Shown here: positions 1 through 64,000 of the stretch, piece after piece | How positions within the stretch are numbered: position 1 is the first letter of the stretch | Layout: each line of letters begins with the position of its first letter | Assembly (NCBI GenBank): GCA_041657885.1 | Contig: JBBABB010000002.1 | Span: 25,483 to 89,482 of the forward strand | From: Minisyncoccota bacterium | Lineage (GTDB): Bacteria > Patescibacteriota > Minisyncoccia > Phycocordibacterales > UBA9973 | Reading direction: 5' to 3' | DNA: 64,000 nucleotides | Position numbers and translations under genes: made by a program | Notes under the pieces: generated by a model | Told to the model about the DNA's origin: nothing | The model's database searches: none | The model's input: the letters and a program-made list of their open reading frames with translations, nothing else

Positions 1-1091
1 AGTTTAACTGTATCCCCTGGCATAACCATTTCTACTCCAGTAGGTAATGTTGCTTCTCCAGTAACATCTGTAGTACGAATGTAGAATTGTGGTTTGTATC
101 CAGTAAAGAATGGTGTGTGACGTCCACCTTCTTCTTTCTTTAAAATATAAACTTCACATTCAAATTCTGAGTGAGGAGTAACAGTTCCTGGTTTTGCAAG
201 AACTTGTCCACGAGTAACATCTTCTTTTTTAATACCACGAATAAGGACACCAGCATTATCTCCGGCCATACCCTCTTTCAAATTTTTGTTGAACATTTCA
301 ATGCCAGTAACTGTTGTTTTTGCTGTAGGTTTAATACCAACAATTTCAACGTCTTCTCCTACTTTTACTATTCCGCGTTCAATCTTACCAGTAACGACTG
401 TCCCACGTCCTTCAATAGAGAAGATATCTTCAATCGGCATTAGAAATGGTTTTGTAATATCACGTTCTGGAATTGGAATGTAAGTATCTAGAGCATTTAC
501 TAGGTCTAAGACCTTCTTTGCCCATTCATCATCATTGCTTGTTGAATCAAGAGCTTTAAGAGCTGAACCGCGGATTACTGGAGCATTTACACCATCATAT
601 CCTTGTTTTGTAAGAAGTTCACGAACTTCTTCTTCAACTAGGTCAAGCATTTCTGGGTCATCCACCATATCACATTTGTTTAAGAATACGATAATTTTTG
701 GAACGTTGACTTGCTTTGCAAGAAGAATGTGCTCACGTGTCTGAGGCATAACCCCATCTGTAGCCGCAACAACAATAATAGCTCCGTCCATTTGAGCGGC
801 ACCAGTAATCATATTCTTAATATAGTCGGCGTGACCTGGAGCATCAATGTGTGCGTAATGACGCGCTGGTGTCCAGTATTCGTTGTGAGAAAGAGCAATC
901 GTGATACCACGAGCTTTTTCTTCTGGAGCTGAGTCAATCTGGTCAACTCCTCTAATCTTGGCACCATATCCAGTGCCTTGTCTTGCTAAAATTTTTAAAA
1001 TAGCCGCAGTCAATGTAGTTTTCCCATGGTCAACGTGACCAATAGTCCCTACATTTACATGGGGTTTATCTCTCTTAAATTCTTCTGCCAT
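1..1091 (-). CDS. tuf: Elongation factor Tu, 3'-truncated by the window edge. N-terminus [30 protein letters not shown].
   Basis: Reverse-strand translation from ATG at 1089-1091 gives the canonical EF-Tu G-domain motifs ([17 protein letters not shown]). The frame stays open to position 1. Confidence 0.95.
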
Positions 1092-1208
1092 ATATTTTTA
1101 TTGGTTGATAAAAAGAATAAAATATACGAGTAACCTTACTTTATTCAAACTACCAACATAAATTATTAATAAATATAGTTTCTATACTAGCAGGTTTAAA
1201 AAAAAATG

Positions 1209-1287
1209 CAAGCCCCCACACCTACTTTTTTATTGCAGGCATTAGCCTGCGTTTTTAAACTATAAAAAAGTAGGTGTGGGGGCAAGC
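1209..1287. repeat. P-family inverted-repeat element. TIRs gcaagCCCCCACACCTACTTTTTT / AAAAAAGTAGGTGTGGGGGcaagc flank an inner gcaggc..gcctgc mini-hairpin.
   Basis: A near-perfect inverted repeat of about 23 bp is visible in the sequence. It lies immediately 3' of the giant gene stop. Confidence 0.8.
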
Positions 1288-1293
1288 AGAACT

Positions 1294-1337
1294 CTTCCTC
1301 CCCTGCTAAGGGTAGGTATCCAAAGGACGGAGGGGTT
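1294..1337. repeat. GC-rich element, family A half-copy (cTTCCTCCCCTGCTAAGGGtAGGTaTCCAAAGGACGGAGGGGTt).
   Basis: Related copies lie at 24076-24127 (reverse complement, inside cca) and 59572-59666 (full palindromic copy). Confidence 0.7.
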
Positions 1338-4300
1338 ATTGTTCTTTTATAATTAGAGTGATAACTTTTGTTACAACAGTTTTCTCTTTTGAACCTGAAG
1401 TATTTGAACATGTAAGGATGTAAGTAGTTGTTACGATTGGAGATACTATACGAGTACCTTGTTTTGTTCCCCCCGTATCAAATCCAGTACCAGTACAAGA
1501 ATCAGCTAGAGGTGAATCCCATGCGAGAGTTGATGACCTTCCTTCAAAGATTGTAGATGGATTTGCTTCAAATATAGTAGTATCACTTGGAGCATCTATT
1601 ACGCATTTTGCTGGTAGTGGTAATAGTTGCCAGTGTGTAGTAGGAGCACAGCCTGCTGTCACTGATAATGTTTTCAATGACAAAGCCCCGCTATATAAGG
1701 TGAGTATTTTCTCAACACCATAAACCAGAGAAAACGTTGCAGTTCCTGAAACTGCTGTCGTTGAAGGGACTATAGGACTAGTTCCATAACTTGCATCCAC
1801 TCTAGAATTACCAATTTTGTTTGTTACAGCCCAATCTAATTGAGCATCATTACAACTACTATTTCCTTCTGTAATTGAGCAACCACCCGAAGAAAGAGTT
1901 CCACTTGGAGTGACGCATTTACTCCCATCCCAAAATGTTTGAGGGGTGTCAGTACAGTCCGCATTAACTGTTTCTCTCTTTAATTCTACACCATTGTGAT
2001 AAAGATAAAATATTCTTCCTCCGCTAACTGATGTGTTTCCAACATTATAATTTACTGCGCCTGCGTTTGTTGATGAAACTCCTGTTCCTCCACCTCCGAC
2101 AATCGTATTACTAGGTTCTGTCGTAACAGCAGAAACAGAATTTACCGGATAAATTGTATTCCAACTTATATTGACAGGGCAACTACTTTCACCTTCACCT
2201 ATTTTACAACTAAGCGGATTAATCGTTAGTGTTCCCGACGGAGGATTACATATACCGTTTCCTAGAGTTGTATTTACCGGACACTCCGTATTTACCGTAA
2301 TCAAACCGGAAGTTCCTACCGCTGTTGTCGTCGTTGTATTTTGACATCGGATATAGTAACCGTAGGCACCAATTCCATTTGGAGAAGTATAAGTTTTTGT
2401 ATTGATTACATCTTTAGTTGCGGAAGTATATGCGGTTAAATCTGTTTGATTATTATCTAACAGTTTACATTGAACTAAACCTGAGTTTGTCGTCGGAGTG
2501 TAAGTGAAAGAAACATTTGTATTTGGAGTTGTATTGTAAGTTAGTGGAGAAGCAGTGACAGAGACAGTGACAGAGGTACAAGTTCCGGCAATAATTACTG
2601 AACCTGCTACACAAGTTGTACATGTTGGAGGGTTGGTTGCTCCATTTGCACAAGCAGTTGGTGTAAATGTAGCACTGATTGTATGATTGGCTGTGATGTT
2701 AGAAAATGTATATGAATTAGCAACAGTGATAGCACTTCCATCAACTGTTAGTGAAGCTATAGAATAATTAGTAATAGGAGTAATAGTATATATTTGATTA
2801 GAACCATATGCAACACTTGTTACGCCTGTTGGTGTTACTGTTCCATTTGCCCCTGATGAAGCTGTGATTGTTGGTCTAACTCGACAAGCTCCAGAAACAA
2901 AGTCACTACCTGTTGCACACGCCGTATTCACCGTAATCAAACCAGAAGTCCCTACCGCTGTTGTCGTTGTATTTTGACATCGAATATAGTAACCGTAGGC
3001 ACCAATTCCATTTGGAGAAGCATAAGTTTTTGTATTGACTACATCTTTAGTTGCGGAAGCATATGCGGTTAAATCTGCTTGATTATTATCTAACAGTTTA
3101 CATTGAACTAAACCTGAGTTTGTCGTCGGAGTGTAAGTGAAAGAAACATTTGTATTTGGAGTTGTATTGTAAGTTGTTGGAGAAGCAGTGACAGAGACAG
3201 TGACAGAGGTACATATTCCACCTATTATTGCAGAACCTGGCGGACAAGTTGTACACGTTGGATAGTTTGATGCTCCGTTTGAACAAATAAGCGAACAACC
3301 ATATATATTGCTAGGTCCAGTAGCATTATAATTAGTATCTGTAGCTGTTGTACATCCATACTTTGGGGCAGAACAAGTCGTTACTGTTCCACAAGTCCAT
3401 TTCCAGAGAAGTGAAGTATCAACAGGAGAACTTGAATTGAGCGTTCCAATTGTACAGGCACTTGTTCCAGTTGGTTCAGGATTTTGTGGGGTAGAACCAC
3501 TCCCGGGACCACAAGAATCAACAGGAACTGGAACATTGGTCCATGAGCTACAGTTATCGCCTTCATTCGATTCTGTAATCACCCCGCCACCCGCCGCTGA
3601 AGTCTTGTCGGCACAAACTCTGATTGAATACGTTCCAGCAGAACTAAATATATGACTAACACTTATAGTATTTGTTCCACTTGCAGCAAGAGTTGTCATT
3701 GAAGTAGATGTTTTGTCGGTAATAGTTCCTCCACCGTTGGCCGATGATGCAACTTGGAAGAAATTACTAAAGCTTGCACCTGTTGAAGCATTACCATTGT
3801 TTGTAATTGTTGAAGTGAAAGTTTGAGCAACGTTTATGTAAGCAGAAGATGGTGTTGGAGCTGAAGCTGTGAGATTAGGAGCAGGGCATGCTGGAGTTGT
3901 GAATGAGGCAGGAGTAACTGTCCATCCCGTTCCAGTTGTATTCGTCGCACAACCATACACATAGTATATAGTACTTGGAGTTAACCCCGTTTTAGACATT
4001 GTATATACCCCAGTTGTTCTACCTCCTTGGTCTACACAAGTTCCTGGTGAACCAATAGTAACAGAAGTCCCGCGGGCAGAAAGAGTGGCAGGAACACCTA
4101 AAGATGTAACATTTGCCCCAACTGTTGCGCTATTACAAGTTACAGAAGTTGCAGTTGGACTTGTGACAGTTGGAATAACTCCGACAGGTGCACATACTGA
4201 TCCATTCCAAGATGTAGCTACCGGAGTTTGAGAACAGCTAACAGTAATCGGTAAACTAGCAAGTATATTATCAACAGAAGTTCCATTATTTTCTCCATCA

Positions 4301-5859
4301 ACTTTATTTTTAGAAGTAAGAGTCACTGTTCCACTAGTCCCCCCTACAGAAATAGCACTTCCACTAAATGTTACATTGGTGTTACTACCAGAATTCCCAG
4401 AAACGACAGAAGTTCCTCCCGTTAAAGTAGTCGTTACCCCAGATTTTGGATTTGTTGTCCCCCAATTCATCGGAATATTACAACTTCCTTGTCCCGAAGA
4501 AATTGTACAGGCAGGTGAATACGTCGCAGCTAGAGTTCCAGATTGAGCCAATACATTTTGTATTGCACTTTTTGTAGTAGGAGAAGAAGAATTAGTACAA
4601 TCAAGCTGAAAATCGTTACTGTTGTTTTGTAGGCTTGAGACATTTTTTGGCTGGGGACTAAGATTATTATAAAATGTACCATATGTAGTACCATCAGTAT
4701 TATTTTTTAATATACAACCTCCAGAAGTAAGACCACTAACATTAACCACTAAATATGCCGTACCAATACCACTAGAGTCAGAACTACTTTTTTTAACTAA
4801 ATTTTTACTAGGATTATCTTTTTTTGTAAGTGTAACAGTCACAGTTTGAGAAATTAAATTAAACGTACCAATACATCTCACTGTTCTATTCATTGTAACC
4901 TGTCCATCGTTACAATCAGCATCATAAACCCAAGAACAGCCACTAGGACCTGAGCATGATAAACCAGTCCACCCAGCAAATGTTGAACCTGAACTTGGAG
5001 TAGCTGTAATATAGGCAGTTCGATTTAATAAATAATTCCCCGATCCGGTGAAAGACCCCGTGCCAGTTCCAGCAGATTCAGTTGAAAGTGCGTAGACATT
5101 GGAATCACAATTCATCCCATTCCATAAGGTACCAGAAGTACAAGAAGCCGTTGCCGAATCTGAAGATAACTGTACTCCGTTATAGAAAAGACGAAAGCTT
5201 CTAGTGGCTGTGCGATATTGATTAGTATCATCACCAACAATAGTTATAGGGTAAGTAGTACTGCCTGAAGTCAATGATGTTGGAGCTATTACATCAGTAT
5301 TCCAAGGAGTTGTTACAACTCTAGAAATTGCATTAGCAATAGGATTTGCTACACTCCAATTTATTTGGGAATTACAACTATTATATCCTGCCTGAACAGG
5401 ACAATCATTGGCATTTAAAACACCTGAGGGATTAGGCCCACCACCACCGATAGTAACAGTTGCTGACGCTGCAACTGAAGTATATCCAGACCTACTACAA
5501 GTTACAGTATAAGTTGTGGTTTGAGTAGGATTATAGACGACAGAACCAGAGGGAGTTGCTGCTTCAGCTTCTTTTATCCCTAATAAACTCGCAAACTTTT
5601 GTAGAAATGTTGATGGTACAAATGGTAATGGTAAAGTATTATTAATTCCTATAGGAACTCCTCCAGCATTAACAGTAATCGCACAAGTAGTGGCAATCGT
5701 TGATGACCAAGTAAGAGTTACAGGATTCCCTGATGCAACTGAAGTAGGAGATACACTGGCTTGAACGGTAATTCCAGTAAGAGCAGAAGCATTATTTGCA
5801 AAAAATAATGAACCGACCAAAATAATACTTAACACAAAAATTTTTGATAGATTTTTCAT
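1336..5859 (-). CDS. Giant secreted Ser/Thr/Gly-rich surface protein (1507 aa). It carries a CARDB-like module and an internal tandem duplication of about 110 aa.
   Basis: Signal peptide MKNLSKIFVLSIILVGSLFFANNASA. Motif STGASFSNFFQ ... YSIRVCADKTSAAGGGVITESNEGDNCSSW is shared with the proteins at 9320-11965 and 49670-52753. The C-terminal Ig-like module is homologous to that of 9320-11965. Confidence 0.85.
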   Translation of the reverse strand: MKNLSKIFVLSIILVGSLFFANNASALTGITVQASVSPTSVASGNPVTLTWSSTIATTCAITVNAGGVPIGINNTLPLPFVPSTFLQKFASLLGIKEAEAATPSGSVVYNPTQTTTYTVTCSRSGYTSVAASATVTIGGGGPNPSGVLNANDCPVQAGYNSCNSQINWSVANPIANAISRVVTTPWNTDVIAPTSLTSGSTTYPITIVGDDTNQYRTATRSFRLFYNGVQLSSDSATASCTSGTLWNGMNCDSNVYALSTESAGTGTGSFTGSGNYLLNRTAYITATPSSGSTFAGWTGLSCSGPSGCSWVYDADCNDGQVTMNRTVRCIGTFNLISQTVTVTLTKKDNPSKNLVKKSSSDSSGIGTAYLVVNVSGLTSGGCILKNNTDGTTYGTFYNNLSPQPKNVSSLQNNSNDFQLDCTNSSSPTTKSAIQNVLAQSGTLAATYSPACTISSGQGSCNIPMNWGTTNPKSGVTTTLTGGTSVVSGNSGSNTNVTFSGSAISVGGTSGTVTLTSKNKVDGENNGTSVDNILASLPITVSCSQTPVATSWNGSVCAPVGVIPTVTSPTATSVTCNSATVGANVTSLGVPATLSARGTSVTIGSPGTCVDQGGRTTGVYTMSKTGLTPSTIYYVYGCATNTTGTGWTVTPASFTTPACPAPNLTASAPTPSSAYINVAQTFTSTITNNGNASTGASFSNFFQVASSANGGGTITDKTSTSMTTLAASGTNTISVSHIFSSAGTYSIRVCADKTSAAGGGVITESNEGDNCSSWTNVPVPVDSCGPGSGSTPQNPEPTGTSACTIGTLNSSSPVDTSLLWKWTCGTVTTCSAPKYGCTTATDTNYNATGPSNIYGCSLICSNGASNYPTCTTCPPGSAIIGGICTSVTVSVTASPTTYNTTPNTNVSFTYTPTTNSGLVQCKLLDNNQADLTAYASATKDVVNTKTYASPNGIGAYGYYIRCQNTTTTAVGTSGLITVNTACATGSDFVSGACRVRPTITASSGANGTVTPTGVTSVAYGSNQIYTITPITNYSIASLTVDGSAITVANSYTFSNITANHTISATFTPTACANGATNPPTCTTCVAGSVIIAGTCTSVTVSVTASPLTYNTTPNTNVSFTYTPTTNSGLVQCKLLDNNQTDLTAYTSATKDVINTKTYTSPNGIGAYGYYIRCQNTTTTTAVGTSGLITVNTECPVNTTLGNGICNPPSGTLTINPLSCKIGEGESSCPVNISWNTIYPVNSVSAVTTEPSNTIVGGGGTGVSSTNAGAVNYNVGNTSVSGGRIFYLYHNGVELKRETVNADCTDTPQTFWDGSKCVTPSGTLSSGGCSITEGNSSCNDAQLDWAVTNKIGNSRVDASYGTSPIVPSTTAVSGTATFSLVYGVEKILTLYSGALSLKTLSVTAGCAPTTHWQLLPLPAKCVIDAPSDTTIFEANPSTIFEGRSSTLAWDSPLADSCTGTGFDTGGTKQGTRIVSPIVTTTYILTCSNTSGSKEKTVVTKVITLIIKEQ

Positions 5860-5987
5860 AGTGATAAATTTATAATAATAAAAAAAATATTTATTAAAAC
5901 TAAAGATAATATTAAAAAATAAAATATCTTAATTATTAGAATTATACCACATAAAAAGTATATTAAGAATAGTAATGAGCAAAAAGA

Positions 5988-6026
5988 ATAGCCGTTACGT
6001 GAAAACGCAACGGCTCCTTTTTATAA
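5988..6026 (-). terminator. Rho-independent terminator for the lipoprotein gene on the minus strand.
   Basis: Hairpin AGCCGTTaCG / CGcAACGGCT is followed by a T-run on the minus strand. Confidence 0.6.
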
Positions 6027-6038
6027 ACCAATTAGAGT

Positions 6039-6968
6039 TCATTTCGGATGTATAAAGGTTTCCCTATTGGCATCTTTTTGACTGCCTGGATAATACACCC
6101 AGACTAAAGTGTCCTTTGTAAGTGTCATAATATTATAATTATTATATTCACACAAAGTCAACACAGATCCAGTCAAAGACCATGACCCCTCTTGAGTCTC
6201 ATTCTCACTGCCACAACGAACTTCACCGTTATCATAAACCCCTATTTTAGAAGGTGTAAGATAAAATTTTATCAAATCATCCTTCATGCATTCCCATATG
6301 TCTGCCTCAACCCAGGGATAACCAGATTCTTGTTGGAATTCCAACTTGATTTTTGACCATGGAGCTAAACAAAGTAGTTTTTCCTCATCTGTAAAGACAG
6401 GATCCTTAACTACAACGGTGACACTAGCTGTAGCTGACTTATTAGCTAATCCATAAACAGTTACAGTGTAATCTGTCGTAACCCCAGGTCCAACCTCAGT
6501 AGAACCAGAAAGACCATTTACTCCACCAAAGGTTGCCTTAATGGAAAGTGCATTTTCCGAAGTCCAACTGATAGTTGTCATTTCCCCTTCAAAAATTTCT
6601 GAGGGAGTAGCAGTAATAGCAACAGTCAGAACCTCAGTAGGCTCTTTTGCAACAATTTTTAGTTGCTGTTGAGCAGGAGCTATATCCATATTGCCTATTG
6701 GATAGGCGGTACAGGTAACAGTGATATTTTTATCTATCACTATTTCCTTGGTTCCTGAAAGAGGAACCGTGTCTTTGTTCACTATCACAATGCTAGCGTT
6801 TTCTACACTCCATCGGATAGTAACAACATCGCCAATCTCACACGAATCAGCCGAAGCTGAAAAAACACGTATAATTGGCTTAAGATTCACAACCGGTTCT
6901 TCTTCACATCCTGTAAACATAAGCAGGGAAAGAAAAAGACCCATCAGAAGAGAAAGCATCTTTTTCAT
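6039..6968 (-). CDS. Secreted lipoprotein with two Ig-like modules (309 aa).
   Basis: Lipobox LLMFTGC follows an N-terminal hydrophobic segment. Modules with conserved W and C match those in the giant proteins. Confidence 0.7.
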   Translation of the reverse strand: MKKMLSLLMGLFLSLLMFTGCEEEPVVNLKPIIRVFSASADSCEIGDVVTIRWSVENASIVIVNKDTVPLSGTKEIVIDKNITVTCTAYPIGNMDIAPAQQQLKIVAKEPTEVLTVAITATPSEIFEGEMTTISWTSENALSIKATFGGVNGLSGSTEVGPGVTTDYTVTVYGLANKSATASVTVVVKDPVFTDEEKLLCLAPWSKIKLEFQQESGYPWVEADIWECMKDDLIKFYLTPSKIGVYDNGEVRCGSENETQEGSWSLTGSVLTLCEYNNYNIMTLTKDTLVWVYYPGSQKDANRETFIHPK

Positions 6969-7030
6969 GATATGATTTATTTGTTTATTTTTTCAAGAGG
7001 ATTTGTTTAAATTTATCGTGACAAACGCTT

Positions 7031-7128
7031 ATTTATCCCCACACCTATATTTCCATCAAAAATATATAACAGCAGGGTATTTTTACTAAAAAAGCAGAAT
7101 GATGGGAATATGGGTGTGGGGATTTATC
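7031..7128. repeat. P-family MITE-like element. TIRs atttatCCCCACACCTATATTTCCATC / GATGGGAATATGGGTGTGGGGatttatc.
   Basis: The inverted pair is visible. The inner sequence aaaaagcagaatgatgggaatat recurs in the copy at 20539-20683. Confidence 0.8.
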
Positions 7129-7207
7129 AAGATAAAATTAAACAAATCCGAACAATATGCCTTTGTACTAATTATCTAAGTAATTAAGCATCATGTCAAG
7201 GAGTTTT

Positions 7208-7350
7208 ACCCCCACACCCACTTTTTCATTGCTTTAATATTGTGCCATTAAAATATTCAGAAATATATAAAATATCTTTATAAATCAAGTATAAATAATA
7301 ATATTCCTAAAAAATAAAGCACAATGATGAAAAAGTAGGTGTGGGGGTTT
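7208..7350. repeat. P-family MITE-like element. TIRs CCCCCACACCCACTTTTTCAT / ATGAAAAAGTAGGTGTGGGGG with an AT-rich core of about 100 bp.
   Basis: A perfect inverted repeat of about 21 bp. Confidence 0.8.
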
Positions 7351-7360
7351 ATGCACTTTT

Positions 7361-7527
7361 TATCCCCACACCTATATTTTTATAGATTTTCATCTTTTAA
7401 ATAAAAAACTACTTAATTGGTATTTCTAATAAATTATCGCGTAAAAATAGACATTTTGTATTCAAAATAATAAAAATATAGGTGTGGGGATTTATCCCAC
7501 CTTGCCACCTATATTTTTATTGCAGGC
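7361..7527. repeat. P-family element (tatCCCCACACCTATATTTTtata ... AAAAATATAGGTGTGGGGATTTATC) plus an adjacent partial inverted fragment ccaCCTATATTTTTATTGCAGGC.
   Basis: Inverted TIRs are present. The 3' fragment shares TTTTTATTGCAGGC with the copy at 1209-1287. Confidence 0.75.
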
Positions 7528-7771
7528 TCCTTTTTATCCTAATTTTAAGTTGAAATAATGCCCTGCCGTCCTTTTTTAGAGACGATTCTCTTTTCCTTGC
7601 ATCACTCTCATCAAAATATGATTCATAATATCTAAGTTCAAAAGGACGACGACTTTTAGTGGAAAAAACTTTACCATTATTATGATCCGAGAGCCTGCGT
7701 CGTAAATCATTTGTTGAGCCAATGTAAATATTATTGTCTTTTTTACTTTTTAAAATATATAAGTAGAACAT
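7517..7771 (-). CDS. GIY-YIG nuclease-superfamily small protein (YhbQ/UPF0213-like, 84 aa).
   Basis: N-terminal motif YLYILKSKKDNNIYIGSTNDLRRRLSDHN is a classic GIY-YIG. The gene is flanked on both sides by same-orientation copies of the P-family TIR. Confidence 0.8.
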   Translation of the reverse strand: MFYLYILKSKKDNNIYIGSTNDLRRRLSDHNNGKVFSTKSRRPFELRYYESYFDESDARKRESSLKKDGRALFQLKIRIKRSLQ

Positions 7772-7800
7772 ATATTTATATTATATGATTTATGACTATA

Positions 7801-7826
7801 AAAATATAGGTGTGGGGATTTATCCA
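7801..7826. repeat. Solo P-family TIR (AAAATATAGGTGTGGGGATTTATCC). It contains a perfect DnaA-box-like nonamer TTATCCACA.
   Basis: Identical to the right TIR at 7473-7497. Confidence 0.7.
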
Positions 7827-7866
7827 CAGGGCTCCAAAACCCTTTCCATAGTAGCAAGGACGGTCC

Positions 7867-8583
7867 TTGCTAATTTTTTATAAACCTTCAAAATTATTTA
7901 TGCAATCATTGAGATATTGCATTAATATACCATTTATGCTAGGATGTGGACTGGAGATTAGGTTAAACCTAAGTTCCAGTAGATATATGAATAATAAAGC
8001 TAAAAAAGGGGAATATTTAGACATTCTATTAAGATCAAAGAATAGCGTATTTTCAACGAAAGATATCGCTTTGCTTTGGCGTGATGTTCAAACAACGGCA
8101 TCGCAAGTAAGATTGAACTATTATGTTAAAGCTGGGAAGCTTATTAGAATTCGTAGAGGTATTTATGCAAAAGATAAAAATTATGATAAATATGAATTTG
8201 CGACTAAGATTTTTAGACCCTCATATATAAGTTTTGAAACTGTCTTAGGTGCATCTGGTATGACTTTCCAATATTATGGAAATATTTTTATTGCTTCATA
8301 TTTAAAGAGGGAGATTAAATGTGACGGACAAACTTATTCTTTTGTAAAAATGAAGGATTCTATTTTAAGTAACCCAAAAGGAATAGATCAAACAGGTGAA
8401 TATGCTATTGCTTCAAAAGAAAGAGCTTTCTTGGATACAATTTATAGAAGTAAAAAGTATTATTTTGATAATCATTCTCCGCTTGATTGGGATAAGGTAT
8501 TTGAAATGTTGCCAATTTATAATAATAAAAAAATGGCAAAAACTGTGCAAAAATATTATAAGGATTATAAAACTACTAAATAA
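7867..8583 (+). CDS. AbiEi-family type IV TA antitoxin / transcriptional regulator.
   Basis: wHTH region carries the LIRIRRGIYAK (RRG.Y) signature and the gene abuts the AbiEii-like gene downstream. The 5' end is uncertain. An internal ATG (MNNKAKKGEYLDILL) about 120 nt in is the likelier start. Confidence 0.65.
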   Translation: MLIFYKPSKLFMQSLRYCINIPFMLGCGLEIRLNLSSSRYMNNKAKKGEYLDILLRSKNSVFSTKDIALLWRDVQTTASQVRLNYYVKAGKLIRIRRGIYAKDKNYDKYEFATKIFRPSYISFETVLGASGMTFQYYGNIFIASYLKREIKCDGQTYSFVKMKDSILSNPKGIDQTGEYAIASKERAFLDTIYRSKKYYFDNHSPLDWDKVFEMLPIYNNKKMAKTVQKYYKDYKTTK

Positions 8584-8585
8584 AT

Positions 8586-9290
8586 ATGACATTAAATTAT
8601 CCAATACATAAAAATATTCTCGTACAGATACTTATTGATATTTACTCGGATACGACAATTAGCCCATATTTAGGTTTTAAAGGTGGAACGGCTGCTTATT
8701 TGTTCTATGGACTTGATCGTTATTCTGTTGACTTAGATATTGATATTTTAGATGAATCAAAAGAAGATTACATCTTTGAACAAGTTGAAAAAATAGGGAG
8801 AAAATATGGAGAAGTAAAAGAATCTCAAAAGAAAAGATTTAATCTAATATTTTTAATATCGTATGAGAATAAAGAAAAAAATGCTCAGAATATAAAAATT
8901 GAGATTAATCGTAGGTCTTTTGATTCAAAATATGAAGTTCGTGCCTTTAATGGTATTTCAATGCTTGTAATGGTCAAAGAAGATATGTTTGCTCATAAGC
9001 TTGTAGCCATGCACGAACGACTAGGAATAACTAATCGTGATATTTTTGATGTATGGTTTTTCTCAAAAAATAACTGGGAAATTAATAAAGAAATTATAGA
9101 AAAAAGAACAGGAATGTCATATAAAAAATTTCTTGAAGTATGCATTAAAGAATTAGAAAAGATGAATAATAACAATATTCTCCATGGTCTTGGTGAGCTT
9201 ATAACAGAAAAACAGAAAGCTTGGGTAAGATCAAAATTAAAACTTGAGACAATTTTACAACTAAAATTAAGATTAGAATCCGAAAATTAA
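8586..9290 (+). CDS. AbiEii/AbiGii-family nucleotidyltransferase toxin (DUF1814-like), 234 aa.
   Basis: Motif FKGGTAAYLFYGLDRYSVDLDIDI is the GGTAL..R.S.DID nucleotidyltransferase signature. Start lies 2 nt after the upstream stop. Confidence 0.7.
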   Translation: MTLNYPIHKNILVQILIDIYSDTTISPYLGFKGGTAAYLFYGLDRYSVDLDIDILDESKEDYIFEQVEKIGRKYGEVKESQKKRFNLIFLISYENKEKNAQNIKIEINRRSFDSKYEVRAFNGISMLVMVKEDMFAHKLVAMHERLGITNRDIFDVWFFSKNNWEINKEIIEKRTGMSYKKFLEVCIKELEKMNNNNILHGLGELITEKQKAWVRSKLKLETILQLKLRLESEN

Positions 9291-9319
9291 TTTCATCATA
9301 AATATTTTTTGAGTGTTTT

Positions 9320-11965
9320 TTACGTTTCTATAATTTTTATACTACTAACTGTAATGGTAGCTTGCTTAAATTCAGTTATGTTATCTCTTGTACAAGAAAT
9401 TTTATAAACAGTTGTTTTCAATGGAACTACCGTTGAGCTACCATTTGGGTTATTAGTTCCTGTACTCCATTCACCAAATCCTGTTTCATTAAGAGCTTTG
9501 CAATTATCAGCATTTGAAGTCCACATAAGAACAGAAGATCTTCCTTTAAATATTTTAGCTGGATTTGGGGTAAAGGTTATTTTTAATAAGTTTCCACCGT
9601 TACCACCAAAAATATTATCCCCGGTGTCCGTACCTGTACCTGTGCCTGTACCTGTGCCTGTACCTGTACCTGTGCCTGTATCTACACTTGTATCGTCACC
9701 AATAGACGCTACACACTTCCCTCCATCCCATCCTGTTCCACTTTCACAACTTGCCCCAACCGGCAGAATATCAAGTGGTAAACTATTATGATTAAGGAAA
9801 AATGTAGTTCCCCCATAAGCAACTGGAATGTTTTTCCTTTCTACTGGGAAAGTAGGAATGACAGCAGATGAAACGACAATTGTATTGTTTGGATTTTTAG
9901 TAACATTAGTTTCTTTTCCTGTTATAGGATTAATAATGTCTATAGTCAAAGTTGTCTCACAATCACTTGCGTTTTCTTCTATCTCACAATCATCTCCAGA
10001 AAGAGTTCCAACAGTACCACCTTCAGGCGAAATATCAACAGGAACCCATGCGCTACAATTATTGTCCTCAACTAACTCTATAACTATTCCTAGACCAGCA
10101 GCAGAATTTTTATCTGCACAAGCTCTAATATAAAATGTTCCAGTAGCTTCAAACGAAATCGATTGTAAAGCGACCGCTGTTTTATCAACTGCAAGAGCAG
10201 ACATCCCCGGTACATCATAATCAGTTAATGTTCCTTCCCCTTCTGGAAGTGTTGATGTTTGAAATAAATTGGTAAAACTTTTACCTGTTGAAATTGAGCC
10301 TTGATTTTTTATTGTTGAGGAAAAATTTGTTGGCGTTTTAACTATCACCGAAAGTGGAGATGGAATTGAAGCTATTAGATCAGGTCTTGGCTCACAGATT
10401 GTTCCATTCCAAATCGTTTTAGGTGCACATGTCGCATTTATCGTCGCACCATTTGGAGTAATAGTTTCTCCGTTGTGATTCAAAAAGAAAGTTGTATTTG
10501 GATAATCAACTGTTATATTTGGTTTTTCTACTGGGAAAGTATTGATAATCGCAGAAGGAACAACGAGTGTATTTGGTTCAGGAATATTTTTTGTGACATT
10601 TGTTGGTGCTTTTGTAACCGGCTTATAAACATTTAATGTCAATGTTGTCTCACAATTGCTTTCATTCATTTTTATAACACAATCATTTCCACTTATACTT
10701 CCACCATTTGGGTCAACTGGCATTGTAACAATAACTTCTAACCAATCACTACAATTATCCCCTTCATCACTTTCTGTAATTTCACCTAAACTATCTCTAT
10801 TGCTTTTATCTGCACAAGCCCTGACAAAAAACGTTCCTTCTTCACCAAATACATACACCTGAGAAGCAGTACCAGAAGCCCCTTCGTTTAATTTCCCCAT
10901 TGTGGTTGGGTCTAAACCTATAGCTATTGTCTCGTCTTCCTTATCAGTCGTTACTTGGAAAAAGTTTGAAAAACCTTTATTGGTAGAGACATCTCCCGTA
11001 TTGCTAATTATTGAGGTATATGAATTAGAAACACCAACTTCTACTTTTGCTGGAGTATAAGTTGGAACTGAAGCTTTAAGATTAGGTTTATTTAGAGGAA
11101 CTTCAGGATTTTCACTATTACCACATCCCCAATCTATTCCGTAATTTTTTGCAACACTAGCTGAAAACCAACATGAATAAGGTGTGCAGTTATTCCCTTC
11201 ATCTGACTCATTGACATCTGACTCTACATCTGTACAAAATCTTACTTTATACCCTGTATAAGTCCCATTGGCTCCATTATTCTCTGCTGGGAAAGTAACT
11301 GGGGAGAAATTTGAAACTGCGTGACCCGCAGCAACTATCATTGGCATCTTATATTTACCGGTAATGAGGGCATTTTCTTTCCATGTAGTATTAGGAATAG
11401 TTGCTGGCTCAATAATGTTACCATTTTGGTCTAACCTTGCAGTTTTAGAAATTATTTCGTAAGAATTATAAAAAGATGTTTTTGTGCTAGAACCAATAGA
11501 GTTCCACACTCCTGGTCGAAAAGTTACGGGGTTACCAGCAGGATATCTCGCATTATTGTATTGAGAAGAACCGTTCGAATTTATCGTCAAATCTGATGGC
11601 TGATAAGTAACAACAAGAGTAGGAGTTATTGTGGTTTTTGTTACTTCAAAATTTTTACATATTAATTCATACTCTGTTGTGATTACAGGATAAACTGAAG
11701 TTGAAACTGTGGTTGTAACTGTAGGGTTTGAAATAGGATGTGATGAAATAAAAATATTACTTCCACCGTTATAATCAAAAAAATCACAAGAACTAGCTCC
11801 AACTACTTTCCAGGAAAGTGTTGCTGATTGACCTTCAATAATACTAGTCGGACTAGGGGCAAAATTGGTGATAACAATATCTGTTACAGCAAAGGTTTTA
11901 CTTGCAATAAATAAAGAGCCAAAAACAAATAGACCTGACACAAAAATTTTTAATAGATTTTTCAT
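9320..11965 (-). CDS. Giant secreted surface protein (881 aa) with two CARDB-like modules and a (TG)n linker. Paralog of the protein at 1336-5859.
   Basis: Signal peptide MKNLLKIFVSGLFVFGSLFIASKTFA resembles the paralog's. Motifs FVRACADKSNRDSLGEITESDEGDNCSDW and YIRACADKNSAAGLGIVIELVEDNNCSAW are present. The C-terminal Ig-like module is homologous to the paralog's. Confidence 0.85.
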   Translation of the reverse strand: MKNLLKIFVSGLFVFGSLFIASKTFAVTDIVITNFAPSPTSIIEGQSATLSWKVVGASSCDFFDYNGGSNIFISSHPISNPTVTTTVSTSVYPVITTEYELICKNFEVTKTTITPTLVVTYQPSDLTINSNGSSQYNNARYPAGNPVTFRPGVWNSIGSSTKTSFYNSYEIISKTARLDQNGNIIEPATIPNTTWKENALITGKYKMPMIVAAGHAVSNFSPVTFPAENNGANGTYTGYKVRFCTDVESDVNESDEGNNCTPYSCWFSASVAKNYGIDWGCGNSENPEVPLNKPNLKASVPTYTPAKVEVGVSNSYTSIISNTGDVSTNKGFSNFFQVTTDKEDETIAIGLDPTTMGKLNEGASGTASQVYVFGEEGTFFVRACADKSNRDSLGEITESDEGDNCSDWLEVIVTMPVDPNGGSISGNDCVIKMNESNCETTLTLNVYKPVTKAPTNVTKNIPEPNTLVVPSAIINTFPVEKPNITVDYPNTTFFLNHNGETITPNGATINATCAPKTIWNGTICEPRPDLIASIPSPLSVIVKTPTNFSSTIKNQGSISTGKSFTNLFQTSTLPEGEGTLTDYDVPGMSALAVDKTAVALQSISFEATGTFYIRACADKNSAAGLGIVIELVEDNNCSAWVPVDISPEGGTVGTLSGDDCEIEENASDCETTLTIDIINPITGKETNVTKNPNNTIVVSSAVIPTFPVERKNIPVAYGGTTFFLNHNSLPLDILPVGASCESGTGWDGGKCVASIGDDTSVDTGTGTGTGTGTGTGTGTDTGDNIFGGNGGNLLKITFTPNPAKIFKGRSSVLMWTSNADNCKALNETGFGEWSTGTNNPNGSSTVVPLKTTVYKISCTRDNITEFKQATITVSSIKIIET
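9632..9700. repeat. Hexanucleotide microsatellite (cctgtacctgtg)n encoding the in-frame dipeptide run DTGTGTGTGTGTGTGTGTDTGD.
   Basis: Tandem CCTGTA/CCTGTG units are visible inside the CDS. Confidence 0.85.
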
Positions 11966-12121
11966 ATTTAATAAATTATTAATAATAAACTAACTACTTA
12001 CAATTATATCATCTCCATTGACTAATTAAAAGCATTGCGGTAACATTACCTATGTAAGTCCGTTCTCGAACCGGGCTTTTATTTTTAGAAAAATAAGGAG
12101 CAAGGCGACTATATTTTTCTT

Positions 12122-12171
12122 ACCCCCACACCTACTTTGGGATTCAATTATCAAAGTAGGTGTGGGGATGG
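12122..12171. repeat. Short P-family hairpin (ACCCCCACACCTACTTTG ... CAAAGTAGGTGTGGGGAT) in the divergent promoter / 5' leader region of nusA.
   Basis: A 17-bp inverted repeat with the same CCCCACACCTA core as the other P elements. Confidence 0.75.
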
Positions 12172-12209
12172 AAATTTTTATATTTCGCTCGGTTCCATTA
12201 AAAATTACC

Positions 12210-13388
12210 ATGTTAGATTTAAAAACAATGAGGTCTGCCCTAGAACAACTTGAGGTTGAAAGAAAAATTCCTCGAGAAAAAATAATTGATGCAATAGAGC
12301 AAGCTCTCGCCGCTGCCTATAAAAAAGATTACGGCAAAAAAGGTCAAATTATCAGAGCAAAGATTGATATAGAAACTGGGAAAATGGAATTTTACCAGAT
12401 TAAAATAGCTGTTGATGATACTTTAGTTAGAATGACCAGTGAAGATGATGAGGAAGAAATTGCTGAAGATGATGAAAGAGTGCGTTTTAACGAAGAACAT
12501 CATATCTTAATAGAAGATGCTAAAAAAATAAAAAATGATGCCATCCCAGGCGAAGAATTAATATTCCCTCTTGAGAATAAAGAGGATTATGGGCGTATCG
12601 CTGCGCAAACAGCCAAGCAAGTCATAATCCAAAAAATCCGCGAAGCAGAGAGAGGTGCAATAATAGAAGAATACGGAACAAAAGAAGGAGAAATAATAAA
12701 CGGCTTCGTTTCAAAAGTAGAAAGAGGAATTGTTTATATTGATTTCAATCGCGCCACTGGAATAATTCTTCCAGAAGAACAAATCCCCGGTGAATTCTAT
12801 AAACGCGGAGAAAGAATTCGCGCATATCTTTACCAAGTAGAAGAAACTCCACGCGGAGTAAATCTTAAACTCTCACGTACTCATCCACAACTTATTGAGG
12901 GATTGTTCGCTATGGAAGCGCCAGAAATAGCTTCGGGAGTTGTTGAAATTAAAGCAATCGCGCGTGAAGCTGGGAGTCGTTCCAAGATTGCTGTATTCTC
13001 AAATGATGAACATGTGGACCCAGTTGGCTCTTGTGTCGGGCAAAAAGGGGTTAGAGTAACTACAGTTATGAGTGAATTAAACGGTGAAAAAATAGATATT
13101 ATTCCTTGGTCTCCTGACGCAGGAACATATATCTCAAGTGCAATTTCTCCAGCAAATGTCTTAAATATTGAAGTAAATGAAGCGGAACATAAGGCAACAG
13201 TGGAAGTTGCAAATGACCAACTCTCTCTTGCTATCGGTAAAGGAGGACAAAATGTTCGTCTTGCTGCAAAACTTACTGGATGGAGAATAGATATAAAGGG
13301 CCTTGAAGAAAATGGCAACCAAATTAAAGAAAATGTAGAAAGTGATGATATACTAGATGACGGTATTGTCGATGACGGTACGAATTAA
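12210..13388 (+). CDS. nusA: Transcription termination/antitermination factor NusA.
   Basis: N-terminus MLDLKTMRSALEQLEVERKIPREKIIDAIEQAL, an S1 domain and KH repeats (GQKGVRV ... AIGKGGQNVRLAAKLTGWRIDI). The ORF track starts at 12162. The ATG at 12210 is the likelier start. Confidence 0.9.
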   Translation: MLDLKTMRSALEQLEVERKIPREKIIDAIEQALAAAYKKDYGKKGQIIRAKIDIETGKMEFYQIKIAVDDTLVRMTSEDDEEEIAEDDERVRFNEEHHILIEDAKKIKNDAIPGEELIFPLENKEDYGRIAAQTAKQVIIQKIREAERGAIIEEYGTKEGEIINGFVSKVERGIVYIDFNRATGIILPEEQIPGEFYKRGERIRAYLYQVEETPRGVNLKLSRTHPQLIEGLFAMEAPEIASGVVEIKAIAREAGSRSKIAVFSNDEHVDPVGSCVGQKGVRVTTVMSELNGEKIDIIPWSPDAGTYISSAISPANVLNIEVNEAEHKATVEVANDQLSLAIGKGGQNVRLAAKLTGWRIDIKGLEENGNQIKENVESDDILDDGIVDDGTN

Positions 13389-13395
13389 ATTAGGG

Positions 13396-13427
13396 AAGGT
13401 TCGAATAGTCTACTATTCCGAACCTGA
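13396..13427 (+). terminator. Hairpin terminator after nusA.
   Basis: aGGTTCGaatagtctactattCCGAACCt stem-loop. Confidence 0.5.
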
Positions 13428-13464
13428 CCCACGTTTATTAATTATTAATTAAAAAAATAAATAT

Positions 13465-15495
13465 ATGAATCCATTTATAATATTTGCACTTGTTTCTTCA
13501 GTAGTCGCAATAGTTTACGGTTTGTTTTTAATTAGAGTTGTTATGAGTAAAGGTGCTGGCGATGAAAAAATGAAAGCCATCGCACTTGCTATTCAGCAAG
13601 GAGCAAAAGCATATTTGAATCGTCAATATAAAACAATTGGCGTTATCGCGGTCGTTCTATTTTTAATAATTGGTTTTGTCCCAATGCTTGGATGGATGAT
13701 GGCTGTTAGTTTCCTAGTTGGAGCAATTCTTTCGGCTCTTGCCGGATATATCGGAATGAATGTTTCCGTTCGGGCAAATGTCCGCACCACAGAAGAAGCA
13801 AAAAAAGGATTAAAAGAAGCCCTCGGTCTTGCTTTCAAAGGAGGCAGTGTCACTGGACTTCTTGTTGTTGGTCTTGCTCTTTTAGGAGTTACAGTATTTT
13901 ATTTAATCGCAACTCATTTTGTCGGCGCTGGTGCAGTCAGGTCACTCGTCGGACTTTCTTTCGGAGCAAGTTTGATTTCAGTTTTCGCTCGCTTGGGTGG
14001 TGGAATCTTTACAAAAGCTGCTGATGTCGGGGCAGACCTCGTTGGAAAAGTTGAAGCTGGAATCCCAGAAGATGACCCTAGAAATCCCGCAGTTATTGCC
14101 GACAACGTCGGAGATAATGTTGGTGACTGTGCAGGTATGGCGGCGGATTTATTTGAAACTTATGCTGTGACATCTGTTGCAACTATGCTTTTGGGCTCTC
14201 TGGTATTTTCTGGATTTGATAATGCCATAATTTACCCTCTCGCTATCGGCGGAGTTTCAATTATTTCTACAATTATCGGAACATGGTTCGTTCGTCTTGG
14301 AAAAAAGAAAAACATAATGGGGGCTTTGTATAAAGGACTTGCTATTTCTGCAATTCTTTCTGCAATTGGTTTCTACCCGATTACAAAATGGCTAATGTCA
14401 GCGCAAACTACTTACTCAGTTGGCAATCTATATATGAGTGCTCTCGTCGGAATAATCGTCACGGTTCTTATCATTGTCATCACAGAATATTACACTTCAA
14501 CAAAATATAATCCGGTAAAATCTATCGCAAAAGCGTCCCTTTCAGGACACGGCACAAACGTAATTCAGGGCTTAGCAATCTCAATGAAGTCCACAGCTCT
14601 TCCACTTCTTTCTATTGTCGCGGGAATTTTAGCTTCATATTATTTCGGAGAACTATATGGTATTGCAATCGCTGCAATGTCGATGCTTTCTCTCACTGGT
14701 ATCATTGTCGCCATCGATTCATTCGGACCTATTACAGATAACGCCGGTGGTATTGCTGAAATGGCAGGATTACCTGATAGTGTTCGTGCCGTTACAGACC
14801 CACTTGATGCTGTTGGCAACACAACAAAGGCGGTTACAAAAGGTTACGCTATTGGTTCCGCCGGACTCGCTGCACTCGTCCTCTTCTCATCTTATACACA
14901 AGAATTCGCAGACCTAGGACACAAATTAAATTTTGACCTCGGCAATCCTCTCGTTATCGCTGGACTTTTGCTCGGTGGATTGCTTCCTTATTATTTCGGA
15001 GCTCTTTGTATGGAAGCTGTTGGTAAAGCCGCAGGAAAAGTTGTGGAAGAAGTTCGCCGACAATTCCGCGATATCAAAGGTATTATGACAGGCGAAGGCA
15101 AACCTGACTATGCAACTTGCGTAGATATCGTCACAACTGGTGCCATTAAACAAATGATTCTTCCAGCATTAATCCCAGTTCTTGCTCCAATACTTGTTGG
15201 GTTCATACTTGGCCCTGAAGCACTCGGTGGACTTCTCGTTGGATCAATCGTGACTGGAATATTCCTCGCCATCTCAATGACCTCGGGTGGAGGCGCATGG
15301 GACAATGCCAAGAAATATATTGAACTTGGAAATCATGGCGGTAAAGGAAGTGATGCACACAAGGCAGCCGTTACCGGAGACACAGTTGGCGACCCTTACA
15401 AAGACACAGCGGGGCCTGCTATCAATCCAATGATAAAAATCTTAAACATCATCGCCTTGATTCTTGTGCCTATCTTGGTGGCAATTTGGTTTTAA
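13465..15495 (+). CDS. hppA: Membrane-bound H+-translocating pyrophosphatase, K+-independent type (GNTTKA).
   Basis: Multi-TM protein with [12 protein letters not shown], the DNVGDNVGD motif and [18 protein letters not shown]. Confidence 0.93.
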
Positions 15496-15519
15496 TAAAT
15501 CTAAAAAATCATTCAACTA

Positions 15520-15548
15520 TTGACTATGTCTTTATATAAAGATATACT
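15520..15548 (+). promoter_or_regulatory. Near-consensus sigma70-like promoter TTGACT-17-TATACT.
   Basis: TTGACT at 15520-15525, a 17-nt spacer, TATACT at 15543-15548. Confidence 0.55.
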
Positions 15549-15596
15549 CTAAGAGTCTAATGGTTTATCCATAAACTGTTAGGGTATTACATCCAA

Positions 15597-15630
15597 GGGT
15601 AGCCCTCCGCGAGGAGGGTTACTTTTATTT
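15597..15630 (+). terminator. Intrinsic terminator: GC hairpin CCCTCC-GCGA-GGAGGG followed by a T-run.
   Basis: A perfect 6-bp GC stem followed by TTACTTTTATTT. Confidence 0.6.
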
Positions 15631-15760
15631 CTGGTCTCTATATCGTAGGTCACGTCCCCATATATCATTTTCAATTTAAATACTAAAAATATATTAATTT
15701 CTAAGGTACCAAAATGGATACTTAAAGATTTTTGACAAAAGTGCTTCATCCATATAAGAT

Positions 15761-16903
15761 ATGGATACTATGAAAACAACAATAAAAAAATTAGAAAAAA
15801 GCGAAATAGAAATAGTGGGCTCTATAGAAGTCGCTGAATTTGAGAAATATGAGGGCAAAGCGCTCGAAAGAATCGGCGAGCGCCTTGAACTTCCTGGTTT
15901 TCGAAAAGGGAAAGCCCCGAGTGGAATTGTGAAAGAAAACGTTCAAGAAATGGAACTATTGGAAGAAACGGCAGAGCTTGCATTGATGGATAATTATATG
16001 AAAATCTTGGAAGAGAATAAGATAGATGCTATCGGTCGTCCACAAATCGCAATTACAAAAATCGGAAAGGGTTCTGACCTAGAATTCAAAATCGTCACTG
16101 CTGTTCTTCCAGAAATGAAACTTCCTGATTATAAAAAAATTGCAAAAGAACAAAGTGGAAAAGAGGACAACAAGCGAGAAATTATTGTTGATGAAAAAGA
16201 TGTAGAAAAAGTAATTCTTGACCTTCGCAAAATGCGAGCTGAGCAGGCTCGTGGTAGTAATCATGTTGGCCATGAGAACATGACAGAAGAACCTGCCCGC
16301 CCTCACGATCATTCGGGAGCAGGCGGGGAACATGCAAAAGCCCATGCTGAATCTGCCTCATCGGCAGATAAAATTCCAGAAAGTGAATACCCTATTTTTG
16401 ATGATGCATTCGCAAAAACTTTTGGTGACTTCAAAGATGCTGGGGCATTCAAAGAAAAAATTCGCAGTAATATAAAAATAGAAAAGGAAACCGAGCAGAA
16501 AGACAAACTGCGCCTTGTGATAGTGGAAGAGCTAGTGAAACTAACCGAAGGAGAAATTCCTGAGATTTTAATAGAAAGTGAGATAGATAAAATAATGTAT
16601 CGGCTAGAAGCAGACATCACAAATGCTGGATTAAAACTAGAAGATTATTTAAAACAAATAAATAAAACCGATGCGGATTTGAGAAAAGAATGGCGAGCAG
16701 ACGCAGAGAAACGCGCGAAACTTCAAATGATAATCCATACAATCTCTGAAAAAGAAAATCTAAAACCAACCGAAGAAGAAATTGTAAAAGACGTTACACA
16801 AATCACAACTATGTACAAAGATGCCGACCCCACTCGTGCTCGTTCGTACGTAGAACAAATGTTAGAAAATGAGAAGGTGTTTAAGTTTTTAGAAACACAA
16901 TAA
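15761..16903 (+). CDS. tig: Trigger factor.
   Basis: N-terminal PGFRKGKAP signature. Carries an in-frame GC-rich insertion encoding [13 protein letters not shown] at 16291-16331. Confidence 0.88.
16291..16331. repeat. GC-rich hairpin element, family D (CCTGCCCGCCCTCAC..ATTCGGGAGCAGGCGGGGA), in-frame inside tig.
   Basis: A near-identical copy sits at 44398-44441 in the helicase C-terminus. Both encode ARPH..SGAGGE. Confidence 0.75.
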
Positions 16904-16944
16904 ATCGTTCCACAGGATTATTATCAATATGCTATAATAGCCTT

Positions 16945-17535
16945 ATGCTTATACCAACAGTTATAGAAAAATCACAATTCGGCGAAAGAGCTTATGATAT
17001 ATACTCTCGCCTTTTAAACGAACGCATTATTTTCCTTGGTGGTCCAATAGACGACCACGTCGCTAATTTAATTATCGCTCAGCTTCTTTATTTGGACCAT
17101 ACCGACCCAAAAAAAGATATTTCACTTTATATCAACTCCCCTGGCGGTTCAGTTACAGCTGGGCTTGCAATTATAGACACAATGAATTTTGTAAAAAGTG
17201 ATGTCTCCACAATTTGCGTCGGCATAGCTGCATCAATGGGAGCACTTATTCTTTCATCGGGACAAAAAGGCAAAAGATTTTCTCTCCCAAATTCAGAAGT
17301 TATGATTCACCAAGTTATGGGAGGCACCGAAGGCCAAGCAAGTGATATTGCAATCAATGCAAAACACATCCTTCGCACAAAAGATACTTTGAATAAAATT
17401 CTTGCCCAAAATACAAATAAAAAAATTGACCAAGTTGATAAAGATTCCGACCGCGACTACTGGATGACCGCTGATGAAGCAAAGAAATACAACATCGTCG
17501 ACGACATTATCACAAAACAAAAAGCTGGAAAATAA
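16945..17535 (+). CDS. clpP: ATP-dependent Clp protease proteolytic subunit.
   Basis: GIAASMGA with the active-site Ser, and the MIHQ His. Position is conserved immediately after tig. Confidence 0.95.
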
Positions 17536-17627
17536 AAAATACCAAAAAACCTAGCAAGGTCTTTCCTCTAGTATCCCCGAGGTAAGTCCTTGCTGGGCTT
17601 TCTATTTGTTGCATTATTTGTTGCATA

Positions 17628-18704
17628 ATGCTACAATTAGTGCAACAAATGATTAAATTAACAGAAAGACAAAAAAAAATATTAGGATTTATAACAGAAA
17701 ATACCCAAATCGGTATCTCAGAAATTCTTGAGTTTATAAACAAAAATGAGTTAGAAATTACTCGTTTTTCTATTATCCGTGATTTAAATATACTTATTGA
17801 GAATAACCTAGTAAAAAAAGTGGGTGGTGGCCGTTCTACAAAATATACACCAAAGGAAAATGATACTCTCCATAAATATATTGATATTGATGATTATTTC
17901 AAAAAACCACAAGATGAGAGGGTTCTTATCTCAAAAAACTTTGAATTTAACATTTTTGAAAAAATAAATAATTTATTTACAAAAGAACAACTAGAAAAAA
18001 TAAACGTTCTTAACAATAAATTTAGAGAAAATATAAATAAAATTTCTCCGACCATAAAAAAACTAGAAATGGAGAGATTTATCATAGAATTATCTTGGAA
18101 ATCATCGCAAATAGAAGGAAATACTTACTCGCTGCTGGATACAGAATATTTAATCAAAAATAAAATTGAAGCTGAAGGACATAAAAAAGAAGAAGCCATT
18201 ATGATTTTGAATCATAAAATTACTTTAGATTTTATAAATAAAAATACTTCTTATTTCAAATCAATATCTATAAAAAAAATAGAGGAGCTACATAAACTTA
18301 TAACGGAAGGATTAGGAGTCAATCATGGAATTAGAAAATCTCCAGTCGGGATTACGGGGACAAATTATATTCCGCTTGATAATGAATATCAGATAAAAGA
18401 AGCTATAAAAAAAATGACTGAGAGAATAAACAAAGAAGTAGATCCAATTATAAAAGCATTCCTATCTTTATCTATTATTTCTTATATACAACCATTTGAA
18501 GACGGAAATAAGAGAACAGCGCGACTACTCGCAAATGCGATACTTATCGCTCACAATTACTGCCCACTATCATACAGAAGCGTCAAAGAGGTTGATTATA
18601 AAAAAGCAATTTTAGTGTTTTATGAGTCTCACAATCTTGATCCACTAAAAAGAATGTTTGTTGAGCAATTTGAATTCGCTATTAAAAATTATTTTAGAAA
18701 ATAA
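17628..18704 (+). CDS. Fic/Doc-family protein with an N-terminal wHTH. Its core motif is the non-canonical QPFEDGNKRTAR.
   Basis: Fic fold motif .PF.DGN.R..R is present, but the catalytic His is Gln and the second Gly is Lys, which is Doc-like. wHTH: LTERQKKILGFITENTQIGISEILEFI. Confidence 0.75.
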   Translation: MLQLVQQMIKLTERQKKILGFITENTQIGISEILEFINKNELEITRFSIIRDLNILIENNLVKKVGGGRSTKYTPKENDTLHKYIDIDDYFKKPQDERVLISKNFEFNIFEKINNLFTKEQLEKINVLNNKFRENINKISPTIKKLEMERFIIELSWKSSQIEGNTYSLLDTEYLIKNKIEAEGHKKEEAIMILNHKITLDFINKNTSYFKSISIKKIEELHKLITEGLGVNHGIRKSPVGITGTNYIPLDNEYQIKEAIKKMTERINKEVDPIIKAFLSLSIISYIQPFEDGNKRTARLLANAILIAHNYCPLSYRSVKEVDYKKAILVFYESHNLDPLKRMFVEQFEFAIKNYFRK

Positions 18705-18716
18705 TATACAAACAAA

Positions 18717-18752
18717 AATGCCCTCCGACCTAGGTCGGAGGGCATTCCCTTT
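18717..18752 (+). terminator. Strong intrinsic terminator after the fic-family gene.
   Basis: aTGCCCTCCGACC-tag-GTCGGAGGGCAt then TCCCTTT. Confidence 0.7.
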
Positions 18753-18994
18753 ACCACCATAATTCTGCCGACTAATTAGGCTCTAGACAAAACCGCGGTT
18801 TTGGAGTATTATGGAAGTATCGAATTTTAAAAGTTTTATTGAAATGTTCGCTTTTTTAATGCAGTCACGATATCGATTTTTTTATGAATTTATTTAATTT
18901 TCAGTCTTGTTCTAAATCAATCATACATGTTCGAATAAACTGCCCATTTATGGGTGGAATAATCTCTGTGTTTTAAAAGCGGCAAAAAGTCACT

Positions 18995-20521
18995 ATGAGT
19001 TTAACAATAATAATGATCGGGGCTCTGACTCTCGTAGTAGGTGTTGGAGTTGGGTATTATTTACGTCTCGTTATTTCTCTTGGTAAGAAGGGCTCTATGG
19101 AGCTTGAAATCAAGCAGATAATGTTGAAGGCAAAAGAAGATGCCCAAAAAGTTATAGACGAAGCCAAGAAAAAAGGAGAAGCGCATTTGAACGAAGTTAA
19201 TAAGGAGACAAAGCAAAAGGAGGAAGAGTGGAAGTTGACGGAGAATCGTCTCATAAAGAAAGACGAGATACTCGATAACCGTCAAGTAGAGATAGATAAG
19301 GAAGTAGAGAAGATAAAAGTTAAAATAGAAGAAGTAAAGAAAGTAAAAGAAAGGGTTGATGGCATGGAGGCTGAAAAAGAAAAAGCACTTGAAAAAGTTG
19401 CTGGCCTAACGCGCGACGATGCTAAAGAAGTTTTATTTAAAGATATAGAAACAAAATACGAAGAAGATTTGCTTATAAGAATGCAAAAAATGGAAGGTCT
19501 CAACACTGAAAAACTTGACCGCAGGGCAAAAGACATCCTTGCGACTAGTATCAATCGTCTTGCCTCATCAACGGCAAGTGAGATGATGACGACTTCAGTA
19601 AATATCCCAAATGATGATATCAAAGGTAAAATAATCGGTAAGGAAGGAAGAAATATTCGTGCTTTTGAGAAAACCTCTGGGGTTGAATTGATAATTGATG
19701 AAACTCCGGGAGCTATTGTGATTTCATCTTTTGACCCTGTCCGCCGGCAAGTTGCACGTCTGGCGCTTGAGAATTTAATTTTAGATGGGAGAATTCAACC
19801 AGCTAAAATTGAAGAAATAGTTGCTAAAGCTCAGGAAGATATAAATAAAATAATAAAAGAAAAGGGAGACCAAGCAGTTTATGAATGTGGGATATTAAAT
19901 CTTGACCCACGTATTAGTGCCATAGTTGGCCGTCTATATTTCAGAACCTCTTATGGACAAAATGTTCTTCAGCACTCTATTGAAATGGCTTACATTGCCG
20001 GAATGCTTGCTGAAGAACTTAACGCTGATGTCCAAATCGCTAAGGCGGGCGCACTTGTCCACGACATTGGTAAAGCTTTAGACCACGAAGTCCAAGGTAC
20101 ACATATAGATATAGGTATAAGAATTTTGCAGAAATTCGGAGCCGACCCACGCATTATAACAGCAATGAAAAGTCACCATGATGATACTCCTCATGAATCT
20201 CTTGAGGCTGTAATTGTTCAAACTGCCGATATGATTTCTGGTGGACGCCCTGGAGCTCGACGTGATAGTGTTGAAAATTATCTAAAACGATTACAAGAAC
20301 TTGAAGCCCTAACAAAAACATTTGAAGGAGTAGAAAAATCATACGCTCTATCAGCTGGACGCGAAATCCGCATATTTGTTACCCCAGAAAAAGTCTCAGA
20401 CCTTGAAGCAAAAGAAATGGCTCGTGACATTGCCAAGAAAATTGAGCAAGAACTCACTTACCCTGGTGAAATCCGCGTCACAATGATAAGAGAAAACCGA
20501 ATCATCGAATATGCAAGGTAG
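18995..20521 (+). CDS. rny: Ribonuclease Y.
   Basis: N-terminal TM helix, KH domain (IIGKEGRNIRAFE), HD domain (HSIEMAYIAGMLAEE ... LVHDIGKA). Confidence 0.93.
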   Translation: MSLTIIMIGALTLVVGVGVGYYLRLVISLGKKGSMELEIKQIMLKAKEDAQKVIDEAKKKGEAHLNEVNKETKQKEEEWKLTENRLIKKDEILDNRQVEIDKEVEKIKVKIEEVKKVKERVDGMEAEKEKALEKVAGLTRDDAKEVLFKDIETKYEEDLLIRMQKMEGLNTEKLDRRAKDILATSINRLASSTASEMMTTSVNIPNDDIKGKIIGKEGRNIRAFEKTSGVELIIDETPGAIVISSFDPVRRQVARLALENLILDGRIQPAKIEEIVAKAQEDINKIIKEKGDQAVYECGILNLDPRISAIVGRLYFRTSYGQNVLQHSIEMAYIAGMLAEELNADVQIAKAGALVHDIGKALDHEVQGTHIDIGIRILQKFGADPRIITAMKSHHDDTPHESLEAVIVQTADMISGGRPGARRDSVENYLKRLQELEALTKTFEGVEKSYALSAGREIRIFVTPEKVSDLEAKEMARDIAKKIEQELTYPGEIRVTMIRENRIIEYAR

Positions 20522-20538
20522 AATAATGTAATTCGGGG

Positions 20539-20683
20539 CTTGCCCCCACACCTATATTCCCATAGCTTTTATTCTGTTAAGCAAAATTCCTAATCATTTC
20601 ATATTTTTGATTGAATTATAGAGTTATAACCTTTTTTTATTGAAAAAGCAGAATAATGGGAATATAGGTGTGGGGGCTTGTAT
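20539..20683. repeat. P-family MITE-like element. TIRs cttgCCCCCACACCTATATTCCCAT / ATGGGAATATAGGTGTGGGGGcttg.
   Basis: A perfect inverted repeat of about 25 bp. Internal sequence is homologous to the copy at 7031-7128. Confidence 0.85.
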
Positions 20684-20805
20684 TAAAATTAGCTTGGTAT
20701 ATAATAACATCATACCTATTTATTAGGGATCGTTTGCAAACGGTCGAATATTATTCAGATAGAATGTATATTTTTTTGTTTTTTTAAAAAAATACACAAA
20801 AAATA

Positions 20806-21078
20806 ATGAATAAACAAGCATTAGTAGAACTCGTTCATGAAAAGCTTGGTGGTACAAAGGTACAAGCTGAAGAAATTGTGAACGCAATGTTTGATGCTAT
20901 CGTTGCTACTTTGAAAAAAGGAGACGAGGTATCAATCGCAGGTATTGGGATCTTCTCTGTCAAGGCACGTGCAGCCCGCATGGCTCGCAACCCAAAGACA
21001 GGAGAACAAGTCAAAGTAGCTGCAACAAAAGTTCCTAAGTTTAGAGCAGCAAAGGCTCTTAAGGAAGCTGTAAAATAA
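20806..21078 (+). CDS. hup: HU-family DNA-binding protein.
   Basis: 90 aa, GIGIFSVKARAARMARNPKTGEQVKVAATKVPKFRAAKALK. Confidence 0.93.
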   Translation: MNKQALVELVHEKLGGTKVQAEEIVNAMFDAIVATLKKGDEVSIAGIGIFSVKARAARMARNPKTGEQVKVAATKVPKFRAAKALKEAVK

Positions 21079-21102
21079 TTCGCCTCTCGTGTGAATTAAA
21101 TA

Positions 21103-21136
21103 AAAACCACTCTATTCTATCTATGAGTGGTTTTTA
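21103..21136. terminator. Bidirectional hairpin terminator between hup and zupT.
   Basis: AAAAACCACTC-tattctatctat-GAGTGGTTTTT. Confidence 0.65.
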
Positions 21137-21138
21137 TT

Positions 21139-21888
21139 TTATTCGAGTAAAAGCAGAGCGAGCATTGATATAATGCCAAGCATTATTATTCCCAATTGAA
21201 TTATTGAATGTTTTAATTCTTTTGTTTTATGAAGTTCTGGAATTAAATCTGCAACTGCTATATATATAAATCCTCCAGCAGCGATAGGGATAAACCACAG
21301 AGCAACATTTTCAACTATATTTCCAAAAATAAAAACAATCGCAAGCCCAAGAACGGAAGCGAGAGCAGAAATAAAGTTTAGCCATAAAGCACGTTTTTTC
21401 GTGTACCCTGAGTGTATTAAAACGGCAAAATCCCCTATTTCTTGTGGTATTTCGTGAAGAACCACTGCCAGTGTTGTTGCAATCCCTACCGGGATACTAA
21501 CCAAAAAACTCGCACCAATAATCGCCCCATCAATAAAATTGTGAAATCCATCTGTAAAAAGAATCAGCTTCCCTACTGGATGAATACCACTTTCATCTTT
21601 ATCTTCTCCGTGATGATGCCAATGAATAAATTTCTCTATCACAAAAAATAAAAGAATTCCAGCAATAACTAAAATGCTTGATAAATTTGCACCTAAATTA
21701 CTTTTAAATGTTTCTGGAATAATATGAATAAATGCATCCCCCAAAAGAGCTCCAATAGCCAAACTAATAAAAAAGTTTATATATTTTTTCAAAACCTCTT
21801 CTCTTAAAGAGAGAGAGAGAACCCCGACAAGTGAGACTAAACTCACTATTATGACACTTACAAATGCATATAAATAGTTTATCGTCAT
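21139..21888 (-). CDS. zupT: ZIP-family zinc transporter.
   Basis: HEIPQEIGDFAVLIHSGY motif, multi-TM, His-rich loop HWHHHGEDKDESGIH. Confidence 0.85.
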   Translation of the reverse strand: MTINYLYAFVSVIIVSLVSLVGVLSLSLREEVLKKYINFFISLAIGALLGDAFIHIIPETFKSNLGANLSSILVIAGILLFFVIEKFIHWHHHGEDKDESGIHPVGKLILFTDGFHNFIDGAIIGASFLVSIPVGIATTLAVVLHEIPQEIGDFAVLIHSGYTKKRALWLNFISALASVLGLAIVFIFGNIVENVALWFIPIAAGGFIYIAVADLIPELHKTKELKHSIIQLGIIMLGIISMLALLLLE

Positions 21889-21962
21889 ATGATAATCATA
21901 ATAGCATAAATAATATAAAAATTGTTTTTAATGTAAAATATGATAAGATAAGAAAATCATAT

Positions 21963-22033
21963 CGGGGTGTAGTATATCGGTAGTATCCATGTTTTGGGAA
22001 CATGAGGGCCGGGTTCGATTCCCGGCACCCCGA
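21963..22033 (+). tRNA. tRNA-Pro(UGG).
   Basis: Cloverleaf: acceptor CGGGGTG/CACCCCG, anticodon stem CATGT/ACATG with loop TTTGGGA, T-arm CCGGG-TTCGATT-CCCGG. The D-stem has two G-U pairs. Confidence 0.8.
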
Positions 22034-22143
22034 CATTATAAAAAGGATTCTCTCGTGAGAACTTTTTTCTTATTGTCACTCTTCCTTCCTTTTGATACAC
22101 TATATATATTAAAAGGTCACAAAATTAATTTGAAAATAATAAT

Positions 22144-22395
22144 ATGAACTTGAGAGAAATACTTGGTGGTCCCGCGCAAGATAAGGATGACATTTTAAAT
22201 TTTCTAGGGGAAAAAGAATATTCTATTGTAATAAAAAACGGTAAAAAACATTTACTTAAAAAAGGTCAACCAACCATGCGCACAGGTTATGATAGTTTTT
22301 TTATAAGGGATGGGGCTGTCTGGGGAAAAATCGGTATACAAGAGGACCTTATTATAGCTCCTGAAAAAATAGACACTAAAAAGAACCTGAGCTAG
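22144..22395 (+). CDS. Hypothetical small protein (83 aa).
   Basis: ORF only. Confidence 0.4.
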   Translation: MNLREILGGPAQDKDDILNFLGEKEYSIVIKNGKKHLLKKGQPTMRTGYDSFFIRDGAVWGKIGIQEDLIIAPEKIDTKKNLS

Positions 22396-22530
22396 TGGAA
22401 GAAATGCATGCTTAAATAAGAGTGAAATTAAAAACTATTTAAATTTGTAAAATATTAATTTTTCGGATATAATCAAAAACAATAAAGTGATAACAATAGC
22501 GGGCATTGCCCCGCCGTAGCTTTAGCGGAG

Positions 22531-22601
22531 GCGGGGTTAGTTAAATGGTATAACTCTAGTTTTCCAAACTAGTGTCAGGAGTCCGATTCTCCTACCCCGC
22601 A
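22531..22601 (+). tRNA. tRNA-Gly(UCC).
   Basis: GCGGGGT-TA-GTTA-AATGGTA-TAAC-T-CTAGT-TTTCCAA-ACTAG-TGTC-AGGAG-TCCGATT-CTCCT-ACCCCGC-A. Confidence 0.88.
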
Positions 22602-22610
22602 CAAATCAAA

Positions 22611-22793
22611 CTACAGACCTAAAGACCCCCTAACCCGTTCAATCTCTTCCTTCAGTTTTTCTTTATTCTCTTCTACTATTTTTTTCGATTGCATAGGGCC
22701 AAATTCTTTTTCTTGTTTTTCTTTTTGGACCTCTTTTCCTAGGACGTTATTTAATTCTCTTTGTGATCGTTCTAAAGATGCCATAATAAACAT
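22611..22793 (-). CDS. Hypothetical small K/E-rich protein (60 aa), co-oriented with yraN.
   Basis: ORF only. Confidence 0.35.
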   Translation of the reverse strand: MFIMASLERSQRELNNVLGKEVQKEKQEKEFGPMQSKKIVEENKEKLKEEIERVRGSLGL

Positions 22794-22800
22794 TATACCA

Positions 22801-23217
22801 CTACAATATTATATTATCCACAACCTTTACTCTCGCTTTTCTGTTGTCCAAATCTAGATAGACCACCAAAAGGTCAAATTGCCAATCAACATACCCCAAT
22901 CTTTTGCTTATAAGATAGGTCTCTACTACCCTTCTCAACCTTCTCATTTTCATTGGATGCATATTTTCCTCTGACCGTCCTGCACCATTCTCCAAAACTT
23001 CTTTTTGTGGATAAACATAATCTAAATTTGAAACACTTTTTGATTTAACTTCAATAAAATATCTTTTATCATTTTTTTGAGCAATAATATCAATTTCTCC
23101 CCATTTCTTTGTATAATTTCTTTCTAATATAGAAAAGCCATGTTTAATGAGAAACTTGCAGGCTACTCCTTCACCCAACTCACCTATTTTTTGAGAATTT
23201 GAGGTAAAATTTTTCAT
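22801..23217 (-). CDS. yraN: YraN-family (UPF0102) endonuclease.
   Basis: GELGEGVACKFLIKHGFSILERN ... GEIDIIAQKNDKRYFIEVKSK. Confidence 0.85.
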   Translation of the reverse strand: MKNFTSNSQKIGELGEGVACKFLIKHGFSILERNYTKKWGEIDIIAQKNDKRYFIEVKSKSVSNLDYVYPQKEVLENGAGRSEENMHPMKMRRLRRVVETYLISKRLGYVDWQFDLLVVYLDLDNRKARVKVVDNIIL

Positions 23218-23501
23218 ATTACATTTAAAATCGTTTCACGTGAAACTATATTAATATAATGGACACAAAAACAACAAAACCAAAATGGTCTTTATAAAAA
23301 TATCTTTATTTATCAAGGTATTATTGTCAAAACTTCAATTATTTGTCTCTCATAAAAATGACCTCAGTTGTGTCTTTTATAAACAATACACACATAGTTA
23401 TCCACAGAAGTCTTAATTTTAAAGTGTTCTGGATGTGGATAAAGGACTAATAAAGGTCAAACCGTAAATTAATTTTTCAAGTATAAAAAGACTTCTTTTT
23501 G

Positions 23502-23570
23502 TGCGGGATAGGAGAATCGGACTCCTGTCAAATGATTGGCAACCATTTGTTCTACCACTGAACCAATCCC
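23502..23570 (-). tRNA. tRNA-Gly(GCC).
   Basis: Reverse complement gives GCGGGAT-TG-GTTC-AGTGGTA-GAAC-A-AATGG-TTGCCAA-TCATT-TGAC-AGGAG-TCCGATT-CTCCT-ATCCCGC-A. Confidence 0.88.
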
Positions 23571-23724
23571 GCAAACTTAAAATAACTCATAAATTATAAT
23601 CATTTTTTGTAAAAAATGCAATTGTAATTTTATGCTTATTTTTAAAGCTTATTTACTAAAATATTAAATTAGTATATAATTAGATTTGTCAGTTGAGAAA
23701 ATTATTAAATAAATAATTACATAT

Positions 23725-23796
23725 GCACCCGTAGTGAAATGGATATCATGTCTGCCTTCGAAGCAGTTGTTCCAAGTTCGAGTCTTGGCGGGTGCA
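23725..23796 (+). tRNA. tRNA-Arg(UCG).
   Basis: GCACCCG-TA-GTGA-AATGGATA-TCAT-G-TCTGC-CTTCGAA-GCAGT-TGTT-CCAAG-TTCGAGT-CTTGG-CGGGTGC-A. Confidence 0.8.
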
Positions 23797-23847
23797 CCTT
23801 ATATAGTTAGATAGGGCTAGATAGGGCTTAAAGCCCTATCTGAAAAT

Positions 23848-25407
23848 ATGCAAACAAACAATTTTAAAATCCCCAAATATGTTACACATGTAACATCCAC
23901 TCTCGAAAAAGCCGGTTTCGAGGCTTTTCTAGTTGGTGGGTGTGTTCGTGATCTAATTATGAGTAGAGAACCGAAGGATTGGGATATTACAACTAATGCC
24001 AAACCAGAAGAGATAATCCCTCTATTTGAAAAGACTATATATGAAAATAAATTTGGAACTGTCGGAGTAGTTCTCCCCCTTACCCCTCCGGCTTCCAGCC
24101 ACCTCCCCTTAGCAGGGGAGGAAAAAACCATAGTAGAAGTTACGCCATACCGAACTGAGGCAAAATATAGTGATTTTAGGCATCCAGATGAAGTTAAATT
24201 CAGCGACAACATAGAAGACGACTTAAAAAGACGTGATTTTACAATAAATGCAATGGCTTACGCGCCCGCCATAGCTTCAGCAAAGGAAGGTAATTTTTCT
24301 AAAGGACATCTCATTGACCTTTATAAAGGACAAGAGGATATAAAGGACAAAGTAATTAGGACAGTGGGAGCCCCAAAAGACAGGTTCAATGAAGATGCTC
24401 TTCGCATGCTTAGAGCAGTTAGATTGTCAACTCAACTCAATTTTGCAGTTTCATATGAAACCATGCAGGCCATTTCTGACGGCGCAGAACTGATTAAAAA
24501 CATATCTTTTGAAAGAATCCGCGATGAATTTACTAAGATTATAATGTCTAACGACCCTGTGGTGGGAATTGGCCTTCTTTCTAAATTAGGACTCCTAAAA
24601 CACATTATTCCTGAATTAGAAGAGGGAGTTGGCTGTGAGCAAAAGGGTGAGCATATATATGACGTTTGGGAGCACTTACTTCACGCCCTTGATCATGCTG
24701 CCCAAAAGGGGTGGTCTCTGGAAGTTAGACTCTCGGCCTTGTTTCATGACATTGGCAAACCCAGGTCTAGAAGAAAGGGGGAGAAAAAGGCCTATACTTT
24801 CTATGGGCATGAAGTAATTGGCTCACGAATGACCCAAAAGATTATGGAGCGCCTAAAATACCCAAAGGAGACAACGGAAATGGTCATTCGTTTCACGAGA
24901 AACCATATGTTCTTCTCTGATACTGAGAAAATAACCCTTTCGGCCGTCCGTCGTATCGTTCAACATGTTGGACCCTCCGACGCTAAAGCTATGGCGGGCA
25001 AAGAAGAAAATCATCCTATCTGGGACCTTATGAAAGTTCGTGAATGTGATAGGGTAGGGATGAAAAAGAAAGAAGCCCCTTATCGCCTAAGGAAATACCA
25101 CGCTATGATTGAAGAAGTTCTTCATGACCCGATATCTGTCGGCCAACTTGCAATTGATGGGAAAATAATGATAGAGGAGTTACACATGAAACCCGGACCA
25201 AGAATGGGGTGGATTTTGAATGCACTTCTTGAGGAAGTTCTGGATGACCCAACTAAAAATACGGCTGAACATCTATCCGAACTTGTAAAATCTCTAGATA
25301 TGCTCGGCGACGCGGAACTTAAAACGCTAGGGGAGAGAGGAAAAGAGAAAAAAGATGAACTTGAGAAAGAAGAAGTAGAAAAGCTCCACAAAAAGCACGG
25401 AGTATAA
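23848..25407 (+). CDS. cca: CCA-adding tRNA nucleotidyltransferase with a C-terminal HD domain.
   Basis: GGCVRDLIMSREPKDWDITT head motif, RRDFTINAMAY, HD motif LFHDIGKP. Contains an in-frame GC-rich family A insertion (..LPLTPPASSHLPLAGEE..). Confidence 0.9.
   Translation: MQTNNFKIPKYVTHVTSTLEKAGFEAFLVGGCVRDLIMSREPKDWDITTNAKPEEIIPLFEKTIYENKFGTVGVVLPLTPPASSHLPLAGEEKTIVEVTPYRTEAKYSDFRHPDEVKFSDNIEDDLKRRDFTINAMAYAPAIASAKEGNFSKGHLIDLYKGQEDIKDKVIRTVGAPKDRFNEDALRMLRAVRLSTQLNFAVSYETMQAISDGAELIKNISFERIRDEFTKIIMSNDPVVGIGLLSKLGLLKHIIPELEEGVGCEQKGEHIYDVWEHLLHALDHAAQKGWSLEVRLSALFHDIGKPRSRRKGEKKAYTFYGHEVIGSRMTQKIMERLKYPKETTEMVIRFTRNHMFFSDTEKITLSAVRRIVQHVGPSDAKAMAGKEENHPIWDLMKVRECDRVGMKKKEAPYRLRKYHAMIEEVLHDPISVGQLAIDGKIMIEELHMKPGPRMGWILNALLEEVLDDPTKNTAEHLSELVKSLDMLGDAELKTLGERGKEKKDELEKEEVEKLHKKHGV
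24076..24127. repeat. GC-rich element, family A copy (reverse complement), in-frame within cca.
   Basis: Reverse complement ggttttTTCCTCCCCTGCTAAGGGGAGGTgGCtgGAAgCCGGAGGGGTaagggg matches 1294-1337 and 59572-59666. Confidence 0.75.
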
Positions 25408-25447
25408 AAAACGACTAGGTCTTGCCTAGTCGTTTTAATTAGTTTCT

Positions 25448-26266
25448 TTAACATTTAATTTTATTGATGGCCCAAATAATTGTGTTCCACAATAAAATCT
25501 CCCCTTGTATTTCCAACCTTCCCACATCACTTACAATTTCATTTTTTTTCTCTAAAAAAGAAAACCTTTTTTGAACTAGCTCCAAATATTTTTGTAATTG
25601 CTCATTATTACAGTTTTTAAAAATATTTGATACATCTTTTATATGGGAAACCTGATAAGTTGGAGGAGCGTCATATAAAAAAAGATCAATAAAGGATTCA
25701 TTTTTAGTAAGTTTTAATTTAAAAGAGTCATCCACTGTGATTTTTAAATCCGAATAATCAGGGACGATAATCTTTAACTTCTCAATGAACAAATCCTCCC
25801 ATAACCCATAAAAATATGACCTGTAATAATATAATTCTTGAGGTGTTTCTCTCTCAAAACAACGACAAGCATCTTTACAAAATTGTATGCCAGTATTCTG
25901 TACTTTTTGTTTTATGAATTTTTTCAATAGATAATCAGTTTCTAGTTCAAAACGATACTTTGCAGTATAAAAAAATTTTTTATACTTTAAATATAACAAA
26001 TCATGACTAAAAAAAGAAAAATCTATCACAAGCCAGATGTCTATGTTTTTCTCTAGAGGTGGTTCAAAGAACTTCATCCAAGAAAGATAGAGTACATAGT
26101 AACAATATTCCTTTTGGTTTTCTGAAAGAGATTCATCTTCTCTAAGTTTTAAAAGAACCTCTCTATGAGTATAGGGGGTATTTGACTCCAACCCTAGTTT
26201 GCTCATATAACAATTTGCTTCATTAAGATTTCTTAAGAAGTTTTTACTCCTAGGTATTTTTTTCAT
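25448..26266 (-). CDS. Hypothetical protein (272 aa).
   Basis: Long ORF with no recognisable motif. Confidence 0.5.
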   Translation of the reverse strand: MKKIPRSKNFLRNLNEANCYMSKLGLESNTPYTHREVLLKLREDESLSENQKEYCYYVLYLSWMKFFEPPLEKNIDIWLVIDFSFFSHDLLYLKYKKFFYTAKYRFELETDYLLKKFIKQKVQNTGIQFCKDACRCFERETPQELYYYRSYFYGLWEDLFIEKLKIIVPDYSDLKITVDDSFKLKLTKNESFIDLFLYDAPPTYQVSHIKDVSNIFKNCNNEQLQKYLELVQKRFSFLEKKNEIVSDVGRLEIQGEILLWNTIIWAINKIKC

Positions 26267-26431
26267 TTTGCTTTATATTAAATTGTGAATAATTTTATTT
26301 GAACATAGTATAGCAAATTGTAAATATATTGTCAAGCGGTATCGTCTATTTTATCCTAATTTTAAAGGGTATTTGGGGATTACATTATTTTTTGTCGGTC
26401 TATATTGACAACAAAAACATAAGGGTATATA

Positions 26432-27226
26432 ATGGTAAAAATGAAAAAAGTATTACAATCACAAACAGAAAAAGTGCTACTTGATGTAGGTTTTTCTGAA
26501 AAAGAAATAGCAGTTTATGTAGCTCTTTTATCTCTCGGAAAAGGTATTGTCACAAAAATATCACGAACTGCTTCTATTAGTAGGACTACCACTTATGATA
26601 TTCTTGACAATTTATCTCAAAAAGGATTAGTTAGAATATCGGGGAAAGAACCTAAGCAAGAATACATAGCGGAACCACCAGAGAAATTAGAAAAATTTAT
26701 TATTGAAGAAATTGAGAAGAAAAATAATAACTTAAGTAAAATAAAAGATATAATTCCAGAATTAAGGTCTGTGTACACAGAAGGAGAAAGACCAAAAATA
26801 AAATTTTATGAGGGGCTTGATGGGTTAGCTGAAGTATACGACGACACTTTAACCGCCAAAGAGACAATAGTGGCTTATGCATGTTATGAGGACATGGAAC
26901 CATTATTACCAAAATATTTTGAAAGTTATTATAAGCGCCGAGTCAAAAACAAGATTTTTGCTCGTGGTATTGTTCCAGAAACTCCTATGGCAATAGAGCA
27001 TAAAAAAAGAGATTTAGAAGAAATGAGAGAATTATCACTTGTCCCAAAAGATAAATATAATTTTACTCCAGATATTGAAATATATGATAATAAAGTTATG
27101 ATTGCTTCTTGGAAAGAAAAACTTGGAATAATAATAGAATCACAAGAAATATCTGACGCAATGAAAAAGATTTTCGAACTGGCGTGGATTGGAGCAAAAC
27201 AATTTAAAAAAGAAAAGAACTTTTAA
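26432..27226 (+). CDS. TrmB-family HTH transcriptional regulator.
   Basis: N-terminal wHTH LLDVGFSEKEIAVYVALLSLGKGIVTKISRTASISRTTTYDILDNLSQKGLV. Confidence 0.7.
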   Translation: MVKMKKVLQSQTEKVLLDVGFSEKEIAVYVALLSLGKGIVTKISRTASISRTTTYDILDNLSQKGLVRISGKEPKQEYIAEPPEKLEKFIIEEIEKKNNNLSKIKDIIPELRSVYTEGERPKIKFYEGLDGLAEVYDDTLTAKETIVAYACYEDMEPLLPKYFESYYKRRVKNKIFARGIVPETPMAIEHKKRDLEEMRELSLVPKDKYNFTPDIEIYDNKVMIASWKEKLGIIIESQEISDAMKKIFELAWIGAKQFKKEKNF

Positions 27227-27398
27227 AAAACCAACTAGTTCCAAATTAGAACTAGTTCAAAAGATGGTTAAATAGACCTAAAAAGCAATTATTGCAAAAA
27301 ATGCAACAGTTCAAATTGAATTGAAGAAAAAAGCAATATGCAAAAAATGCACATTGCTAATTCAGACAAACCCGGTCACACAACTGCTTAGATAAAGA

Positions 27399-28214
27399 TT
27401 AAAACTCTATCATTATCGGACAGTGGTCGGAGCCATAATAATCGGACATTGTTTTGAAACTTTTTATTTTGGAAACAAAAGATTGATTTGTGAAAAAATA
27501 ATCTAACCGCCAGCCGACGTTTCTGTCGCGAGCACGAGTTTTAATATCCCAGTAAGTGTAGACATCTTTTTTATTTGGATAAAAATTGCGAAATATATCT
27601 ACCCAACCATTATTCACGACTTCATCAAGCCAAGCGCGCTCTATTGGCAAGAAGCCTGTATTATCAGCATTCTCTTTTGGTCGAGCTAAATCAATTTCTT
27701 TGTGGGCAGTATTTATATCGCCACAAAAAATTACACTGCGTCCCGCTGTAGCTTTATGCGAAAGCGGATTATTTCCATTTTTTAATTTATTTATAAATTC
27801 TAAAAATGCATCATAAAATTCAAGTTTGTAATTGAGTCGTTCTTCTCCTCCTCCGCTGTTAGGAAAGTAGCAGTTTATTAAAACAAAATCAGGGTAGTAA
27901 GCAACAAGTGTTCGTCCCTCATCATCAAATTTTGGAATTCCAAAACCATATTCAACTTTTTCTGGTTCGGTTTTTGAATATATTACTACACCACTGTATC
28001 CTTTTCTCCCTTTTGAATATGAAAAGTATGAATGATATCCTTTTAAATTCCTAGATTTCTCATCGAGTTGTTCTGGTTCGCATTTGGTTTCTTGAAGACA
28101 AACAATATCTGGCCCGCCTGCGCAGGCAGGATTATTAAAAGCAAACAAGGGAATAAAATTCTCTTGTTTTATTGTCGCCCGTAAGCCGTTCGTGTTCCAA
28201 CTGATAATCTTCAT
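27399..28214 (-). CDS. xth: Exodeoxyribonuclease III / AP endonuclease.
   Basis: MKIISWNTNGLRA, LQETK, and the C-terminal WRLDYFF..SDHCP signature. Confidence 0.9.
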   Translation of the reverse strand: MKIISWNTNGLRATIKQENFIPLFAFNNPACAGGPDIVCLQETKCEPEQLDEKSRNLKGYHSYFSYSKGRKGYSGVVIYSKTEPEKVEYGFGIPKFDDEGRTLVAYYPDFVLINCYFPNSGGGEERLNYKLEFYDAFLEFINKLKNGNNPLSHKATAGRSVIFCGDINTAHKEIDLARPKENADNTGFLPIERAWLDEVVNNGWVDIFRNFYPNKKDVYTYWDIKTRARDRNVGWRLDYFFTNQSFVSKIKSFKTMSDYYGSDHCPIMIEF

Positions 28215-28312
28215 ACAATTATTATATCATTAATCCTTATATTGAGTATTTGATCTTAAAAGAGTATAATTTTAAGAGGAAGTCAAGATTATTATAAATT
28301 AATATAAAAACT

Positions 28313-29386
28313 TTGAATATGAATGAAAATATATTTAAAAAAGAAGATGTCGTAGAAAATCTTTCTGCTTCTCAAAAAGCAATAGAGATGGCTAAAAAAA
28401 TGAATGACCCTCGTATTTGGTCGACGGTTCTTAATAGACCTGATGTTTCTCCTAACGAGGCAATCCATCTTGTTTGTGATATAACTAGTAGCATCGACAT
28501 CAACAATATGATCGACATGATATATGTTATTTTAAATAGGGATGATGTTACACCTAAAGATGCTCTCAGACTTGCAGGAGAAGCTAATTATTATAAAGCT
28601 TGGAATCTTGCACTCGAAAGAGAAGATGTTTTAGAATTATTAAACAGGGGCCCAGTTGATGAAGTAATAGAAATCGCAAAAGAAGTCAACGACTGGAGAG
28701 TTTGGCGAACTGTACTTAGTAGGATTGATATATCTCCTGAAAAAGTTATTGAGCTAGCAGGTGTGGCAAAGGATGATGGAGATTTATGGCAGACGATACT
28801 TAATAGAGATGATGTTAACAAATTTATAAAAGAAAAAACTCCACAAGAAGTAGCTATATTAGCTAAAGAAGCAAAAAGCATCGATCTCTGGTTAAATATA
28901 ATTAATAGAAATAATCTTACCCCTCAAGAAGCTATTGCTTTTGCAAAAGAAGCGAAAGATGAAATAATCTGGAGGCATGTGCTTGACAGAGATGATATCC
29001 CTCCTCAGGAAGCTATCAATCTAGCTGAAAGTGTTAATAACCAACACACATGGAGAGGATTACTGAACAGAGATGATGTTAAAGAGTTAATCAATAAAAA
29101 GACCCCAGAAGAAGTTATTGAGATGGCAGAAAAAATCAATTATTCTGAGTTTAGCGAAATTATCTTTAAGAGAGAAGACATAAAAGAGTTAATCAATAAA
29201 AAGACCCTCGAAGAAACGATTACACTGGCGGAAAAAATTAAAAATACTGATTTATGGAAAATTGTTCTTAATAGAGCCGATATCACACCTGAAAGAAGTT
29301 TGGAATTAGCTAAAAAAATAGACCGACGTGATGTTTGGAAAGTTGTACTTGACAGAGATGATGTTCAAAAATTATTAAATGGATGA
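28313..29386 (+). CDS. Tandem-repeat protein (357 aa) with about 10 copies of a 33-aa unit W..VLNRDDV.P.EAI.LAKEAKD.
   Basis: The repeats are visible in the translation. No known family is recognised. Confidence 0.7.
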   Translation: MNMNENIFKKEDVVENLSASQKAIEMAKKMNDPRIWSTVLNRPDVSPNEAIHLVCDITSSIDINNMIDMIYVILNRDDVTPKDALRLAGEANYYKAWNLALEREDVLELLNRGPVDEVIEIAKEVNDWRVWRTVLSRIDISPEKVIELAGVAKDDGDLWQTILNRDDVNKFIKEKTPQEVAILAKEAKSIDLWLNIINRNNLTPQEAIAFAKEAKDEIIWRHVLDRDDIPPQEAINLAESVNNQHTWRGLLNRDDVKELINKKTPEEVIEMAEKINYSEFSEIIFKREDIKELINKKTLEETITLAEKIKNTDLWKIVLNRADITPERSLELAKKIDRRDVWKVVLDRDDVQKLLNG

Positions 29387-29434
29387 TTCAAAACAAAAAA
29401 CTATGAGAATTATTAATTCTCATAGTTTTTTGTT

Positions 29435-30085
29435 TTATTTCTTCTTTTGAAAAAGAGTTTCAAGTAATGCCACCTTATCTGGTTCGCCGACGAATTCAAT
29501 ATTTTGCTCAATCGGGTTTAGTTGGTGATTAAAAATATTTTTCATTTCGTCTTTATTGAAAAAATGATAATGAACACCATATTTTTGAAATTCTCCACTT
29601 TTTGAACCTTTTGGAAAAAATTCAAAAAAGTGTTGCGTCTCTCGAGAAAGAGATGTGTTTAAGTAAAATCCTCCGGGTTTCAAGACACGGCTTATTTCAC
29701 TTGCGTATTGTTCCCAATCTTCTTTATATAAATTCTCCATTAATCCAAAATCACAAACCCCATCAAAACTATCATCAGTAAAAGGAATATCTAGCGCGCT
29801 TCCTTCCACAAATTTTAATTTGCCCTCAAGTCCCCAGTTCTTTACATCTTCATTTGTTTTTTTAACTATATTACTTTCAAAATCAAGACCAATTACTCGA
29901 TAACCTGCATCAACTAATTGTTTTGCAAAAAGTCCACGTCCAGAGCCTACGTCTAAAATAAGCGCGCCTAACGGGAGTTGTTCCATAAGCATTTTCCCTC
30001 TATCTTTCATGGGAAGATGAGTCCAAATATCTGAACCAGTCCTATACGCCGTCTCAAAATATTCTTTGTGTTTGTCGTAATCCAT
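29435..30085 (-). CDS. Class I SAM-dependent methyltransferase.
   Basis: Motif I ILDVGSGRGLFAKQLVDAGYRVIGLD. Confidence 0.8.
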   Translation of the reverse strand: MDYDKHKEYFETAYRTGSDIWTHLPMKDRGKMLMEQLPLGALILDVGSGRGLFAKQLVDAGYRVIGLDFESNIVKKTNEDVKNWGLEGKLKFVEGSALDIPFTDDSFDGVCDFGLMENLYKEDWEQYASEISRVLKPGGFYLNTSLSRETQHFFEFFPKGSKSGEFQKYGVHYHFFNKDEMKNIFNHQLNPIEQNIEFVGEPDKVALLETLFQKKK

Positions 30086-30233
30086 ATGTTTATTATAACA
30101 CTACACAACAAATAAAAACACGAAGTAAAAATGTTCTCGAGCGAACCCTTTCGCAGGCTGTCGAGCCGAGAAGAGAAATTTTTCAGCAGAAAAATATTCG
30201 TGGTGAGTCCGAGAATTTTTTTATGGAGTGTTT

Positions 30234-31223
30234 TTATTTGCTATGAAATTTCTTATGCACATCTCGAAGTTGTTTATCTGTAACATGAGTATATATCTGA
30301 GTGGTTGCAATATTTGCATGGCCGAGCATCATTTGAACTGAACGGATATCGGCACCATTAGAAAGTAAATCCGTCGCAAACGAGTGGCGAATAACGTGAG
30401 GTGTAACTTTTTTTGAGATACCGGCAACTATTGCATAATATTTTACAATGCGTTCTACAGAGCGGGGAGTAAGACGATTTGTATTAGAGGTCGTACCTCT
30501 AGTGCTCCCGAGGTCCGACCTCTGATTTCTTGAATACTGTATAAATAATGGTTCATCCATATCCTTGCGAGCTTTCAGATATTCACGAATTGCATTTTTT
30601 GCAGAATCGGACAAAAACACAACTCGAACTTTTTCTCCTTTACCACGGACAGAGAATTCATCTTTGGATAAATCCAAATCTCGGTCAAGAGAGCAAAGTT
30701 CGGACAAACGTAACCCTGTTGAGAAAAACAATTCTAATATCGCTTTATCTCGTAAAATTTTCTGTGTTTTAGAGGTCAGATCTCTAGTGCTCCCGAGGTC
30801 TGACCTCTTTAATAATTCATTTGGTGCATTCAATAATCTATTGAGTTCATCAACGGATATTAAATCAAGCGAGCGCTCTTTTATTTTTGCTAGGTCTATG
30901 CGGTCGGGAGGTAGGGAAGTAATATCTCTTTTCATTAAATATTTGAGAAATGAGCGAAGGGCAATCAAGTGATAATTCTGAGTATTTTTCTTTAGTGTAC
31001 TTGATTGTTGTCCACTAACTTTTACTCCCGGCTGACGATTAAGGAACAGGCGAAATTCACGAATCTTTTCGTCAGTTATTTCTTTTGGTCCCGAAATTTT
31101 GGCAAATTCAAAAAAGCGACTTATATAATGGTCATAATTATTAACCGTTTTTAAACTATTGCCTTTCTCAATTTCAACATGTTCAAGAAATTCTCTTTTT
31201 AATTGTTCAAGTTCGGTAGTCAC
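30234..31223 (-). CDS. Tyrosine recombinase, XerC/XerD-like.
   Basis: C-terminal RHSFATDLLSNGADIRSVQMMLGHANIATTQIYTHV. Carries two in-frame palindromic family E insertions. Confidence 0.88.
   Translation of the reverse strand: MTTELEQLKREFLEHVEIEKGNSLKTVNNYDHYISRFFEFAKISGPKEITDEKIREFRLFLNRQPGVKVSGQQSSTLKKNTQNYHLIALRSFLKYLMKRDITSLPPDRIDLAKIKERSLDLISVDELNRLLNAPNELLKRSDLGSTRDLTSKTQKILRDKAILELFFSTGLRLSELCSLDRDLDLSKDEFSVRGKGEKVRVVFLSDSAKNAIREYLKARKDMDEPLFIQYSRNQRSDLGSTRGTTSNTNRLTPRSVERIVKYYAIVAGISKKVTPHVIRHSFATDLLSNGADIRSVQMMLGHANIATTQIYTHVTDKQLRDVHKKFHSK
30485..30525. repeat. Family E palindrome (AGAGGTCgtACCTCTAGTGCTCCCGAGGTCcGACCTCT), in-frame within the recombinase gene.
   Basis: Outer arms AGAGGTC..GACCTCT are a perfect inverted repeat. 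Encodes ..RSDLGSTRGTTSNT. Confidence 0.8.
30770..30812. repeat. Family E palindrome, second copy (AGAGGTCAGAtCTCTAGTGCTCCCGAGGTCTGACCTCT).
   Basis: About 90% identical to 30485-30525. Encodes ..RSDLGSTRDLTSK. Confidence 0.8.
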
Positions 31224-31560
31224 ATTTACATTATATCATCTCTCCAGTCTAATGTCGCAAAATAAAAAATCAAGCCGAACCTCGTGAGAGATTCGGCTTT
31301 TAGATTTGTTTCAAACAAAAACTTGGGCACTCAAGACCCGGACCGTTTTGATTTCGATAAGCTCTTGCAAGAAACGTTACTGGTAATGGCATGCCAGGAC
31401 TTTGACGAATTTGATGAACTCAGTTGAGCAATCATAGGACATGTCCTCCATTAAATTTTGTCCAACATTTAGGGGTGCTGGGCTTTCCCCAAAGAACTGT
31501 TTGAATCCAATGATAGTATATAGGTAATATTGGGATAAATCAAACAAAAACACAGAGAGG

Positions 31561-31589
31561 TTGCATTTATTAACAATTTGTGCTAGTAT
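31561..31589 (+). promoter_or_regulatory. Promoter of rpsO: TTGCAT-17-TAGTAT. The ATG lies only about 10 nt downstream, so the mRNA is near-leaderless.
   Basis: Hexamers at 31561-31566 and 31584-31589. ATG at 31599. Confidence 0.5.
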
Positions 31590-31598
31590 ATACTCACG

Positions 31599-31859
31599 AT
31601 GTTAACAACGAAGAAAAAGCAAAATATTATAAAAAAGAATCAGTTACACGACAAAGATACTGGTAGCCCTGAAGTGCAGATTGCTATTTTGAGCAAAAGA
31701 ATCAACGAGCTTGCTGGACACCTAAAGGAACACAAAAAAGACAACAGTTCCCGACGTGGATTGATAAAGATGGTAGCTGACCGAAGAAATCACCTCAAAC
31801 ATCTTGAAAAGACCGACAAGGAAAGATTTATGTTTGAGACCCAAAAATTAAAAGCATAA
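31599..31859 (+). CDS. rpsO: 30S ribosomal protein S15.
   Basis: [38 protein letters not shown]. Confidence 0.93.
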
Positions 31860-31933
31860 CAAAATCTCGGCATTAGTCGGGATTTTGTTATTTAGTAAAA
31901 TAGTTGTTAATATAAAAGAAGGTCGATAATCCC

Positions 31934-32020
31934 GTAAAAATTTGATTACAAATTCACGGGATAAATTAATTTTTAAATATAAGAAAAACCCCGTAAAAAT
32001 TTGATTACAAATTCACGGGG
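31934..32020 (+). promoter_or_regulatory. Two direct copies of a 30-bp hairpin motif CCCGTAAAAATTTGATTACAAATTCACGGG immediately upstream of the NYN gene.
   Basis: Copies at 31934-31963 and about 31990-32020. Each is internally self-complementary (CCCGT..ATTTG / CAAAT..ACGGG). Confidence 0.6.
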
Positions 32021-32028
32021 CAAGTAAT

Positions 32029-32532
32029 ATGATAATAAAACACAAGGAGCAGAGAGTAGGAGTTTTTATAGATACCTCAAATCTATATCATAGTGCGAAA
32101 AATTTATATAAGAGAAAAGTAAACTTTGGAGCAGTTTTAAAAGACGCAGTAGCAGGGCGTAAACTTGTCCGCGCAATTGCATATGTTATAACAAGTGAAG
32201 GAGGTGAAGAAAAGAATTTTTTTGAAGCATTGACAAAACTTGGGATTGAAACAAAAACAAAAGAATTACAAATATTTTCAGGGGGAGTAAAAAAGGGTGA
32301 CTGGGATGTCGGACTTGCGGTTGATGTGATGAAAATGGCACCAAAGCTTGACGCTGTAATTTTAGTAGCTGGTGATGGGGACTTTGTCCCACTGGTAGAA
32401 TATTTACAAAGTACTTCAGGAGTTCAAGTAGAAGTCGTATCTTTTGGAAAGAGCGCATCTATGAAATTAAAAGAACAAGCCGATGATTTCCTAGACCTAT
32501 CAAACAATTACCGCAAATATTTAATTTACTAA
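32029..32532 (+). CDS. NYN-domain (LabA-like) protein, a putative RNase, inserted between rpsO and pnp.
   Basis: VFIDTSNLYHSAKNL, DWDVGLAVDVM, LVAGDGDFVPLV. Confidence 0.8.
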   Translation: MIIKHKEQRVGVFIDTSNLYHSAKNLYKRKVNFGAVLKDAVAGRKLVRAIAYVITSEGGEEKNFFEALTKLGIETKTKELQIFSGGVKKGDWDVGLAVDVMKMAPKLDAVILVAGDGDFVPLVEYLQSTSGVQVEVVSFGKSASMKLKEQADDFLDLSNNYRKYLIY

Positions 32533-32671
32533 ACACAAAAAACACTCTTTATTAAAAGAGTGTTTTTTGCTATAATGGAATCATTAATAATTAATTTGTT
32601 AATCTCCGGACAGTTAGAGTTGAAGCCACAAATAGGTTTCAAAACTAGGGTCTGGGGACTAGCTAAAATAT

Positions 32672-34798
32672 ATGCATAGCAAAGAATACGAAGTAGAAAT
32701 TGGTGGTAAGAAAATTACCGCATTGTTTAGTGACCTAGCTGACCAAGCAAACGGTTCAGTAATATTAAAAAGTGAGGGGACTGTGGTGATGGCAACTGCT
32801 GTCATTTCCAAGGATGGGAAAAATAATCCTGGATTTTTTAATTTGACTGTTGAGTATTTAGAAAAGTTTTATGCAGCAGGGAAAATTCTCGGCGGACAAT
32901 TCAACAAAAGAGAGGGAAGACCAAGTGACCAAGCGATATTGGCTGCTCGCATGACCGACCGCGCAATTCGTCCACTTTTTGACCACAAAATAAAAAACGC
33001 TGTCCAATTAATTATCACTGTTATCGCCATCGGTAAAGCAGACCCTAAAACTCTAGGAGTAAATGCAGCTTCTATTGCTCTCCATGTGTCAGATATTCCT
33101 TGGGCAGGCCCTGTTGGCGCAGTTCACGTAAGCAAAACAAAAGAAAATCCTACTATTCAAATTAATGATTACATTCCAAATTCTGACGAGGCAGTATACG
33201 CACTTGATTTACTTGTTTGTGGGAAAGACAAGACAATCAACATGATTGAATCAATGGCTTTTGAATTATCTGAAGAGGAAATGGGGAAATGTTTTGATTT
33301 GGCAGTAGTTGAGATAACCAAGTGGGAAGAATTTCAAAATAAATTAAGAAGTGAATTTGGTAAAACTAAAATCACCTTCGAAAAGGTAGAGACACCAAAA
33401 GAGATTGTTTCACTTTTTGAAGAAAAAATTAAATTAGAATTGGATAAAGGGTTATTCAGTAGCAAAAGTAAACAAGTTATAAATAAAACCGAAGCTGATT
33501 GGAAAAATATAATTGATGAAAAATATAAAGATGATGAAGAGGATGAAAGAAAACATGTGGCTTACGATTACATGCACCATTATCTAGATAAAAAGTTTCA
33601 TGAGAAAGCATTAAAAGAAAATATTCGTGCCGATGGACGCAAACTTGATGAGATTAGAAACCTCTACGCTAAGGCAGGAGGAATATCGGAAATTTTACAT
33701 GGTTCAGGAATATTTTATAGAGGTGAAACTCACGTAATGTCAGTTCTTACTCTTGATGGACCTGAATCAATGTACGCAATTGACGGAGTAGAAGCATCTT
33801 ATAAAAAACGCTTTATGCATCACTATAATTTCCCTCCGTACTCAAGTGGTGAAACAGGAAGAGTCGGCGGAATAAATCGCAGAGAAATGGGACATGGATT
33901 TTTGGCAGAGAAAGCTCTCACTCCGGTAATTCCAGAAAAGGCAATTTTCCCTTACACAATTCGCGTGGTTTCTGAATCAACAGCTTCAAATGGTTCTACT
34001 TCTCAAGCTTCAATCTGTGCAGCAACAATAGCTTTGATGGATGGAGGAGTACCCATCGCAAATCCCGTCGCTGGAATTTCTGTCGGTTTGATGATAGATG
34101 AAAATGACAAAAATAAATACGTTCTTCTTTCTGACATCCAAGGACCCGAAGATCACTACGGCGACATGGATTTTAAAGTTGCTGGAACTGTAAACGGAAT
34201 CACCGCAATACAACTTGATGTGAAAGTTGATGGAGTTCCTGTAAATATATTAAAAGAAGCACTAACTCGCGCACGGATTGCTCGATTGAAAATCATAGGA
34301 ACAATTCTCGCTGAAATTCCAAAACCAAGAGAATCAATTTCTCCAAATGCGCCAAAAATCCTTACCATAAAAATTAAAAAAGACCAGATTGGTACAATTA
34401 TTGGGCCGGGGGGTAAAAACATAAATGCTATTCGTGAAGAAACAGGTACAGATATCACAATAGAAGAAGATGGAACGATTTTTGTAACAGGAAAAAATGA
34501 TGGAGCGGACCGTGCAATAGTTATTATAGAGAGTATGACTCATGAATATAAAATAGGAGATATTGCCACAGGGGAAGTCGTTAAGCTTATGGATTTTGGA
34601 GCTTTTGTTCGTATTGGATATGATACCGAAGGGCTAGTTCACATATCAGAGATTGCCCCATTCCGTGTTGAGAAAGTTTCTGATATCCTTAAAGAAGGGG
34701 ACAAAGTTCCTGTGAAAATTATTAAGGTTGATGAGAGAGGACGTTTAAATTTCTCAATCAAAGAAGCGGATAAAAATTTCTTTAAACCCAAAGTTTAA
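32672..34798 (+). CDS. pnp: Polynucleotide phosphorylase.
   Basis: Two RNase PH domains, KH (IGTIIGPGGKNINAIREETG) and S1 (GEVVKLMDFGAFVRI) at the C-terminus. Confidence 0.95.
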   Translation: MHSKEYEVEIGGKKITALFSDLADQANGSVILKSEGTVVMATAVISKDGKNNPGFFNLTVEYLEKFYAAGKILGGQFNKREGRPSDQAILAARMTDRAIRPLFDHKIKNAVQLIITVIAIGKADPKTLGVNAASIALHVSDIPWAGPVGAVHVSKTKENPTIQINDYIPNSDEAVYALDLLVCGKDKTINMIESMAFELSEEEMGKCFDLAVVEITKWEEFQNKLRSEFGKTKITFEKVETPKEIVSLFEEKIKLELDKGLFSSKSKQVINKTEADWKNIIDEKYKDDEEDERKHVAYDYMHHYLDKKFHEKALKENIRADGRKLDEIRNLYAKAGGISEILHGSGIFYRGETHVMSVLTLDGPESMYAIDGVEASYKKRFMHHYNFPPYSSGETGRVGGINRREMGHGFLAEKALTPVIPEKAIFPYTIRVVSESTASNGSTSQASICAATIALMDGGVPIANPVAGISVGLMIDENDKNKYVLLSDIQGPEDHYGDMDFKVAGTVNGITAIQLDVKVDGVPVNILKEALTRARIARLKIIGTILAEIPKPRESISPNAPKILTIKIKKDQIGTIIGPGGKNINAIREETGTDITIEEDGTIFVTGKNDGADRAIVIIESMTHEYKIGDIATGEVVKLMDFGAFVRIGYDTEGLVHISEIAPFRVEKVSDILKEGDKVPVKIIKVDERGRLNFSIKEADKNFFKPKV

Positions 34799-34809
34799 AA
34801 TTTAAAAAA

Positions 34810-35712
34810 ATGGAGGAAGAAAAAAAACAACCAAATTACAAAGATGCAAAAGTTCTCAGAACTTATACTTCTGATATGGTAGATGTTATTAGAACAGATG
34901 AGGTCTCTGTAATAAAAATTGCTCTAGCAGAAAAAGAAAAGAGAGAGCGTGAGGCTATGTATAAAAAAGCAGAAGGAACAAAAACTTCAAAAATACTCCT
35001 TGTGATAGGAGGAGTAGTTTTAATTGTAGCCGCAATTATCGGGTCATACTTTTTGATTCAAAAGAAAAAAGAAAAAGATACTCCAAAGCAAGTAGCGAGT
35101 GGAGTTGAAACTTTCATTACATATAACGCGCAATCATATATTGATGTGACAAACGCAACTAATATTATTGAATTATTAGATACAATCAAGCAACAAGAGT
35201 CCGTATCTCAAGGATTGATAAAAACATTGTTTCTGACAAGAAAAACAAATAACATATCTGAGTTATTAACATCAAAAAATTTCCTTTCTTTAATTAAAAC
35301 AAGCATACCGGGAGCACTGACAAGGTCTCTATCTGATAAATATTTACTTGGAAAATATTCAAATCCAAATGCTACAAATGAGCAAGATAAATCTGCAATG
35401 TTTTTAATTTTCCAGACAACCGACTACACCCAAGCTTATGCATCTATGCTCTCTTGGGAAGGAACAATGCTGAAAGATTTGTTTATTTTATTTAATATCA
35501 ATATGGGTAAATCCGATAATACCCTTTTTGAAAAACCATGGAAAGACATTATTATAAATAATAAAGATGCTCGTGTCTTATACAATGATAATGGAGAAGC
35601 AATACTTTACTATGTTTTTGTAAATAAAAATAATCTTGTTATTACAAGTAGCACAGAGGCAATAAAAGAAATAATCTCACGATTACTCATAAAAAATGCC
35701 AAGCCTTTATAA
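34810..35712 (+). CDS. Hypothetical membrane-anchored protein (single TM, 300 aa).
   Basis: TM segment ILLVIGGVVLIVAAIIGSYFLI. Confidence 0.55.
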   Translation: MEEEKKQPNYKDAKVLRTYTSDMVDVIRTDEVSVIKIALAEKEKREREAMYKKAEGTKTSKILLVIGGVVLIVAAIIGSYFLIQKKKEKDTPKQVASGVETFITYNAQSYIDVTNATNIIELLDTIKQQESVSQGLIKTLFLTRKTNNISELLTSKNFLSLIKTSIPGALTRSLSDKYLLGKYSNPNATNEQDKSAMFLIFQTTDYTQAYASMLSWEGTMLKDLFILFNINMGKSDNTLFEKPWKDIIINNKDARVLYNDNGEAILYYVFVNKNNLVITSSTEAIKEIISRLLIKNAKPL

Positions 35713-35742
35713 GGTTGTCATTTATTATATAAATGATAATAT

Positions 35743-36108
35743 ATGGACATGATAAAAATTTACAAAACAAAATTGGAGGAGGAAAAGAAATTATTAGAAG
35801 ATGAGTTAAGTACTCTTGGCCAAATAGATAAAATGGGAGATTGGGAAGCAACACCTGAGGCTGAAATGAATAGCCAAGAAGTTCAAGATGAGGGTGATAT
35901 GGCAGAGCGGGCAGAAGATTATGAGGAACGCTCAATCAAGTTAGATTTACTCGAGTTGAGACTTTCTGATATAAACAAAGCTCTAGAAAATATTGAGAGT
36001 GGTAAATATGGAATTTGTGAAAATTGTAAAAAAGAAATCGGAAAAGATCGACTAGAAGTAAATCCCGCAGCTCGTACTTGTAAAGAGTGTATGGATAAAA
36101 TTGTTTAA
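35743..36108 (+). CDS. DksA/TraR-family C4 zinc-finger protein.
   Basis: C-terminal CENCKKEIGKDRLEVNPAARTCKEC. Confidence 0.75.
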   Translation: MDMIKIYKTKLEEEKKLLEDELSTLGQIDKMGDWEATPEAEMNSQEVQDEGDMAERAEDYEERSIKLDLLELRLSDINKALENIESGKYGICENCKKEIGKDRLEVNPAARTCKECMDKIV

Positions 36109-36153
36109 CTTTGTTAAAAATCTGAAATAATTATTTCGGGGTTTTATATTTAT

Positions 36154-37722
36154 ATGTCATTCTCAAGAATTTATTCTGCTCAAACACATTTATTAAAAGG
36201 CAAAATTGTAACTATTGAAGTTGATATTACAAAGAAAACTTTGCATTCTTTTACTTTAGTTGGACTTCCAGATAAAGCAGTCGATGAATCGAAGGATAGA
36301 ATGAGCTCGGCTTTAAAAAACTCGGGGTTTGAATCCCCTAAAAACCAAAACCAGAAAGTAGTTATATCCCTTTCTCCGGCTGATCTCAAAAAAGAAGGGC
36401 CATATTTTGATTTAGCAATTGCTCTTTCTTATCTACTTTCAGCTGAAGAAATAAATTTTGAGCCCGAGGGGAGAATTTTTCTTGGAGAGTTATCACTCAA
36501 CGGTGAACTACGACCAATAAAAGGGGCATTACCACTCACACAAGAAGCAAAGCGTCTTGGATATAAAGAAATATTTTTGCCAATAGATAACGCCCCCGAA
36601 GCAGCACTTGTGGACGAGATTACAATATATGGAGCAAAAAATTTGAAAGAGGTCATAGACCATATTTATATTATTAAAAAAGATAAGAAAGGAAATGCAC
36701 TGGAAAAAGAAAGACCTAAAATATCTTCCTTCCCAAAAACTGAAATTATCCACAAAGAAAAAACAGGCAATATTGATTTCTCTGATATTAAAGGCCAAGA
36801 AGGAGCGAAACGTGGATTAGAAATTGCAGCGAGCGGTGGGCACAATATAGCAATGTCGGGTCCTCCGGGAACTGGGAAAACAATGCTGGCTAGAGTTTTC
36901 TCTCAAATACTTCCAGATTTGGATAAAGATGATTGCCTTGAAATTACGGGGATACATTCTGTCGTTGGATTATTAGAAGATGCGATTATCACAGACCCAC
37001 CATTTAGAGCTCCACATCACACTGCAAGCTATGTCTCAATGATCGGTGGTGGAGCAAATCCAAAACCAGGAGAGGTAACTCTGGCTCATAGAGGAGTATT
37101 ATTCCTTGATGAATTTCCAGAGTTTGAGAAAAGAGTTTTAGAATCACTTCGTCAGCCACTTGAAGATAATATTGTTTCAATTTCACGTGCTCGAGGGTCT
37201 GCAATTTTTCCATCAAATTTTATTTTAGTTGCGGCAATGAATCCTTGTCCGTGTGGAAACAAGGGCAACAAACAAAAAGAATGTATCTGTAAGCAAGGAG
37301 ACCTTGACCGTTATAAAAGAAAACTTTCAGGTCCTATTATGGATCGCATAGATATCTGGGTTACCGTCGGGAATGTGGATTATGAAAAACTTTCAAGTGA
37401 ATTACAAGAAGGAGAGAAGACAAATACAATAAAAGAAAGAGTTAAAAAAGCTCGTGATATACAAATAAAAAGATTCAAAAATTCTCCAAGAAAAATAAAT
37501 ACAAACAGCGAAATGAATGTTAAAGAGCTTAATCTTTACGCACCGCTTACTGATGAGATAAAAAAACTGTTAAACCAAAGTGCTGAACGACTCCAGCTCT
37601 CCGCTCGTGCGTATCATCGCACTATCAAACTCGCCCGTACCATCGCTGACTTAGAAGGAAGTGTAAATATAACACAGTCACATATACTTGAAGCACTACA
37701 ATATCGTCCACGCGAAAATTAA
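36154..37722 (+). CDS. YifB/ComM-family Mg-chelatase-like AAA+ ATPase.
   Basis: N-terminal Lon-like domain, Walker A GPPGTGKTMLA, Walker B LFLDEFPEF. Confidence 0.9.
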   Translation: MSFSRIYSAQTHLLKGKIVTIEVDITKKTLHSFTLVGLPDKAVDESKDRMSSALKNSGFESPKNQNQKVVISLSPADLKKEGPYFDLAIALSYLLSAEEINFEPEGRIFLGELSLNGELRPIKGALPLTQEAKRLGYKEIFLPIDNAPEAALVDEITIYGAKNLKEVIDHIYIIKKDKKGNALEKERPKISSFPKTEIIHKEKTGNIDFSDIKGQEGAKRGLEIAASGGHNIAMSGPPGTGKTMLARVFSQILPDLDKDDCLEITGIHSVVGLLEDAIITDPPFRAPHHTASYVSMIGGGANPKPGEVTLAHRGVLFLDEFPEFEKRVLESLRQPLEDNIVSISRARGSAIFPSNFILVAAMNPCPCGNKGNKQKECICKQGDLDRYKRKLSGPIMDRIDIWVTVGNVDYEKLSSELQEGEKTNTIKERVKKARDIQIKRFKNSPRKINTNSEMNVKELNLYAPLTDEIKKLLNQSAERLQLSARAYHRTIKLARTIADLEGSVNITQSHILEALQYRPREN

Positions 37723-37749
37723 ATCGCAAATTAATCTTAAAAACATATC

Positions 37750-37785
37750 TGTAACACTTGCCAACGGGTGTAGGCATCTGTTACA
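37750..37785. promoter_or_regulatory. 36-bp palindromic site TGTAACACTTGCCAACGGGTGTAGGCATCTGTTACA immediately upstream of the PaaX-like gene.
   Basis: Arms TGTAACA/TGTTACA. A 34/36-identical direct copy lies at 38378-38413. Confidence 0.65.
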
Positions 37786-37793
37786 CTAAACAA

Positions 37794-38357
37794 ATGATGA
37801 AATTCAAAAAAGAGAACCTACAACATGGAGCTCAAACTTTAGGAAATATATTACTGGCGAGCGTCGCTATTGCTGGAATAGCAGGTGTCGCAGTTTTTGC
37901 TCCAAATGCAATGCAAATAATTAAATACGTAATTCCCGAGGATGATATAAAACGTCACTATAAATATCGAATAAATAGTAGTCTAAAAAAACTAATCACT
38001 AATGGATATCTAGTAGAGAAAATTGTTAATAATAAAAAGGTTATTGTGCTTACTAATAAAGGTAAATTACGCTATGAATCTCTTAAAGAACATAAAAATC
38101 AAAAATGGGATGGTAAGTGGAGGGTTGTATCTTTTGATGTTTATGAAAAAAATAGAAAGAAGAGAGATTTACTACGTCAAGAACTTCAAGCATATGGATT
38201 TCAAATGATGCATCAAAGTATGTGGATATATCCTTATCCTTGCGATGAATATATAGCATTATTAAAGTCAAATTTATCCTTTGGAAAAAATGTTCAATAT
38301 ATGTTAGTTGATTATGTAGATATGCACATTGAGCTGAAAAGAATGTTCGATTTATAA
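37794..38357 (+). CDS. PaaX-like transcriptional regulator (wHTH plus C-terminal domain).
   Basis: WDGKWRVVSFDVYEKNRKKRDLLRQELQAYGFQMMHQSMWIYP matches the PaaX W.G.W..V.....E.R..R..LR..L...GF......W..P pattern. The ORF track's 37758 start is a TTG inside the palindrome. ATG 37794 is preferred. Confidence 0.65.
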   Translation: MMKFKKENLQHGAQTLGNILLASVAIAGIAGVAVFAPNAMQIIKYVIPEDDIKRHYKYRINSSLKKLITNGYLVEKIVNNKKVIVLTNKGKLRYESLKEHKNQKWDGKWRVVSFDVYEKNRKKRDLLRQELQAYGFQMMHQSMWIYPYPCDEYIALLKSNLSFGKNVQYMLVDYVDMHIELKRMFDL

Positions 38358-38377
38358 ATAAATCAAACTTAAACAAG

Positions 38378-38413
38378 TGTAACACTTGTCAACGGGTGTA
38401 GGTATCTGTTACA
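38378..38413. promoter_or_regulatory. Second copy of the 36-bp palindrome, TGTAACACTTGTCAACGGGTGTAGGTATCTGTTACA, downstream of the PaaX-like gene.
   Basis: Direct repeat of 37750-37785. Confidence 0.65.
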
Positions 38414-38443
38414 AATACAAAAAAATAGATTACTTGGTAATCT

Positions 38444-38565
38444 TAAATTTCTTTGTCGAGACGTTTTGCTTCGGCCCAAGAGAGCTCGTAGATTTTTTTC
38501 ATTGCATCGGCAATTTCGGCACTTTCTATAATTATTCCGAGCTTTTCTCGCCATGAGGCAATCAT
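38444..38565 (-). pseudogene. Remnant of a TrmB-family regulator paralog (C-terminal 40 aa only).
   Basis: MIASWREKLGIIIESAEIADAMKKIYELSWAEAKRLDKEI matches the C-terminus of the 26432-27226 product (MIASWKEKLGIIIESQEISDAMKKIFELAWIGAKQFKKEK). Confidence 0.7.
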
Positions 38566-38584
38566 AATTTTATTGTCGTAAACA

Positions 38585-38620
38585 AAGAGGCTCGGCGACT
38601 AAAGTCGCCGAGCCTCTTTT
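38585..38620. terminator. Bidirectional hairpin terminator.
   Basis: AAAGAGGCTCGGCGAC-taaa-GTCGCCGAGCCTCTTT. Confidence 0.7.
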
Positions 38621-38641
38621 AATTATTAATTCTTAATTATT

Positions 38642-39766
38642 TTACACCGGTGGTCTCATCTTTGACCCATTTGCATTTTCAACTTCAAAGTCCAAATGTG
38701 GACCTGTTGAACGTCCAGTATTTCCTATTTTACCAATTTGTTTTCCTTGAGAAACTTGTTGTCCAACAAATACAGATACTTTAGATAAGTGAGAATATCT
38801 TGTCCTTGTTCCATTTAGGTGCTCAATAACAATCTGATTTCCATAACGCCCACCGCAACTCCTTACTCCTTCTTTACATCCACTAACTACACTAACAACT
38901 ATACCAGAAGCCGCTGCAACTACAGGAGTTCCTCTTTTATTGCCTATATCTATACCATAATGGAATCCTCCTTTTCTTGAACCATAAGGTGAAGTAATTG
39001 GACCAGGAGCAGGTCGAATATAATATCCTGATTGAACTTTTGTATTAGATACTATTTTACCAGAGCCAGAAGATGTTGGCTGGGAAACAACTGATTTAAT
39101 AATACCGTTTGGTACGAAAATTATATCCCCCAGTTTAAGAGTATCCCCATTTGAAATACCATTAAAAATCGTTATGTCTTCTATTTCTGCCTCATATTTA
39201 TCGGCAATTTTACTTATAGTATCACCACTTTTAACAATATGTTTGACCCCGGTAACAGGCAAAATGTTAAGTTTTTGTCCAACCGAGATAGTCTGTCCAG
39301 AAATGTTGTTTTCCCAACGGATAGTGTTTGTAGAGATATTAAACTTTTCTGCTATTTCAGAAAGGGTGTCTTTTTCTTTTACTGTATAAACATTTATTTG
39401 GTCAGACAATGGACTTTTTTCTAAATTGAGTAAACTCACATCTATTTCTGATAATCCATCATTATAAATAAAAGAGTCATTCTGCACAATTACGATATCT
39501 TCCGATTTATTTGTATTTTTGAGGTCTGGGTTAATAGAAGTTTCAAGAAGAGGAATGGTTTGTGAGTTGTGAACAACATTATTACTACTCTCTGGACTGT
39601 CTGTTGTTTCGTTGGCCTGTACTTGCTCTCCTCCAAAAACCGTTGTAGTTACATCAGAAAAAAAGCCAGCATTCACCATTAAAGGAGTGCCAGCAATAAG
39701 CGAAATAGCTATAAAAAAAGAAGAAACCTTAACGATATAAGGCTTGGGAAATAAGGATATTTTCAT
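38642..39766 (-). CDS. LysM-domain M23-family peptidoglycan metallopeptidase.
   Basis: Two LysM repeats (YTVKEKDTLSEIAEKFNIS.., HIVKSGDTISKIADKY) and C-terminal M23 motifs (FHYGIDIG ... HLSK ... GNTGRSTGPHLDFEV). N-terminal signal/TM present. Confidence 0.9.
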   Translation of the reverse strand: MKISLFPKPYIVKVSSFFIAISLIAGTPLMVNAGFFSDVTTTVFGGEQVQANETTDSPESSNNVVHNSQTIPLLETSINPDLKNTNKSEDIVIVQNDSFIYNDGLSEIDVSLLNLEKSPLSDQINVYTVKEKDTLSEIAEKFNISTNTIRWENNISGQTISVGQKLNILPVTGVKHIVKSGDTISKIADKYEAEIEDITIFNGISNGDTLKLGDIIFVPNGIIKSVVSQPTSSGSGKIVSNTKVQSGYYIRPAPGPITSPYGSRKGGFHYGIDIGNKRGTPVVAAASGIVVSVVSGCKEGVRSCGGRYGNQIVIEHLNGTRTRYSHLSKVSVFVGQQVSQGKQIGKIGNTGRSTGPHLDFEVENANGSKMRPPV

Positions 39767-40136
39767 CTTACAGCCATTTTGACTAGCAGAATCGCCTAAA
39801 GAATCTTGTGTTTTTAGTTGAATAAGCCTAATTAAATAACTACACTATTTTACCCCTTGGTTAGGAACCACAGTACGACCGCATAAGCGAGGGCTGTAAT
39901 TGTTAAGTAAAACAAGCATAATTGTTACAATCGTCTCAGGAAAGCTTGAAAAATATAGCTTTTTTCGGATTCTCTGCACCATAAGACCCATACCAGAGGC
40001 CCTATCTCTATAAAGGGTAGCCCATATGGAAATGATAGTCAACCGAGTAATCCACAGGTAATCCACATGGGTGTTATTAGAACATATAATCAAAATTAGA
40101 CAAGAAATTAAATCCGGTGGTATAATATACTTGTAT

Positions 40137-42077
40137 ATGAAAAATCTAGACAAAAATAGAATTGAATTGGCACAAATAGAAGATGCTCCTGATAAAATAC
40201 CATGGAAATTAACTGAAATAGAAAAAGGAATGGCAGAGAAAGTTCCTTTTGAAGAAATAAATAAGGATGAAGAATCTTGGACAGGTCAAGATGAAAAAAT
40301 ATTAAATGAGTTGCTGATTTTTATTAAAAATATAGAAATCCATATAGCAGAAATAGACACTGAGTTGAATATAATAAAAAAAGAAATAAAAAGTCCTATA
40401 ACTGTAAATAACGAAACAAAAGGAGTAAAGGATTATTCAACAGATTTTATAAAAGAGAAAATTTTACCCCTTTTAGAAAAAAATAAAGAAATAGATGAAA
40501 TCATAAGTTTTGAAATAAAAGGAATTGGTAAAGAAATAAGACTAAACATAGTAGTAAAAAGTTATGGCTTTAATATAAAAGTACAAGTAACTTTTGAAAA
40601 CAAAGGGGATGGTGTTGCAGTAAAAGATGATTATATAATTGACGCAAAATGGCCAGTAAAAGGAAAAGCAGAAAAAGAATTAGTACCACAACTTGGTAAA
40701 GTTTCTGAAATGTTAAAAATGTATATAGAAAAAGAAGGGGGTAAAAAAATTGAAAAAATTTGGATTGAAGATGGAAAGTTAAAAGCACTATCTAAAACAA
40801 AAAAAGAACTAGAGAAAGAAAAAACGGAACAGCTTGAAATCCTTGCGAGAGTAAAAAAGGGAGTAGAAGATTTGTTGGCTAAAAAAAATAAAGCGGTAGG
40901 TACAAATAAAAATATTATGAAAGGAAAAGACCCAGAAGTGGATTCTGTGGTTGATGAAGACGAGGTGAGAGTAGATAACCCTAAAGATGGAAAAGAAAAA
41001 AAACAAGCCCGAGATCGTAAACTTTTAAAAGCAGTTGTTGGTGGAGCAATCATAATGGCTAGTGGATATTTTGCATATTACTTTGTGGGCAATAAAAGAT
41101 TACCTGTAAATAAAGATCATAATACTGCCGTTGGTCAAGATCCAGAAAATAAATTAATTAAAACTTATTCATATCCTACTGGTAAATCTGAAGAAATAAT
41201 AGATACTGGAACAAAAGAGACCAAAGATGTAACCGTCAAAAATAGTGAAAATATTAACCAAGTAGAAGAAATTGAAAAACCAAAAGTTGTAGTTGATACA
41301 ACAACTCTTAACAATCAAAATATATCATCAGAAAAATTTGTAGAAATTAATAATGACTCAATAAAAACACCCGATGTTATTATTTCTCATTATTCAGGTG
41401 GAGTATTGGGTAGACTTGAACAGGCGTATGATCAAAATATAAAACATCTTTTCCCTAATAACATAAATAATCATGCGTGGGATAATGTAAAAGGTAAAAG
41501 TCCAAATGATTTGTTTAAACTTGAGAAAGAAGGAGGTCTAAACGAAATGTACAAACCATTAGCTGTTTATCTTCACAAGCTTGAAATAACCACGGGTCTT
41601 TCTCCAGAAAATGAAACAACATCTGAATACATGAATCGTGGATTAGAAAAAGCCTATGAAATGGGAAGATTAAAAAATGTAGAATTATTGGATGCCCCGA
41701 AAATCGAAGTTGAGCAAATTCCAAGCAATAATATAACCCCCGAAGAAATTTTCAAAATAACGGGTGTTAAAGAATTAAATGTTGGTGAATTAAAAGACTG
41801 GGAAAATATAATTAAGGGGTATGAAGCTGATGGGTATAAGGATATTTATGGACAACTACCTTTTAAAACGAAAATGGACGGGGTTGAGTTAAAAGAATTG
41901 CACGCGGTTGCAATAGAAAATAATGCCATGACACAAGAAGCAGTAAAAGTCGCATCAAATGCTAAAATGGATAATGTTATGGAATTAATAAACGGCAAAG
42001 AATTTTATGATTATTATCTTGAAAAAATAACACCAGATAAGAGGATTAAACTAATACATATCAAGTTTTATAAATAG
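40137..42077 (+). CDS. Hypothetical large K/E-rich protein with one central TM (about 646 aa from ATG 40137).
   Basis: Long ORF. TATAAT at 40121-40126 lies just upstream of the ATG. TM segment LLKAVVGGAIIMASGYFAYYFV. Confidence 0.6.
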   Translation: MKNLDKNRIELAQIEDAPDKIPWKLTEIEKGMAEKVPFEEINKDEESWTGQDEKILNELLIFIKNIEIHIAEIDTELNIIKKEIKSPITVNNETKGVKDYSTDFIKEKILPLLEKNKEIDEIISFEIKGIGKEIRLNIVVKSYGFNIKVQVTFENKGDGVAVKDDYIIDAKWPVKGKAEKELVPQLGKVSEMLKMYIEKEGGKKIEKIWIEDGKLKALSKTKKELEKEKTEQLEILARVKKGVEDLLAKKNKAVGTNKNIMKGKDPEVDSVVDEDEVRVDNPKDGKEKKQARDRKLLKAVVGGAIIMASGYFAYYFVGNKRLPVNKDHNTAVGQDPENKLIKTYSYPTGKSEEIIDTGTKETKDVTVKNSENINQVEEIEKPKVVVDTTTLNNQNISSEKFVEINNDSIKTPDVIISHYSGGVLGRLEQAYDQNIKHLFPNNINNHAWDNVKGKSPNDLFKLEKEGGLNEMYKPLAVYLHKLEITTGLSPENETTSEYMNRGLEKAYEMGRLKNVELLDAPKIEVEQIPSNNITPEEIFKITGVKELNVGELKDWENIIKGYEADGYKDIYGQLPFKTKMDGVELKELHAVAIENNAMTQEAVKVASNAKMDNVMELINGKEFYDYYLEKITPDKRIKLIHIKFYK

Positions 42078-42107
42078 GTTTAAACTACAATTAATAATAA
42101 AAAATAT

Positions 42108-42416
42108 ATGTTCAATCAAATAAATAAAAATATAGTTGTAATCCTAGGAATTAATACTTTGCCTGTCGAACAACAAAAAGAGGCCATGGAGCGTCTTGGT
42201 GCTATTGTTTATCAAGAGGTAATGTTGCGTGTTCTTGATATTTTAACAGAAGAAGACAAAGATGAATTTGAGAAATTAATTGAGAAAGATCCAAACCCAG
42301 AAATGATGTTTGAGTTTTTATCAAATAAAATATCAAATTTTGAAGAAATAGTAAAAGAAGAAGCAGAAAAGTTAAGAGAAGAAAGTGCAGAAATCATAAG
42401 CGAAATAGGGAAATAA
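42108..42416 (+). CDS. Hypothetical small acidic protein (102 aa).
   Basis: ORF only. Confidence 0.45.
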   Translation: MFNQINKNIVVILGINTLPVEQQKEAMERLGAIVYQEVMLRVLDILTEEDKDEFEKLIEKDPNPEMMFEFLSNKISNFEEIVKEEAEKLREESAEIISEIGK

Positions 42417-42434
42417 AATGCTACAATAGGAGTC

Positions 42435-44456
42435 ATGCGATATCTTGATTCTTTGAATGAAAAACAAAAAGAGGCAGTTCTTTATACGGATGGGCCTCTT
42501 TTGATTGTAGCTGGGGCTGGAGCAGGGAAGACGAAAACATTGACTCACCGAATAATTCACCTTATCCACAAAGGAGTAAACCCGAGCTCAATATTGGCAG
42601 TAACCTTTACAAATAAGGCCGCAAAGGAAATGCGGGATAGGGTTATGGGATTGTTGGAAGATAGGGAGCATGGAGTTAGTGCGCCCGAGCGAAGCGAGGG
42701 CGCCCCATTCGTCTCCACCTTTCACTCACTTGGGGTTCATATTATAAAAGAAAATTCTCATTTGATAGGTTTGAATAAATATTTCACGATTATAGACGAG
42801 AGCGATGCGCTGAGCATCATCAAAAGCATAATGAAAGAACGCGACATAGATACAAAACAACATGAGCCAAGAAAAATAAAATCAATTATTTCAAAGTCAA
42901 AAGGTGACTTTATTACAGTAGATACATTTAGTGCCAATGCAAAAAGTGCTGTGCAAAGTATCGTCGCAATGATTTGGCGAGATTATGAAGCAAGATTGAA
43001 AAAAGAAAAAGCATTGGACTTCGACGATTTACTTCTTGAGACAGTTTTGATTTTAAAAAAATATCCGGAGATAAAACAAAAATATCAAGAGGAGTGGAAA
43101 TATCTTCATATAGATGAGTACCAAGATACGAACGAAGTTCAATATGAAATGACAAAACTTTTAGTCGGAAAAGAAGAAAATATTTGTGTTACGGGAGATT
43201 GCGATCAATGTGTGTATTCATGGCGAGGTGCTAGCATCAAAAACATGTTGCACTTTGAAAAAGATTATCCAAACGCCAAGATAGTAATACTCGAACAAAA
43301 TTACCGCTCAACAAAAAATATTATTGAAGCGGCAAATAGTGTTATTGAGAAAAATGTTTATCGCGTGCCTAAAATTTTATTTACGGAAAATGTGAAAGGG
43401 GAGGAGATTACGATTTGCGAAGCTTATGATGAACAAAGTGAAGCAATATTTGTGGTAAAAAAGATAGACGAATTTTTAAAAGAAAATAATCCCGAAGATA
43501 TCGCGATACTTTATCGTGCAAACTTTCAATCAAGAGTTTTAGAAGAGGCATTACTTGATAAACAAATTCCTTATCAAGTACTTGGAGTAAAATTCTTTGA
43601 ACGAAAAGAAATTAAAGATTTGCTCGCATACATTCGCCTCTCTTACAATAAAGAAAGTTTGTCGGACATAAAAAGAATAATAAATATTCCAACTCGTGGA
43701 ATAGGGAAGACCACAATCGCAAAACTTTTTGCGGGGACTACAAATGATTTACCAAAAGGAATGCAAATAAAAATTGGAAAATTCTATGAGCTTGTTGACG
43801 GCATACGATTGTATATTGACTCTCATAAACCATCTGAATCTGTGAAATACGTGATAGAGAAAAGTGGACTAAAAGAGGAGCTTTCTCACGGCACGAGCGA
43901 CGAACAAGAACGCTTGGAAAATATGATGGAATTGGTAACTTTAGCTATAAAATATGACAATATTCCAGACGGTGAAGGAATGGAAAAACTACTTGAAGAT
44001 GCATCTCTTGCAAGCGACCAAGACACTCTGATGCACCCCATTAAAAACCGCGAGGGATCACAAGGACCCTCTGTTTCTAACGGGACAGGTAAGGGAAATG
44101 GCGTGAAGTTAATGACAGTGCATGCATCGAAAGGTCTTGAGTTTAAATATGTTTTCATCACGGGGCTTGAACAAGATTTATTCCCACATACAAAAGGAAA
44201 TTCAAAAACAAAAGAAGACAACGAGGAAGAGAGAAGATTATTTTACGTGGCCGTCACTCGAGCAAGGGAAAAATTATTTTTATCTTATGCATCACTCCGA
44301 ACAATTTTTGGAATGAAACAAGTGAACAGCCCAAGCGAATTCATTTACGATATTCCCGCACACTTAACAATTTTTGAACAAGCATATTCTTCAAGGGGAC
44401 CTGCCCGCCCTCACAAAGATTCGGGAGCAGGCGGGGAGAAAGTGGTGTATTTATAG
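42435..44456 (+). CDS. pcrA: UvrD/PcrA-family ATP-dependent DNA helicase.
   Basis: Motif I AGAGAGKTKTLTHR, Ia TFTNKAAKEM, II LHIDEYQDTN, plus later motifs. The C-terminus carries a family D insertion (..ARPHKDSGAGGEKVVYL). Confidence 0.92.
   Translation: MRYLDSLNEKQKEAVLYTDGPLLIVAGAGAGKTKTLTHRIIHLIHKGVNPSSILAVTFTNKAAKEMRDRVMGLLEDREHGVSAPERSEGAPFVSTFHSLGVHIIKENSHLIGLNKYFTIIDESDALSIIKSIMKERDIDTKQHEPRKIKSIISKSKGDFITVDTFSANAKSAVQSIVAMIWRDYEARLKKEKALDFDDLLLETVLILKKYPEIKQKYQEEWKYLHIDEYQDTNEVQYEMTKLLVGKEENICVTGDCDQCVYSWRGASIKNMLHFEKDYPNAKIVILEQNYRSTKNIIEAANSVIEKNVYRVPKILFTENVKGEEITICEAYDEQSEAIFVVKKIDEFLKENNPEDIAILYRANFQSRVLEEALLDKQIPYQVLGVKFFERKEIKDLLAYIRLSYNKESLSDIKRIINIPTRGIGKTTIAKLFAGTTNDLPKGMQIKIGKFYELVDGIRLYIDSHKPSESVKYVIEKSGLKEELSHGTSDEQERLENMMELVTLAIKYDNIPDGEGMEKLLEDASLASDQDTLMHPIKNREGSQGPSVSNGTGKGNGVKLMTVHASKGLEFKYVFITGLEQDLFPHTKGNSKTKEDNEEERRLFYVAVTRAREKLFLSYASLRTIFGMKQVNSPSEFIYDIPAHLTIFEQAYSSRGPARPHKDSGAGGEKVVYL
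44398..44441. repeat. Family D GC-rich hairpin element, in-frame at the helicase C-terminus.
   Basis: gaCCTGCCCGCCCTCACaaagATTCGGGAGCAGGCGGGGAgaa, about 90% identical to 16291-16331 in tig. Confidence 0.75.
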
Positions 44457-44457
44457 A

Positions 44458-44568
44458 TTCCCCTCGTTGAGGGGTGCCCGTAGGGTGGGGTGGATTTAAT
44501 TAATTAACCCATCCACCCCGTCCTCTGGTTACAGAGTCCACCCCTCAAGAGGGGAATTAATACAGAAA
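44458..44568. repeat. Family C composite palindrome of about 110 bp, intergenic between the helicase and rsmA.
   Basis: ATTCCCCTCgTTGAGGGGTGCCCGTAGGGTGGGGTGGAT ... ATCCACCCCGTCC ... CACCCCTCAAGAGGGGAAT. A shorter copy lies at 56986-57051. Confidence 0.8.
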
Positions 44569-44589
44569 ATTTGTGTTAATATTATTTGT

Positions 44590-45477
44590 ATGATTCATAA
44601 AGCGAAAAAATCAATGGGGCAGAATTTTCTTAAGTCCAAACCGGCACTCAATATGATGTGCGAGGCAGGAGAGGTAAATAACTCCGATACTATTCTTGAA
44701 ATTGGTCCGGGGAAAGGAGTACTGACAGAAAAACTTTTAGAAAAGGCGGGGAAGGTGATAGCGATTGAAAAAGACCGAGAACTATTTGAATTTTTAAAAG
44801 AAAAATTTGGAGAAGAAATAAAAAATAAAAAATTAATTTTATTAAATGAAGATATATTACAGTTTGAGTTCCCCTCCCCTTTGGGGAGGGCTGGGGAGGG
44901 GTTCCTAATTAAGAACCTCCCCTCATTCCCCTCCAAAGGAGGGGAGGAAATCAATTCTTATAAAATCATCGCCAACATTCCGTATAATATTACCGGCTCA
45001 ATTTTAAAAAAGTTTCTATCTTGCGAGAATCAACCAGAAAGAATGGTTCTCTTAGTGCAAAAAGAAGTCGCGGAAAGAATTGTCACTCGCGATGGCAAAG
45101 AAAGTATTTTGTCACTAAGCGTGAAGGCATACGGGACTCCGAAATACATAATGAAGGTTCATAAGCGATTTTTCTCACCAGCTCCTAAAGTAGATTCGGC
45201 TATTATTGCAATCAATAATATTTCTAGACAGAATTTTCATACAAAAAATGAAGAAAATGTGTTTTTTGGCTTGGTTAAAACAGGTTTTGCTCACAAAAGA
45301 AAAGTTCTTCGTAAAAATCTGGAAACTAAGGAAGTCGGACCCTCCTCGTCGGCGGGCATGCTTCCAAAGATTGATGAGATTTTTGAAAAATTAGGAATTA
45401 ATCCGAATGCTCGCGCCGAGGATATCAAGTTCGAAAAATGGCTTCTGATTTCTCGTCTTTTATCCACAGATATCTAG
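44590..45477 (+). CDS. rsmA: 16S rRNA (adenine1518/1519-N6)-dimethyltransferase RsmA/KsgA, with an in-frame insertion of about 27 aa.
   Basis: MGQNFLKS, EIGPGKGVLT, NIPYNITG. The family B palindrome encodes EFPSPLGRAGEGFLIKNLPSFPSKGGEEI just before the NIPYNI motif. Confidence 0.9.
   Translation: MIHKAKKSMGQNFLKSKPALNMMCEAGEVNNSDTILEIGPGKGVLTEKLLEKAGKVIAIEKDRELFEFLKEKFGEEIKNKKLILLNEDILQFEFPSPLGRAGEGFLIKNLPSFPSKGGEEINSYKIIANIPYNITGSILKKFLSCENQPERMVLLVQKEVAERIVTRDGKESILSLSVKAYGTPKYIMKVHKRFFSPAPKVDSAIIAINNISRQNFHTKNEENVFFGLVKTGFAHKRKVLRKNLETKEVGPSSSAGMLPKIDEIFEKLGINPNARAEDIKFEKWLLISRLLSTDI
44868..44949. repeat. Family B GC-rich palindromic element of about 82 bp, in-frame inside rsmA.
   Basis: TTCCCCTCCCCTTTGGGGAGGGCTGGGGAGGGGTTCCTAATT | AATTAAGAACCTCCCCTCATTCCCCTCCAAAGGAGGGGAGGAA. 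An intergenic reverse-complement copy lies at 56449-56540. Confidence 0.85.
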
Positions 45478-45555
45478 GATATTTTAATAAAAAGTTGTAT
45501 AATTTACTCGTAAAAAGAAAATCGTGAAAAGTGAACAGTTGTAATCCGTGTCAAT

Positions 45556-46452
45556 ATGAATAACTTTAAAAAATATCTTCCGAGTAAAAGTTTTTTTGCA
45601 GTTATTATCTCTATTATTGTATTAATAGGTTTGTTTTTCGGCATATTTTTTGGAATTAAAGGAATTATATCTTTATTTAAGAATAAAAAATTAGCAAAAG
45701 ATGGTAAACAAGTTGAGGTAACCGTGGGAGAAATTATCCAAAAAGATAGCAACGATAACGGTATCGCTGATTGGGAAGAGTATCTATGGGGTCTTGACCC
45801 GAAGAAAAGTGGACCAGAAAACAAAGATTTTATTTTAGCTAAGAAAAAAGCATTGGAAGAAAGTGGCGTTTTGGTTTCCGATGAGACTAAAACACTAACA
45901 GACAATGACATGCTTTCGCAAGAATTTTTCGCAACAATTATCTCCTTACAACAAACGGGTGACTTGAACACAGAGTCAATGAAATCTGTTGCGAAAGCTT
46001 TAGGGAAAAATATTGTGGCCGTTCCAATTCCTGATATTTATACAAATAATATGTTGACTGTAGAAAATGATTCTGCTACTGCAAACACCGCTTATCATGA
46101 GGCATTGGTAGAACTTATAACTAAATATAGTAATGCCGATATTGGAAGTGAGTTAACCTTTATCACTCAAGGGCTAAGCAATAAAGACCCAAGTGCACTT
46201 TATGCTGCCACAACCGTTGCTGATGCGTATAGAGCATTCGGAGAAGAACTTATCCAAATACCCGTTCCGAGGTCATTGTCTACCGCGCACTTAAGCGCCG
46301 CCAATAACTATGAAAAAGTAGGTCAGACAATAAATGACCTGGCAAAAATACTATCCGACCCGCTCATTGGGATGAAGGCAATTATCAGTTACAAAAATTA
46401 CAGTGACCTCTTGGCTTCTGACTTAGAAAAAATTTCAACAACTTTGCAATAG
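45556..46452 (+). CDS. Hypothetical N-terminally membrane-anchored protein (298 aa).
   Basis: TM segment FFAVIISIIVLIGLFFGIFFGI. Confidence 0.55.
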   Translation: MNNFKKYLPSKSFFAVIISIIVLIGLFFGIFFGIKGIISLFKNKKLAKDGKQVEVTVGEIIQKDSNDNGIADWEEYLWGLDPKKSGPENKDFILAKKKALEESGVLVSDETKTLTDNDMLSQEFFATIISLQQTGDLNTESMKSVAKALGKNIVAVPIPDIYTNNMLTVENDSATANTAYHEALVELITKYSNADIGSELTFITQGLSNKDPSALYAATTVADAYRAFGEELIQIPVPRSLSTAHLSAANNYEKVGQTINDLAKILSDPLIGMKAIISYKNYSDLLASDLEKISTTLQ

Positions 46453-46487
46453 GTAGTAATAAAGTAGTATAATATCAGTAATTATTT

Positions 46488-49400
46488 ATGAGAAAACAAA
46501 CTATAACAAAAATAATTGGAGGTATGATTATCTTTGTTTTCGTTGTATCTTTTTTCCAATTTGCCCTACCTATACAGGCTACTACTACGACAAATCTGCC
46601 AGACCTTTACTCTAATCCAAACCAAACCAGTGCCAAAAATCCATATAAATTCACTTTGGCTTCCGTATTAAAATCTGGAATACTCCAAAATGTTATTGGT
46701 TGTACAGGTGTTGTAAATAAAGTTGCTACTTGGATGTCAACATTGCTACAATCTCCAGCACAAATAGCTAAAACTTTAAAAGCTAAAAAAGATAAAATCA
46801 AAGAACAATTAACAGCAACGTGTTTAGCTGTTAAAGCTGGAGCTCAAATAGCAGGACAAATTATCCCATCTATTGGAGGTCTTGCTCCCGCAATAGATAC
46901 TGCAATGGCAGGTGTAAAAATTGACGGAGTAGAAGTATGTAAGGCGCAAGCTGAAGTGACCGTCGACAAAATGACTGATGCACAAATTGAAGCAAATGAG
47001 AGAGAAGCGGCAAATACCTTAAAAGACCAATGCTTTGACGGTATCGCTATTATGCTTGCTAAGAATCAACTCACTTCTATGACCCGTAGTGCTATGAACT
47101 GGGTAAATACTGGGTACGGAGGCAATCCGTTCTTTGTCCAGAATGTACAGAATTTTGCAAATAAACTTGAACAAAATGTCGTAGAAACAGGAATAGATAT
47201 ATTACTCACACCAAAAAATCAAAACCCATATGCTAGTGATTTTGTTAAATCGGTTATAGCAAGTAGGGGCATAGGAAAAAGTTTTACTAGTTCTCTTTTT
47301 AATCTTAAATCCGACTTGGGAGCTTTTATAACAGACCCACAATCTTATTATACTGAAGAACATCTCAGTGATGCAGAAAAAACACAAATGGCACTCAGAA
47401 GAGCACAGGGTGCAAATAATGCTTTTGCGAATGATTTCTCTGTTGGTGGTTGGGATGGATGGCTTGCCTTAACCCAAAGAGACCAGAATAACCCTCTTGG
47501 TTTTACTATGCTTGCAAGCCAATATTTAGAAGAAGCCCAAACACAAGCAGTGGCTGAGAAAAAAGACGAGTTATTACAAAATAATGGATTTTTAAGTCAG
47601 AAAAAATGTGTTTTGTGGCAAGTGTATGGGGAAGACCATAAACCAAAATATGAGGAGGGTGGTTTTTCTCCATCAGGATTAGCTAAATCATCTTTTACAC
47701 CAATTACTCAAAAAACTAAACCATCTATATGTTATAAATCTGGTGGTGAATGTTGTGTAGAGTGGGAAGTAGTAACCCCCGGAAGTATCATCAAAGAGCA
47801 AACGGCAAATTATTTGGCTTCTCCACAGCGTCAACTTGAGCTTGTAAAAACAATAAACGATGGAATAAATGCTCTTTTTTCTTATTTAATTTCTGAATTA
47901 GAAAATGCCGGCCTTTCAGGACTTTCAGATTCTGTTGATAATCCAGCAAATTTTGACGATAATACAAACTTTATTAGTTCAGATGGAAATACTCCTTATG
48001 ATAACAATGGCGCTTATGATGGTTTCAATCTAACCCGTGACTTAGGAAATACTTATATACACACCACCCCAATAAAATTAGGAAATTGGCATGCTGATAC
48101 AAATGCAACAGATAGTGATTATGACAAAGATGATAATTACGATAATGGAAAATTATATCAAGGAGAAGCTCCTATAGATATTCCTAGTGGAAAAAGTGCT
48201 GTTGACTCATACTACACAGTAACGATAGCCGGAAAAACAGAACTTTTACTTGATGGTTATAATGGTTGGAATGAGGGAGACAGAGCATTTTGGGATGGAA
48301 GTGAGTGGCAAAATTGGAAGAAAGATGTGAAAGATGAAAGTGGAGTAATTCAAAAAACAAACCCTATAAAGAAAAGGGGAGTAATTCAAATTCAACAAGA
48401 TTATATTGTGGCAGCGACTGAGATACTAAAAGTTTTACCAAGTGTAATGACAAAGCTCGGCGAGCTTGATTATTGTATTCCCGGACCAAATCCAAGTTAT
48501 CTAACAAATTCCACAGATGCTCAGTCCGCATATCAGGATTGGGTTGGGTCGCTTTATGTTGGGCCAATAGATGCAGCAAGACAAGTTTATACAATAGACC
48601 ACCCAGGAGAAAGAACGTATGATAATTTAGCAAATATATTTACTGATAGTCCAAGCGTTTGGAAAACAATAAAAAATTCTATGGACTTTTTGTTAGAGAA
48701 TTTTGATAGTTATAAATATATAACTGGTAATATTTTTAGTGGTAGTAATAAAAAACAAAAAATAGTTGACAAAAAAAGAAACTTAATGGATGTTAACATG
48801 GATTATGCAAACAGTAGTCTCTTCCAAAATTTCTATGAGAACTTTGATAAAATGATGAATAAACTCTACTTCAACAATATGACTAGTATGTATAATGAGT
48901 ATGAGAATAGATCAATAACTTTACCGACAACAAATAGCACAGGGGATAAAAACTTAGGTTACATCCCAATGGCTGAAAGCGGGCTTGACCTGACAAAAAA
49001 TATAATGTACTACGCCGAGGATATAGCAAAAGTAACACAAGAGTATAGCGATGATATCGCCATAGCAAAAGTAAATATCGCCAAACTTGAACCAATTAAA
49101 GCGGAAGTGAGTAAAATTATAAAAGATGCACAAGACCGCCGTGATAAAAGATTGCTTGAGATAGTTAATAAAGAAATGTGTAATGAAAATTATACAAAAT
49201 GTATGCAAGATGGATTTGGTCTTACCGGCCAACAGAAATCAGCAATAGGGAATAGGGGTTCCTATTGTAATATAAACCAAACAACTTGTAATGAGAATGA
49301 GAAACCGGTGACAGATGCACAAGTAGCACAATACAAAGAAAAATATAAAGAATGTCTCGCTGAAGAAAATATGAATTTCTATGATGCAGATACAATAATG

Positions 49401-49652
49401 AATATTGGTGGTGCTGACGCTGAAAGATGCTTCAATGGAATTGATGACGATTTAGATGGATTGATAGATACAAAAGATCCTGATTGTTTTGGAGTAACAC
49501 CTGTTGTTCATTGTGTAAGAAGTGGAATTTCCACCCCATATACAGGAAGAATAAATGCTGGAAGTAAATGTTCCGATATAACAGACAGTCAATCTTGTAG
49601 TTTATATCATGAATATGAGTCTAACTTGGCATGGCAGTGTGAATGGAAATAA
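46488..49652 (+). CDS. Large secreted protein (1054 aa) with a Cys-rich C-terminus that includes a TSP3-like Ca-binding motif.
   Basis: Signal/TM IIGGMIIFVFVVSFFQFALPIQA. CFNGIDDDLDGLIDTKDPDC. Confidence 0.7.
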   Translation: MRKQTITKIIGGMIIFVFVVSFFQFALPIQATTTTNLPDLYSNPNQTSAKNPYKFTLASVLKSGILQNVIGCTGVVNKVATWMSTLLQSPAQIAKTLKAKKDKIKEQLTATCLAVKAGAQIAGQIIPSIGGLAPAIDTAMAGVKIDGVEVCKAQAEVTVDKMTDAQIEANEREAANTLKDQCFDGIAIMLAKNQLTSMTRSAMNWVNTGYGGNPFFVQNVQNFANKLEQNVVETGIDILLTPKNQNPYASDFVKSVIASRGIGKSFTSSLFNLKSDLGAFITDPQSYYTEEHLSDAEKTQMALRRAQGANNAFANDFSVGGWDGWLALTQRDQNNPLGFTMLASQYLEEAQTQAVAEKKDELLQNNGFLSQKKCVLWQVYGEDHKPKYEEGGFSPSGLAKSSFTPITQKTKPSICYKSGGECCVEWEVVTPGSIIKEQTANYLASPQRQLELVKTINDGINALFSYLISELENAGLSGLSDSVDNPANFDDNTNFISSDGNTPYDNNGAYDGFNLTRDLGNTYIHTTPIKLGNWHADTNATDSDYDKDDNYDNGKLYQGEAPIDIPSGKSAVDSYYTVTIAGKTELLLDGYNGWNEGDRAFWDGSEWQNWKKDVKDESGVIQKTNPIKKRGVIQIQQDYIVAATEILKVLPSVMTKLGELDYCIPGPNPSYLTNSTDAQSAYQDWVGSLYVGPIDAARQVYTIDHPGERTYDNLANIFTDSPSVWKTIKNSMDFLLENFDSYKYITGNIFSGSNKKQKIVDKKRNLMDVNMDYANSSLFQNFYENFDKMMNKLYFNNMTSMYNEYENRSITLPTTNSTGDKNLGYIPMAESGLDLTKNIMYYAEDIAKVTQEYSDDIAIAKVNIAKLEPIKAEVSKIIKDAQDRRDKRLLEIVNKEMCNENYTKCMQDGFGLTGQQKSAIGNRGSYCNINQTTCNENEKPVTDAQVAQYKEKYKECLAEENMNFYDADTIMNIGGADAERCFNGIDDDLDGLIDTKDPDCFGVTPVVHCVRSGISTPYTGRINAGSKCSDITDSQSCSLYHEYESNLAWQCEWK

Positions 49653-49669
49653 TAAATTATTAAAAATAT

Positions 49670-52600
49670 ATGGAAAAAAACCCTAAAAAAAGTAAAGCTC
49701 TCATCATAACAATAATTTTAATTGTCTTGCTTTTAATTGCTGGGTATTTTATTTTTAAGAATAAAGATAGTATTTTCAAAATTAAAACTTCTACTAATAC
49801 TTTTACTTCACTTCCTGCATCAGAGAATAAACCGGGATTTCTCGCTAAAATATTCTCCCCACTTCTTCCATCAAGTAATTCAAAAAATCTAGATACGGGT
49901 GAGAACATCAAGACTACATACGCAGAAGCGGGAGAAAACATTAAGAAAGGGGACATCGTTTATAAAGTAGGTACAAATAAAAATAATTTGCCTATAGTGA
50001 GAAAAACTGGACTTCAGAATCAAAATAAATTCGGTACTGCCCTTGAAGATATAAATATGGGAAGCTTTGGCAATATTGCTGTTGATAGTAGTTTCTGGGG
50101 AAGTATAAAAGATTTTTTTAATAACACAACAGGTAATATTGGAAACTGGGTAGGTGGAATATTCAGAGGTAATGGTGGAACTGGCCCTAGTAGTAATACG
50201 TGCACAAATGGTGCAACTAATCCGACTTTGTGTACTACTATTGGTGGTAATTGTATAAATAATGCAACTAATCCACCCCTCTGTACGACTATGGATAACG
50301 ATACAAACATTTTCCCCACAGTCACAGTTATAGCAACCCCAGCATCAATTGCAAAAGGTGAATCATCCACTATTAGTTGGGAATCAACAAATGCAGATGC
50401 TTGTAATGCTGGCACTGGTAATGGGACGGGGAAGACGGGGTCATTCTCAACTGGAATACTTCAATCAAGTAGGTCATATACAGTGACTTGTACTGGAGTA
50501 AATGGAACAGGTAGTGGAAATATCTTAGTGGCTGTTGGTGGAGGAGGAAATGTTTGTCCTACCGGCTGGACGGGGACTTACCCTAACTGTACTGATCCCA
50601 ATTCTAATAGTTGCCCTGCCGGTTGGACAGGGACTTTTCCTAACTGTACCAATACTGGAAACTGTCCTGTCGGTTGGACCGGAACTTATCCTGTCTGTAC
50701 TGACCCCAATTCCAATGTTTGCCCTGCGGGTTGGATGGGAACCTACCCTGACTGTACTGACCCCAATTCCAATAGTTGTCCTGTCGGGTGGACGGGGACT
50801 TTTCCTAACTGTACCAATATTGGGGGCTGCCCTCTTGGCTGGACGGGGACTTACCCTGACTGTATTGCCCCTAATTTTATATTTCCCTCTGTCACTGTTT
50901 GGGCAACACCACCAATAGTTGAATACGGTGAAAAATCGGAGATTGGTTGGGAATCAAAAAATACTGAATACTGCGTGGAGGGTGCTGTGGGTAATGCATC
51001 GCCCGATGGTAGTGTAAATAATAAAAAAGGTATAAAAGGAAAACTTACGACGGGAGCATTGCTTAGTAGTAAATCATTTACAATAACTTGTTATGACAAG
51101 AATGGAGGAGGAGTGAGTGGAAGCGTTGTTGTTTTCGTCAACCTAGCTGGAGTCCCAGATCTTCGAGCCACTGACCCGACACCAACGACAGTTCTCGTTG
51201 GAGTAAACACAATGTTCTATTCAGATATAATAAACCAAGGAACTGCATCGACTGGAGAAACTACTTTCTACAACATAATGCAATGGGCAAAACCCGCTTT
51301 TACAACGACTACGACTGGTGCAACTGGTGCGACTAGTCCTGACTCAAGTGACTCTACTGGCGGTTCTTCTTCCTCTGAAACAAACACCTTTATGGATGAA
51401 TCAAAATTAATCCCTATTGATTTGCCAAAAGTCAGGATGAAAACTATTCCAGCGGGAGAATCTCAACCTTTTACAATTGTCTATAATTTTAAAGACATAG
51501 GTACATACTATATAAGAGTTTGTGCCGATAAACAAAGTCAGACAGATGCTGGAAATATTAATGAAGGAACAAATGAAAATAACAATTGCAGCAATTGGGT
51601 AGCAATAGCAGTCACAAATTCACTTCCAACACCATGTCCTCAGCTAACAGATGCTACTGGTAAATGTGTTTCTGTAGATGAATGTCTGGCACTGAATAAA
51701 ATCGTTTCAGGGGATCAATGTGTTGACGACCCATCGGTTTGTCCTCCCCCTAAAATAAAAGATACTACTGGTAAATGTATAGATGCATCTGAAGTTATAC
51801 CACCAAATATTTGTAAAGATATAGAACAAAACCCACTAACTTTCACCCCTGAAGAGAAAGCCAGATTGGCAGTATTGCTCCGTAAGTTTTATCTAATATC
51901 CTCAACCCTTAGAACAAGTGACGATATCTCCACAATATATAGCGACATTGACCAACAGAAAATTTTTATGGGACAAATTGATGGATTAACAAAGCAGTGT
52001 TATTTGCAGATAAATGATACAGATGGATACAAAAATTTCTGTTCAAGAAATCCGAGTTTGTGTAAAACCACAGATATACCTACTTCTGGTATACCTACTC
52101 CTGGCTATAAAGACAATTATTATACACAAGGACAAAACTTAACATTAAGACGCGGAAATCCTTGGTATCAAAAAACGTCGGGTGGAACATTCCCTTACAC
52201 AGGTAATAATGTTTTTGATAAAAATGGTGTTTCGATTAAAGACCCAGAAGGAAAACCAATCACTGCTGGATACATGGATTACAACTGGTTAGAAGGTAAT
52301 TATATAGATAACGGAAATGGTAATTATTCTCCATATTTAAGCCCAAGCCAAAAAGCAAGTGGGGCGTCTTCAACTGCTTCATCAGATGGTCCTGGCTGTA
52401 AGGTTGTATCTGGTTATTATTATGGAACATTAACAAGAGATGTAATTTTAACAAAAGATACCCCTGATATAGGCATACTCATACTAATGATGCCATATCA
52501 AGGAATAATAAATGCTGCAATAGAAGCACTTACTCCGACTAAGGTATGGAGTGCAGGAGAAAGTTGTGATAAATTTAATTTAGACATTAGGGATGATCAA

Positions 52601-52753
52601 AATAATCTAATAACCAATAATTGTTATTACAACAATACAAAAATATTTGGAAATTGGAATGCCCCTCCAAGTCAAACTTTACTTGAAAGTGGCTGTAAGT
52701 GGGTAGATGGAGTGGATATGATAAACACGGAAAGGATTTTGAATATTTGGTAG
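49670..52753 (+). CDS. Large secreted protein (1027 aa) with Ig-like modules, a tandem CPxGWTGTYPxCTDPNSN repeat array and a CARDB-like module.
   Basis: Signal anchor ALIITIILIVLLLIAGYFIF. Six tandem Cys-rich units of 17-19 aa. YIRVCADKQSQTDAGNINEGTNENNNCSNW. Confidence 0.8.
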   Translation: MEKNPKKSKALIITIILIVLLLIAGYFIFKNKDSIFKIKTSTNTFTSLPASENKPGFLAKIFSPLLPSSNSKNLDTGENIKTTYAEAGENIKKGDIVYKVGTNKNNLPIVRKTGLQNQNKFGTALEDINMGSFGNIAVDSSFWGSIKDFFNNTTGNIGNWVGGIFRGNGGTGPSSNTCTNGATNPTLCTTIGGNCINNATNPPLCTTMDNDTNIFPTVTVIATPASIAKGESSTISWESTNADACNAGTGNGTGKTGSFSTGILQSSRSYTVTCTGVNGTGSGNILVAVGGGGNVCPTGWTGTYPNCTDPNSNSCPAGWTGTFPNCTNTGNCPVGWTGTYPVCTDPNSNVCPAGWMGTYPDCTDPNSNSCPVGWTGTFPNCTNIGGCPLGWTGTYPDCIAPNFIFPSVTVWATPPIVEYGEKSEIGWESKNTEYCVEGAVGNASPDGSVNNKKGIKGKLTTGALLSSKSFTITCYDKNGGGVSGSVVVFVNLAGVPDLRATDPTPTTVLVGVNTMFYSDIINQGTASTGETTFYNIMQWAKPAFTTTTTGATGATSPDSSDSTGGSSSSETNTFMDESKLIPIDLPKVRMKTIPAGESQPFTIVYNFKDIGTYYIRVCADKQSQTDAGNINEGTNENNNCSNWVAIAVTNSLPTPCPQLTDATGKCVSVDECLALNKIVSGDQCVDDPSVCPPPKIKDTTGKCIDASEVIPPNICKDIEQNPLTFTPEEKARLAVLLRKFYLISSTLRTSDDISTIYSDIDQQKIFMGQIDGLTKQCYLQINDTDGYKNFCSRNPSLCKTTDIPTSGIPTPGYKDNYYTQGQNLTLRRGNPWYQKTSGGTFPYTGNNVFDKNGVSIKDPEGKPITAGYMDYNWLEGNYIDNGNGNYSPYLSPSQKASGASSTASSDGPGCKVVSGYYYGTLTRDVILTKDTPDIGILILMMPYQGIINAAIEALTPTKVWSAGESCDKFNLDIRDDQNNLITNNCYYNNTKIFGNWNAPPSQTLLESGCKWVDGVDMINTERILNIW
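50540..50880 (+). repeat. Tandem DNA repeats with a 51-57 nt period, encoding CP.GWTGT(Y/F)P.CT(D/N)PNSN units.
   Basis: The six units are visible in the translation. Confidence 0.8.
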
Positions 52754-52863
52754 GAGGGGGAATAATTAAGAATTAATAATTAAGAATTTAAAGAGGAAAA
52801 GTAGTAAGGGGGATTAAGTAGTAGGTAGCATGTAGCAAGTAGTGAGAGAAATAATAAATACAA

Positions 52864-55476
52864 ATGATTAAGAAATTTGTGCCATACATTCTAATAGCTG
52901 TAATACTTGTGCAATTATTTGCGCCGTTTACAGTTGGTATTGGAACAAAAAATAATTTAGTTATAGAGACCAATAAAGCCGAGGCAGATGAAGATATATG
53001 GGATGGAAGCATTGATGGTTACAAAAATGCCTTTCCTAAGAGTTCAGTATCTCAAAATAGTTCATTATATGTAAATGAAACTGAAACTGATTCAGATTTT
53101 ACTGTAATAGTTGATACTGGAATTGCAGATGGTGAATCATCTGTAAATAGGTGGTATCATGTTAAACCTGAAAAAACTAAATTTGCATCTAGTGTTCAAA
53201 GCCTTCTTACTTTCGGAATAGGAGGAGACTATGTTGAATTTGAAGTAAATGGTACCTTTATTTTAGAAGTAGTTGAAGATGGGACAGGTAAAACTGGGTT
53301 CGTTGATATAACAACTACTATTTTAAACGGATATCAATATAGTAGAAAGGCAGGAATGAAGAATAAAATCACAAGAACAGTAGTGATCGATAAAAAATTA
53401 ACACCATCTGGAACGGACGGTGTATCTAGTTTAAAACCTGGCACAAAATATAATGTCTCTTTGTACTATTTATCTTCTATAGAATATGAAAACCCAGATG
53501 TTGTACAAGGAACAGGGGAAACTCTCCCAGGACTTGAGGATAATGGAACAAATTATATACAAATAGCAAGTACTTCAATAACGACAGCAACAAAAGAAGA
53601 ACAAGTATTAATAACTGGGAAAGCTATCGAGAATAGTGTTGTTAATGGTGAAGTTGAAATGCCAGAATGTAGAATAGATTTTTATAATACTATTGGTGGC
53701 TGTCTCGGGCAATTATTATACAAATTGGTCTTCCGGCCATCTTCTGCTTTATTCGCTATTACGGGGAAACTACTAGATGTCTCTATTAGTTATTCAATAA
53801 AAGATACCTCCTATAGGTCTGCATTTGTGGTTGAGGGGTGGAAACTGGTGAAAGATTTCTGTAATATGTTCTTTATTTTCATATTGCTATATATAGCATT
53901 CTCAACTATTTTGAATATTAACAGCGCCAACACAAAACAAATGATTATAAATGTTGTCATCATCGGGCTCCTGATAAATTTCAGCTTGTTTGCCACCCAA
54001 GTTATTATTGATGCTTCAAACGTGCTGACACGAGTATTTTATAATGAAAGTGCCCTTGTTGTGGGAGAGAAGGGCCTTAATGATAAAGTAGTAACCAGCC
54101 AAACTGGAAAATTTGGAGAGATAAGATTATCGGAAGCTATTGTTACAAAAATAGGACCAGTAAAACTTATAACCGATGCAGCAAAAGTTGGAACATCTAC
54201 TAATGCCAATGGGGATGAAATAGTAAACGACGGAGTTACTGCGGGAACATTTATTCTCGTCGTCCTGCTCGCGAGTGCAGTAAATATAGTAGGACTAATA
54301 GTATTCTTGTCTGTTAGTTTAATATTTATAGCGAGAGTTATCGGCTTGTGGTTGGCAATGGTATTTGCACCATTTGCATTCTTTAGTTATATGATACCCG
54401 CAATGCAAAACTGGGAAATGGTAGGATGGAAAAAATGGTGGCCAGATACAATAAAGATGGCATTCTTGGCACCAGTATTTTTGTTCTTTATGTATCTGAT
54501 TATTAAATTCTTAGGCATTATGTCTATTGCTGTTTTTGATGCAGATAATAAATCGGGAATGGATTTCGTAGTAGCGATAATGATTCCGTTTGGACTTGTG
54601 ATGGTTCTGATGTGGAAAGCAAAAGGAATTGCCAAAGATATGTCTGGTAAAATTGGTGACTATGCAACAAAAGTTGGAAAGACAATAGGAGGGGTTGCTC
54701 TAGGTGGAGCTGTAGGAGGCCTCGCGTTAGCTGGAAGACAAACTCTGGGACGTGCAGCAGCAAACTTGTCTCAAAGTAACAAATTTAGAGATTGGGCATC
54801 ACAAAGTAAGTTTGGTAAAAGCGTAGCAAAAATGACAGGTGGTATTGCTTCTGGAAGTTTTGATGCAAGAGGAGTAAAAATTGCAGGTAAAGATTTAGGT
54901 TCAGCAACAGGGCTCAAGGTAGGAAAAAATGTAAAGACTGGAGGATTTGCTAAAGGAAGAGAAGAAAAAGTTAAGAAAGAAGAAGAGTTTGCAAATAAAA
55001 TGCTTGATACAGGTGATTATGGAATGGCTGAATTACAAGGTGGAAAAATGTCAGCAAAAAGAGCAGATAGTGTCGTAGAACAAATGAATAAGGGCAGAGC
55101 AAATGAAAATAAAATGACAGCTTTTGAAATGGGAACAATGCGAGCAAGATTAGTTGGTGGTAATGGGTTAGAATATAAAATGGCAAGAGAGGTGGCTGAT
55201 CAAATGAATTTTGCTAGAAGAAATTCAACAGCAGATTATTTATCAAGAAGTAAATTTATGACAAATAAAATAAAAGCTACTAAGATTAGAAAAAGTGTAG
55301 ATCAAATGAAAACAAGTAGAGATCTAGCAGCTACAGTAGCAGCCCTTGCAGCAGCTCAAAAAGCTGCCGATGGGGGAGGAGGTAAACCAGCGACACACAC
55401 AACACCAACACCCCACACAACACCAACAACGCTGACTACTCCTAGTGCTCCAACAGGTGGAGGTGGACATCACTAA
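52864..55476 (+). CDS. VirB6/TrbL/ConG-like polytopic membrane protein (870 aa) with a large N-terminal extracytoplasmic domain. Candidate T4SS channel component.
   Basis: N-terminal signal/TM, about 330-aa soluble domain, then at least 5 TM helices. K/G-rich tail ending HTTPTPHTTPTTLTTPSAPTGGGGHH. Confidence 0.6.
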   Translation: MIKKFVPYILIAVILVQLFAPFTVGIGTKNNLVIETNKAEADEDIWDGSIDGYKNAFPKSSVSQNSSLYVNETETDSDFTVIVDTGIADGESSVNRWYHVKPEKTKFASSVQSLLTFGIGGDYVEFEVNGTFILEVVEDGTGKTGFVDITTTILNGYQYSRKAGMKNKITRTVVIDKKLTPSGTDGVSSLKPGTKYNVSLYYLSSIEYENPDVVQGTGETLPGLEDNGTNYIQIASTSITTATKEEQVLITGKAIENSVVNGEVEMPECRIDFYNTIGGCLGQLLYKLVFRPSSALFAITGKLLDVSISYSIKDTSYRSAFVVEGWKLVKDFCNMFFIFILLYIAFSTILNINSANTKQMIINVVIIGLLINFSLFATQVIIDASNVLTRVFYNESALVVGEKGLNDKVVTSQTGKFGEIRLSEAIVTKIGPVKLITDAAKVGTSTNANGDEIVNDGVTAGTFILVVLLASAVNIVGLIVFLSVSLIFIARVIGLWLAMVFAPFAFFSYMIPAMQNWEMVGWKKWWPDTIKMAFLAPVFLFFMYLIIKFLGIMSIAVFDADNKSGMDFVVAIMIPFGLVMVLMWKAKGIAKDMSGKIGDYATKVGKTIGGVALGGAVGGLALAGRQTLGRAAANLSQSNKFRDWASQSKFGKSVAKMTGGIASGSFDARGVKIAGKDLGSATGLKVGKNVKTGGFAKGREEKVKKEEEFANKMLDTGDYGMAELQGGKMSAKRADSVVEQMNKGRANENKMTAFEMGTMRARLVGGNGLEYKMAREVADQMNFARRNSTADYLSRSKFMTNKIKATKIRKSVDQMKTSRDLAATVAALAAAQKAADGGGGKPATHTTPTPHTTPTTLTTPSAPTGGGGHH

Positions 55477-55483
55477 TTAAACA

Positions 55484-56449
55484 TTGTTTAAACAAAATTA
55501 TAATCATATGGAAACAGAAATAGAAGAAATAATAAAACAACAATTGGAATATTTACCAAAAGAGATTGTGGATCTTTTTACTAATCCAAAATTAAGTGAT
55601 AAAATATTTGAAATAGGAAAAGAAAATAAAATTAATATTGAACAGTTAGATATTTTTCAAACTGAAACCTTCTTATTGATATTAGGGTTAACTAATTCTG
55701 ATGAGTATGAAGAGGAGTTGAGAAATAAGTTAAATATAAATAAAGAAACTATAGATAATATAAAAAAGGGGATATATTCATTTATCTCAAATGAAACACT
55801 GGAAAAAATTAAAGAAATATATAAACAAACAACAAACGAGATCTTTGAGGGAGGGGACCCAGACATAGACAAACCACTTATTTTAGATCCTCGTTTCGAA
55901 AATGCCCCACAAGAAACTCAGAAAGCTATTGCTAAATCAGGATGGAAAGAGAGGTTGTATTCAATCGCACCAATATATAAACTCAATGTTGAACAAATGG
56001 GAATTTTGGAAGAAACTACCATAAAAGTAATACTTGGTGAAATACACCCAGACAAATATGAAGATGAATTAGCTTCCAAAATAACAATACCAAAAGAAGA
56101 TGTCGCAAATCTTGTAATTGATATCAATGAAAAAATTTTTAAAGTAATACGCGGGGTAGAAAAGAAATATTGGGATAAAGAAAAAACAATTACAAATGAA
56201 GATGAAATTCCTCTTCCTCCATATGCAAAAATAATTAATAATGAAGATGAAATTCCTCTTCCTCCTCCTAGTATCAAACTTGATACAAAAATAATAGAAA
56301 AAACTGAACTAATTCAACCAATTATTGGAATAACAAATACTCCTCAAAATATAATAGAGGAAAAATTAAAGGGTGTAACAGTAAGTGACCATACGGTATC
56401 AGACCATTCATTACCTAAAATGAATGACCCTTATCGGGAAACGATTTAA
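55484..56449 (+). CDS. Hypothetical soluble protein (321 aa) with a tandem NEDEIPLPP repeat.
   Basis: ORF. The 45-bp direct DNA repeat at about 56196-56270 encodes the duplicated peptide. Confidence 0.5.
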   Translation: MFKQNYNHMETEIEEIIKQQLEYLPKEIVDLFTNPKLSDKIFEIGKENKINIEQLDIFQTETFLLILGLTNSDEYEEELRNKLNINKETIDNIKKGIYSFISNETLEKIKEIYKQTTNEIFEGGDPDIDKPLILDPRFENAPQETQKAIAKSGWKERLYSIAPIYKLNVEQMGILEETTIKVILGEIHPDKYEDELASKITIPKEDVANLVIDINEKIFKVIRGVEKKYWDKEKTITNEDEIPLPPYAKIINNEDEIPLPPPSIKLDTKIIEKTELIQPIIGITNTPQNIIEEKLKGVTVSDHTVSDHSLPKMNDPYRETI

Positions 56450-56540
56450 TTCCTCCCCTCCTTACCAAGGAGGGGAATGAGGGGAGGTTCTTAATTAATT
56501 AGGAACCCCTCCCCAGCCCTCCCCAAAGGGAAGGGAATCC
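56449..56540. repeat. Family B GC-rich palindromic element, intergenic copy (reverse complement of the rsmA copy).
   Basis: TTCCTCCCCTCCTTaccAAGGAGGGGAATGAGGGGAGGTTCTTAATTAATTAGGAACCCCTCCCCAGCCCTCCCCAAAGGGaAGGGAA. Confidence 0.85.
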
Positions 56541-56565
56541 TATTTATTAATGTTATAATATAAAA

Positions 56566-56976
56566 ATGCAATTCAAAGTCCCACAATTTATTGATATCGA
56601 GGACAAATTATTTGGCCCTTTTACTTTCTTTCAGTTTGTATACCTTGTGGGAGGAGCTGGAATAGTGTTTGTCATATATAAAATTTTCCCTTTGTGGATT
56701 GGTATTTTTCTTATTATTCCAGTTGCTATATTATCTGTCCTGCTTGTCTTTTATAGAATAAACGGAAAACCTTTTATTTATTACCTTCAGGCTGGAGCTA
56801 GTTATCTCGTTTCAAGTAAATTGTATATATGGAAGCAGAGATTAATAAATCCAAATAGCAAGAAAAAAGAGGAGGAAGCACAAGCTCCACAAATGGTTTC
56901 GGTCATTCCGATGACATCAAATGACAAATTGAGAGACATATCTTGGAGTTTGGATGTGGAAGGGAAGGAGAAGTAA
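56566..56976 (+). CDS. Small two-TM membrane protein (136 aa), candidate VirB3/PrgI-like T4SS component.
   Basis: Two adjacent hydrophobic helices. The position just upstream of the VirB4-like ORFs is inferred from gene context. Confidence 0.45.
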   Translation: MQFKVPQFIDIEDKLFGPFTFFQFVYLVGGAGIVFVIYKIFPLWIGIFLIIPVAILSVLLVFYRINGKPFIYYLQAGASYLVSSKLYIWKQRLINPNSKKKEEEAQAPQMVSVIPMTSNDKLRDISWSLDVEGKEK

Positions 56977-56985
56977 TAATGTGTG

Positions 56986-57051
56986 AATTCCCCTCTTGAG
57001 GGGTGCCTGAAAGGCGGGGTGGATGAATTTGAGGGGAATTAAAATTCTTTC
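56986..57051. repeat. Family C element, shortened copy (AATTCCCCTCTTGAGGGGTGCCTGAAAGGCGGGGTGGAT...GAGGGGAATT).
   Basis: The left arm matches 44458-44497. Outer inverted ends are retained. Confidence 0.75.
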
Positions 57052-57078
57052 AGTAACAAATTATGTTATAATTATAAT

Positions 57079-57732
57079 ATGGCCATTAGTGCAAAAAGCT
57101 CTCAAGAGTTTGTATCAATTAAAGAAGTTAGAAACGGTATCATCGTCCTAAAAGACGGGGGACTTCGGTCTGTGCTAGTGGCATCTTCTTTGAACCTTTC
57201 TTTAAAATCCTCCGAGGAGCAGGCTGCAATAATAAATGGATTTCAAGGTTTTATAAATGGGTTAGATTTTTCTACTCAAATAGTTGTGCAATCCCGTCGG
57301 CTAGACATTAGACCATACCTTCTTCTTTTAGAAAACAGAATTAAAGAGCAAGTAGAACCACTTTTAAAGATACAAACGAAAGAATATATTAATTTTATAA
57401 AATCTTTCACAGATGAAGTGAACATTATGACAAAAACTTTCTTTATTGTGGTTCCTTATACTCCTACAATAATAAAATCTAGTGGTAAGATGATGGATAG
57501 TTTACTTGGTGGAGGTGCACCAAAGAAACAGGTTGAAGATACAAAGAGAGCGATTGACATGGCCTCTTTTGAGGAAAAGCGCACCCAGCTTGACCAACGG
57601 GTAAGAGTTATAAGCGAAGGACTTGGAGGAATGGGAATTAGAACATCTGAACTTAAAACAGACCAGGTTATTGAACTTTTTTATAAAACATTCAATCCAG
57701 GAGATATTAGTCAGGGAATTAAATTACAATAA
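57079..57732 (+). CDS. VirB4/TcpF/PrgJ-type ATPase, N-terminal domain (217 aa), encoded as a separate ORF abutting the ATPase ORF.
   Basis: KEVRNGIIVLKDGGLRSVLVASSLNLSLKSSEEQAAII resembles the N-terminus of Gram-positive VirB4-like proteins. Stop TAA at 57730-57732, next ATG at 57735, different frame. Confidence 0.55.
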   Translation: MAISAKSSQEFVSIKEVRNGIIVLKDGGLRSVLVASSLNLSLKSSEEQAAIINGFQGFINGLDFSTQIVVQSRRLDIRPYLLLLENRIKEQVEPLLKIQTKEYINFIKSFTDEVNIMTKTFFIVVPYTPTIIKSSGKMMDSLLGGGAPKKQVEDTKRAIDMASFEEKRTQLDQRVRVISEGLGGMGIRTSELKTDQVIELFYKTFNPGDISQGIKLQ

Positions 57733-57734
57733 GT

Positions 57735-59570
57735 ATGTCAATATTTTCAAATTTATTAGGAAAAAAGAATAACATCTCTAAAAACAAGAGCATGGTTATG
57801 CCTGTTTTACCAAGTGAAATATATAAAGCGGCAGCACTTGAACTTCAGGATATTATCGCTCCATCAGCTCTTCAGATAACTCCAAGGTCACTAAACCTCG
57901 GAGACAAAATAGCAAGAACATTCTTTGTAATATCATATCCACGGTATCTTAGTGATAATTGGTTCTCTCCAATTATAAATTTGGATAAGGTTTTTGATGT
58001 ATCTATTTTTATCCACCCTATTGACACAGCAGAAATATTGAGAACATTTCAGAAGAAAGTAGCCGAGGTTCAGAGTCAAATCTCTGTTCGTGAATCAAGG
58101 GGGCTAGTGCGAGACCCAATGCTTGATACTGCATACCAAGACCTTGAAAATTTACGAGATAATCTTATGCAAGCTCAAGAGAAAATGTTTAATGTTGGTC
58201 TTTATATCACAGTTTATGCTGAGAATGATAACGATTTATTTAAAATTGAAAATGAAATTAAATCTCTTCTTGAATCAAAACTCATCTATCTAAAGCCAGC
58301 ACTATTTCAGCAGGCTGAAGGATTTAAAAGTGTTATTCCTTTAGGAACAGACGTGCTAGGTATTCACCAAAAACTCAACACTGAACCACTTTCAAGTATT
58401 TTCCCATTCGTCTCTTTTGACTTAACTGATGATAAAGGAATATTGTATGGGGTCAATCGCCACAATTCTAGCTTGATTCTTTTTGATAGATTTTCCCTCC
58501 CAAACTACAACTCCATAATTTTTGCAACTGCTGGAGCTGGTAAATCTTATGCCGCTAAATTAGAAATTATTCGTACTTTAATGTTTGACACAGAAGTTAT
58601 CGTCATAGACCCAGAGCGTGAATACGAATATCTAGCTGAAGCAGTAGGAGGTAGATATTTTAACATCGCTCTTTCTTCCGACCACCATATAAATCCTTTT
58701 GAATTACCTATTCCCACAGGAGATGAAACAGGGGCAGATGTTCTCCGCTCAAATACTATAAATCTTGTAGGGTTGTTCCGCATAATGCTTGGAGGATTAA
58801 CACCAGAAGAAGATTCTATTATAGATAGTGCTATCACAGAGACATATGCCTTAAAAGATATTACCGCGGAGTCAGACTTTAGAAATATTGAGGTTCCATT
58901 ATTAACGGACTTTGAGATGGTTCTCTCTGGAATGGAGGGAAGCGATTCGCTTGTCCAGCGCTTGACCAAATATACTCACGGGTCTTGGGCATCATTTTTA
59001 AACCAACCATCAAACGTTGATATCAACCGAAAATTTATAGTTTTCTCTGTCAGAGATATGGAGGATGAACTAAAACCTGTAGCAATGTATATTGTTACTC
59101 ATTATATTTGGAATTCTATTCGTAAAAATATTAGAAAAAGATTACTTGTAGTAGATGAGGCCTGGTGGATGATGAAATCAGAAGATACTGCATCGTTCCT
59201 CTATTCTATTGCTAAAAGAGGACGAAAATACTGGCTAGGACTTGCAACTATTACTCAAGACGTAGGGGATTTTATGAAAAGCGCTTATGGCATACCTATT
59301 ATTACTAACTCTTCTATTCAATTACTTCTAAAACAGTCCCCAGCAACAATAGATGTCTTACAAAAAACATTCAGTCTTACAGAGGAAGAGAAATATTTGC
59401 TGTTAGAGGCAAATGTTGGAGAAGGTATCTTTTTTGTTGGCCTAAAACACGTTGCAGTTAAAACAATCGCTTCTTATACCGAAGACCAAATTATCACATC
59501 TGACCCTTCACAAATTTTGGCTATCAAAAAAGCAAAAGGGGAATTATTGGCGGCGGGGAGTAGTAATTAG
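57735..59570 (+). CDS. VirB4/TraC/ConE-like T4SS ATPase, C-terminal motor portion (611 aa).
   Basis: Walker A FATAGAGKSYAAK, Walker B LLVVDEAWWMM. Walker A sits about residue 265, so about 200 N-terminal residues appear to be supplied by the preceding ORF. Confidence 0.85.
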   Translation: MSIFSNLLGKKNNISKNKSMVMPVLPSEIYKAAALELQDIIAPSALQITPRSLNLGDKIARTFFVISYPRYLSDNWFSPIINLDKVFDVSIFIHPIDTAEILRTFQKKVAEVQSQISVRESRGLVRDPMLDTAYQDLENLRDNLMQAQEKMFNVGLYITVYAENDNDLFKIENEIKSLLESKLIYLKPALFQQAEGFKSVIPLGTDVLGIHQKLNTEPLSSIFPFVSFDLTDDKGILYGVNRHNSSLILFDRFSLPNYNSIIFATAGAGKSYAAKLEIIRTLMFDTEVIVIDPEREYEYLAEAVGGRYFNIALSSDHHINPFELPIPTGDETGADVLRSNTINLVGLFRIMLGGLTPEEDSIIDSAITETYALKDITAESDFRNIEVPLLTDFEMVLSGMEGSDSLVQRLTKYTHGSWASFLNQPSNVDINRKFIVFSVRDMEDELKPVAMYIVTHYIWNSIRKNIRKRLLVVDEAWWMMKSEDTASFLYSIAKRGRKYWLGLATITQDVGDFMKSAYGIPIITNSSIQLLLKQSPATIDVLQKTFSLTEEEKYLLLEANVGEGIFFVGLKHVAVKTIASYTEDQIITSDPSQILAIKKAKGELLAAGSSN

Positions 59571-59571
59571 A

Positions 59572-59666
59572 TACACCCCCTCTGCTTTTAGCATCTCCCC
59601 CTTCGCAGGGGGCGAGGAATTCTTCCTCCCTTGCGAAGGGGAGGTGTCCAAAGGACGGAGGGGTGA
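59572..59666. repeat. Family A GC-rich element, full two-armed palindromic copy of about 95 bp.
   Basis: ACACCCCCTCTGCTTTTAGCATCTCCCCCTTCGCAGGGGGCGAGG-aattc-TTCCTCCCTTGCGAAGGGGAGGTGTCCAAAGGACGGAGGGGTG. Confidence 0.8.
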
Positions 59667-59730
59667 ATCAAATTATAGGTTGTTAGAGAAGCAGGATTAT
59701 TATATAATATATAAAGTGAAATTTACAAAA

Positions 59731-60711
59731 ATGAAAATCTTTCTCGTCGGATTTTTTATTCTGGGGATAATAAATATCCCTTATATTTCTTCAGCTGAAA
59801 TGCAAATTGAAGTGCAGGAAGGAGAAATAAACGTGGAAACAAGTCCAAACAATCCACAACCATACCAAGATGTAACAATCAATCTATCTAGTTATGCAAC
59901 CGATTTAAACAAAGCAACAATAATGTGGCAAGCGGAATCGGGAGTTGTTCTATCTGGGATAGGTAAAACGAGTTATTCTTTTAAAGCTCTAGGCCCAAAT
60001 ACCATCACTGTTTTTAATATCAGTGTTACCCCAGCAGGCTCTATGAACACAATAAATAAGAGGGTGGTTATTGCTCCATCTGAAATTGAAGTTATGTGGG
60101 AATCTGCTGACGGATATACTCCGCCTTTTTATAGAGGGAAGTCTCTTCCAATTAGTGGTGCAGTGATAAGAGCTGTGGCAATTCCAAATACAAACACAAT
60201 AAAATCTGGTAGTGGAAGTATTACCTATACGTGGAAAAATGGTGACAACACAGTACTTGAAGCTTCTGGATATAATAAAAATGCTTATGTATTTAAAAAT
60301 AGTATGTTTGATGAGAAAAATACGATAACGGTAATCGCTTCGTCAGTCAGTGGGGATTATGGGGCAGAAAACACAATAGATATACCACTCTATCAACCTA
60401 AAATAATTTTTTATAAAAAATCACCAACAGATGGTGTTCTTTATAATAAAGCTCTTGATAAAGAAACTGCTATGCCTGAAGATGAAATGACAATCGTGGG
60501 TGAACCATATTTTTTATCTATCAAAGGGAAAGAAGGTTCTTTTAATTACAACTGGAAAATAAATGGGAGTAGTATACAAACACCAACAAAGAAAACAGAA
60601 TTAACAATAAGGCCAAATTCTCGTGGAGGATATGCTACTATAAGTTTAGTAATTGAAAATATAAATGAATTATTCCAAAGTGTTAGTAATCAGCTAAAAA
60701 TCAATCTTTAA
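59731..60711 (+). CDS. Secreted beta-rich protein with Ig-like modules (about 326 aa from ATG 59731).
   Basis: Signal peptide MKIFLVGFFILGIINIPYISSA. The ORF-track start at 59452 is a spurious extension through the GC-rich repeat. Confidence 0.6.
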   Translation: MKIFLVGFFILGIINIPYISSAEMQIEVQEGEINVETSPNNPQPYQDVTINLSSYATDLNKATIMWQAESGVVLSGIGKTSYSFKALGPNTITVFNISVTPAGSMNTINKRVVIAPSEIEVMWESADGYTPPFYRGKSLPISGAVIRAVAIPNTNTIKSGSGSITYTWKNGDNTVLEASGYNKNAYVFKNSMFDEKNTITVIASSVSGDYGAENTIDIPLYQPKIIFYKKSPTDGVLYNKALDKETAMPEDEMTIVGEPYFLSIKGKEGSFNYNWKINGSSIQTPTKKTELTIRPNSRGGYATISLVIENINELFQSVSNQLKINL

Positions 60712-60712
60712 T

Positions 60713-61981
60713 ATGAAAAAAAATGAAAATAAAAATATTTATGGAGTAGTTGGCGGGTTTTTCCTTTCTATTTTTATAATATTTCCTTTTTTTGTAACAT
60801 TAAAAGCGGAAGCTGTAACCACATTTTATGAGTATATTAATGTGGGAGGGGTACAAAGTAGAATTTGTGGAATGAAATATGAAGCGATGTGTAATATTGC
60901 TTTACAACAAATCCCTGGATGTGAAAAATTTTCATGCTCAAAAACTTCGCAACTAGATAATTATATTTGTGTTAGTGCAATTCCTCCTATTTGTCCCAAA
61001 GACGAGGTGCAAACAGTTGACCCTCAAAAAGACACCCCAAAAAGTGATGTTTATACATTTCTCGCTCCTTTAACAGAAGAAAAAACAGCACCAAATAATA
61101 TTGGAGATTATTTTAATTGGATATTTACTTTAGCCATAGGTCTTTGTGGTGCCCTTGCTGTTATTATGATTGTGATAGGAGGAGTAACATATATGGGAAG
61201 TGAATCTATTTTTGGCAAAACAGAGGCAAAGAAACAAATAACAAATGCAATACTGGGTTTATTGATTGCTCTTGGGGCTTTTGCACTACTTAATACTATT
61301 AATCCAGACCTTCTGAAAACCGATATTAATATAAAGCAAGTTAGTGCAGAGATAGTAAACTTTGATGTTTCTGGATCAGCAACGTTTGATGGGAAGCCCA
61401 TTAAAATCAATTTCAATAAAGAGGCTTACCCGGCTGCAAAAATCGCTTCAGAAAAAACAGGTGTTGAGACCGCTTTTATTCTAGCTATGTTTGCCCAAGA
61501 AACTGGCAGTGGAAGTAATACCGGGGGTTGTAATTATTCAAGTGCAAATATGGGGAGCGGTCAATTAGATTCCCTAAAGACAGTTGCAACTAGTTTGGGT
61601 CTTGATTATACAAAAATAAATATGTCTTGTAGTGGAGGAGGTAGTTCTCATGGAGGAGCGATAGGATATACTCAATTTCTCCCAGGCACATGGCTTCTAT
61701 ATCGTGCCGAGGCAAAACAATTGCTAGGGCATGAACCAAATCCATGGAACACTGCTGATGCTCTGATGATGACAGCTTTATTCCTAAAGAGGAATGGGGG
61801 TGCTGGTTCTAATCCTGCTAGTCAAGAAGCGGCGGCGTGTAAATATTTCGGTAGTTGTTCTGTGGTTGTTAGTTGCGGGGGTGGAAAAACAGGGACTTAC
61901 GGACAATGTATAATGGGTAAAAAATTGAGTATACAACAACAGATAGATGAGGCAATTAAAAATGGAGAAATAAATAAATAA
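60713..61981 (+). CDS. Membrane protein with an N-terminal signal, a two-helix hydrophobic hairpin and a C-terminal SLT-type lytic transglycosylase domain (VirB1/CwlT-like).
   Basis: AQETGSG ... GAIGYTQFLPGTW resembles the SLT motif E-S...GxxGxMQxxPxTW. Hydrophobic hairpin NWIFTLAIGLCGALAVIMIVIGG...ILGLLIALGAFALL. Confidence 0.6.
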   Translation: MKKNENKNIYGVVGGFFLSIFIIFPFFVTLKAEAVTTFYEYINVGGVQSRICGMKYEAMCNIALQQIPGCEKFSCSKTSQLDNYICVSAIPPICPKDEVQTVDPQKDTPKSDVYTFLAPLTEEKTAPNNIGDYFNWIFTLAIGLCGALAVIMIVIGGVTYMGSESIFGKTEAKKQITNAILGLLIALGAFALLNTINPDLLKTDINIKQVSAEIVNFDVSGSATFDGKPIKINFNKEAYPAAKIASEKTGVETAFILAMFAQETGSGSNTGGCNYSSANMGSGQLDSLKTVATSLGLDYTKINMSCSGGGSSHGGAIGYTQFLPGTWLLYRAEAKQLLGHEPNPWNTADALMMTALFLKRNGGAGSNPASQEAAACKYFGSCSVVVSCGGGKTGTYGQCIMGKKLSIQQQIDEAIKNGEINK

Positions 61982-61982
61982 C

Positions 61983-63458
61983 ATGTCTAAAAAAACAATT
62001 ATCATTTTTATATCAGTGTTTGCAATCGTCGGAGCGATAATTTTCGGCGTTATTTCATTAATAAATAAAAAAAATAGTAATACCACAGACAATACAACTC
62101 CCTGGTATCAAAGCTTCAATCCATTTGGAACAGGTACACAAGACACCAATAATACTGGTGAACAATCAACAGACACAGAAGGACAGGGAACAACAGAAAC
62201 AAAAACTTCTAGGTTTTATCAAATAACAGATTTTGCTATAGCTGGGGCAACATTTCTAGAAGATACAAGACCAATATTTTACAACGAAACCACTCCAGAG
62301 CCAGAACCAATCAAAACAGTAATCAATGCTGACACAAAAGAGGGGAGAAAAGAAATTCAAATATTTTTAAATAAAGCATTATCTTTAACACCACCACTTG
62401 TAGTTGACGGGAGTTTTGGAAAATTAGCAATTCAAGCCATAAAAGATTTTCAAGAATTAAATGGGCTTACTATTACTGGTAAGATTGACACAGAAACTGC
62501 TCCATTTTTCACAAAGACAACTACTGCAGTTGTAGAGAAAAACCAATACGAGCAAGCTCCATCTGTAAGATATACAGGAAGAATGAACGGCCATATTTAT
62601 AAAATGTTCCTAGATACAAAGATAGAGGAGAAAATTTCAAACTCTACCATACCGGGTATTTATGAAGCATTTTTCAATAATATTGCAAACACTGTTATAT
62701 ATAGATATCTTTCTTCGGATAATTCAATAAGCAGTTTTACGGCAACTCTCGGAGAACCCAAGGGGGAATTTTTACCAAAAGATATTTCGGATTTGATCAC
62801 ATCTCCAGATAAAATAAAATTTTTCTATTTAACAGAAAATAGTAACGGGATATCGGGTGTCGTTAAAAATTTCGGGGATACAAAAATGAGTGTCGTGTTC
62901 AGTTCACCACTCACGGAGTGGCTATCGCAATGGGCAAACAACAAAGATATATATCTAACAACAAAAGCATCGTATGGTGTTGATGGGAGTGTTTTCCTCT
63001 TAAATATGACAAACAAAACAATTTCTAAAATATTTGGCGGAGTAAAGGGCCTCACAACATTGGTCAATCCAAATAGTTCTCTGGTCTTATATAGCGTAGC
63101 GACGGGTACTGGGCCAAGGCTTGGGATTTTTGACATAACAAAACATACAACAAAAGATTTAGGAATATATGGTTTACCTGAAAAATGTATTTGGTCCAGC
63201 GACAATATTACAATTTATTGTGCCTTACCAAACGTTATTACTGGCAATCAATACCCAGATTATTGGTATCAAGGGTTAATATCTTTTGATGATTATTTTA
63301 TAAAAATGGACACCACATCAAGCGGGACGACGACAATAGCAAATTCAACCAACGAAACACCGATAGATGGCACACACCTATTCTTAAGTGATAAAGAGGA
63401 CACACTATTCTTCACAAATAAAAAGGACTCCACACTGTGGAGCTTGAACTTAAGGTAA
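61983..63458 (+). CDS. Membrane-anchored protein with a PG_binding_1-like peptidoglycan-binding domain and a C-terminal beta-rich domain.
   Basis: TM IIIFISVFAIVGAIIFGVISLI. LVVDGSFGKLAIQAIKDFQELNGLTITGKIDTETAPFF. Confidence 0.6.
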   Translation: MSKKTIIIFISVFAIVGAIIFGVISLINKKNSNTTDNTTPWYQSFNPFGTGTQDTNNTGEQSTDTEGQGTTETKTSRFYQITDFAIAGATFLEDTRPIFYNETTPEPEPIKTVINADTKEGRKEIQIFLNKALSLTPPLVVDGSFGKLAIQAIKDFQELNGLTITGKIDTETAPFFTKTTTAVVEKNQYEQAPSVRYTGRMNGHIYKMFLDTKIEEKISNSTIPGIYEAFFNNIANTVIYRYLSSDNSISSFTATLGEPKGEFLPKDISDLITSPDKIKFFYLTENSNGISGVVKNFGDTKMSVVFSSPLTEWLSQWANNKDIYLTTKASYGVDGSVFLLNMTNKTISKIFGGVKGLTTLVNPNSSLVLYSVATGTGPRLGIFDITKHTTKDLGIYGLPEKCIWSSDNITIYCALPNVITGNQYPDYWYQGLISFDDYFIKMDTTSSGTTTIANSTNETPIDGTHLFLSDKEDTLFFTNKKDSTLWSLNLR

Positions 63459-63461
63459 TTG

Positions 63462-63932
63462 CTATATACTACTATCCACGTATTTAATAACAACCCGTCG
63501 AGTTGAGCCATACCCCTCTGATTCTGTTTTAATATCTTTAGCGCCTTCTAAAAACATATGGACAATTTTTCTCTCATAGGCAGGCATTGGATCAATCTCA
63601 ATATTGCTCTTAAAATAGCGAGCACGTTCTGCCATCATGTGAGCAATATTTTTTAAATTTTCAAAACGCTTTTTCTGATAACCATTAACATCAATAAAAA
63701 TAGTTGGACCCTTTTCTTCGGTTTCAACTACATCTTTTTTTACTATTTTTTGAACAAGATGATTTAAAGAGCGTAGTGTTTCTCCATCTCGCCCAATAAT
63801 GAAACCAGAATCAGGAGTTTCTATCATGCACCAAAGCATTCCATTTTCATTAGAAAATTCAAGTTTAGAAATAACACACGACGCGTGTTTAAAAATTTGC
63901 TCTATAGCTTCTTTTATCTTGTCTTCTTGCAT
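63462..63932 (-). CDS. jag: Jag/KhpB-family RNA-binding protein (KH-like plus R3H).
   Basis: C-terminal R3H-like PMPAYERKIVHMFLEGAKDIKTESEGYGSTRRVVIKY. Confidence 0.75.
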   Translation of the reverse strand: MQEDKIKEAIEQIFKHASCVISKLEFSNENGMLWCMIETPDSGFIIGRDGETLRSLNHLVQKIVKKDVVETEEKGPTIFIDVNGYQKKRFENLKNIAHMMAERARYFKSNIEIDPMPAYERKIVHMFLEGAKDIKTESEGYGSTRRVVIKYVDSSI

Positions 63933-64000
63933 TGTGTTTATTTTTAATTAAGCGACAGTTTTCGACGAATATACCACTCTTGAACAATAGTGAATATATT

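Follow-up and report, generated by a model that had tools for sequence, protein, structure and literature searches.

A CARDB module shared by predicted surface proteins of a tuf–nusA island and a type IV secretion locus in a Paceibacteria-like bacterium

Three large proteins encoded in a 64,000-nucleotide stretch of Minisyncoccota DNA (contig JBBABB010000002.1, positions 25,483 to 89,482; hereafter the window) share a module, raising the question of whether they belong to one surface-protein family and, if so, how its members are held at the cell and diversified. A large fraction of bacterial diversity belongs to the CPR/Patescibacteria, which presumably live on other cells; to our knowledge, little is known of how they display surface proteins and recognise partners. 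Homologs of the CARDB proteins carry the name Candidatus Paceibacterota, and the nearest NusA sequences (82–91% identical) come from Paceibacteria/Nomurabacteria-type MAGs, supporting a Paceibacteria/Nomurabacteria-like CPR bacterium as the source organism. Few Paceibacteria have been co-cultured so far (PMC12102498), and literature searches on CARDB in Patescibacteria or CPR, on sorting signals of CPR bacteria and on surface proteins of large or giant size returned irrelevant matches only.

The three open reading frames are present with lengths of 1507 (ORF1), 881 (ORF2) and 1027 (ORF3) residues, a range of 881–1507 for which ‘large’ is a better term than the ‘giant’ of the preliminary description. 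Their parts are arranged as follows.

1336–5859, minus strand: ORF1, 1507 residues; signal peptide, T, B, InlB-B-repeat (Flg_new_2), B, CARDB, Cys-rich region, duplicated units, B, B, T, tail
3547–3879, minus strand: CARDB module of ORF1, residues 661–771 (Pfam PF07705, E = 1.1e-8; alignment)
2281–3258, minus strand: recent internal tandem duplication of ORF1 (633-nt period, copies 91–93% identical; repeat families D1 and D5)
9320–11965, minus strand: ORF2, 881 residues; signal peptide, T, degenerate CARDB, CARDB, B, CARDB, B, (Gly-Thr)n linker, T, tail
11156–11605, minus strand: degenerate CARDB of ORF2, residues 121–270 (fifth alignment row; Pfam match in three stretches)
10721–11089, minus strand: CARDB module 2 of ORF2, residues 293–415 (Pfam; alignment)
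10028–10384, minus strand: CARDB module 3 of ORF2, residues 528–646 (modelled with the following B module)
9599–9725, minus strand: Gly-Thr repeat linker of ORF2 (6/12/18-nt periodic DNA repeat; a Cys-rich repeat lies here in a strain variant)
49670–52753, plus strand: ORF3, 1027 residues; N-terminal TM anchor, Cys repeats, T, six copies of CPxGWTGTYPxC, T, CARDB, C-terminal domain ending NTERILNIW
51155–51613, plus strand: CARDB of ORF3, residues 496–648 with an insert (Pfam, 20.1 bits; BLASTP E = 1e-12; alignment)
51632–52750, plus strand: conserved C-terminal domain of the ORF3 family (22 homologs)

The preliminary description had assigned to these proteins four copies of a CARDB-like module, opening with N.G..STG..F.N.FQ and closing with GTY.IR.CADK...G.I.E..E.NNCS.W. 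Both signatures were recovered in a clean alignment, in which the invariant positions include P2, L4, N28, S33, T34, F38, N40, G83, T84, R88, C90, D92, E104, E107, N110, C111 and W114. The four copies stand, and a fifth, the degenerate copy in ORF2, had been missed. The HMM search bears out the CARDB identity: ORF2 matches PF07705 at 56.5 bits (E = 3.5e-15, in three stretches) and ORF1 at 35.6 bits (E = 1e-8), both above the Pfam gathering score of 22.7. ORF3 alone scores slightly below it, but its module aligns with the other copies and matches those of ORF2 by BLASTP; its first motif is deviant (TTFYNIMQ) and is accompanied by an insert of about 35 residues. In all-against-all BLASTP the three proteins are mutually linked at E values of 1e-29 to 1e-12. 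The CARDB module of ORF1 is 60–70% identical to modules of other genomes, compared with 37–43% to its paralogs.

Across 685 copies of the module, taken from 183 proteins, conservation reaches 99% for the Cys pair and 90–98% for the acid/amide cluster (D92, E104, E107, N110); the Cys bracket is a genuine signature of a CARDB subfamily. CARDB module 3 of ORF2 and the next B module, modelled jointly (pLDDT 95.6), gave a CARDB β-sandwich that superposes on the solved domain, whose representatives are PF1109 of Pyrococcus furiosus (3IDU/2KL6) and MA_4588 of Methanosarcina (2L0D). The title of the 3IDU entry refers to di-metal ions in the structure. The module’s cluster aligns with DEEN...VELNENNN of 2KL6; the solved domain has Thr and Val at the positions of the Cys pair (R-x-C-A-D ... 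N-N-C-[GS]-x-W), and the present subfamily, unlike the solved CARDB, additionally carries N-x-G-x-x-S-T-G-x-x-F-x-N-x-F-Q. In the model, Cys91 closes strand F, and Cys112 stands as an isolated bridge residue ahead of strand G. This placement would suit a staple at the foot of the 20-residue loop that the pair brackets and that carries the D...E-x-x-E-x-N-N cluster. The B module contains two hairpin Cys pairs in the model, and the conserved Cys pairs of both modules probably form local disulfides.

Residues T, S, G and N are strongly over-represented in the three proteins, and low-complexity, Thr/Ser-rich reading frames might on that account resemble one another by chance or through their composition. 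We give this practically no credence: the Pfam matches exceed the curated cut-off, a profile search with the module returned 1568 clusters at E ≤ 1e-10, with arrays of up to 11–15 copies interleaved with other modules, and the confident model matches a solved structure. The resemblance is thereby refuted as a matter of chance.

ORF1 and ORF2 begin with signal peptides of n-h-c organisation and AxA-type cleavage sites (MKNLSKIFVLSIILVGSLFFANNASA before L in ORF1, …NNASA↓L; MKNLLKIFVSGLFVFGSLFIASKTFA before V in ORF2, …KTFA↓V). The segment at residues 3–22 is the sole strongly hydrophobic one, with no other TM, and the two proteins would be exported by Sec, with cleavage of the signal peptide. 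The likeness of these signal peptides, pointed out earlier, extends to the DNA (73% identity across 104 nt, 5′ leader included). The homologous, putatively Ig-like C-terminal module proposed for ORF1, ORF2 and a lipoprotein was likewise found: this T module, of about 80 residues, is shared at BLASTP E values of 5e-6 to 1e-7, in agreement with an iterated HMM. Further copies lie at the N-terminal end of ORF1 and of ORF2, and ORF3 and the lipoprotein have two each. It has no Pfam match and none among PDB sequences at E ≤ 10, and hhalign against the CARDB–B didomain profile gave a probability of 0.6%. A second shared module, B (about 105 residues with four Cys), is present four times in ORF1 and twice in ORF2 according to an iterated HMM; it is absent from the preliminary description.

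The lipoprotein gene lies upstream of ORF1 and is separated from it by a hairpin.

6039–6968, minus strand: predicted lipoprotein, 309 residues; lipobox-like motif with Cys21, T (partial), T, lipocalin-like domain
5990–6015, minus strand: terminator-like hairpin between the lipoprotein gene and ORF1 (11-bp stem and T run)

Its C-terminal region matches Pfam Lipocalin_4 (E = 5e-5). The lipobox-like sequence …LLMFTG↓C (F-T-G-C) has a non-canonical −3 residue; the collinear lipoprotein of the nearest genome (22% identical), also upstream of a large-protein gene, has a canonical …FIIG↓C (I-I-G-C). A promoter scan was uninformative (50 sites against 42.9 expected). Modules and export signals together support the earlier view of ORF1, ORF2 and the lipoprotein as secreted or anchored modular paralogs; ORF3, which had been counted with them, is not an equivalent member (see below).

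ORF1 and ORF2 would be bead-like strings made up solely of β-rich, non-catalytic modules (CARDB, four-Cys B, InlB-B-repeat and T). Such modules could capture carbohydrates or other polymers for nutrient scavenging, in the way that CARDB, PKD and Ig modules accompany secreted hydrolases. No catalytic domain was found in ORF1 or ORF2 with Pfam or NCBIfam, or among the homologs listed, and the fast turnover of cassettes described next is unusual for nutrient-binding proteins; a scavenging role is accordingly improbable.

ORF1, ORF2 and the lipoprotein gene share an 11-kb island with tuf on one side and nusA on the other (1173–12209), bounded and filled by the following elements.

1–1091, minus strand: tuf (EF-Tu), 5′ part, left flank (translation matches EF-Tu of the nearest genome)
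1214–1281: REP-like motif pair, left island edge
7030–7824, both orientations: seven REP-like repeats with the core TAGGTGTGGGG, surrounding a small GIY-YIG reading frame
7517–7771, minus strand: small GIY-YIG reading frame (Pfam annotation of the called gene)
7867–8583, plus strand: AbiEi, forming with AbiEii a toxin–antitoxin pair (7867–9290) inserted between the paralogs ORF1 and ORF2
8586–9290, plus strand: AbiEii
12124–12167: inverted pair of the REP-like motif, right island edge
12162–13388, plus strand: nusA, right flank (conserved)

Relative to the nearest genome (L002), which served as the reference for the island, the flanking DNA is 80–83% identical (83% up to position 1172) and the interior is essentially unmatched. 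Protein identities are 74–93% for the housekeeping neighbours, compared with 22% for the lipoprotein and 37% (local) for the large protein. At the same position, relatives encode proteins of 936–1547 residues with one, two, two or five CARDB modules. A comparison across related genomes, proposed earlier as a check on variability, is in this way strongly positive: the flanks are kept and the contents replaced. A strain variant of ORF2 (P0001) is 98.6% identical up to a sharp recombination breakpoint at about position 9726, past which the linker is replaced by a Cys-rich repeat and the last module is 79% identical, resulting in a mosaic of 88% identity overall. This is the single close relative, since a metagenome scan for close ORF2 relatives found one locus, the P0001 contig; at the population level, the picture of variability accordingly comes from this one breakpoint and from comparisons between species.

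Between the strain variants pN/pS is 0.26 over 746 codons. Together with the breakpoint inside ORF2, this value argues for cassette exchange and not hypermutation, and diversity would arise by replacement of cassettes and internal duplication. Point hypermutation, positive selection and a DGR target were rejected on the pN/pS value and on the lack of a reverse transcriptase among the window genes. A phage or plasmid origin was dropped, as the contig of 109 kb is chromosomal and the island on it is flanked by tuf and nusA and lies next to H+-PPase, trigger factor, ClpP and RNase Y. Judged from these comparisons, the island is a recombination hotspot, with different module arrays in related genomes and strains.

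Replacement of whole cassettes is typical of phage-receptor loci, and the island contains defence and toxin–antitoxin genes (AbiEi/AbiEii, GIY-YIG). Both would suit a structural or protective coat, S-layer-like or an envelope scaffold, varying in order to escape phages or predators that use it as a receptor. The all-β, bead-like architecture without a ligand-specific domain is also in keeping with a coat, and the fold matches include matrix proteins with tandem FnIII/Ig domains, RbmA for one. Against this, Pfam and NCBIfam searches of ORF1 and ORF2 found neither an SLH domain nor another domain known to anchor S-layers, and domain numbers differ so widely between relatives that a regular lattice is hard to reconcile with them. 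A coat is a minority possibility, above the scavenging role but well short of the reading preferred here, in which ORF1 and ORF2 are surface proteins that make contacts.

The extreme C-termini of ORF1 and ORF2 offer a candidate signal for retention at the cell.

1339–1368, minus strand: C-terminal tail of ORF1, …VITLIIKEQ-COOH
9323–9346, minus strand: C-terminal tail of ORF2, …SSIKIIET-COOH

The ‘..II(K)E’ ending that the preliminary description noted in both proteins turned out to be part of a conserved tail with the pattern P-x-Φ-x-E-x-COOH. The penultimate Glu is found in 155 of 185 homologs (84%, against a background of 2.3%), Pro at −6 in 113 of the 185, and an aromatic or aliphatic residue is common at −4; the tails of ORF1 and ORF2 do without the common Pro. 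The tail follows at least four different types of last domain and is present in 41 of 42 members of an unrelated, non-CARDB family. The proteins end one residue past the conserved Glu and have no C-terminal hydrophobic segment. Eight tails searched against NCBIfam and Pfam gave no match at E ≤ 10, and none of the TM helix, basic tail or curated-model match expected of sortase- or exosortase-type signals was found. In the window there is no sortase-like gene or other candidate for a tail receptor or processing enzyme, the rest of it holding housekeeping genes only. The tail may be an unrecognised surface-anchoring signal; a form proposed for it is (K/R-rich or P/G-rich linker)-P-x-[FYIVW]-x-E-x-COOH, without TM and independent of the preceding domain. 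The alternating P-x-Φ-x-E looks more like a free β-strand peptide than a cleavage site. More tentatively, and with rather less than even confidence, the tail could be an undescribed, lineage-wide Paceibacteria signal that docks or sorts exchangeable surface proteins, traded in cassette form at hotspots like tuf–nusA, to a conserved envelope receptor, with the companion idea that the ORF3 family is the missing exposed, adhesin-like component of the essential Patescibacteria T4SS.

ORF3 differs from the paralogs in having an N-terminal membrane anchor, a different conserved C-terminal domain and a fixed position in a type IV secretion (T4SS) locus, all of which contradict its earlier treatment as an equivalent paralog.

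52864–63458, plus strand: rest of the T4SS locus
52864–55476, plus strand: VirB6-like multi-TM protein
57079–57732, plus strand: TraC-like protein
57735–59570, plus strand: VirB4
60713–61981, plus strand: T4SS-pilin plus SLT fusion
61983–63458, plus strand: PG-binding protein

The position is the same in four of four contexts (the window and all three independent contigs), within the set ksgA ... VirB6-like, PrgI, TraC-like, VirB4 and pilin; linkage of ksgA and virB4 in Paceibacteria has been reported (PMC12102498). The 22 homologs of the C-terminal domain are all hypothetical Paceibacterota proteins. An AlphaFold model of this domain from 23 sequences was of low confidence (pLDDT 62.5, pTM 0.35), and a profile search of PDB sequences gave nothing significant. 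Beyond CARDB, ORF3 has no Pfam, NCBIfam or PDB match and no homology to a VirB/Prg/Tra component or PrgB. From sequence and gene order, ORF3 belongs to the Patescibacteria T4SS locus as a conserved component anchored in the membrane. It would carry the same modules on a different chassis, with an extracellular stalk that varies, and is probably the exposed, contact-making part of the machine, a role deduced from its position.

ORF3 shares CARDB and T modules with the island proteins, and all three could instead serve type IV secretion or pilus machinery, whether as accessory adhesins or as its substrates, with the tail as a recognition signal; some T4SS substrates do have C-terminal signals. 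Gram-positive-type T4SSs depend on surface adhesins, and a survey of Patescibacteria detected none of the PrgB type (PMC12102498). ORF1 and ORF2, however, carry Sec signal peptides and lie in an unrelated island about 38 kb from the T4SS locus, the tail-bearing genes of relatives adjoin nusA and not virB4, and ORF3 itself lacks the P-x-Φ-x-E-x tail, its family ending in NTERILNIW. This shared role has a low probability, on a par with scavenging.

The explanation favoured here, with moderate confidence, is that ORF1 and ORF2 are Sec-exported modular surface proteins encoded in a cassette-exchange island, retained by their tail and contacting partner or host cells or other surfaces, and that ORF3 is a protein of the T4SS locus. 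In this arrangement the tail (P/x-x-Φ-x-E-x-COOH) would act as the docking or sorting peptide that holds the proteins at the cell surface, and the exposed modules would mediate the contacts. A host-attachment role, suggested in the preliminary description, would be plausible, but no adhesion- or ligand-specific feature was found in these proteins. Taken alone, ORF1 and ORF2 add unremarkable members to a large class that is already annotated. Around them, the precisely bounded tuf–nusA replacement island can be tracked in population metagenomes, and the family-independent tail could mark the displayed surface proteome and serve as bait for its receptor. ORF3 is a conserved module-bearing protein in a T4SS locus, where the survey reported no known adhesins (PMC12102498).

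Among the closest known proteins are the NCBI ‘CARDB domain-containing proteins’ of Candidatus Paceibacterota MAGs (for example P0002 and P0014), which have the same module, mosaic layout, signal peptide and tail but are just 30–45% identical to the present proteins, over part of their length. Variable surface-protein islands and contingency loci resemble the tuf–nusA island in their conserved flanks (here tuf and nusA) and replaced contents, in an intragenic mosaic breakpoint and in mobile or defence genes and repeats inside; the window showed no invertase, no DGR reverse transcriptase and no archive of silent cassettes. PrgB of pCF10, the adhesin of a Gram-positive conjugative T4SS, has no sequence or domain homology to ORF3, which is attached by an N-terminal membrane anchor and not by LPXTG; both are large, exposed (as predicted for ORF3) and encoded in a monoderm-type T4SS locus. 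Unlike LPXTG, PEP-CTERM, PGF-CTERM and GlyGly-CTERM, the tail has no subsequent TM helix or basic tail and no NCBIfam or Pfam model. It shares with these signals, those of sortase (LPXTG) and exosortase (PEP-CTERM) included, the form of a short conserved C-terminal motif that recurs on many secreted proteins of a single lineage which are not otherwise related.

The three large genes of the preliminary description are present as it reported them, and in an all-against-all BLASTP of the window's proteins ORF1, ORF2, ORF3 and the lipoprotein connect solely to one another. Their module maps (CARDB, ~120 aa; B, ~105 aa with four Cys; T, an ~80-aa terminal module) were drawn by iterating an HMM over these four proteins, a somewhat circular procedure consistent with the BLASTP result:

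1336–5859, minus strand: ORF1 (1507 aa); signal peptide, T, B, InlB-B-repeat, B, CARDB, Cys-rich, two duplicated units, B, B, T, tail
6039–6968, minus strand: lipoprotein gene; lipobox, T, T, lipocalin-like (Pfam Lipocalin_4)
9320–11965, minus strand: ORF2 (881 aa); signal peptide, T, degenerate CARDB, CARDB, B, CARDB, B, (Gly-Thr)n, T, tail
49670–52753, plus strand: ORF3 (1027 aa); TM anchor, T, six CPxGWTGTYPxC, T, CARDB, unique C-terminal domain

The four module copies originally claimed were found, one in ORF1, two in ORF2 and one in ORF3, together with a fifth, degenerate copy (ORF2 residues 121–270) that had been missed; both quoted signatures are recovered in an alignment of the five, which has 20 invariant positions. 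Homology between the signal peptides that ORF1 and ORF2 share extends to the DNA, ~25 nt of leader included. The original observation is confirmed. The module proteins fall in a large, already annotated class, and NCBI lists their homologues as 'CARDB domain-containing protein [Candidatus Paceibacterota bacterium]'; a 'host-attachment arsenal' is a reasonable but unproven reading. Three results merit further attention: the bounded tuf–nusA replacement island, a C-terminal tail that is independent of protein family, and the recognition of ORF3 as a T4SS-locus protein.

The window has a GC content of ~35% and belongs to a 109-kb contig, k141_60400 of the ENA metagenome assembly ERZ27247322. Among the window's genes are typical chromosomal ones (tuf, nusA, H+-pyrophosphatase, trigger factor, clpP, rny, pnp, ksgA and uvrD). 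The closest NusA proteins among GTDB species genomes, at 82–91% identity, are those of MAGs that bear the names Candidatus Paceibacteria, Nomurabacteria or Paceibacterota; this, with the Paceibacterota names of the module-protein homologues, places the organism in the Paceibacteria class of the CPR/Patescibacteria. In the closest other species (locus L002), NusA and PPase are 92–93% identical to those of the window, and the DNA is 80–83% identical over positions 1–1172 (tuf) and from 12210 on (nusA, PPase, tig, clpP, rny). In the interval, 1173–12209, the sole match is a 135-nt CARDB fragment, and L002 holds different contents: a lipoprotein collinear with that of the window at just 22% identity (E 4e-9), a 1547-aa five-CARDB protein and a RayT-like gene. 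The same position in more distant relatives is occupied by 936–1292-aa proteins that contain one or two modules, or by unrelated large secreted proteins. The locus is therefore a replacement island bounded by tuf and nusA. The ORF1 CARDB module is 60–70% identical to modules of the relatives L011 and L018, against 37–43% to its paralogues, indicating that the modules are old and shuffled, without recent duplication in this genome. Farther along, a Fic/DOC-family gene (17628–18704) lies between clpP and rny, a gap that holds no gene in L002.

A lipoprotein-like gene lies directly upstream of the CARDB-module gene in three of the four relatives with a CARDB-module protein at this site (L002, L005 and L011; not L018). 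These genes (L002 7744–8682, L005 8008–9501, L011 7484–8743) share the strand of the giant tail-bearing gene, as in the window, and have lipoboxes IIGC, AIAC or LISC; with the exception of L002, their products have no detectable homology to the window's lipoprotein.

The single close strain variant (P0001, locus L085) shares 98.6% identity with the window over the stretch from nusA to ORF2 codon ~746. Identity ends at window position ~9726, where a Cys-rich repeat replaces the Gly-Thr linker, and the final 300 nt of its ORF2 counterpart are 79% identical to the window. Given this breakpoint and a pN/pS of 0.26 over the collinear part, the variability arises through recombination and cassette exchange and not through hypermutation. 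The linker DNA (9621–9692) is a 6/12/18-nt periodic repeat; its L085 counterpart encodes 'ATNYPxCTT' repeats. In ORF1, a recent tandem duplication at 2281–3258 has a 633-nt period and copies 91–93% identical; the doubled unit of ~211 aa has a CxNGAxNxPTCTTC motif at its start.

The island also contains an AbiEi/AbiEii toxin–antitoxin pair and a small GIY-YIG gene (84 aa), which at 7517–9290 separate the lipoprotein/ORF1 pair from ORF2. A REP-like motif, TAGGTGTGGGG (19-nt consensus ATAGGTGTGGGGATTTATC), occurs 13 times in the window against 0.32 expected, mainly as intergenic inverted pairs:

1214–1281: REP-like sites, inverted pair 1214/1271 at one island edge
7030–7824: REP-like sites, in the central intergenic region (seven copies)
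12124–12167: REP-like sites, inverted pair 12124/12157 at the other edge
20544–20675: REP-like sites

The motif occurs in L085, of the same species, and is nearly absent from L002. RayT/IS200-like ORFs (REP-associated tyrosine transposase-like), called by eye from an N-terminal ...YHIYNRGVDKR... motif, lie in the variable nusA-adjacent region of relatives (L002 8837–9655, L019 5526–6182); the window's island has no such gene, its REP-like repeats notwithstanding.

The '..II(K)E' ending noted for the minus-strand proteins proves general: Glu is penultimate in 155 of 185 homologues (background 2.3%), Pro is at −6 in 113, and position −4 is F, I, Y, V or W in ~149. Φ-x-E-x fits 137/185 and P-x-Φ-x-E-x 107/185, several exceptions being visibly truncated proteins. 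At least four last-domain types precede this tail (T-like, WxWxC, CxNGAxNPPxC repeats and DCGGxC), usually through a Lys-rich or Pro/Gly-rich linker; the protein ends with the motif, with no TM helix, and neither NCBIfam nor Pfam has a model that matches it. As an independent test, 41 of 42 homologues of a non-CARDB nusA neighbour in locus L016 end in ...P[GSTA][YF]xE[FI]. This second family (L016 6821–9085; P0208–P0249) comprises ~500–830-aa secreted Paceibacterota proteins with GWxW...GWIxF repeats and no Pfam domain. In the Patescibacteria loci examined, every large secreted gene adjoining nusA bears the tail. P, Φ and E are spaced i, i+2, i+4, a pattern suggestive of an extended strand conserved on one face. 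The tail's proposed role as a docking or sorting peptide is where this explanation is least certain.

ORF3 is not the equivalent paralogue of ORF1 and ORF2 that it had been taken for, differing in its N-terminal anchor, its C-terminal domain, conserved across 22 hypothetical Paceibacterota proteins, and its fixed slot in a T4SS locus. Members of the family have the anchor ME(N)KPKKSKALIIT... in common and end in NTERILNIW; the extracellular part in between ranges from almost nil to ~600 aa, made up of T, Cys-repeat and CARDB modules. In ORF3, a ~17-aa Cys motif, CPxGWTGTYPxCTDPNSNx, stands six times in tandem (residues ~295–400; window 50552–50870), and related motifs, CxNGAxNPPxC, reappear in ORF1 and, in many homologues, immediately before the tail. 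The slot is identical in the window and three independent contigs: uvrD, ksgA, a ~295-aa protein, a ~1000–1200-aa protein, the ORF3 family, VirB6-like, PrgI, TraC-like, VirB4, pilin/SLT. A complete-looking Patescibacteria T4SS locus lies downstream of uvrD–ksgA in the window:

45556–63458: two single-TM proteins (298 and 1054 aa), ORF3, a VirB6-like protein (870 aa, at least six TM segments), TraC-like, VirB4, a T4SS-pilin domain fused to an SLT transglycosylase, and a PG-binding protein

An AbiEii gene, as found in the tuf–nusA island, and a PemK toxin gene come after the ORF3-family gene in L082. A survey of Patescibacteria T4SSs records linkage to ksgA in Paceibacteria and detected no PrgB-like adhesins (PMC12102498), and Saccharibacteria require the T4SS for epibiotic growth (PMC12857230). 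By its position alone, ORF3 is a candidate exposed component of the T4SS machine.

The shared module is CARDB, as proposed: PF07705 scores 35.6 bits in ORF1 and 56.5 bits in ORF2 against a cut-off of 22.7, and 20.1 bits in ORF3. At E≤1e-3 the five-copy profile matches 3011 clusters (50% identity); the count drops to 1568 at E≤1e-10 and to 384 at E≤1e-30. Among 685 module copies in the 183 best proteins, both Cys are kept in 99%, and N28, G30, E104 and N110 in 92–98%, figures biased upward because they were computed on top matches. ORF2 residues 526–757 (CARDB and B), modelled from alignment A2 (55 rows of module copies), gave a mean pLDDT of 95.6. The B module has two hairpin Cys pairs in this model, 135–144 and 215–226, both putative disulfides. 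Cys91 is placed at the end of strand F and Cys112, an isolated bridge residue, right before strand G; a Cys91–Cys112 disulfide would staple the base of a 20-residue loop bearing an acid/amide cluster. The solved CARDB, in contrast, has Thr and Val at the positions of this Cys pair.

Follow-up and report, generated by a model that had tools for sequence, protein, structure and literature searches.

The closest described counterparts of the locus analysed here are surface-protein genes with internal repeats. Periscope Proteins (SasG/Aap, Rib/Alpha C, Sgo_0707 SHIRT, and others) are surface proteins composed of beta-sandwich repeats of more than 50 residues. The DNA of these repeats is highly identical, and their homologous recombination has been proposed to alter the length of the protein in frame (PMC8201768, PMC9704523). 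The cagY gene of Helicobacter pylori likewise carries intragenic direct repeats and encodes a surface-exposed protein, and recombination in it is always in frame (PMC2194252). Repeats within a gene may also be kept alike by concerted evolution through gene conversion, as described for spidroin repeats (PMC3933166) and reviewed for bacterial antigens (PMC4534519).

The pair of repeats studied here, copies A and B, resembles the Periscope Proteins in its beta-sandwich repeats, its high DNA identity and the conceivable in-frame change of length. There are, however, several differences: the two copies are interleaved with an InlB-like domain and do not form a head-to-tail array; they are 91% identical over their whole length and 96% identical in the core, as against nearly 100%; and the gene belongs to a CPR bacterium, with no cell-wall anchor motif identified in its 1507-aa product. 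With cagY the locus shares direct DNA repeats inside a gene for a surface protein (a putative one here), recombinants of which stay in frame, but cagY has very many repeats, whose rearrangements were shown experimentally, whereas here there is a single repeat pair. As in concerted evolution, the repeats are more alike within the gene than are their equivalents in homologues, their identity is mosaic, and the ends of the tracts ignore the borders of the modules, although in our case conversion has to be deduced from one sequence and from distant homologues. The pair is probably an old two-copy architecture that was recently homogenised by intragenic gene conversion, rather than the product of a fresh duplication.

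The repeat pair and its host gene

The repeat lies in the first large ORF of the window (the whole 64-kb stretch of DNA that was analysed). The product of this gene, a protein of 1507 aa, is 100% identical to MFA5773454.1, "CARDB domain-containing protein" of a Candidatus Paceibacterota bacterium, from a 212-kb MAG contig; this is the one identical entry in the protein collection, and the closest non-identical homologue there has 34% identity. Around it lie common housekeeping genes of bacteria, among them those for NusA, H+-PPase, trigger factor, ClpP, RNase Y and PNPase. Only CARDB (aa 661-771) and InlB-B-repeat-like (Flg_new_2, PF18998) domains are recognised in the protein by Pfam, the latter passing the gathering score in two stretches of the whole protein (30.5 bits versus a cutoff of 23.6). 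Its modules comprise an N-terminal hydrophobic signal-like segment, CARDB, InlB-B-repeat-like domains and Ig-like domains, and the chain contains 54 Cys residues. Judged by sequence, the signal-like segment, the abundance of Cys and the kinds of module present (CARDB, InlB-like, Ig-like) speak for a location outside the cytoplasm. We regard it as a large secreted or surface protein of a CPR bacterium, made of beta-sandwich modules; its location at the surface and an adhesin-like role are putative.

Comparison of the gene with itself by blastn gives a single strong off-diagonal match, between nucleotides 2574-2943 and 3207-3579 of the gene. The two copies have 91.15% DNA identity over 373 columns (E 1e-150), which upholds the claim of a preliminary description of this DNA that two segments are near-identical at the DNA level. 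The gene and the parts of the repeat are placed in the window as follows.

1336..5859, minus strand: gene for the putative secreted or surface protein, 1507 aa, the first large ORF of the window
2917..3286, minus strand: repeat copy A, the 5' copy in the gene (aa ~858-981), Cys-rich linker and X domain, 370 nt
2654..2916, minus strand: spacer between the copies, a C-x-TG-x-DFVSG-x-C connector and an InlB-B-repeat-like (Flg_new_2) domain
2281..2653, minus strand: repeat copy B, the 3' copy in the gene (aa ~1069-1193), Cys-rich linker and X domain, 373 nt

An independent repeat search recovered the same pair as 300 nt at 93% identity with a spacing of 633, plus 54 nt at 91% with a spacing of 636. 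The shift is due to an extra ACG (Thr) codon in copy B at 2332-2334, on one side of which the offset is 633 nt and on the other 636 nt, both multiples of 3. At the protein level the copies are 87.9% identical over 124 aa, in a comparison of a domain query with split subjects. The pair is the longest repeat within the 64-kb window, and neither blastn nor tblastn found a third copy there; a silent-cassette system was rejected as there are no further X copies in the window.

These data redraw the repeat in several respects. It had been placed at 2440-3405, with a length of about 330 bp and a period of about 633 bp; the repeat is real and the offset holds (633/636), but that span leaves out the last 159 nt of copy B (2281-2439) and extends 119 nt beyond copy A, and the copies measure 370 and 373 nt, of which about 297 nt are near-identical. 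The consensus peptide quoted for the segments of about 110 aa is correct. The alternative-frame mini-ORFs at 2465-2653 and 3098-3298 exist, as merely frame-shifted readings of the repeated DNA. What has to be abandoned is the tandem arrangement: the copies are interspersed, not head-to-tail, with the 263 nt of unique spacer between them, and Tandem Repeats Finder, whose longest period is 500, does not list the pair. Database matches to the spacer part of the query (residues ~142-232) nearly all bear PF18998.

Each copy consists of a Cys-rich linker of about 25 aa, NGA(S/T)N.PTCTTC..GS.II.G.C, followed by a domain of about 97 aa, which we call X. No match to the X domain was found in Pfam, NCBIfam or PDB sequence (profile) searches. 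An exhaustive HMMER search among 1.84 billion representatives found 79 proteins with X, most of them with two to five copies; few of these proteins are named, and those that are belong to Paceibacterota or Nomurabacteria. The AlphaFold2 model of X, built from an alignment of 48 sequences, is all-beta with pLDDT 96.4, and as modelled the domain is a generic Ig-like beta-sandwich (E-set), superposable on Ig, PKD or FN3 modules. In sequence, X is marked by a Cys of the QCKLL strand that does not vary and by the conserved motif YGYYIxC. In other proteins, e.g., P0127 and P0172, the Cys-rich linker unit, of about 28 aa, forms long arrays. X and the Cys-rich linker make up an unannotated family of Ig-like domains, which seems restricted to a small number of giant surface proteins.

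The source of the sequence is a MAG, and repeats can be mishandled by short-read assemblers, which raises the question of whether strain variants of a single X region have been joined into a false two-copy structure. This is very improbable. The two-copy structure is in frame; the copies are separated by 30 substitutions and an indel, the longest exact run being just 97 nt, so that they would be resolvable by standard k-mers and read pairs; and homologues that come independently from other samples match the unique InlB spacer and both junctions collinearly.

Mosaic divergence between the copies

The 30 substitutions between A and B are distributed very unevenly: 19 occupy the 72 columns of the linker, and 11 are found in the remaining 297 (Fisher p = 3.7e-8). 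The linker portion, i.e., the first 72 nt, is 74% identical, and the other ~297 nt are 96% identical. Synonymous and nonsynonymous divergence was estimated for each segment by the Nei-Gojobori method, and these values rest on 24-76 codons.

3214..3285, minus strand: linker A, 24 codons, NGASNYPTCTTCPPGSAIIGGIC; partner linker B 2581-2652; 19 differences in 72 nt, dS 0.72, dN 0.22
2986..3213, minus strand: X-domain core A, 76 codons, 228 nt; partner core B 2353-2580; dS 0, dN 0.036
3079..3175, minus strand: longest perfect run, 97 nt; partner 2446-2542
2917..2985, minus strand: 3' end of X domain A (last beta-strands); partner 2281-2352; 4 synonymous and 1 nonsynonymous differences, dS 0.25, dN 0.02

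The X core has no synonymous differences in 57.7 synonymous sites and six nonsynonymous nucleotide differences. Synonymous divergence is heterogeneous between the linker and X (Fisher p = 3.6e-5), and an identical run of 97 nt has P = 0.002 if the 30 differences are placed randomly. The succession of dS values along the repeat, 0.72, 0 and 0.25, is a mosaic of the kind expected under intragenic conversion. Clock-like divergence after a single duplication would not leave adjacent segments with dS of ~0.7 and 0. We infer that the linkers are the old, diverged part of the repeat, and that the X core is the most recent conversion tract. The preliminary description had proposed a recent single duplication; the likeness of the copies is indeed recent, as follows from the near-identity of the segments at the DNA level, but the mosaic of dS (p = 3.6e-5) and the collinearity with the homologue P0097 (see below) favour conversion as its cause.

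The six differences in the core are an ACA/CTA double change (Thr/Leu) and four G->A transitions at first codon positions, with G in copy A; the latter replace Ala with Thr three times and Val with Ile once. The pattern looks directional but is nothing remarkable. G:C->A:T is the mutation that one expects most often in a genome of 35-40% GC, and a synonymous G->A change is possible at just 3 of the 30 G sites of the core; because so few sites could change synonymously, the four nonsynonymous transitions need no selection. Positive selection on the X core, suggested by 0 synonymous against 6 nonsynonymous differences, was considered and dropped: this outcome has P ~0.17-0.24 under neutrality, with G->A almost never synonymous here.

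The same transitions might be taken for a sign that one copy served as template for hypermutation targeted at the other, as in the template/variable repeat pair of DGRs. Such a pair resembles the present one in having two near-identical repeats of ~100-300 nt tied to a protein of the surface or one that binds ligands. Of the five codons changed in the X core, four have the base G in copy A and the base A in copy B, always at the first position, and all four lie within a 58-nt stretch that encodes surface loops. Across the whole repeat, however, the differences involve all bases in both copies (G9 T8 C7 A6 in copy A and A11 C9 T7 G3 in copy B at the 30 differing sites), and most of the 116 adenines in copy A are unchanged in copy B; as for G->A, it is the commonest mutation to be expected at this GC content and is nearly always nonsynonymous at these sites. 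No reverse-transcriptase (RVT) domain was found by Pfam in the 40 window ORFs scanned, and the Rfam scan of the window returned four tRNAs only, with no group II intron or other RNA family. Both copies are translated inside one ORF and are internal to it, in contrast to a separate, usually non-coding template and a variable repeat at the 3' end of its gene, and each encodes a plain Ig-like sandwich, whereas the C-terminal variable region in DGRs has the C-type lectin fold. With no reverse transcriptase in the ORFs scanned, no adenine specificity, and both repeats coding and internal, we reject this interpretation as having next to no chance of being correct, in agreement with the preliminary description.

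Homologous architectures and the history of the repeat

The super-module of 345 aa, linker-X-InlB-linker-X, aligns with residues 366-687 of P0097 in a single collinear HSP, with 58% identity and E 2e-115. The spacer is collinear with P0097 residues 480-572, and the InlB-to-linker junction, ISATFTP(T/S)AC(A/T)NGATNP, is common to our protein and P0097. The same layout is also present in P0096 and P0103; the homologues from which the ancestral state is deduced are only ~50-58% identical. Searches with the whole super-module were dominated by the ubiquitous InlB B-repeat, and of the matches L001 (the P0103 gene) alone spanned the whole module. Two collection scans found no locus from the same population or near-identical to ours, the best match having 50% identity.

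The two X copies within one homologue are 58% identical in P0097 and 44% in P0103, versus 88-89% aa identity in our protein, and copy A has at most 63% identity to the 46 other X copies in the 48-sequence alignment. Our copies are, in other words, more alike than the copies at equivalent positions in homologues. In a neighbour-joining tree, which carries no support values, A and B are mutual nearest neighbours; in proteins with directly adjacent X pairs, the first copies cluster together and the second copies likewise, forming position-specific clades, and these are old pairs without homogenisation. A 5-aa insertion, ATKDV[V/I], is seen in both our copies and is absent from 12 of 12 other X copies aligned; the copying therefore post-dates this insertion. 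Segment identities between our copy B and copy 2 of P0097 give a weak signal of position-specific orthology, consisting essentially of one residue (ASPL vs ASPT). Our X is ~58% identical to copy 1 of P0097, the same as the identity of P0097's own two copies (58%), and by these figures the two-copy state may be older or younger than the split of the lineages.

The place of A and B as nearest neighbours and the lineage-specific insertion that they share would be expected also after a plain recent segmental duplication, in which the ~370 nt of linker and X were copied once, 263 nt downstream, and have diverged since, faster in the linker. In a variant of this scenario, unequal crossing-over doubled the linker-X-InlB unit, after which the second InlB disappeared; unequal crossing-over is plausible in the linker-X-InlB arrays of P0096 and P0103. 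The A/B offset is an exact multiple of 3, and the linker, being a fast-evolving module, might have diverged quickly after the event. Such a history does not sit well, however, with synonymous divergence that drops from 0.72 to 0 in adjacent segments of the repeat (p = 3.6e-5), with an insertion point and a junction that match the second linker-X of P0097 exactly, or with the absence of a second InlB remnant after copy B. We consider duplication of either kind possible but rather unlikely.

Near-identical copies within a gene arise independently in several members of the family. In the P0096 gene (L127), a tract of 515 nt with 89% identity begins in X and extends to the middle of the InlB-like domain, and the two X copies involved each share 91% identity with a third one, 3.6 kb upstream. 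In the P0103 gene, two InlB-like copies at a distance of 1287 nt share 94% identity, against 64% for the copy that lies between them. The X copies within P0146, P0154 and P0168 have 98, 79 and 73% aa identity, respectively. Where tracts run across the limits of domains and copies kilobases apart are homogenised, gene conversion is indicated rather than module-wise duplication.

The history that we propose for our locus thus starts from an inherited layout. The super-module, with its Cys-rich linker, X, InlB-B-repeat-like domain, second linker and second X, would be the ancestral architecture of the protein family. Non-reciprocal homologous recombination between the direct repeats would have let one X overwrite the other, recently and in this lineage. 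The latest conversion tract would include at least the 228-nt X core, and an earlier or longer tract may have reached the 3' end of X; the linkers would have escaped conversion and kept their older divergence. Afterwards copy B (or copy A) would have gained a few G:C->A:T transitions and one codon by slippage. The repeat, its mosaic divergence, the architecture common to relatives, the Ig-like fold and the lack of DGR components in the ORFs scanned are observations; the mechanism of conversion and its direction are put forward as the likely course of events.

Recombination potential and significance

RecA-dependent recombination in E. coli requires roughly 20-30 bp of identity. Copies A and B lie in the same orientation and match perfectly over as many as 97 nt in a row, and it is plausible, as was suggested from the start, that these direct repeats are a substrate for homologous recombination. 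Crossing-over between near-identical repeats of ~300 nt could mediate the loss of 211 codons (X and InlB) or the gain of a third X. The resulting change of 633 or 636 nt (211 or 212 codons) would stay in frame, because both numbers are multiples of 3.

The proposed homogenisation of A and B adds one more case to a process that is well known from repetitive surface proteins of bacteria, and as such it is ordinary biology. Only the unannotated family of X domains adds something mildly new. The value of the analysis is mostly in annotation, where "recent tandem duplication" gives way to "old repeat homogenised by gene conversion", and the locus can be marked as a recombination-prone, assembly-sensitive spot in a MAG.

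A bolder idea, to which we give little credence, draws on the analogy with Periscope Proteins: selection, and not just chance conversion, may maintain the near-identity of linker-X-InlB super-modules in the giant surface proteins of Paceibacterota and other Parcubacteria, permitting these host-dependent CPR cells to switch adhesin length or valency in frame. If this were true, the recurrence of X or InlB copies of 89-98% identity in several unrelated members of the family (our protein, P0096, P0103 and P0146) would be the signature of selected homogenisation, and no variable-length surface system of this kind would have been described in CPR bacteria before. Were length variants to turn up in sequencing reads, the locus would offer a first way into the study of surface-protein variation among uncultured CPR episymbionts.

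Neighbouring genes and intergenic repeats

The gene for the 1507-aa surface protein is flanked by two further genes of similar character, so that this part of the window constitutes a local surface-protein cluster. The relevant features are:

6039-6968, lipoprotein-like protein of 309 aa, with Ig-like repeats and a lipocalin-like domain
7867-9290, AbiEi antitoxin / AbiEii nucleotidyltransferase toxin pair (type IV toxin-antitoxin, abortive infection)
9320-11965, second CARDB-containing protein, 881 aa

The AbiEi/AbiEii pair sits between the two giant-protein genes that encode CARDB domains. The 900-nt gap separating the gene of the lipoprotein-like protein from AbiEi (6969-7866) contains all copies of a 15-mer, GGTGTGGGGATTTAT, which, together with its complement, occurs five times with two or fewer mismatches, against 0.14 expected; AAAAATATA is often found ahead of these copies. 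A long inverted repeat related to the 15-mer, CCCCCACACCTACTTTTTTAT...ATAAAAAAGTAGGTGTGGGGG (1213-1283), is located about 50 nt 3' of the stop codon of the 1507-aa gene and may represent a terminator-like or REP-like element.

The distal gene set (46488-63458) is, judging by its predicted domains, a cluster for type IV secretion or for a pilus-like structure. It begins with three proteins of about 870-1050 aa, with Pfam matches either absent or only sub-threshold, and these are followed by PrgI-like, TraG/VirB4-type P-loop, T4SS-pilin plus SLT, and peptidoglycan-binding proteins.

A palindromic element in ksgA/rsmA

A GC-rich palindromic element of about 84-92 nt is present in two copies, which are 87% identical and inverted relative to each other:

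44872-44955, in frame within the ksgA/rsmA (RrnaAD) ORF at 44590-45477
56444-56535, intergenic

The first copy gives rise to a 28-aa insert, PSPLGRAGEGFLIKNLPSFPSKGGEEIN, directly ahead of the conserved NIPYNIT motif. Rickettsia palindromic elements are inserted in frame into genes, and the element in the window is reminiscent of them in its placement.

The X domain family, a conserved C-terminal domain and repeats in homologs

Domain X, the Ig-like unit present twice in the 1507-aa protein (2917-3213 and 2281-2580), defines an unannotated family whose members include the homologous proteins P0096-P0172; it has no sequence match in Pfam, NCBIfam or PDB, and a search of 1.84 billion proteins recovered it in just 79 representatives. 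In other proteins, P0127 and P0172 among them, its Cys-rich linker of about 28 aa is repeated in arrays that range from 9 to more than 19 units.

An Ig-like domain of about 80 aa at the C-terminus of the 1507-aa protein (1336-1500) is conserved in the giant proteins P0083, P0085 and the ORF of locus L001, which are divergent elsewhere. The extreme C-terminus, IIKEQ, resembles AINEQ of P0083, and the L001 ORF terminates in IFIED; this common C-terminus may be a shared sorting or anchoring signal.

Giant-protein homologs from other metagenomes have intragenic repeats of their own, derived from X or from the InlB-like domain and 89-94% identical:

L127 (locus of P0096), 491-759, 4144-4658, 4768-5282
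L001 (locus of P0103), 960-1220, 2247-2507

In some cases 1.3-3.6 kb separate the repeats, and a copy that has diverged lies between them. Homogenisation, for which intragenic gene conversion is proposed in the case of the two X copies of the 1507-aa gene, thus recurs across the family.

Follow-up and report, generated by a model that had tools for sequence, protein, structure and literature searches.

Ssn nucleases are single-domain GIY-YIG proteins of about 94 aa that cut single-stranded DNA specifically, beside a cognate hairpin repeat (Chenal et al. 2025, Nat Commun 16:2388; PMC11893778), and their genes are flanked by hairpin repeats of their own (PMC11893778). The combination, Ssn/NTS, was characterised in Neisseria and in Wolbachia, and other Proteobacteria provide additional examples (PMC11893778). 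The window considered here, i.e., the whole 64-kb stretch of DNA that was analysed, carries a set of intergenic inverted repeats, the P family, which a first-pass annotation took to be MITE-like elements. The reading favoured here, with a probability of roughly 0.6, is that these repeats belong, as arms that pair to form hairpins, to a very small GIY-YIG cassette and to gene-less miniatures of it, and that the nuclease recognises and cuts at the arms and the cassette spreads.

The P family is one multi-copy intergenic family with inverted termini. Its core, CCCCACACCTA, occurs 13 times in the 64-kb window when up to one mismatch is allowed, as against 0.34 expected, and none of 100 shuffles reaches 13; relaxing the search to two mismatches adds five matches, no more than chance predicts. 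All 13 cores are confined to the first 21 kb and every copy is intergenic. Six convergent pairs (cores at 1214/1281, 7037/7121, 7210/7346, 7364/7489, 12124/12167 and 20544/20675) and one solo arm (core at 7807-7817) are built from them. The termini had been described as perfect, and not all are: the arms of the six pairs are 16-27 nt long and 92-100% complementary. On single-strand folding all six pairs form long hairpins, with z of -5.9 to -10.5 relative to shuffled sequence. A CRISPR-like array, in which direct repeats of constant length stand at regular intervals, would look different, as was rightly anticipated, the copies being inverted pairs, irregularly spaced, with interiors of 12-115 nt. 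Less fortunate was the suggestion that the core is a near DnaA box (TTATNCACA), since the TTATCCCCA of the arm breaks its CACA part. An exact TTATCCACA is indeed present, at 7820-7828, but it is composed of flank ATTTAT plus CCACAG rather than lying inside the arm, and this junction of flank repeat and CCACAG recurs in five other independent loci. A recurrent TTATCCACAG beside right arms might represent either a truncated arm or a favoured target, TTATC^CACAG.

One gene-bearing unit lies in the window together with six gene-less ones, the latter 44-149 nt in length with interiors of 12-115 nt. Three of the six stand apart from the rest and, having been placed earlier at 1209-1287, 12122-12171 and 20539-20683, are borne out as arm pairs. 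The first, 1208..1287 (gcaagc-CCCCACACCTACTTTTTTAT ... ATAAAAAAGTAGGTGTGGGG-gcaagc, its 6-nt flanks being direct repeats), has arms of 27 nt that are 93% complementary and a hairpin of -34.8 kcal/mol (z -10.5). It lies 49 nt past the stop codon of a 1507-aa CARDB-domain gene, and on the minus strand a T-run follows it, just past that gene. The shortest, 12124..12167, with 16-nt perfect arms, a 12-nt loop (z -6.3) and no flanking direct repeat, lies between a divergent 881-aa CARDB gene and nusA; the observation that copies sit near the giant surface-protein genes was sound. The third, 20539..20680 (cttg-CCCCCACACCTATATTCCCAT ... ATGGGAATATAGGTGTGGGGG-cttg; arms 22 nt, 100%; z -7.6), lies between rny and hup. 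An exact look-up of the window's RNase Y and NusA returned no identical protein on record.

The remaining units form a cluster, 7031-7823, in which arms stand back-to-back, 6-17 nt apart (e.g., at 7346/7364 and 7489/7496), in alternating orientation. Its first member, 7031..7127 (atttat-CCCCACACC ... GGTGTGGGG-atttat; arms 24 nt, 92%; z -6.1), is enclosed by another 27-nt inverted repeat, 6999-7025/7123-7149, and has in common with the 20539 copy the interior (AAAAAGCAGAAT.ATGGGAATAT) that had already been noticed. The second is 7204..7352 (ttttac-CCCCACACCCAC ... GTAGGTGTGGGG-gtttat; arms 22 nt, 95%; z -5.9) and the third 7358..7495 (ttttat-CCCCACACCTATATTTTTAT ... ATAAAAATATAGGTGTGGGG-atttat; arms 22 nt, 100%; z -6.2), whose right flank repeat (7490-7495) is common to the gene-bearing unit 7490..7823; tandem units in one other locus, L005, likewise have one flank in common. 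Of the four ‘full elements’ first delimited in the cluster those at 7031 and 7208 are genuine, ‘7361-7527’ has to be shortened as the pair ends at 7495 and 7496-7520 is the left arm of the next unit, and ‘7801-7826’ is no element at all but the right arm of the unit that contains the GIY-YIG ORF, 7517-7771(-). The gap said to hold AbiE and GIY-YIG does hold the latter, with AbiEi/AbiEii (7867-9290) beside it.

That gene-bearing unit, 7490..7823 on the minus strand, consists of a degenerate arm (7496-7520), the GIY-YIG ORF and an intact arm (7798-7817), between ATTTAT flank repeats at 7490-7495 and 7818-7823. What appeared to be a solo arm, 7798-7817, pairs with the degenerate one across the 84-aa GIY-YIG gene. 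The degenerate arm reads CCCAC-cttgcc-ACCTATATTTTTAT, its core being split by the 6-nt insertion cttgcc, and 7506-7520 and 7798-7812, which span the ORF, are complementary at all 15 nt. The ORF (7517..7771, minus strand) has its stop codon inside the arm and encodes a stand-alone GIY-YIG nuclease that matches Pfam PF01541 over residues 1-71 (E 8.1e-20) and is 100% identical to a protein named as from a Candidatus Paceibacterota MAG. There are 588 homologues; among 120 of these examined, at 71-86% identity, 102 are exactly 84 aa, and the invariant alignment residues are Y5, Y16, G18, R26, H30, N31, E50 and E62. The disrupted arm is identical across four strain contigs and, with one arm damaged, the window's own gene-bearing unit may now be immobile. 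The window's ‘MITEs’ are gene-less versions of this GIY-YIG cassette, and some of them at least arose, to judge from their sequence, by internal deletion. Unit 1208..1287 is such a derivative: at its ends the match to the GIY-YIG unit runs on past the arms and takes in GCCTGCAATAA, the ORF's last codons plus stop. A gene-less copy elsewhere (L034) keeps 20 C-terminal residues of the GIY-YIG protein at 80% identity.

Is the nuclease gene merely a bystander, as first assumed? Besides being the cargo of the seventh unit in the window, it keeps the same company in other genomes, which were viewed as 8-kb stretches. The arm pattern was found in at least 118 stretches of one-genome-per-species contigs, the paired-arm scan of the genome collection being for spacings of 60-120 nt only so that short units are under-sampled. 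In the 118 arm-pattern loci listed, each convergent, well-paired pair with an interior of 160-600 nt encodes GIY-YIG (L071 twice, L097), and GIY-YIG is the sole ORF type between matched arms. A full unit, about 280-340 bp, is arm, 84-aa stand-alone GIY-YIG gene and arm. Intact gene-bearing equivalents are at 6556-6877 in L071 and 6798-7089 in L097, and also in L124, where the P0002 gene, 83% identical, sits in gttatc-TCCCACACCTATATTTTTAT..ORF..ATAAAAATATAGGTGTGGGA-gttatc. A sample drawn on the protein alone (80 metagenome loci at 51-71% identity, with 73 evaluable ORFs) gave inverted repeats of at least 14 nt directly bracketing 51 of the 73 GIY-YIG homologues, no bracketing repeat of that length being found for the other 22. 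At least 27 of the 51 have the same core (CCYACAC). The variant cores, CCCCGCACC, CCCAGCACC, CCCCCACCAC and CCCCTCACCCAG, tend, on a reading of the table and not a count, to go with more distant proteins, which suggests that protein and arms co-evolve. Searching related genomes with the repeat consensus, a check proposed at the outset, finds the same 11-nt core in Patescibacteria, Omnitrophota, Planctomycetota and others; the P family is not lineage-specific and is widespread in uncultured bacteria. The paired-arm pattern has no match in viral contigs, and nothing therefore hints at a phage origin.

The anatomy of the arms is of two parts. The stem base is constant across phyla, (C)CCCCACACC-YA pairing with TR-GGTGTGGGG(G), while the approximately nine positions above it need only pair: at stem positions 12-20 all four Watson-Crick pair types occur and 52-94% are paired, as against 26-38% when shuffled. 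Within the window too the stem past the 11-nt core varies among copies and the partner arm changes to match, and such matched differences are more in keeping with hairpin repeats like those of REP/RAYT or NTS/Ssn than with terminal repeats bound by a transposase.

The hallmarks of mobile elements, direct repeats of 4-6 nt at the flanks and presence/absence between relatives, are there, the direct repeats being strongly enriched. The flank repeats outside the arms are typically TTTA(C) or TTAT(C), with CAAG in one sub-family of the window. Of 133 units 59 have flanking repeats that are direct only and 2 that are inverted only; for gene-bearing units the direct repeats are perfect in 9 of 26 and match at three or more of 4 positions in 16 of 26. 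Flank repeats are alike among copies within one genome, and could belong to the element itself and not be target duplications. Presence/absence, which it had been proposed to look for, is seen at an orthologous site that is filled in L019 and empty in L020, the junction being ambiguous by 2 nt. It is also seen for the window's unit 20539, which is missing from the same spacer in a relative, L136; there an intrinsic terminator stands in its place, and the homology picks up again precisely at CTTG.

A sister branch is found in type IV pilin genes, inserted precisely at the codons where prepilin is cleaved and with a duplication of TTTAC: in L218, L176 and L196 the original prepilin leader, M..KG-FT, is kept upstream of the left arm and TTTAC is on both sides. 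The nuclease would there become the leader peptide, removed by prepilin peptidase at ..GAG|FTLIE. A prepilin motif follows none of 377 canonical GGTGTGGGG arms, and in the window, where the sole match to the motif is inside a UPF0102 ORF, there is no genuine prepilin, from which the pilin link belongs to the sister branch and not to the window's copies. The nearest analogies for that branch are inteins and intron-borne homing endonuclease genes, likewise cassettes inside a gene of essential type whose product is still made; however, removal would be by host signal peptidase acting on the protein and not by splicing, and unlike homing endonucleases the pilin-branch nuclease is without a long recognition site. 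Typical bacterial insertion sequences are larger than ~300 bp. A bolder proposal, tentative and to be doubted somewhat more than believed, is that all of this amounts to a previously undescribed class of minimal, ~300-bp mobile cassette whose sole product is the 84-aa GIY-YIG nuclease and whose hairpin ends have the conserved CCCCACACC base. By insertion at TTTAC-like sites such a cassette, and gene-less miniatures along with it, would spread through Patescibacteria, Omnitrophota and Planctomycetota, and one branch would have become specialised for the Gly-Phe-Thr codons at which type IV prepilin is cleaved. In that branch the nuclease would be an 85-130-residue leader cut off by prepilin peptidase, host-sparing in the manner of inteins, and be released at the inner membrane face beside the DNA-uptake machinery.

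How might the cassette work? By analogy with Ssn/NTS and REP/RAYT, the nuclease would recognise the folded arm pair in single-stranded DNA, via the conserved stem base, and would cut next to it. Cassette and miniatures would then be copied into short TTTAC-like targets and the reaction be finished by host repair or replication, which would be needed because a GIY-YIG hydrolase cannot itself join DNA. Since enzymes of this type hydrolyse DNA and are incapable of strand transfer, there is no candidate for the joining step.

The alternative that survives best, though we judge it unlikely, is a domesticated system that is currently immobile, of the kind suggested for NTS/SsnA in Neisseria. Chromosomal DNA would carry the repeats as a mark, the nuclease would cut repeat-bearing single-stranded DNA, e.g., incoming transforming strands, some copies might double as transcript-end hairpins, and after an ancient spread the copies would have been kept for host benefit. 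It concerns function and is compatible with the anatomy of the favoured cassette explanation. The Ssn precedent is of a nuclease modulating natural transformation (PMC11893778), and domestication accords with the strong constraint on the protein that the 84-aa homologues reflect, with the identity of the disrupted arm in the four strain contigs and with the physical fusion of the sister branch to type IV pilin genes, part of the DNA-uptake machinery. For a role at transcript ends there is the terminator that stands in L136 where the window has unit 20539, and the T-run after unit 1208 just beyond the 1507-aa gene; however, most of the hairpins lack a T-run and one is between divergent genes. 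Against domestication, filled and empty sites and the target duplications speak of insertion events, and in a strain variant, L121, the flanks of unit 7031-7127 are identical while the unit itself is another version, which argues for ongoing turnover.

Quite improbable is that these are classical MITEs, i.e., deletion derivatives of an IS whose DDE-type transposase, encoded elsewhere in the genome, binds double-stranded terminal repeats, with GIY-YIG the passenger of one copy. Small units, inverted termini, short flanking direct repeats, multiple copies and presence/absence between relatives are all as that would have it, and to this extent the initial MITE reading was correct. However, with no transposase partner in the neighbourhood the classical definition of a MITE is unmet: the first 31 kb has none, and its sole recombinase is an integrase-family tyrosine recombinase (30234-31223). 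A passenger would also hardly be the only coding cargo between matched arms in the 118 arm-pattern loci listed, nor be bracketed by arms in 51 of 73 loci picked by protein alone, nor, as the table reads, appear to have its divergence followed by the arm core. That copies of one genome differ past the 11-nt core, with the partner arm matching, is unexpected if one transposase reads duplex ends. Very improbable indeed are RNA-level elements (structured non-coding RNAs, or transcript stabilisers or terminators, with the gene association secondary), for although very stable predicted hairpins, intergenic placement and stem co-variation would suit them, Rfam at gathering thresholds gives four tRNAs in the window and no other family, the units, as strand-symmetric palindromes, occur either way round with respect to the genes beside them, mismatches in the stems of gene-bearing units, a small sample, are without G·U-type strand bias (9 vs 11) with transversions commoner (26), empty sites and direct repeats at the flanks belong to the level of DNA, and Ssn works on single-stranded DNA, not RNA (PMC11893778).

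The cassette reading, if right, adds to a system described only in 2025 an analogous nuclease-repeat pair in the candidate phyla radiation and neighbouring phyla, with a different and easily searchable arm, CCCCACACCTA. The insertion evidence (flank duplications, empty sites and preserved pre-insertion sequence), of a kind that the Ssn paper lacked, bears directly on the question of whether these cassettes are selfish mobile DNA. A joint explanation would be available for hundreds of short ‘hypothetical’ palindromes between genes in MAGs and of small ORFs annotated there as ‘GIY-YIG family’, and for tools that cut single-stranded DNA every arm-protein pair becomes a candidate for a new specificity. 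In the pilin-leader branch, if it is confirmed, a selfish gene would have found a new mode of life inside a host gene, and there would be a physical link between these nucleases and the apparatus for DNA uptake, on which these reduced bacteria are believed to rely.

An integron attC/recombinase link was set aside, as there is no adjacent integrase and the sole tyrosine recombinase is ~10 kb from the nearest unit. A general role as intrinsic terminators was also rejected: the P hairpins, whose loops are too long, are not called by the terminator scanner, which calls only small sub-hairpins at 1234-1251, 7484-7500 and 7811-7828, though some copies may have such a role. MITEs, e.g., Correia elements, resemble the units in size, inverted termini, flank direct repeats, intergenic multi-copy spread, derivation by deletion and presence/absence polymorphism; unlike the parents of MITEs, the gene-bearing copy encodes no known transposase, and the arms co-vary within each copy instead of being uniform per genome. 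The target of IS608 is TTAC. IS200/IS605 elements likewise have hairpin ends read as single-stranded DNA and insertion beside a short target, here TTTAC-like, and a right end with the same short sequence would make insertion look like duplication; here, however, there is no HUH TnpA and the ends are symmetric. Guide-target pairing in the IS200/IS605 style was looked for and rejected, the mutual information between flank and inner stem being at most 0.15 bit and reflecting sub-family structure only.

Closer are REP/BIME and RAYT, with short intergenic hairpin repeats of which one part is conserved and the other only pairs, clusters in alternating orientation, a single small nuclease-type gene bracketed by repeats, and a presumed substrate of single-stranded hairpin DNA. 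The partner here, however, is a GIY-YIG hydrolase (PF01541) and not a Y1 HUH transposase, and so there is no covalent intermediate for rejoining; the units, at 60-150 nt, are also longer than REPs and have 4-6-nt flanking direct repeats.

Closest is Ssn/NTS, though there are distinctions. The arm sequence is unrelated to that of NTS (CGTCATTCCCGCG..GCGGGAATCYRG). Filing the repeats as SRM was rejected as the published motif, HGTCWYN(0-2)YYVSBRHN(0-5)WNVSBRGN(0-2)RNCYNB, has no match in the window (0.16 expected); it has 4 in 826 kb of arm-bearing loci, and in a control 4-5 around each Azospirillum and Rhizobium Ssn gene. An SRM is moreover a self-contained 20-50-nt hairpin on each side, whereas here the two arms pair together and the gene, or 12-115 nt of filler, is the loop. 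An Ssn protein is defined by its place in clade cd10448 of CDD or by a blastp E<1e-10 against SsnA of N. meningitidis (CAX49033.1), for which SRM-flanked Ssn proteins served here as proxy. To those of Azospirillum and Rhizobium the 84-aa protein is 34-39% identical (tblastn E 3e-4 and 6e-5 against the plasmids, pairwise E 2e-12, hhalign probability 98%), and the W.R.WK..L.E..NP.W.DL tail at their C-terminus is missing from it; UPF0213 proteins are about as close (YazA 42%; PDB 1ywl E 3e-5). The hosts here are mainly Patescibacteria, unmentioned in the text of the Ssn paper, and flank duplications and empty sites, not reported there, are documented here (PMC11893778). What the two have in common is a GIY-YIG protein of about 90 aa that consists of this one domain and has none for binding DNA, a cognate inverted-repeat sequence on both sides of its gene, the same repeat dispersed in many intergenic copies and clusters, a repeat sequence that differs by protein lineage, and an overall architecture that is IS-like.

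The 11-mer CCCCACACCTA occurs, with up to one mismatch, at 13 sites in the 64-kb window, whose GC content is low (about 35%) and whose genes include nusA, rny, hup, clpP, tig and one for an H+-pyrophosphatase; shuffled sequence gives 0.34 sites and none of 100 shuffles reaches 13. All 13 are confined to the first 21 kb, and a search at two mismatches yields five additional matches, consistent with chance. Twelve of the sites form six convergent pairs (1214/1281, 7037/7121, 7210/7346, 7364/7489, 12124/12167 and 20544/20675), in each of which the CCCC arm precedes the GGGG arm. The arms of these P units, all of them intergenic, are 16–27 nt long and 92–100% complementary, and on folding each of the six pairs gives one long single-strand hairpin (z-scores -5.9 to -10.5). 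The repeats described in the first-pass annotation are confirmed, with their boundaries corrected here. A further 27-nt inverted repeat, 6999–7025 / 7123–7149 (89% complementary: GGATTTGTTTAAATTTATCGTGACAAA / TTTATCAAGATAAAATTAAACAAATCC), encloses the unit at 7031–7127, and the unit seems to lie within the loop of a second palindrome.

What of the thirteenth site? It looks like a ‘solo’ arm, and its link to a gene was missed in the first-pass annotation. That arm, 7798–7817, has perfect 15-nt complementarity to 7506–7520, within a left arm at 7496–7520 whose core is split by a 6-nt insertion (CCCAC-cttgcc-ACCTATATTTTTAT). Between the two arms sits ORF 7517–7771(-), its stop codon within an arm, and its 84-aa product, 100% identical to a protein whose name assigns it to a Candidatus Paceibacterota MAG, is essentially a single GIY-YIG domain (PF01541, E 8e-20). 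The cluster therefore consists of three gene-less units followed by one that bears a gene, units 3 and 4 having a single ATTTAT flank copy in common. An AbiEi/AbiEii pair (type IV toxin-antitoxin / abortive infection; 7867–9290) directly adjoins the cluster, and the GIY-YIG/AbiE arrangement is also present in three strain contigs (L121–L123). Gene-less units look like derivatives of gene-bearing ones. Past the arms at both ends, the gene-less unit 1208–1287, in minus orientation, matches the gene-bearing one, and the shared sequence includes GCCTGCAATAA, the final three codons and stop of the ORF. Elsewhere, 20 C-terminal residues remain encoded, at 80% identity, in a 94-nt unit (locus L034), and units of a class of approximately 130 nt, whose ends read for example ..CATTATTCTGCTT / AAGCAGAATAATG.., are common to many genomes.

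The association of gene and arms is no accident of the window, and the linkage is tight. A scan of one-genome-per-species contigs for CCCCACACCYA, 60–120 nt and TRGGTGTGGGG matched at least 118 stretches. Going by record titles, and with no tally, the hosts among the matches listed are mostly Patescibacteria (Saccharibacteria, Paceibacterota, Nomura-, Yonath-, Moran-, Kaiser-, Wolfebacteria and others), with about 14 Planctomycetota, about 7 Omnitrophota, a few Stahlbacteria, Nitrospinota, ‘Gammaproteobacteria’ and Actinomycetota, and one archaeal MAG; some of the odd host labels may be binning errors. Given this spread over other phyla, the family is not specific to one lineage. Among the same matches, every well-paired convergent arm pair with a 160–600-nt interior encodes a homologue of the window protein, namely at 6556–6877 and 2904–3224 of locus L071, the latter copy being frameshifted, and at 6798–7089 of L097. 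Sampling by protein found 588 homologues, with exactly 84 aa in 102 of the 120 examined, and one of them in a different genomic context (P0002, 83% identical) is bracketed by gttatc-TCCCACACCTATATTTTTAT ... ATAAAAATATAGGTGTGGGA-gttatc. Upstream of that cassette, at about 2150–2420 of locus L124, a tRNA gene is followed by a second, incomplete copy of its 5′ part (..cgactgagctacgagcggata.. twice), which hints at another insertion event at that tRNA.

Sampling by protein alone gave 80 metagenome loci at 51–71% identity, 73 of them with enough flank to evaluate. Inverted repeats 14 nt or more in length directly bracket the GIY-YIG ORF in 51 of the 73, usually 0–40 nt away from the ATG at one end and overlapping the stop codon at the other, and the core CCYACAC is present in at least 27. 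Variant cores (CCCCGCACC, CCCAGCACC, CCCCCACCAC, CCCCTCACCCAG) tend, on a reading of the table and with no count, to accompany more distant proteins; core and protein appear to diverge together. For more distant small GIY-YIG homologues the inverted repeats are unrelated ones, ACCCGCCCGC..CGCCAGCGAG around the gene at L100 3500–3850(-) and CCCGATTCAATTCAAAA around that at L056 1120–1460(-), and at L074 7180–7530(-) a tRNA segment that has been duplicated surrounds the gene. As a rule, it seems, small GIY-YIG nucleases are bracketed by repeats particular to their lineage. Two other homologues, P0131 (214 aa) and P0142 (205 aa), have a tandem pair of GIY-YIG domains in one ORF.

In an alignment of 131 distinct units on the core, the search itself dictated positions 1–9; C:G occurs at position 0 in 74%, either T:A or C:G at position 10, and A:T at position 11. 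Positions 12–20 use all four Watson–Crick pair types, yet are paired in 52–94% against 26–38% with partners shuffled, and even among copies in the window the upper stem varies with the partner arm changing to match (TATTTCCAT, CTTTTTCAT, TATTTTTAT, TATTCCCAT, CTTTTTTAT). The base of the stem is constant and its upper part is held by pairing alone. A protein that reads duplex DNA at both ends leads one to expect uniform ends within a genome. That pairing, and not uniform sequence, is preserved favours, as we infer, either a functional form that is a folded single strand or a copying process in which one arm serves to rebuild its partner. Immediately outside the C/G by which the core is extended, 4 nt are repeated in direct and not inverted orientation: 59 of 133 units are direct-only and two inverted-only. 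The outward consensus is gTWWAC, and typical flanks are gtttac, gttgac, gtatac, gataac and gcaagc; in the window, ATTTAT occurs three times and CAAG/CTTG twice. For gene-bearing units sampled by protein, the 4-nt flank repeats are perfect in nine of 26 and match at three or more of the four positions in 16, some reaching 5–6 nt.

Evidence of insertion comes from orthologous sites with and without a unit. Of two Phycisphaerae species with flanks approximately 79% identical, one (L019) has a 103-nt unit and the other (L020) none, and the boundaries match the arm plus a single copy of the flank to within 2 nt. The unit at 20539–20680 is absent from the rny-hup spacer of a relative (L136), where a canonical terminator stands in its place and homology restarts exactly at the CTTG after GGGGG. 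In strain contig L121 of the same population (about 2660–2760), a different version of unit 7031–7127, with a 21-nt deletion and several substitutions, one of them in the core, lies between otherwise identical flanks, which suggests replacement or conversion among copies. The first-pass reading of the units as MITE-like elements holds in part, for their form and hallmarks of mobility, though not for the partner, which is a GIY-YIG nuclease and no transposase, nor for restriction to one lineage.

An exact DnaA-box 9-mer, TTATCCACA (usually TTATCCACAG), directly follows the right arm in six independent loci (window 7820–7828; L028, L092, L108, L152 and L124), and of the 51 exact DnaA boxes in the 1.15 Mb examined, 17 are of this arm-adjacent kind. 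They may mark TTATC^CACAG as a favoured target, or be what is left of a neighbouring arm after truncation. The window holds eight exact boxes where about 0.5 are expected, four of them within about 630 nt (22814–23442) within and close to a UPF0102 (YraN-like) gene, 22801–23217, beside tRNA genes; this is possibly an origin-related or DnaA-regulated region, and no dnaA is among the window ORFs scanned with Pfam.

A search with phmmer of the window protein against 1.84 billion cluster representatives returned 7517 clusters at E ≤1e-3 and 925 at E ≤1e-10. Among the 150 nearest are 33 in-frame fusions of 124–372 aa (within P0132–P0268), in which a GIY-YIG domain, 50–60% identical to the window protein, and a short linker lead into a canonical type IV prepilin site, ..K[SN]GAG|FTLIE, and pilin helix and body; one such gene is located in a pilM-pilN operon. 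The ORF at L217 76–369 is flanked by TTTACCCAGCACCACTTTT and AAAAGTGGTGCTGGGTTTAC, and its right arm codes for K-S-G-A-G-F-T. At L218 456–1214, L176 about 1460–1830 and L196 about 1480–1870, the original leader is retained just upstream of the left arm (MKKEKG-FT, MEKKNHKSLIG-FT and MKG-FT, respectively), with TTTAC on both sides of the cassette, and from their sequences these three read unambiguously as insertions with a 5-nt duplication at Gly-Phe-Thr codons. No flank in the P family is more frequent than the TTTAC duplicated here, and the cores of this branch (CCCAGCACC, CCCCGCACC) are one or two bases off that of the window. A prepilin motif follows none of the 377 canonical arms, and the sole motif match in the window, inside the UPF0102 ORF, is no genuine prepilin site. 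The pilin-fused forms are a sister branch, in which we infer that prepilin peptidase releases the nuclease as a leader peptide; no report of it was found in the literature searched.

How might such a cassette move? On the Ssn precedent, the nuclease would recognise the folded arm pair in single-stranded DNA through its CCCCACACC/GGTGTGGGG base and nick the strand beside it. For a hydrolase-only enzyme, the step to integration could be left to repair by the host, to template switching during replication or to ligation of single strands after their excision; guide–target pairing in the style of IS608 was looked for in P units and none was found. A role for the host, as a rival reading of function, is compatible with all the data; the units might serve to control DNA that enters the cell, as in Neisseria, or now and then take the place of a terminator, as at rny-hup. 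The best description of the P family is a hairpin-arm cassette of GIY-YIG (Ssn-like) type, together with six miniatures, and the weight of the finding lies in breadth of distribution, the evidence of insertion and the pilin-leader branch.

The literature searched held no description of the arm family or of a GIY-YIG–repeat link in Patescibacteria. GIY-YIG ORFs are known from non-intron insertions in CPR rRNA genes (PMC11270868), and GIY-YIG genes are among those inferred to have been transferred out of Patescibacteria (PMC12455944). The P units fall outside the definition of a MITE for want of a transposase partner, and the cassette outside that of a REPtron, its gene not being for an HUH enzyme. 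The closest known match is the Ssn family. SsnA of Neisseria, a 94-aa single-domain GIY-YIG protein, binds the hairpin repeat NTS and cleaves single-stranded DNA just upstream of it, duplex DNA and RNA not being substrates; a related motif, SRM, is near 71% of homologues, on both sides in 42%, and the authors likened NTS-ssnA-NTS to an insertion sequence and drew the comparison with REP/RAYT (PMC11893778). For SRM, repeat number was also set against presence of the gene, the figure being 81% for genomes with over 200 repeats. The published SRM string was confirmed around Azospirillum lipoferum AZOLI_RS22735 and Rhizobium RHEC894_RS31490; the window has none, and 826 kb of P-family loci have four chance-level matches. 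To those two proteins the window protein is 34–39% identical, being similarly close to UPF0213 proteins, and it is without the C-terminal W.R.WK..L.E..NP.W.DL tail common to both; whereas Ssn genes have one small hairpin on each side, the arms of the P cassette pair across the whole unit. By analogy, the P cassette would work as Ssn and SRM do, a likeness of function and not an assigned family membership.

Follow-up and report, generated by a model that had tools for sequence, protein, structure and literature searches.

The Slx1-like lineage of GIY-YIG nucleases was defined in earlier work (PMC1564403), and its prokaryotic members were described by Dunin-Horkawicz et al. (2006) as vertically inherited repair enzymes. 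Enzymes of the Slx1 lineage and related GIY-YIG enzymes cut Holliday junctions and cruciforms (PMC9071465; Hotaru preprint), and At-HIGLE acts as a homodimer (PMC9071465). [quoted passage not shown] (2024; PMC11270868), citing Brown et al. (2015), and the portions of that paper available to us do not mention inverted arms, 4-bp duplications, gene-less derivatives or spread outside rRNA. CPR rRNA genes commonly carry short insertions that are not introns, some with a GIY-YIG ORF and some lacking one, and recent surveys have left their nature open. Our search of the full-text literature, whose coverage is incomplete and which may therefore have passed over prior work, returned no description of a prokaryotic MITE, REP or transposon associated with GIY-YIG, and a large MITE survey mentions neither CPR bacteria nor GIY-YIG.

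Here, we analysed a 64-kb stretch of DNA (the window, meaning the whole of that stretch) around a gene for an 84-aa GIY-YIG nuclease that lies among short palindromic repeats. The region from 7495 to 7818 is probably a gene-bearing member of a palindrome-ended mobile family whose only protein is this Slx1-like nuclease, with the elements E1 to E3 and those at 1213, 12124 and 20543 as its MITE-like relatives. We propose more tentatively, as a possibility that we take seriously without yet favouring it, that the family represents a prokaryotic DNA transposon of a novel class, with the nuclease of ~84 aa as the mobility enzyme, which would act on the terminal hairpin or cruciform and make the 4-bp duplications.

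The gene-bearing unit and the gene-less elements of the window

The GIY-YIG unit, the putatively "autonomous" form, covers 324 bp on the minus strand (7495-7818) and is made up of a degenerate arm, the ORF, a conserved upstream box and an intact arm. The ORF, which reads from 7771 to 7517, is its sole gene and leaves it 79% coding. The intact terminal arm, ATAAAAATATAGGTGTGGGGA (7798-7818), lies 5' of the ORF in gene orientation and matches the arms of E3 perfectly, while the degenerate arm, TCCCACCTTGCCACCTATATTTTTAT (7495-7520), lies 3' of it and has its inner 15 nt intact but its outer core disrupted, from the canonical GGTGTGGGGA to GGTGGCAAGGTGGGA. Positions 7506-7520 and 7798-7812 are 100% complementary, and when the unit is folded as RNA, the terminal stem closes it entirely (z = -5.1). 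With one arm damaged, this particular copy may be immobile. The same layout of arm, short leader, 84-aa ORF and arm recurs in units of 280 to 340 bp at other loci (L004-L035, L164, L171 and L188), and the stop codon of the ORF lies inside the inner arm both in these relatives and in the window.

The conserved box, GTCATAAATCATATAAT (7780-7796, minus strand), holds a -10-like TATAAT that ends 8 nt before the ATG, and the sequence (G)TAAATCATATAAT is found 6 to 8 nt 5' of the ATG in L004-L013, L023, L164, L171 and L188. We infer that the box could act as a promoter giving a leaderless mRNA; a simple scan for the sigma-70 consensus found no -35 partner for it, and an internal sigma-70 promoter is thus unsupported.

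The preliminary description of this DNA had pointed to the 84-aa protein, to near-identical TIR copies in the same orientation on either side of its gene and to an inverted partial TIR, and all three are present. The protein matches PF01541. The direct repeat is an identity of 28 nt, ATAAAAATATAGGTGTGGGGATTTATCC, between 7470-7497 and 7798-7825, which is far beyond chance: a 22-mer of it has 3 matches in the window and 0 in 100 shuffles, and there are 13 occurrences of the 13-nt core, TAGGTGTGGGGAT, in the window where 0.72 would be expected, all of them in inverted pairs. The partial TIR is a perfect match of 15 to 16 nt (7506 to 7520 or 7521) and forms part of the full degenerate arm. What has to be revised is the view that the same-orientation pair brackets the gene, since the left copy is the right arm of the abutting element E3 together with its TTTA flank, and the bracket that matters is formed by the inverted arms at 7495-7520 and 7798-7818.

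As read from the sequence, one TTTA (7491-7494) serves as a target site duplication (TSD) copy for both E3, on its right, and the GIY-YIG unit, on its left. The second copy for the unit, at 7819-7822, overlaps a perfect DnaA box, TTATCCACA (7820-7828). DnaA boxes adjoin elements in other genomes too, and the adjacency is real; a replication origin was nevertheless rejected, as the cluster of perfect boxes in the window lies at 22.8-23.4 kb.

Six complete gene-less elements of 44 to 139 bp, with arms of 16 to 23 bp and no ORF, are present in the window, five of them with a direct flanking duplication, and each folds into a single hairpin (z from -6 to -10.6). Three lie next to the unit and are flanked by TTTA: E1 (87 bp, 7036-7122; flanks 7032-7035 and 7123-7126; z = -6.0), E2 (139 bp, 7209-7347; flanks 7205-7208 and 7348-7351; z = -6.6) and E3 (128 bp, 7363-7490; flanks 7359-7362 and 7491-7494; z = -6.75 as single-strand DNA). 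The others are a 70-bp element at 1213-1282 flanked by CAAG (1209-1212 and 1283-1286; z = -10.6), a 134-bp element at 20543-20676 flanked by CTTG (20539-20542 and 20677-20680; z = -8.4) and a minimal hairpin of 44 bp without duplication at 12124-12167 that adjoins a possible nusA ATG at 12168 (z = -7.2). E1 is polymorphic between strains, as most indels and many substitutions of a variant that is 98.8% identical overall (L001) fall inside it. The arms of E3 are 22 nt long and 100% complementary, and its first 39 nt are an 82% match to the upstream end of the GIY-YIG unit; the element at 1213 is of the "TATTGCAGGC…GCCTGC" type, which retains both ends of the unit. Judged by their sequence, E3 and the 70-bp type are recognisable internal-deletion derivatives of the gene-bearing unit. 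E1 to E3 and the elements at 1213 and 20543 are like MITEs in being small and non-coding, with TIRs, a TSD and termini in common with a gene-bearing unit.

In the window, neither the hairpins nor the unit scored at the gathering threshold of any Rfam family, group I and II introns being absent, and between 6900 and 7950 only sub-threshold matches to generic hairpins (miRNA precursors) were seen. Most hairpins have no T tract on either strand, and the terminator scan flagged only fragments of arms, so that intrinsic terminators were rejected as an identity. An unrelated terminator lies at 7852-7872.

The GIY-YIG protein and its family in other genomes

The 84-aa protein matches Pfam PF01541 with E = 8.1e-20, its residues 1-71 falling on positions 1-74 of the 78 in the profile, and it consists of one domain, with no DNA-binding domain. 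Most of its 588 homologues are also exactly 84 aa long, and 37 sequences, the most distant at 39% identity, all have Y5, Y16, G18, R26, H30, E62 and K66. The best sequence matches were to the UPF0213 structures 1YWL (E = 3e-5) and 1ZG2 (2e-4), followed by SLX1. For the AlphaFold2 model (ColabFold; pLDDT 91), Foldseek placed 1ZG2 and seven Slx1 chains above I-TevI and UvrC, and TM scores for the top matches were 0.62-0.69 across the nuclease domain of Slx1. By both comparisons, the protein, of a minimal type, appears closest to the Slx1/UPF0213 group, nearer than to UvrC or I-TevI. The median dN/dS of the ORF is 0.15 (range, 0.05 to 0.25), indicating purifying selection, which is strong even for the copies inside rRNA genes. 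A phage origin was rejected: just four weak N-terminal matches were found in IMG/VR, and the PHROG and PADLOC matches were weak and generic. A LexA/SOS operator was also rejected, the sole paper that joins GIY-YIG, Patescibacteria and SOS being about a different protein, a GIY-YIG-exonuclease fusion.

About 25 further CPR genomes contain close homologues set within inverted arms that covary (CCCCACACC…GGTGTGGGG). Among the 24 closest loci from genomes (L004-L027), 20 have the ORF enclosed by complementary CCCCACACC-type arms, with inverted-repeat scores 5 to 17 SD over shuffles at these closest loci, and 29 loci fell into 21 unrelated flank contexts. This supports the earlier suggestion that the gene travels with the repeat family or mobilises it. 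The same suggestion had been taken to fail if repeat copies never co-occurred with GIY-YIG genes and orthologues sat in conserved synteny without repeats; what we see instead is that such arms almost always bracket the homologues and that the contexts differ. The 16S gene of L028 contains a unit, as do 23S genes in L029, L030, L031 and L058, with unit and rRNA sharing a strand in each case, and these relatives are very likely the GIY-YIG insertions of CPR bacteria that Tsurumaki et al. (2024; PMC11270868) listed. Other units adjoin tRNA genes (L004 and L026) or lie between two of them (L077). Inverted repeats enclose homologues from Bacteroidota and Sphingomonas, too, the arms in Sphingomonas being GC-rich and REP-like.

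The core GGTGTGGGG is common to 254 arm copies from the window and all fetched loci. Pairing was found in 82.8% of arm cells, compared to 64% in shuffles and 42 to 50% in slid controls, and the inner arm columns, which were outside the selection criterion, show many pair types. Arm mismatches on the sense strand comprised 15 G:U and 6 A:C. The covariation could reflect homogenisation in a hairpin intermediate or selection at the RNA level.

Gene-less elements of 40 to 140 bp that retain both unit ends outnumber gene-bearing ones by about 10:1, and a search by arm motif gave 105 loci, of which only 6 contain the gene. The 70-bp elements consist of an arm with TATAGT joined to GCCTGCAATA, which holds the last codons of the ORF and its stop, and a second arm. 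In about 1.3 Mb of loci, no arm pair enclosed more than the GIY-YIG ORF, and none was 900 to 5,000 bp apart in the loci examined, which leaves no transposase-sized cargo. The arms of gene-less copies resemble those of the GIY-YIG unit at the same locus (14.6 matches out of 20) more than those of units elsewhere (11.3), a likeness reached in 44 of 5,000 permutations. Many of the loci come from related metagenome bins, and the counts are therefore partly non-independent.

Target duplications, proposed mechanism and rival explanations

Of 75 non-redundant elements, 46 are flanked by a direct repeat of 4 bp or more (exactly 4 bp in 45 of them), where 6.5 were expected by chance and the maximum over 5,000 permutations of this refined pooled set was 15. 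A first set had given a duplication in 16 of 41 elements (1.6 expected) and an independent metagenome set in 35 of 62 (4.6 expected). The match between flanks is confined to register 0, and the duplications comprise at least 10 different tetranucleotides. About 40% of elements carry no clean duplication, and at the 23S sites a native hairpin has been replaced rather than the element simply inserted. Empty sites were seen for a 70-bp element that is present at the same position in L093 and L125 and missing from L166, for a 124-bp hairpin in the 23S gene of L031 that is absent from L030 and L058, and for the 16S unit of L028, which is absent from L135 and L023. No empty site was found for the window locus, where all four assemblies with the exact protein show the same filled arrangement.

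For the chemistry of transposition in this family, we infer a course in which a dimer of the nuclease would bind the stem or four-way junction of the terminal palindrome together with the conserved outer motif CCC(C/A)(A/G)CACC, with nicks placed immediately outside the arms. Cuts with a 4-nt stagger would be made at short targets, mostly TTTA/TAAA and CAAG/CTTG, and targets that resemble the element end, such as the flank of an existing copy or a DnaA box, would be favoured. A hydrolytic GIY-YIG nuclease is incapable of strand transfer, and integration must therefore depend on host functions: repair and ligation by the host would finish the insertion, filling in the 4-bp duplication. In the reduced genomes of CPR bacteria, the obvious host candidates for this step may be missing. 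Gene-less copies would be served in trans. Intervening sequences in bacterial rRNA are excised by RNase III, and for units in rRNA genes, the terminal stem would probably let this enzyme cut the insert from the transcript in the same way, which would explain why insertions in rRNA genes are tolerated.

The strongest competitor, although in our view an unlikely one, is that the hairpins are moved by another enzyme, either an unrecognised transposase or the recombination and repair functions of the host, and that the GIY-YIG ORF is cargo in the loop, perhaps beneficial in some other way. Most copies are gene-less, strand transfer is beyond a hydrolytic nuclease, an enzyme acting in trans could be encoded beyond the 64-kb window and the loci of up to 15 kb that were examined, and co-inheritance of gene and arms would also be expected for a stable cargo gene. 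However, the same small ORF is the sole cargo across very different arms and phyla (CPR, Bacteroidota and Sphingomonas), larger arm-bounded units are absent from the ~1.3 Mb of loci, the gene-less copies derive from the gene-bearing unit by deletion, and purifying selection on the ORF is strong, copies inside rRNA genes included. That nothing here is mobile, the arms being an RNA device of a housekeeping repair nuclease (an RNase III stem or a stem for mRNA stability or translational control) and the gene-less hairpins REP-like regulators, strikes us as less probable again. Such a device would fit the sense-strand position of units in rRNA helices, the stem-like covariation of the arms with G:U exceeding A:C, the ATG within the stem in several lineages and the frequency of hairpins in 5' leaders, for example, ahead of nusA. 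It does not fit 4-bp duplications of variable sequence in an exact register, orthologous empty sites or 21 unrelated contexts, and the -10-like box of the window subfamily lies within the left arm, so that the element's own transcript would be without that arm. A role of the RNA in rRNA is compatible with mobility and no substitute for it.

The preliminary description had compared the gene to a homing endonuclease, and a classical free-standing enzyme of that type, copied by recombinational repair into one conserved target with the repeats as unrelated neighbours, is very improbable. GIY-YIG is a known homing endonuclease fold, the weak PHROG and NCBIfam matches are to homing or intron endonucleases, and GIY-YIG ORFs occur in CPR rRNA insertions (PMC11270868); yet the protein has just 84 aa and lacks a DNA-binding domain, its structure is nearer to Slx1 than to I-TevI, and instead of an intron, intein or long specific target, we find numerous dissimilar insertion sites at which the copies carry 4-bp duplications. 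To the second option of the preliminary description, an ordinary chromosomal gene that is a bystander in a repeat hotspot, we give hardly any weight. The four elements clustered within 800 bp around the gene and the degenerate state of the gene's own downstream arm would agree with it, but the association of gene and arms is repeated in some 25 other genomes in unrelated contexts, on which ground we reject it. A mobile family of which the GIY-YIG unit is the gene-bearing member is the reading that we favour.

Significance and comparison with known systems

Should the GIY-YIG nuclease prove to be the mobility enzyme, bacterial DNA transposons would gain a new catalytic class, and units of ~320 bp would rank with the smallest autonomous mobile elements known to us. 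The units and their MITEs would then account for many unexplained non-intron insertions in CPR rRNA genes, and the large UPF0213/prokaryotic Slx1-like family, annotated as "function unknown or DNA repair", would be reassigned to selfish DNA. This raises the question of whether transposition can be driven by a structure-specific nuclease and host repair. The hairpin copies are also a source of assembly breaks and of rRNA-gene length variation in CPR metagenomes.

The family resembles conventional transposons and their MITEs in its TIRs, short TSD, presence/absence polymorphism and many gene-less deletion copies of a rarer gene-bearing unit. In contrast to these systems and to insertion sequences, which rely on a DDE, HUH, serine or tyrosine transposase, there is here only an 84-aa GIY-YIG nuclease, the gene-bearing unit is just ~320 bp, and the inner arms are conserved as pairing and not as sequence. 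An insertion sequence in the ISfinder sense was rejected on the same basis, since the only ORF encodes a GIY-YIG protein and not one of the recognised transposase types (DDE, DEDD, HUH, serine or tyrosine). The REPIN/RAYT system is similar in having abundant intergenic palindromes, a rare nuclease gene that has the same palindrome in inverted copies on either side, and hairpin-forming DNA as the probable substrate. Its enzyme is, however, of the HUH/Y1 (IS200-like) type, whereas the protein here is GIY-YIG only (Pfam), and a GTAG or CGTC tag is absent here. The chemistry of the IS200/IS605 type gives no target duplication, while a 4-bp duplication is found here, along with several gene copies per genome and clear spread to new contexts.

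Relatives of the unit that lie in rRNA genes share with intervening sequences a place at helix tips (16S and 23S), a long bounding stem, an ORF in some cases and the lack of a group I or II intron. By contrast, most members of the family, the window copy included, are found between genes, and no rRNA gene is present in the window. Free-standing GIY-YIG homing endonucleases (T4 Seg proteins and I-TevI-like enzymes) are likewise selfish nuclease genes in a small spreading cassette, but the family described here has target duplications, a terminal palindrome and MITE derivatives in place of a DNA-binding domain and a single long target. The proteins closest in kind, UPF0213 (1YWL and 1ZG2), Slx1 and At-HIGLE, share the minimal single domain and the same catalytic residues. 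They have been described as vertically inherited enzymes of repair or recombination, or as of unknown function, whereas the gene of the window lies in what is probably a mobile cassette bounded by repeats.

Gene-bearing and gene-less elements in the window

The window is AT-rich (31-41% G+C) and comes from a Candidatus Paceibacterota genome (CPR/Patescibacteria). The 84-aa GIY-YIG ORF on its minus strand (7771→7517; Pfam GIY-YIG match, E=8e-20) encodes a protein annotated in identical form in an NCBI Paceibacterota MAG, and the locus is also present in three other assemblies. The preliminary description had set this gene between same-orientation repeat copies, which are indeed there: ATAAAAATATAGGTGTGGGGATTTATCC at 7470-7497 recurs identically at 7798-7825, a 22-mer of it has three matches in the window versus none in shuffles, and the inverted partial copy is perfect over 15-16 nt at 7506-7521. 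The direct copies are real but do not form the bracket, since the left one is the right arm (terminal inverted-repeat end) of a neighboring element, E3, and the gene is bounded by inverted arms. A 13-nt core, found 13 times in the window versus 0.72 expected, invariably occurs in inverted pairs that bound hairpin elements. Six such elements are gene-less: E1 (7036-7122), E2 (7209-7347), and E3 (7363-7490), all flanked by TTTA; two others at 1213-1282 (flanked by CAAG) and 20543-20676 (CTTG); and a minimal 44-bp element at 12124-12167 with no flanking repeat. Folded as single-stranded DNA, each forms a single long hairpin closed by a 16-23-bp terminal stem (z of -6 to -10.6).

The gene's own element, the GIY unit, spans 7495-7818. 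In gene orientation it opens with its intact arm (7798-7818), followed by a conserved box, GTCATAAATCATATAAT, with a TATAAT that stops 8 nt short of the ATG; the ORF comes next, its final codons and stop (…AGC CTG CAA TAA) extending into the inner arm, and a second arm (7495-7520) closes the unit, with a perfect inner 15 nt and a disrupted outer core, the canonical GGTGTGGGGA being changed to GGTGGCAAGGTGGGA. With one arm damaged, this copy may itself be crippled. TTTA stands on both sides of the unit (7491-7494 and 7819-7822), the left one doubling as the right flank of E3, and the resulting order, TTTA-E3-TTTA-unit-TTTA, is what the insertion of one element into the duplicated tetranucleotide beside the other would be expected to leave.

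An AbiEi antitoxin/AbiEii nucleotidyltransferase toxin pair (7867-9290, +; type IV toxin-antitoxin/abortive infection) directly adjoins the unit, with a terminator-like hairpin between the two (7852-7872), and the region is flanked by two very large secreted or surface proteins with many internal repeats (1336-5859 and 9320-11965 [-], 1507 and 881 aa), the 881-aa one with a (GT)n-encoded Thr-Gly tract near its C terminus. The 44-bp element (12124-12170 region) stops exactly at a possible nusA ATG (12168). At four loci in other genomes (L016, L018, L021, and L025), the right arm GGTGTGGGGG lies a few bases upstream of the next gene's start codon, where it could serve as a ribosome-binding-like G-run or leader hairpin.

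Arms, gene, and mobility across genomes

The preliminary description would have dropped the link between gene and repeats had the two never co-occurred elsewhere and had the orthologs lain in conserved synteny without repeats. We fetched 80 genomic loci encoding relatives, and in 20 of the 24 closest (L004-L027, 55-85% identity), which belong to Paceibacterota, Falkowbacteria, Moranbacteria, Azambacteria, Portnoybacteria, and others, the ORF has CCCCACACC… on one side and …GGTGTGGGG on the other. L026 has the arms CCCCTCACC/GGTGAGGGG, and the next clade (L028-L035, L041, and L058) has CCCAGCACC/GGTGCTGGG instead. Inverted-repeat scores around the ORF are 5-17 SD above shuffles. The 2-kb flanks of 29 arm-bracketed loci form 21 groups with no relation to one another, and synteny is thus not conserved. 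Neither half of the proposed refutation therefore holds. Several units sit in rRNA genes by Rfam, about 70 nt from the 5' end of the 16S gene in L028 and within 23S genes in L029, L030, L031, and L058, in every case on the rRNA strand, while tRNA genes adjoin the units in L004 and L026 and lie on both sides of that in L077. Inverted repeats also bracket remoter homologues in other CPR lineages (L057, L077, L038, and L040) and in Bacteroidota (L049-L051, L056, and L067), one of which is followed by a BIME-like array of ten arm-motif copies in alternating orientation with a period of ~62 bp (L049 5259-5507), and the Sphingomonas homologues (L081-L083) have GC-rich, REP-like arms of 31-35 nt that are species specific yet complementary. 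Judged from these sequences, the association with arms would seem to be a trait of the prokaryotic Slx1-like family, beyond this CPR clade.

In L029 the 23S gene carries another, divergent GIY unit, and its arms, perfect over 20 nt, are quite different. Such pairs occur within single rRNA operon regions (L029 3608-3871 and 1358-1612; L028 3216-3509), the second copies having 38-39% identity to the window protein and strongly different but perfectly complementary arms, e.g., TCCAGCCGTAGATTCAGTCT, which suggests several element lineages per genome. Rfam calls a tRNA at L031 6695-6767, within the span of the 23S gene, presumably in another insertion. A Margulisiibacteriota MAG (L038 3524-4677) has three tandem GIY-YIG genes with copies of the palindrome TCCCGCCTCTGGCGGGA in between, and L148 (2108-3000) has at least four copies, spaced 150-450 bp apart, of a perfect 21-nt palindrome, CCCCTTCACCAGGTGAAGGGG, which resembles two variant arms (CCCCTTCACC/GGTGAAGGGG) with hardly any loop between them.

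When 38 distinct elements are aligned without gaps, 82.8% of cells are paired, compared to 64% with shuffled partners and 42-50% in slid controls. Pairing reaches 79-97% in the ten inner arm columns, which were not used in selecting the elements, and each of these columns has three to six pair types. Conservation is of sequence in the outer motif CCC(C/A)(A/G)CACC and of pairing only in the inner 8-12 bp. The sense strand of ORF-bearing units has 15 G:U versus 6 A:C mismatches, a weak hint that pairing may matter in RNA too.

With the arm set as 10 nt ([C/T]CCCCACACC), flanks are identical over at least 4 nt in 46 of 75 non-redundant elements, and over exactly 4 nt in 45 of these, whereas 5000 permutations of the flanks gave 6.5 on average and 15 at most. 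Duplication had been found before in 16/41 elements of the genome set alone (1.6 expected) and in 35/62 of an independent set fetched by arm sequence alone (4.6 expected). The signal is limited to the exact register (off-register shift-matrix cells, 0-5), and a clean duplication is absent in about 40% of copies. The tetranucleotides vary (TTTA/TAAA 16, CAAG/CTTG 14, ATAA/TTAT 5, TTGA/TCAA 4, and six others), as target duplications do and a fixed element end would not. Empty sites occur as well: a 70-bp element in L093 and L125 is matched by an uninterrupted orthologous position in L166, a small native hairpin in L030 and L058 takes the position of a 124-bp hairpin in the 23S gene of L031, and the 16S unit of L028 stands in place of a short helix found in L135 and L023. 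L001 is 98.8% identical to the window over the region, with most indels and many substitutions within E1.

The gene was present in 6 of 105 metagenome loci retrieved with a 20-nt arm, and the 72 paired elements in these loci are mostly 50-75 bp or 125-150 bp long. The common 70-bp form (arm-TATAGT…GCAGG…CCTGCAATA-arm), to which the window element at 1213-1282 belongs, corresponds to the first ~25 nt and last ~27 nt of the unit with the gene, the closing codons of the ORF among them, and the first 39 nt of E3 match the upstream end of the GIY unit at 82%. No arm pairs 900-5000 bp apart were seen in any fetched locus, so that no arm pair encloses anything beyond the size of the GIY ORF. Gene-less arms resemble the GIY unit of their own locus (14.6/20 matches) more than units elsewhere (11.3/20); 44 of 5000 permutations were as high, and the support is modest because some loci are related. 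The GIY unit and the hairpins are, we are confident, one mobile family.

The nuclease and its proposed role

Pairwise dN/dS among 20 intact 84-codon genes, 23S-gene copies included, is 0.05-0.25 (median, 0.15), and Y5, Y16, G18, R26, H30, E62, and K66 do not vary among sequences with as little as 39% identity. Among solved proteins, the closest in sequence are the UPF0213 members EF2693 (1YWL) and BH0048 (1ZG2), followed by SLX1. A confident AlphaFold2 (ColabFold) model (pLDDT 91) agrees best with 1ZG2 and seven chains of the Slx1 nuclease domain (TM 0.61-0.69, rmsd 1.6-3.4 Å), with I-TevI and UvrC ranking below. These bacterial proteins were described by Dunin-Horkawicz et al. as a minimal "Slx1-like" lineage and held to be repair enzymes passed on vertically (PMC1564403). 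Branched DNA is the substrate of Slx1-lineage enzymes; At-HIGLE acts on Holliday junctions and cruciforms as a homodimer, with two nicks made in coordination (PMC9071465), and Hotaru, another GIY-YIG enzyme, cuts cruciforms (bioRxiv 10.64898/2026.03.19.713005).

The proposal that the nuclease rides with or mobilizes the repeats is supported in substance, but not in its direct-repeat geometry nor in its homing-like mode, which gives way to a transposon-like one, and it is reasonably likely that the nuclease is the element's own mobility enzyme. The nuclease, probably a dimer, would recognize both the outer C-rich motif and the junction or stem that the terminal palindrome forms, nick at the arm/flank boundary, and also cut short targets with a 4-nt stagger, host polymerase and ligase then completing the insertion. 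We infer this transposition chemistry from sequence throughout, and to our knowledge strand transfer lies beyond the catalysis of a hydrolytic nuclease. Classical rRNA intervening sequences are removed by RNase III at the bounding stem, and by analogy RNase III may excise the inserts inside rRNA genes in the same way.

Three observations fit recognition of "pseudo-ends." Back-to-back elements share one common duplication, as in E3 and the GIY unit, and tandem arms occur in L006 and L007. The base outside each repeat tends to match the arm's terminal base, so that the target looks like R-NNNN-Y, the junction of two abutting elements. Finally, (C)TGTGGATAA directly adjoins an arm in 15 of 254 cases, spread over about nine independent contexts; it is the reverse complement of a perfect DnaA box and resembles the element's own end plus flank, GTGTGGGG followed by ATAA. 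These perfect or near-perfect boxes (TTATCCACA; on the other strand, CTGTGGATAA) lie at window 7820-7828 and in L013, L088, L090, L116, L117, L124, L127, L161, L164, L166, L171, L172, L179, and L181, with the ATAA/TAAA end of the box as the duplicated target. This adjacency is far above chance and may reflect either pseudo-end recognition or a preference for DnaA-bound DNA. Elsewhere in the window, four perfect DnaA boxes lie within 630 bp (22814-23442) among four tRNA genes (21963-23798) and may mark a replication origin or a region under DnaA control, although the minimum of cumulative GC skew and the gene-strand switch are closer to 6-12 kb.

Comparison with known systems

GIY-YIG ORFs have been reported as sparse among the rRNA insertions of CPR bacteria and confined to those that are not introns of group I or group II, and many short unclassified insertions were noted as well (Tsurumaki et al. 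2024, PMC11270868, citing Brown et al. 2015); the portions of that paper available to us make no mention of inverted arms, target duplications, gene-less derivatives, or copies outside rRNA. Within the incomplete coverage of full-text literature, we found no description of a prokaryotic MITE, REP, or transposon associated with GIY-YIG; CPR bacteria and GIY-YIG likewise go unmentioned in a large MITE survey. Although the enzyme class differs from those of the IS/MITE and REPIN/RAYT pairs, and the GIY system proved to be a member of neither, it is functionally like both.
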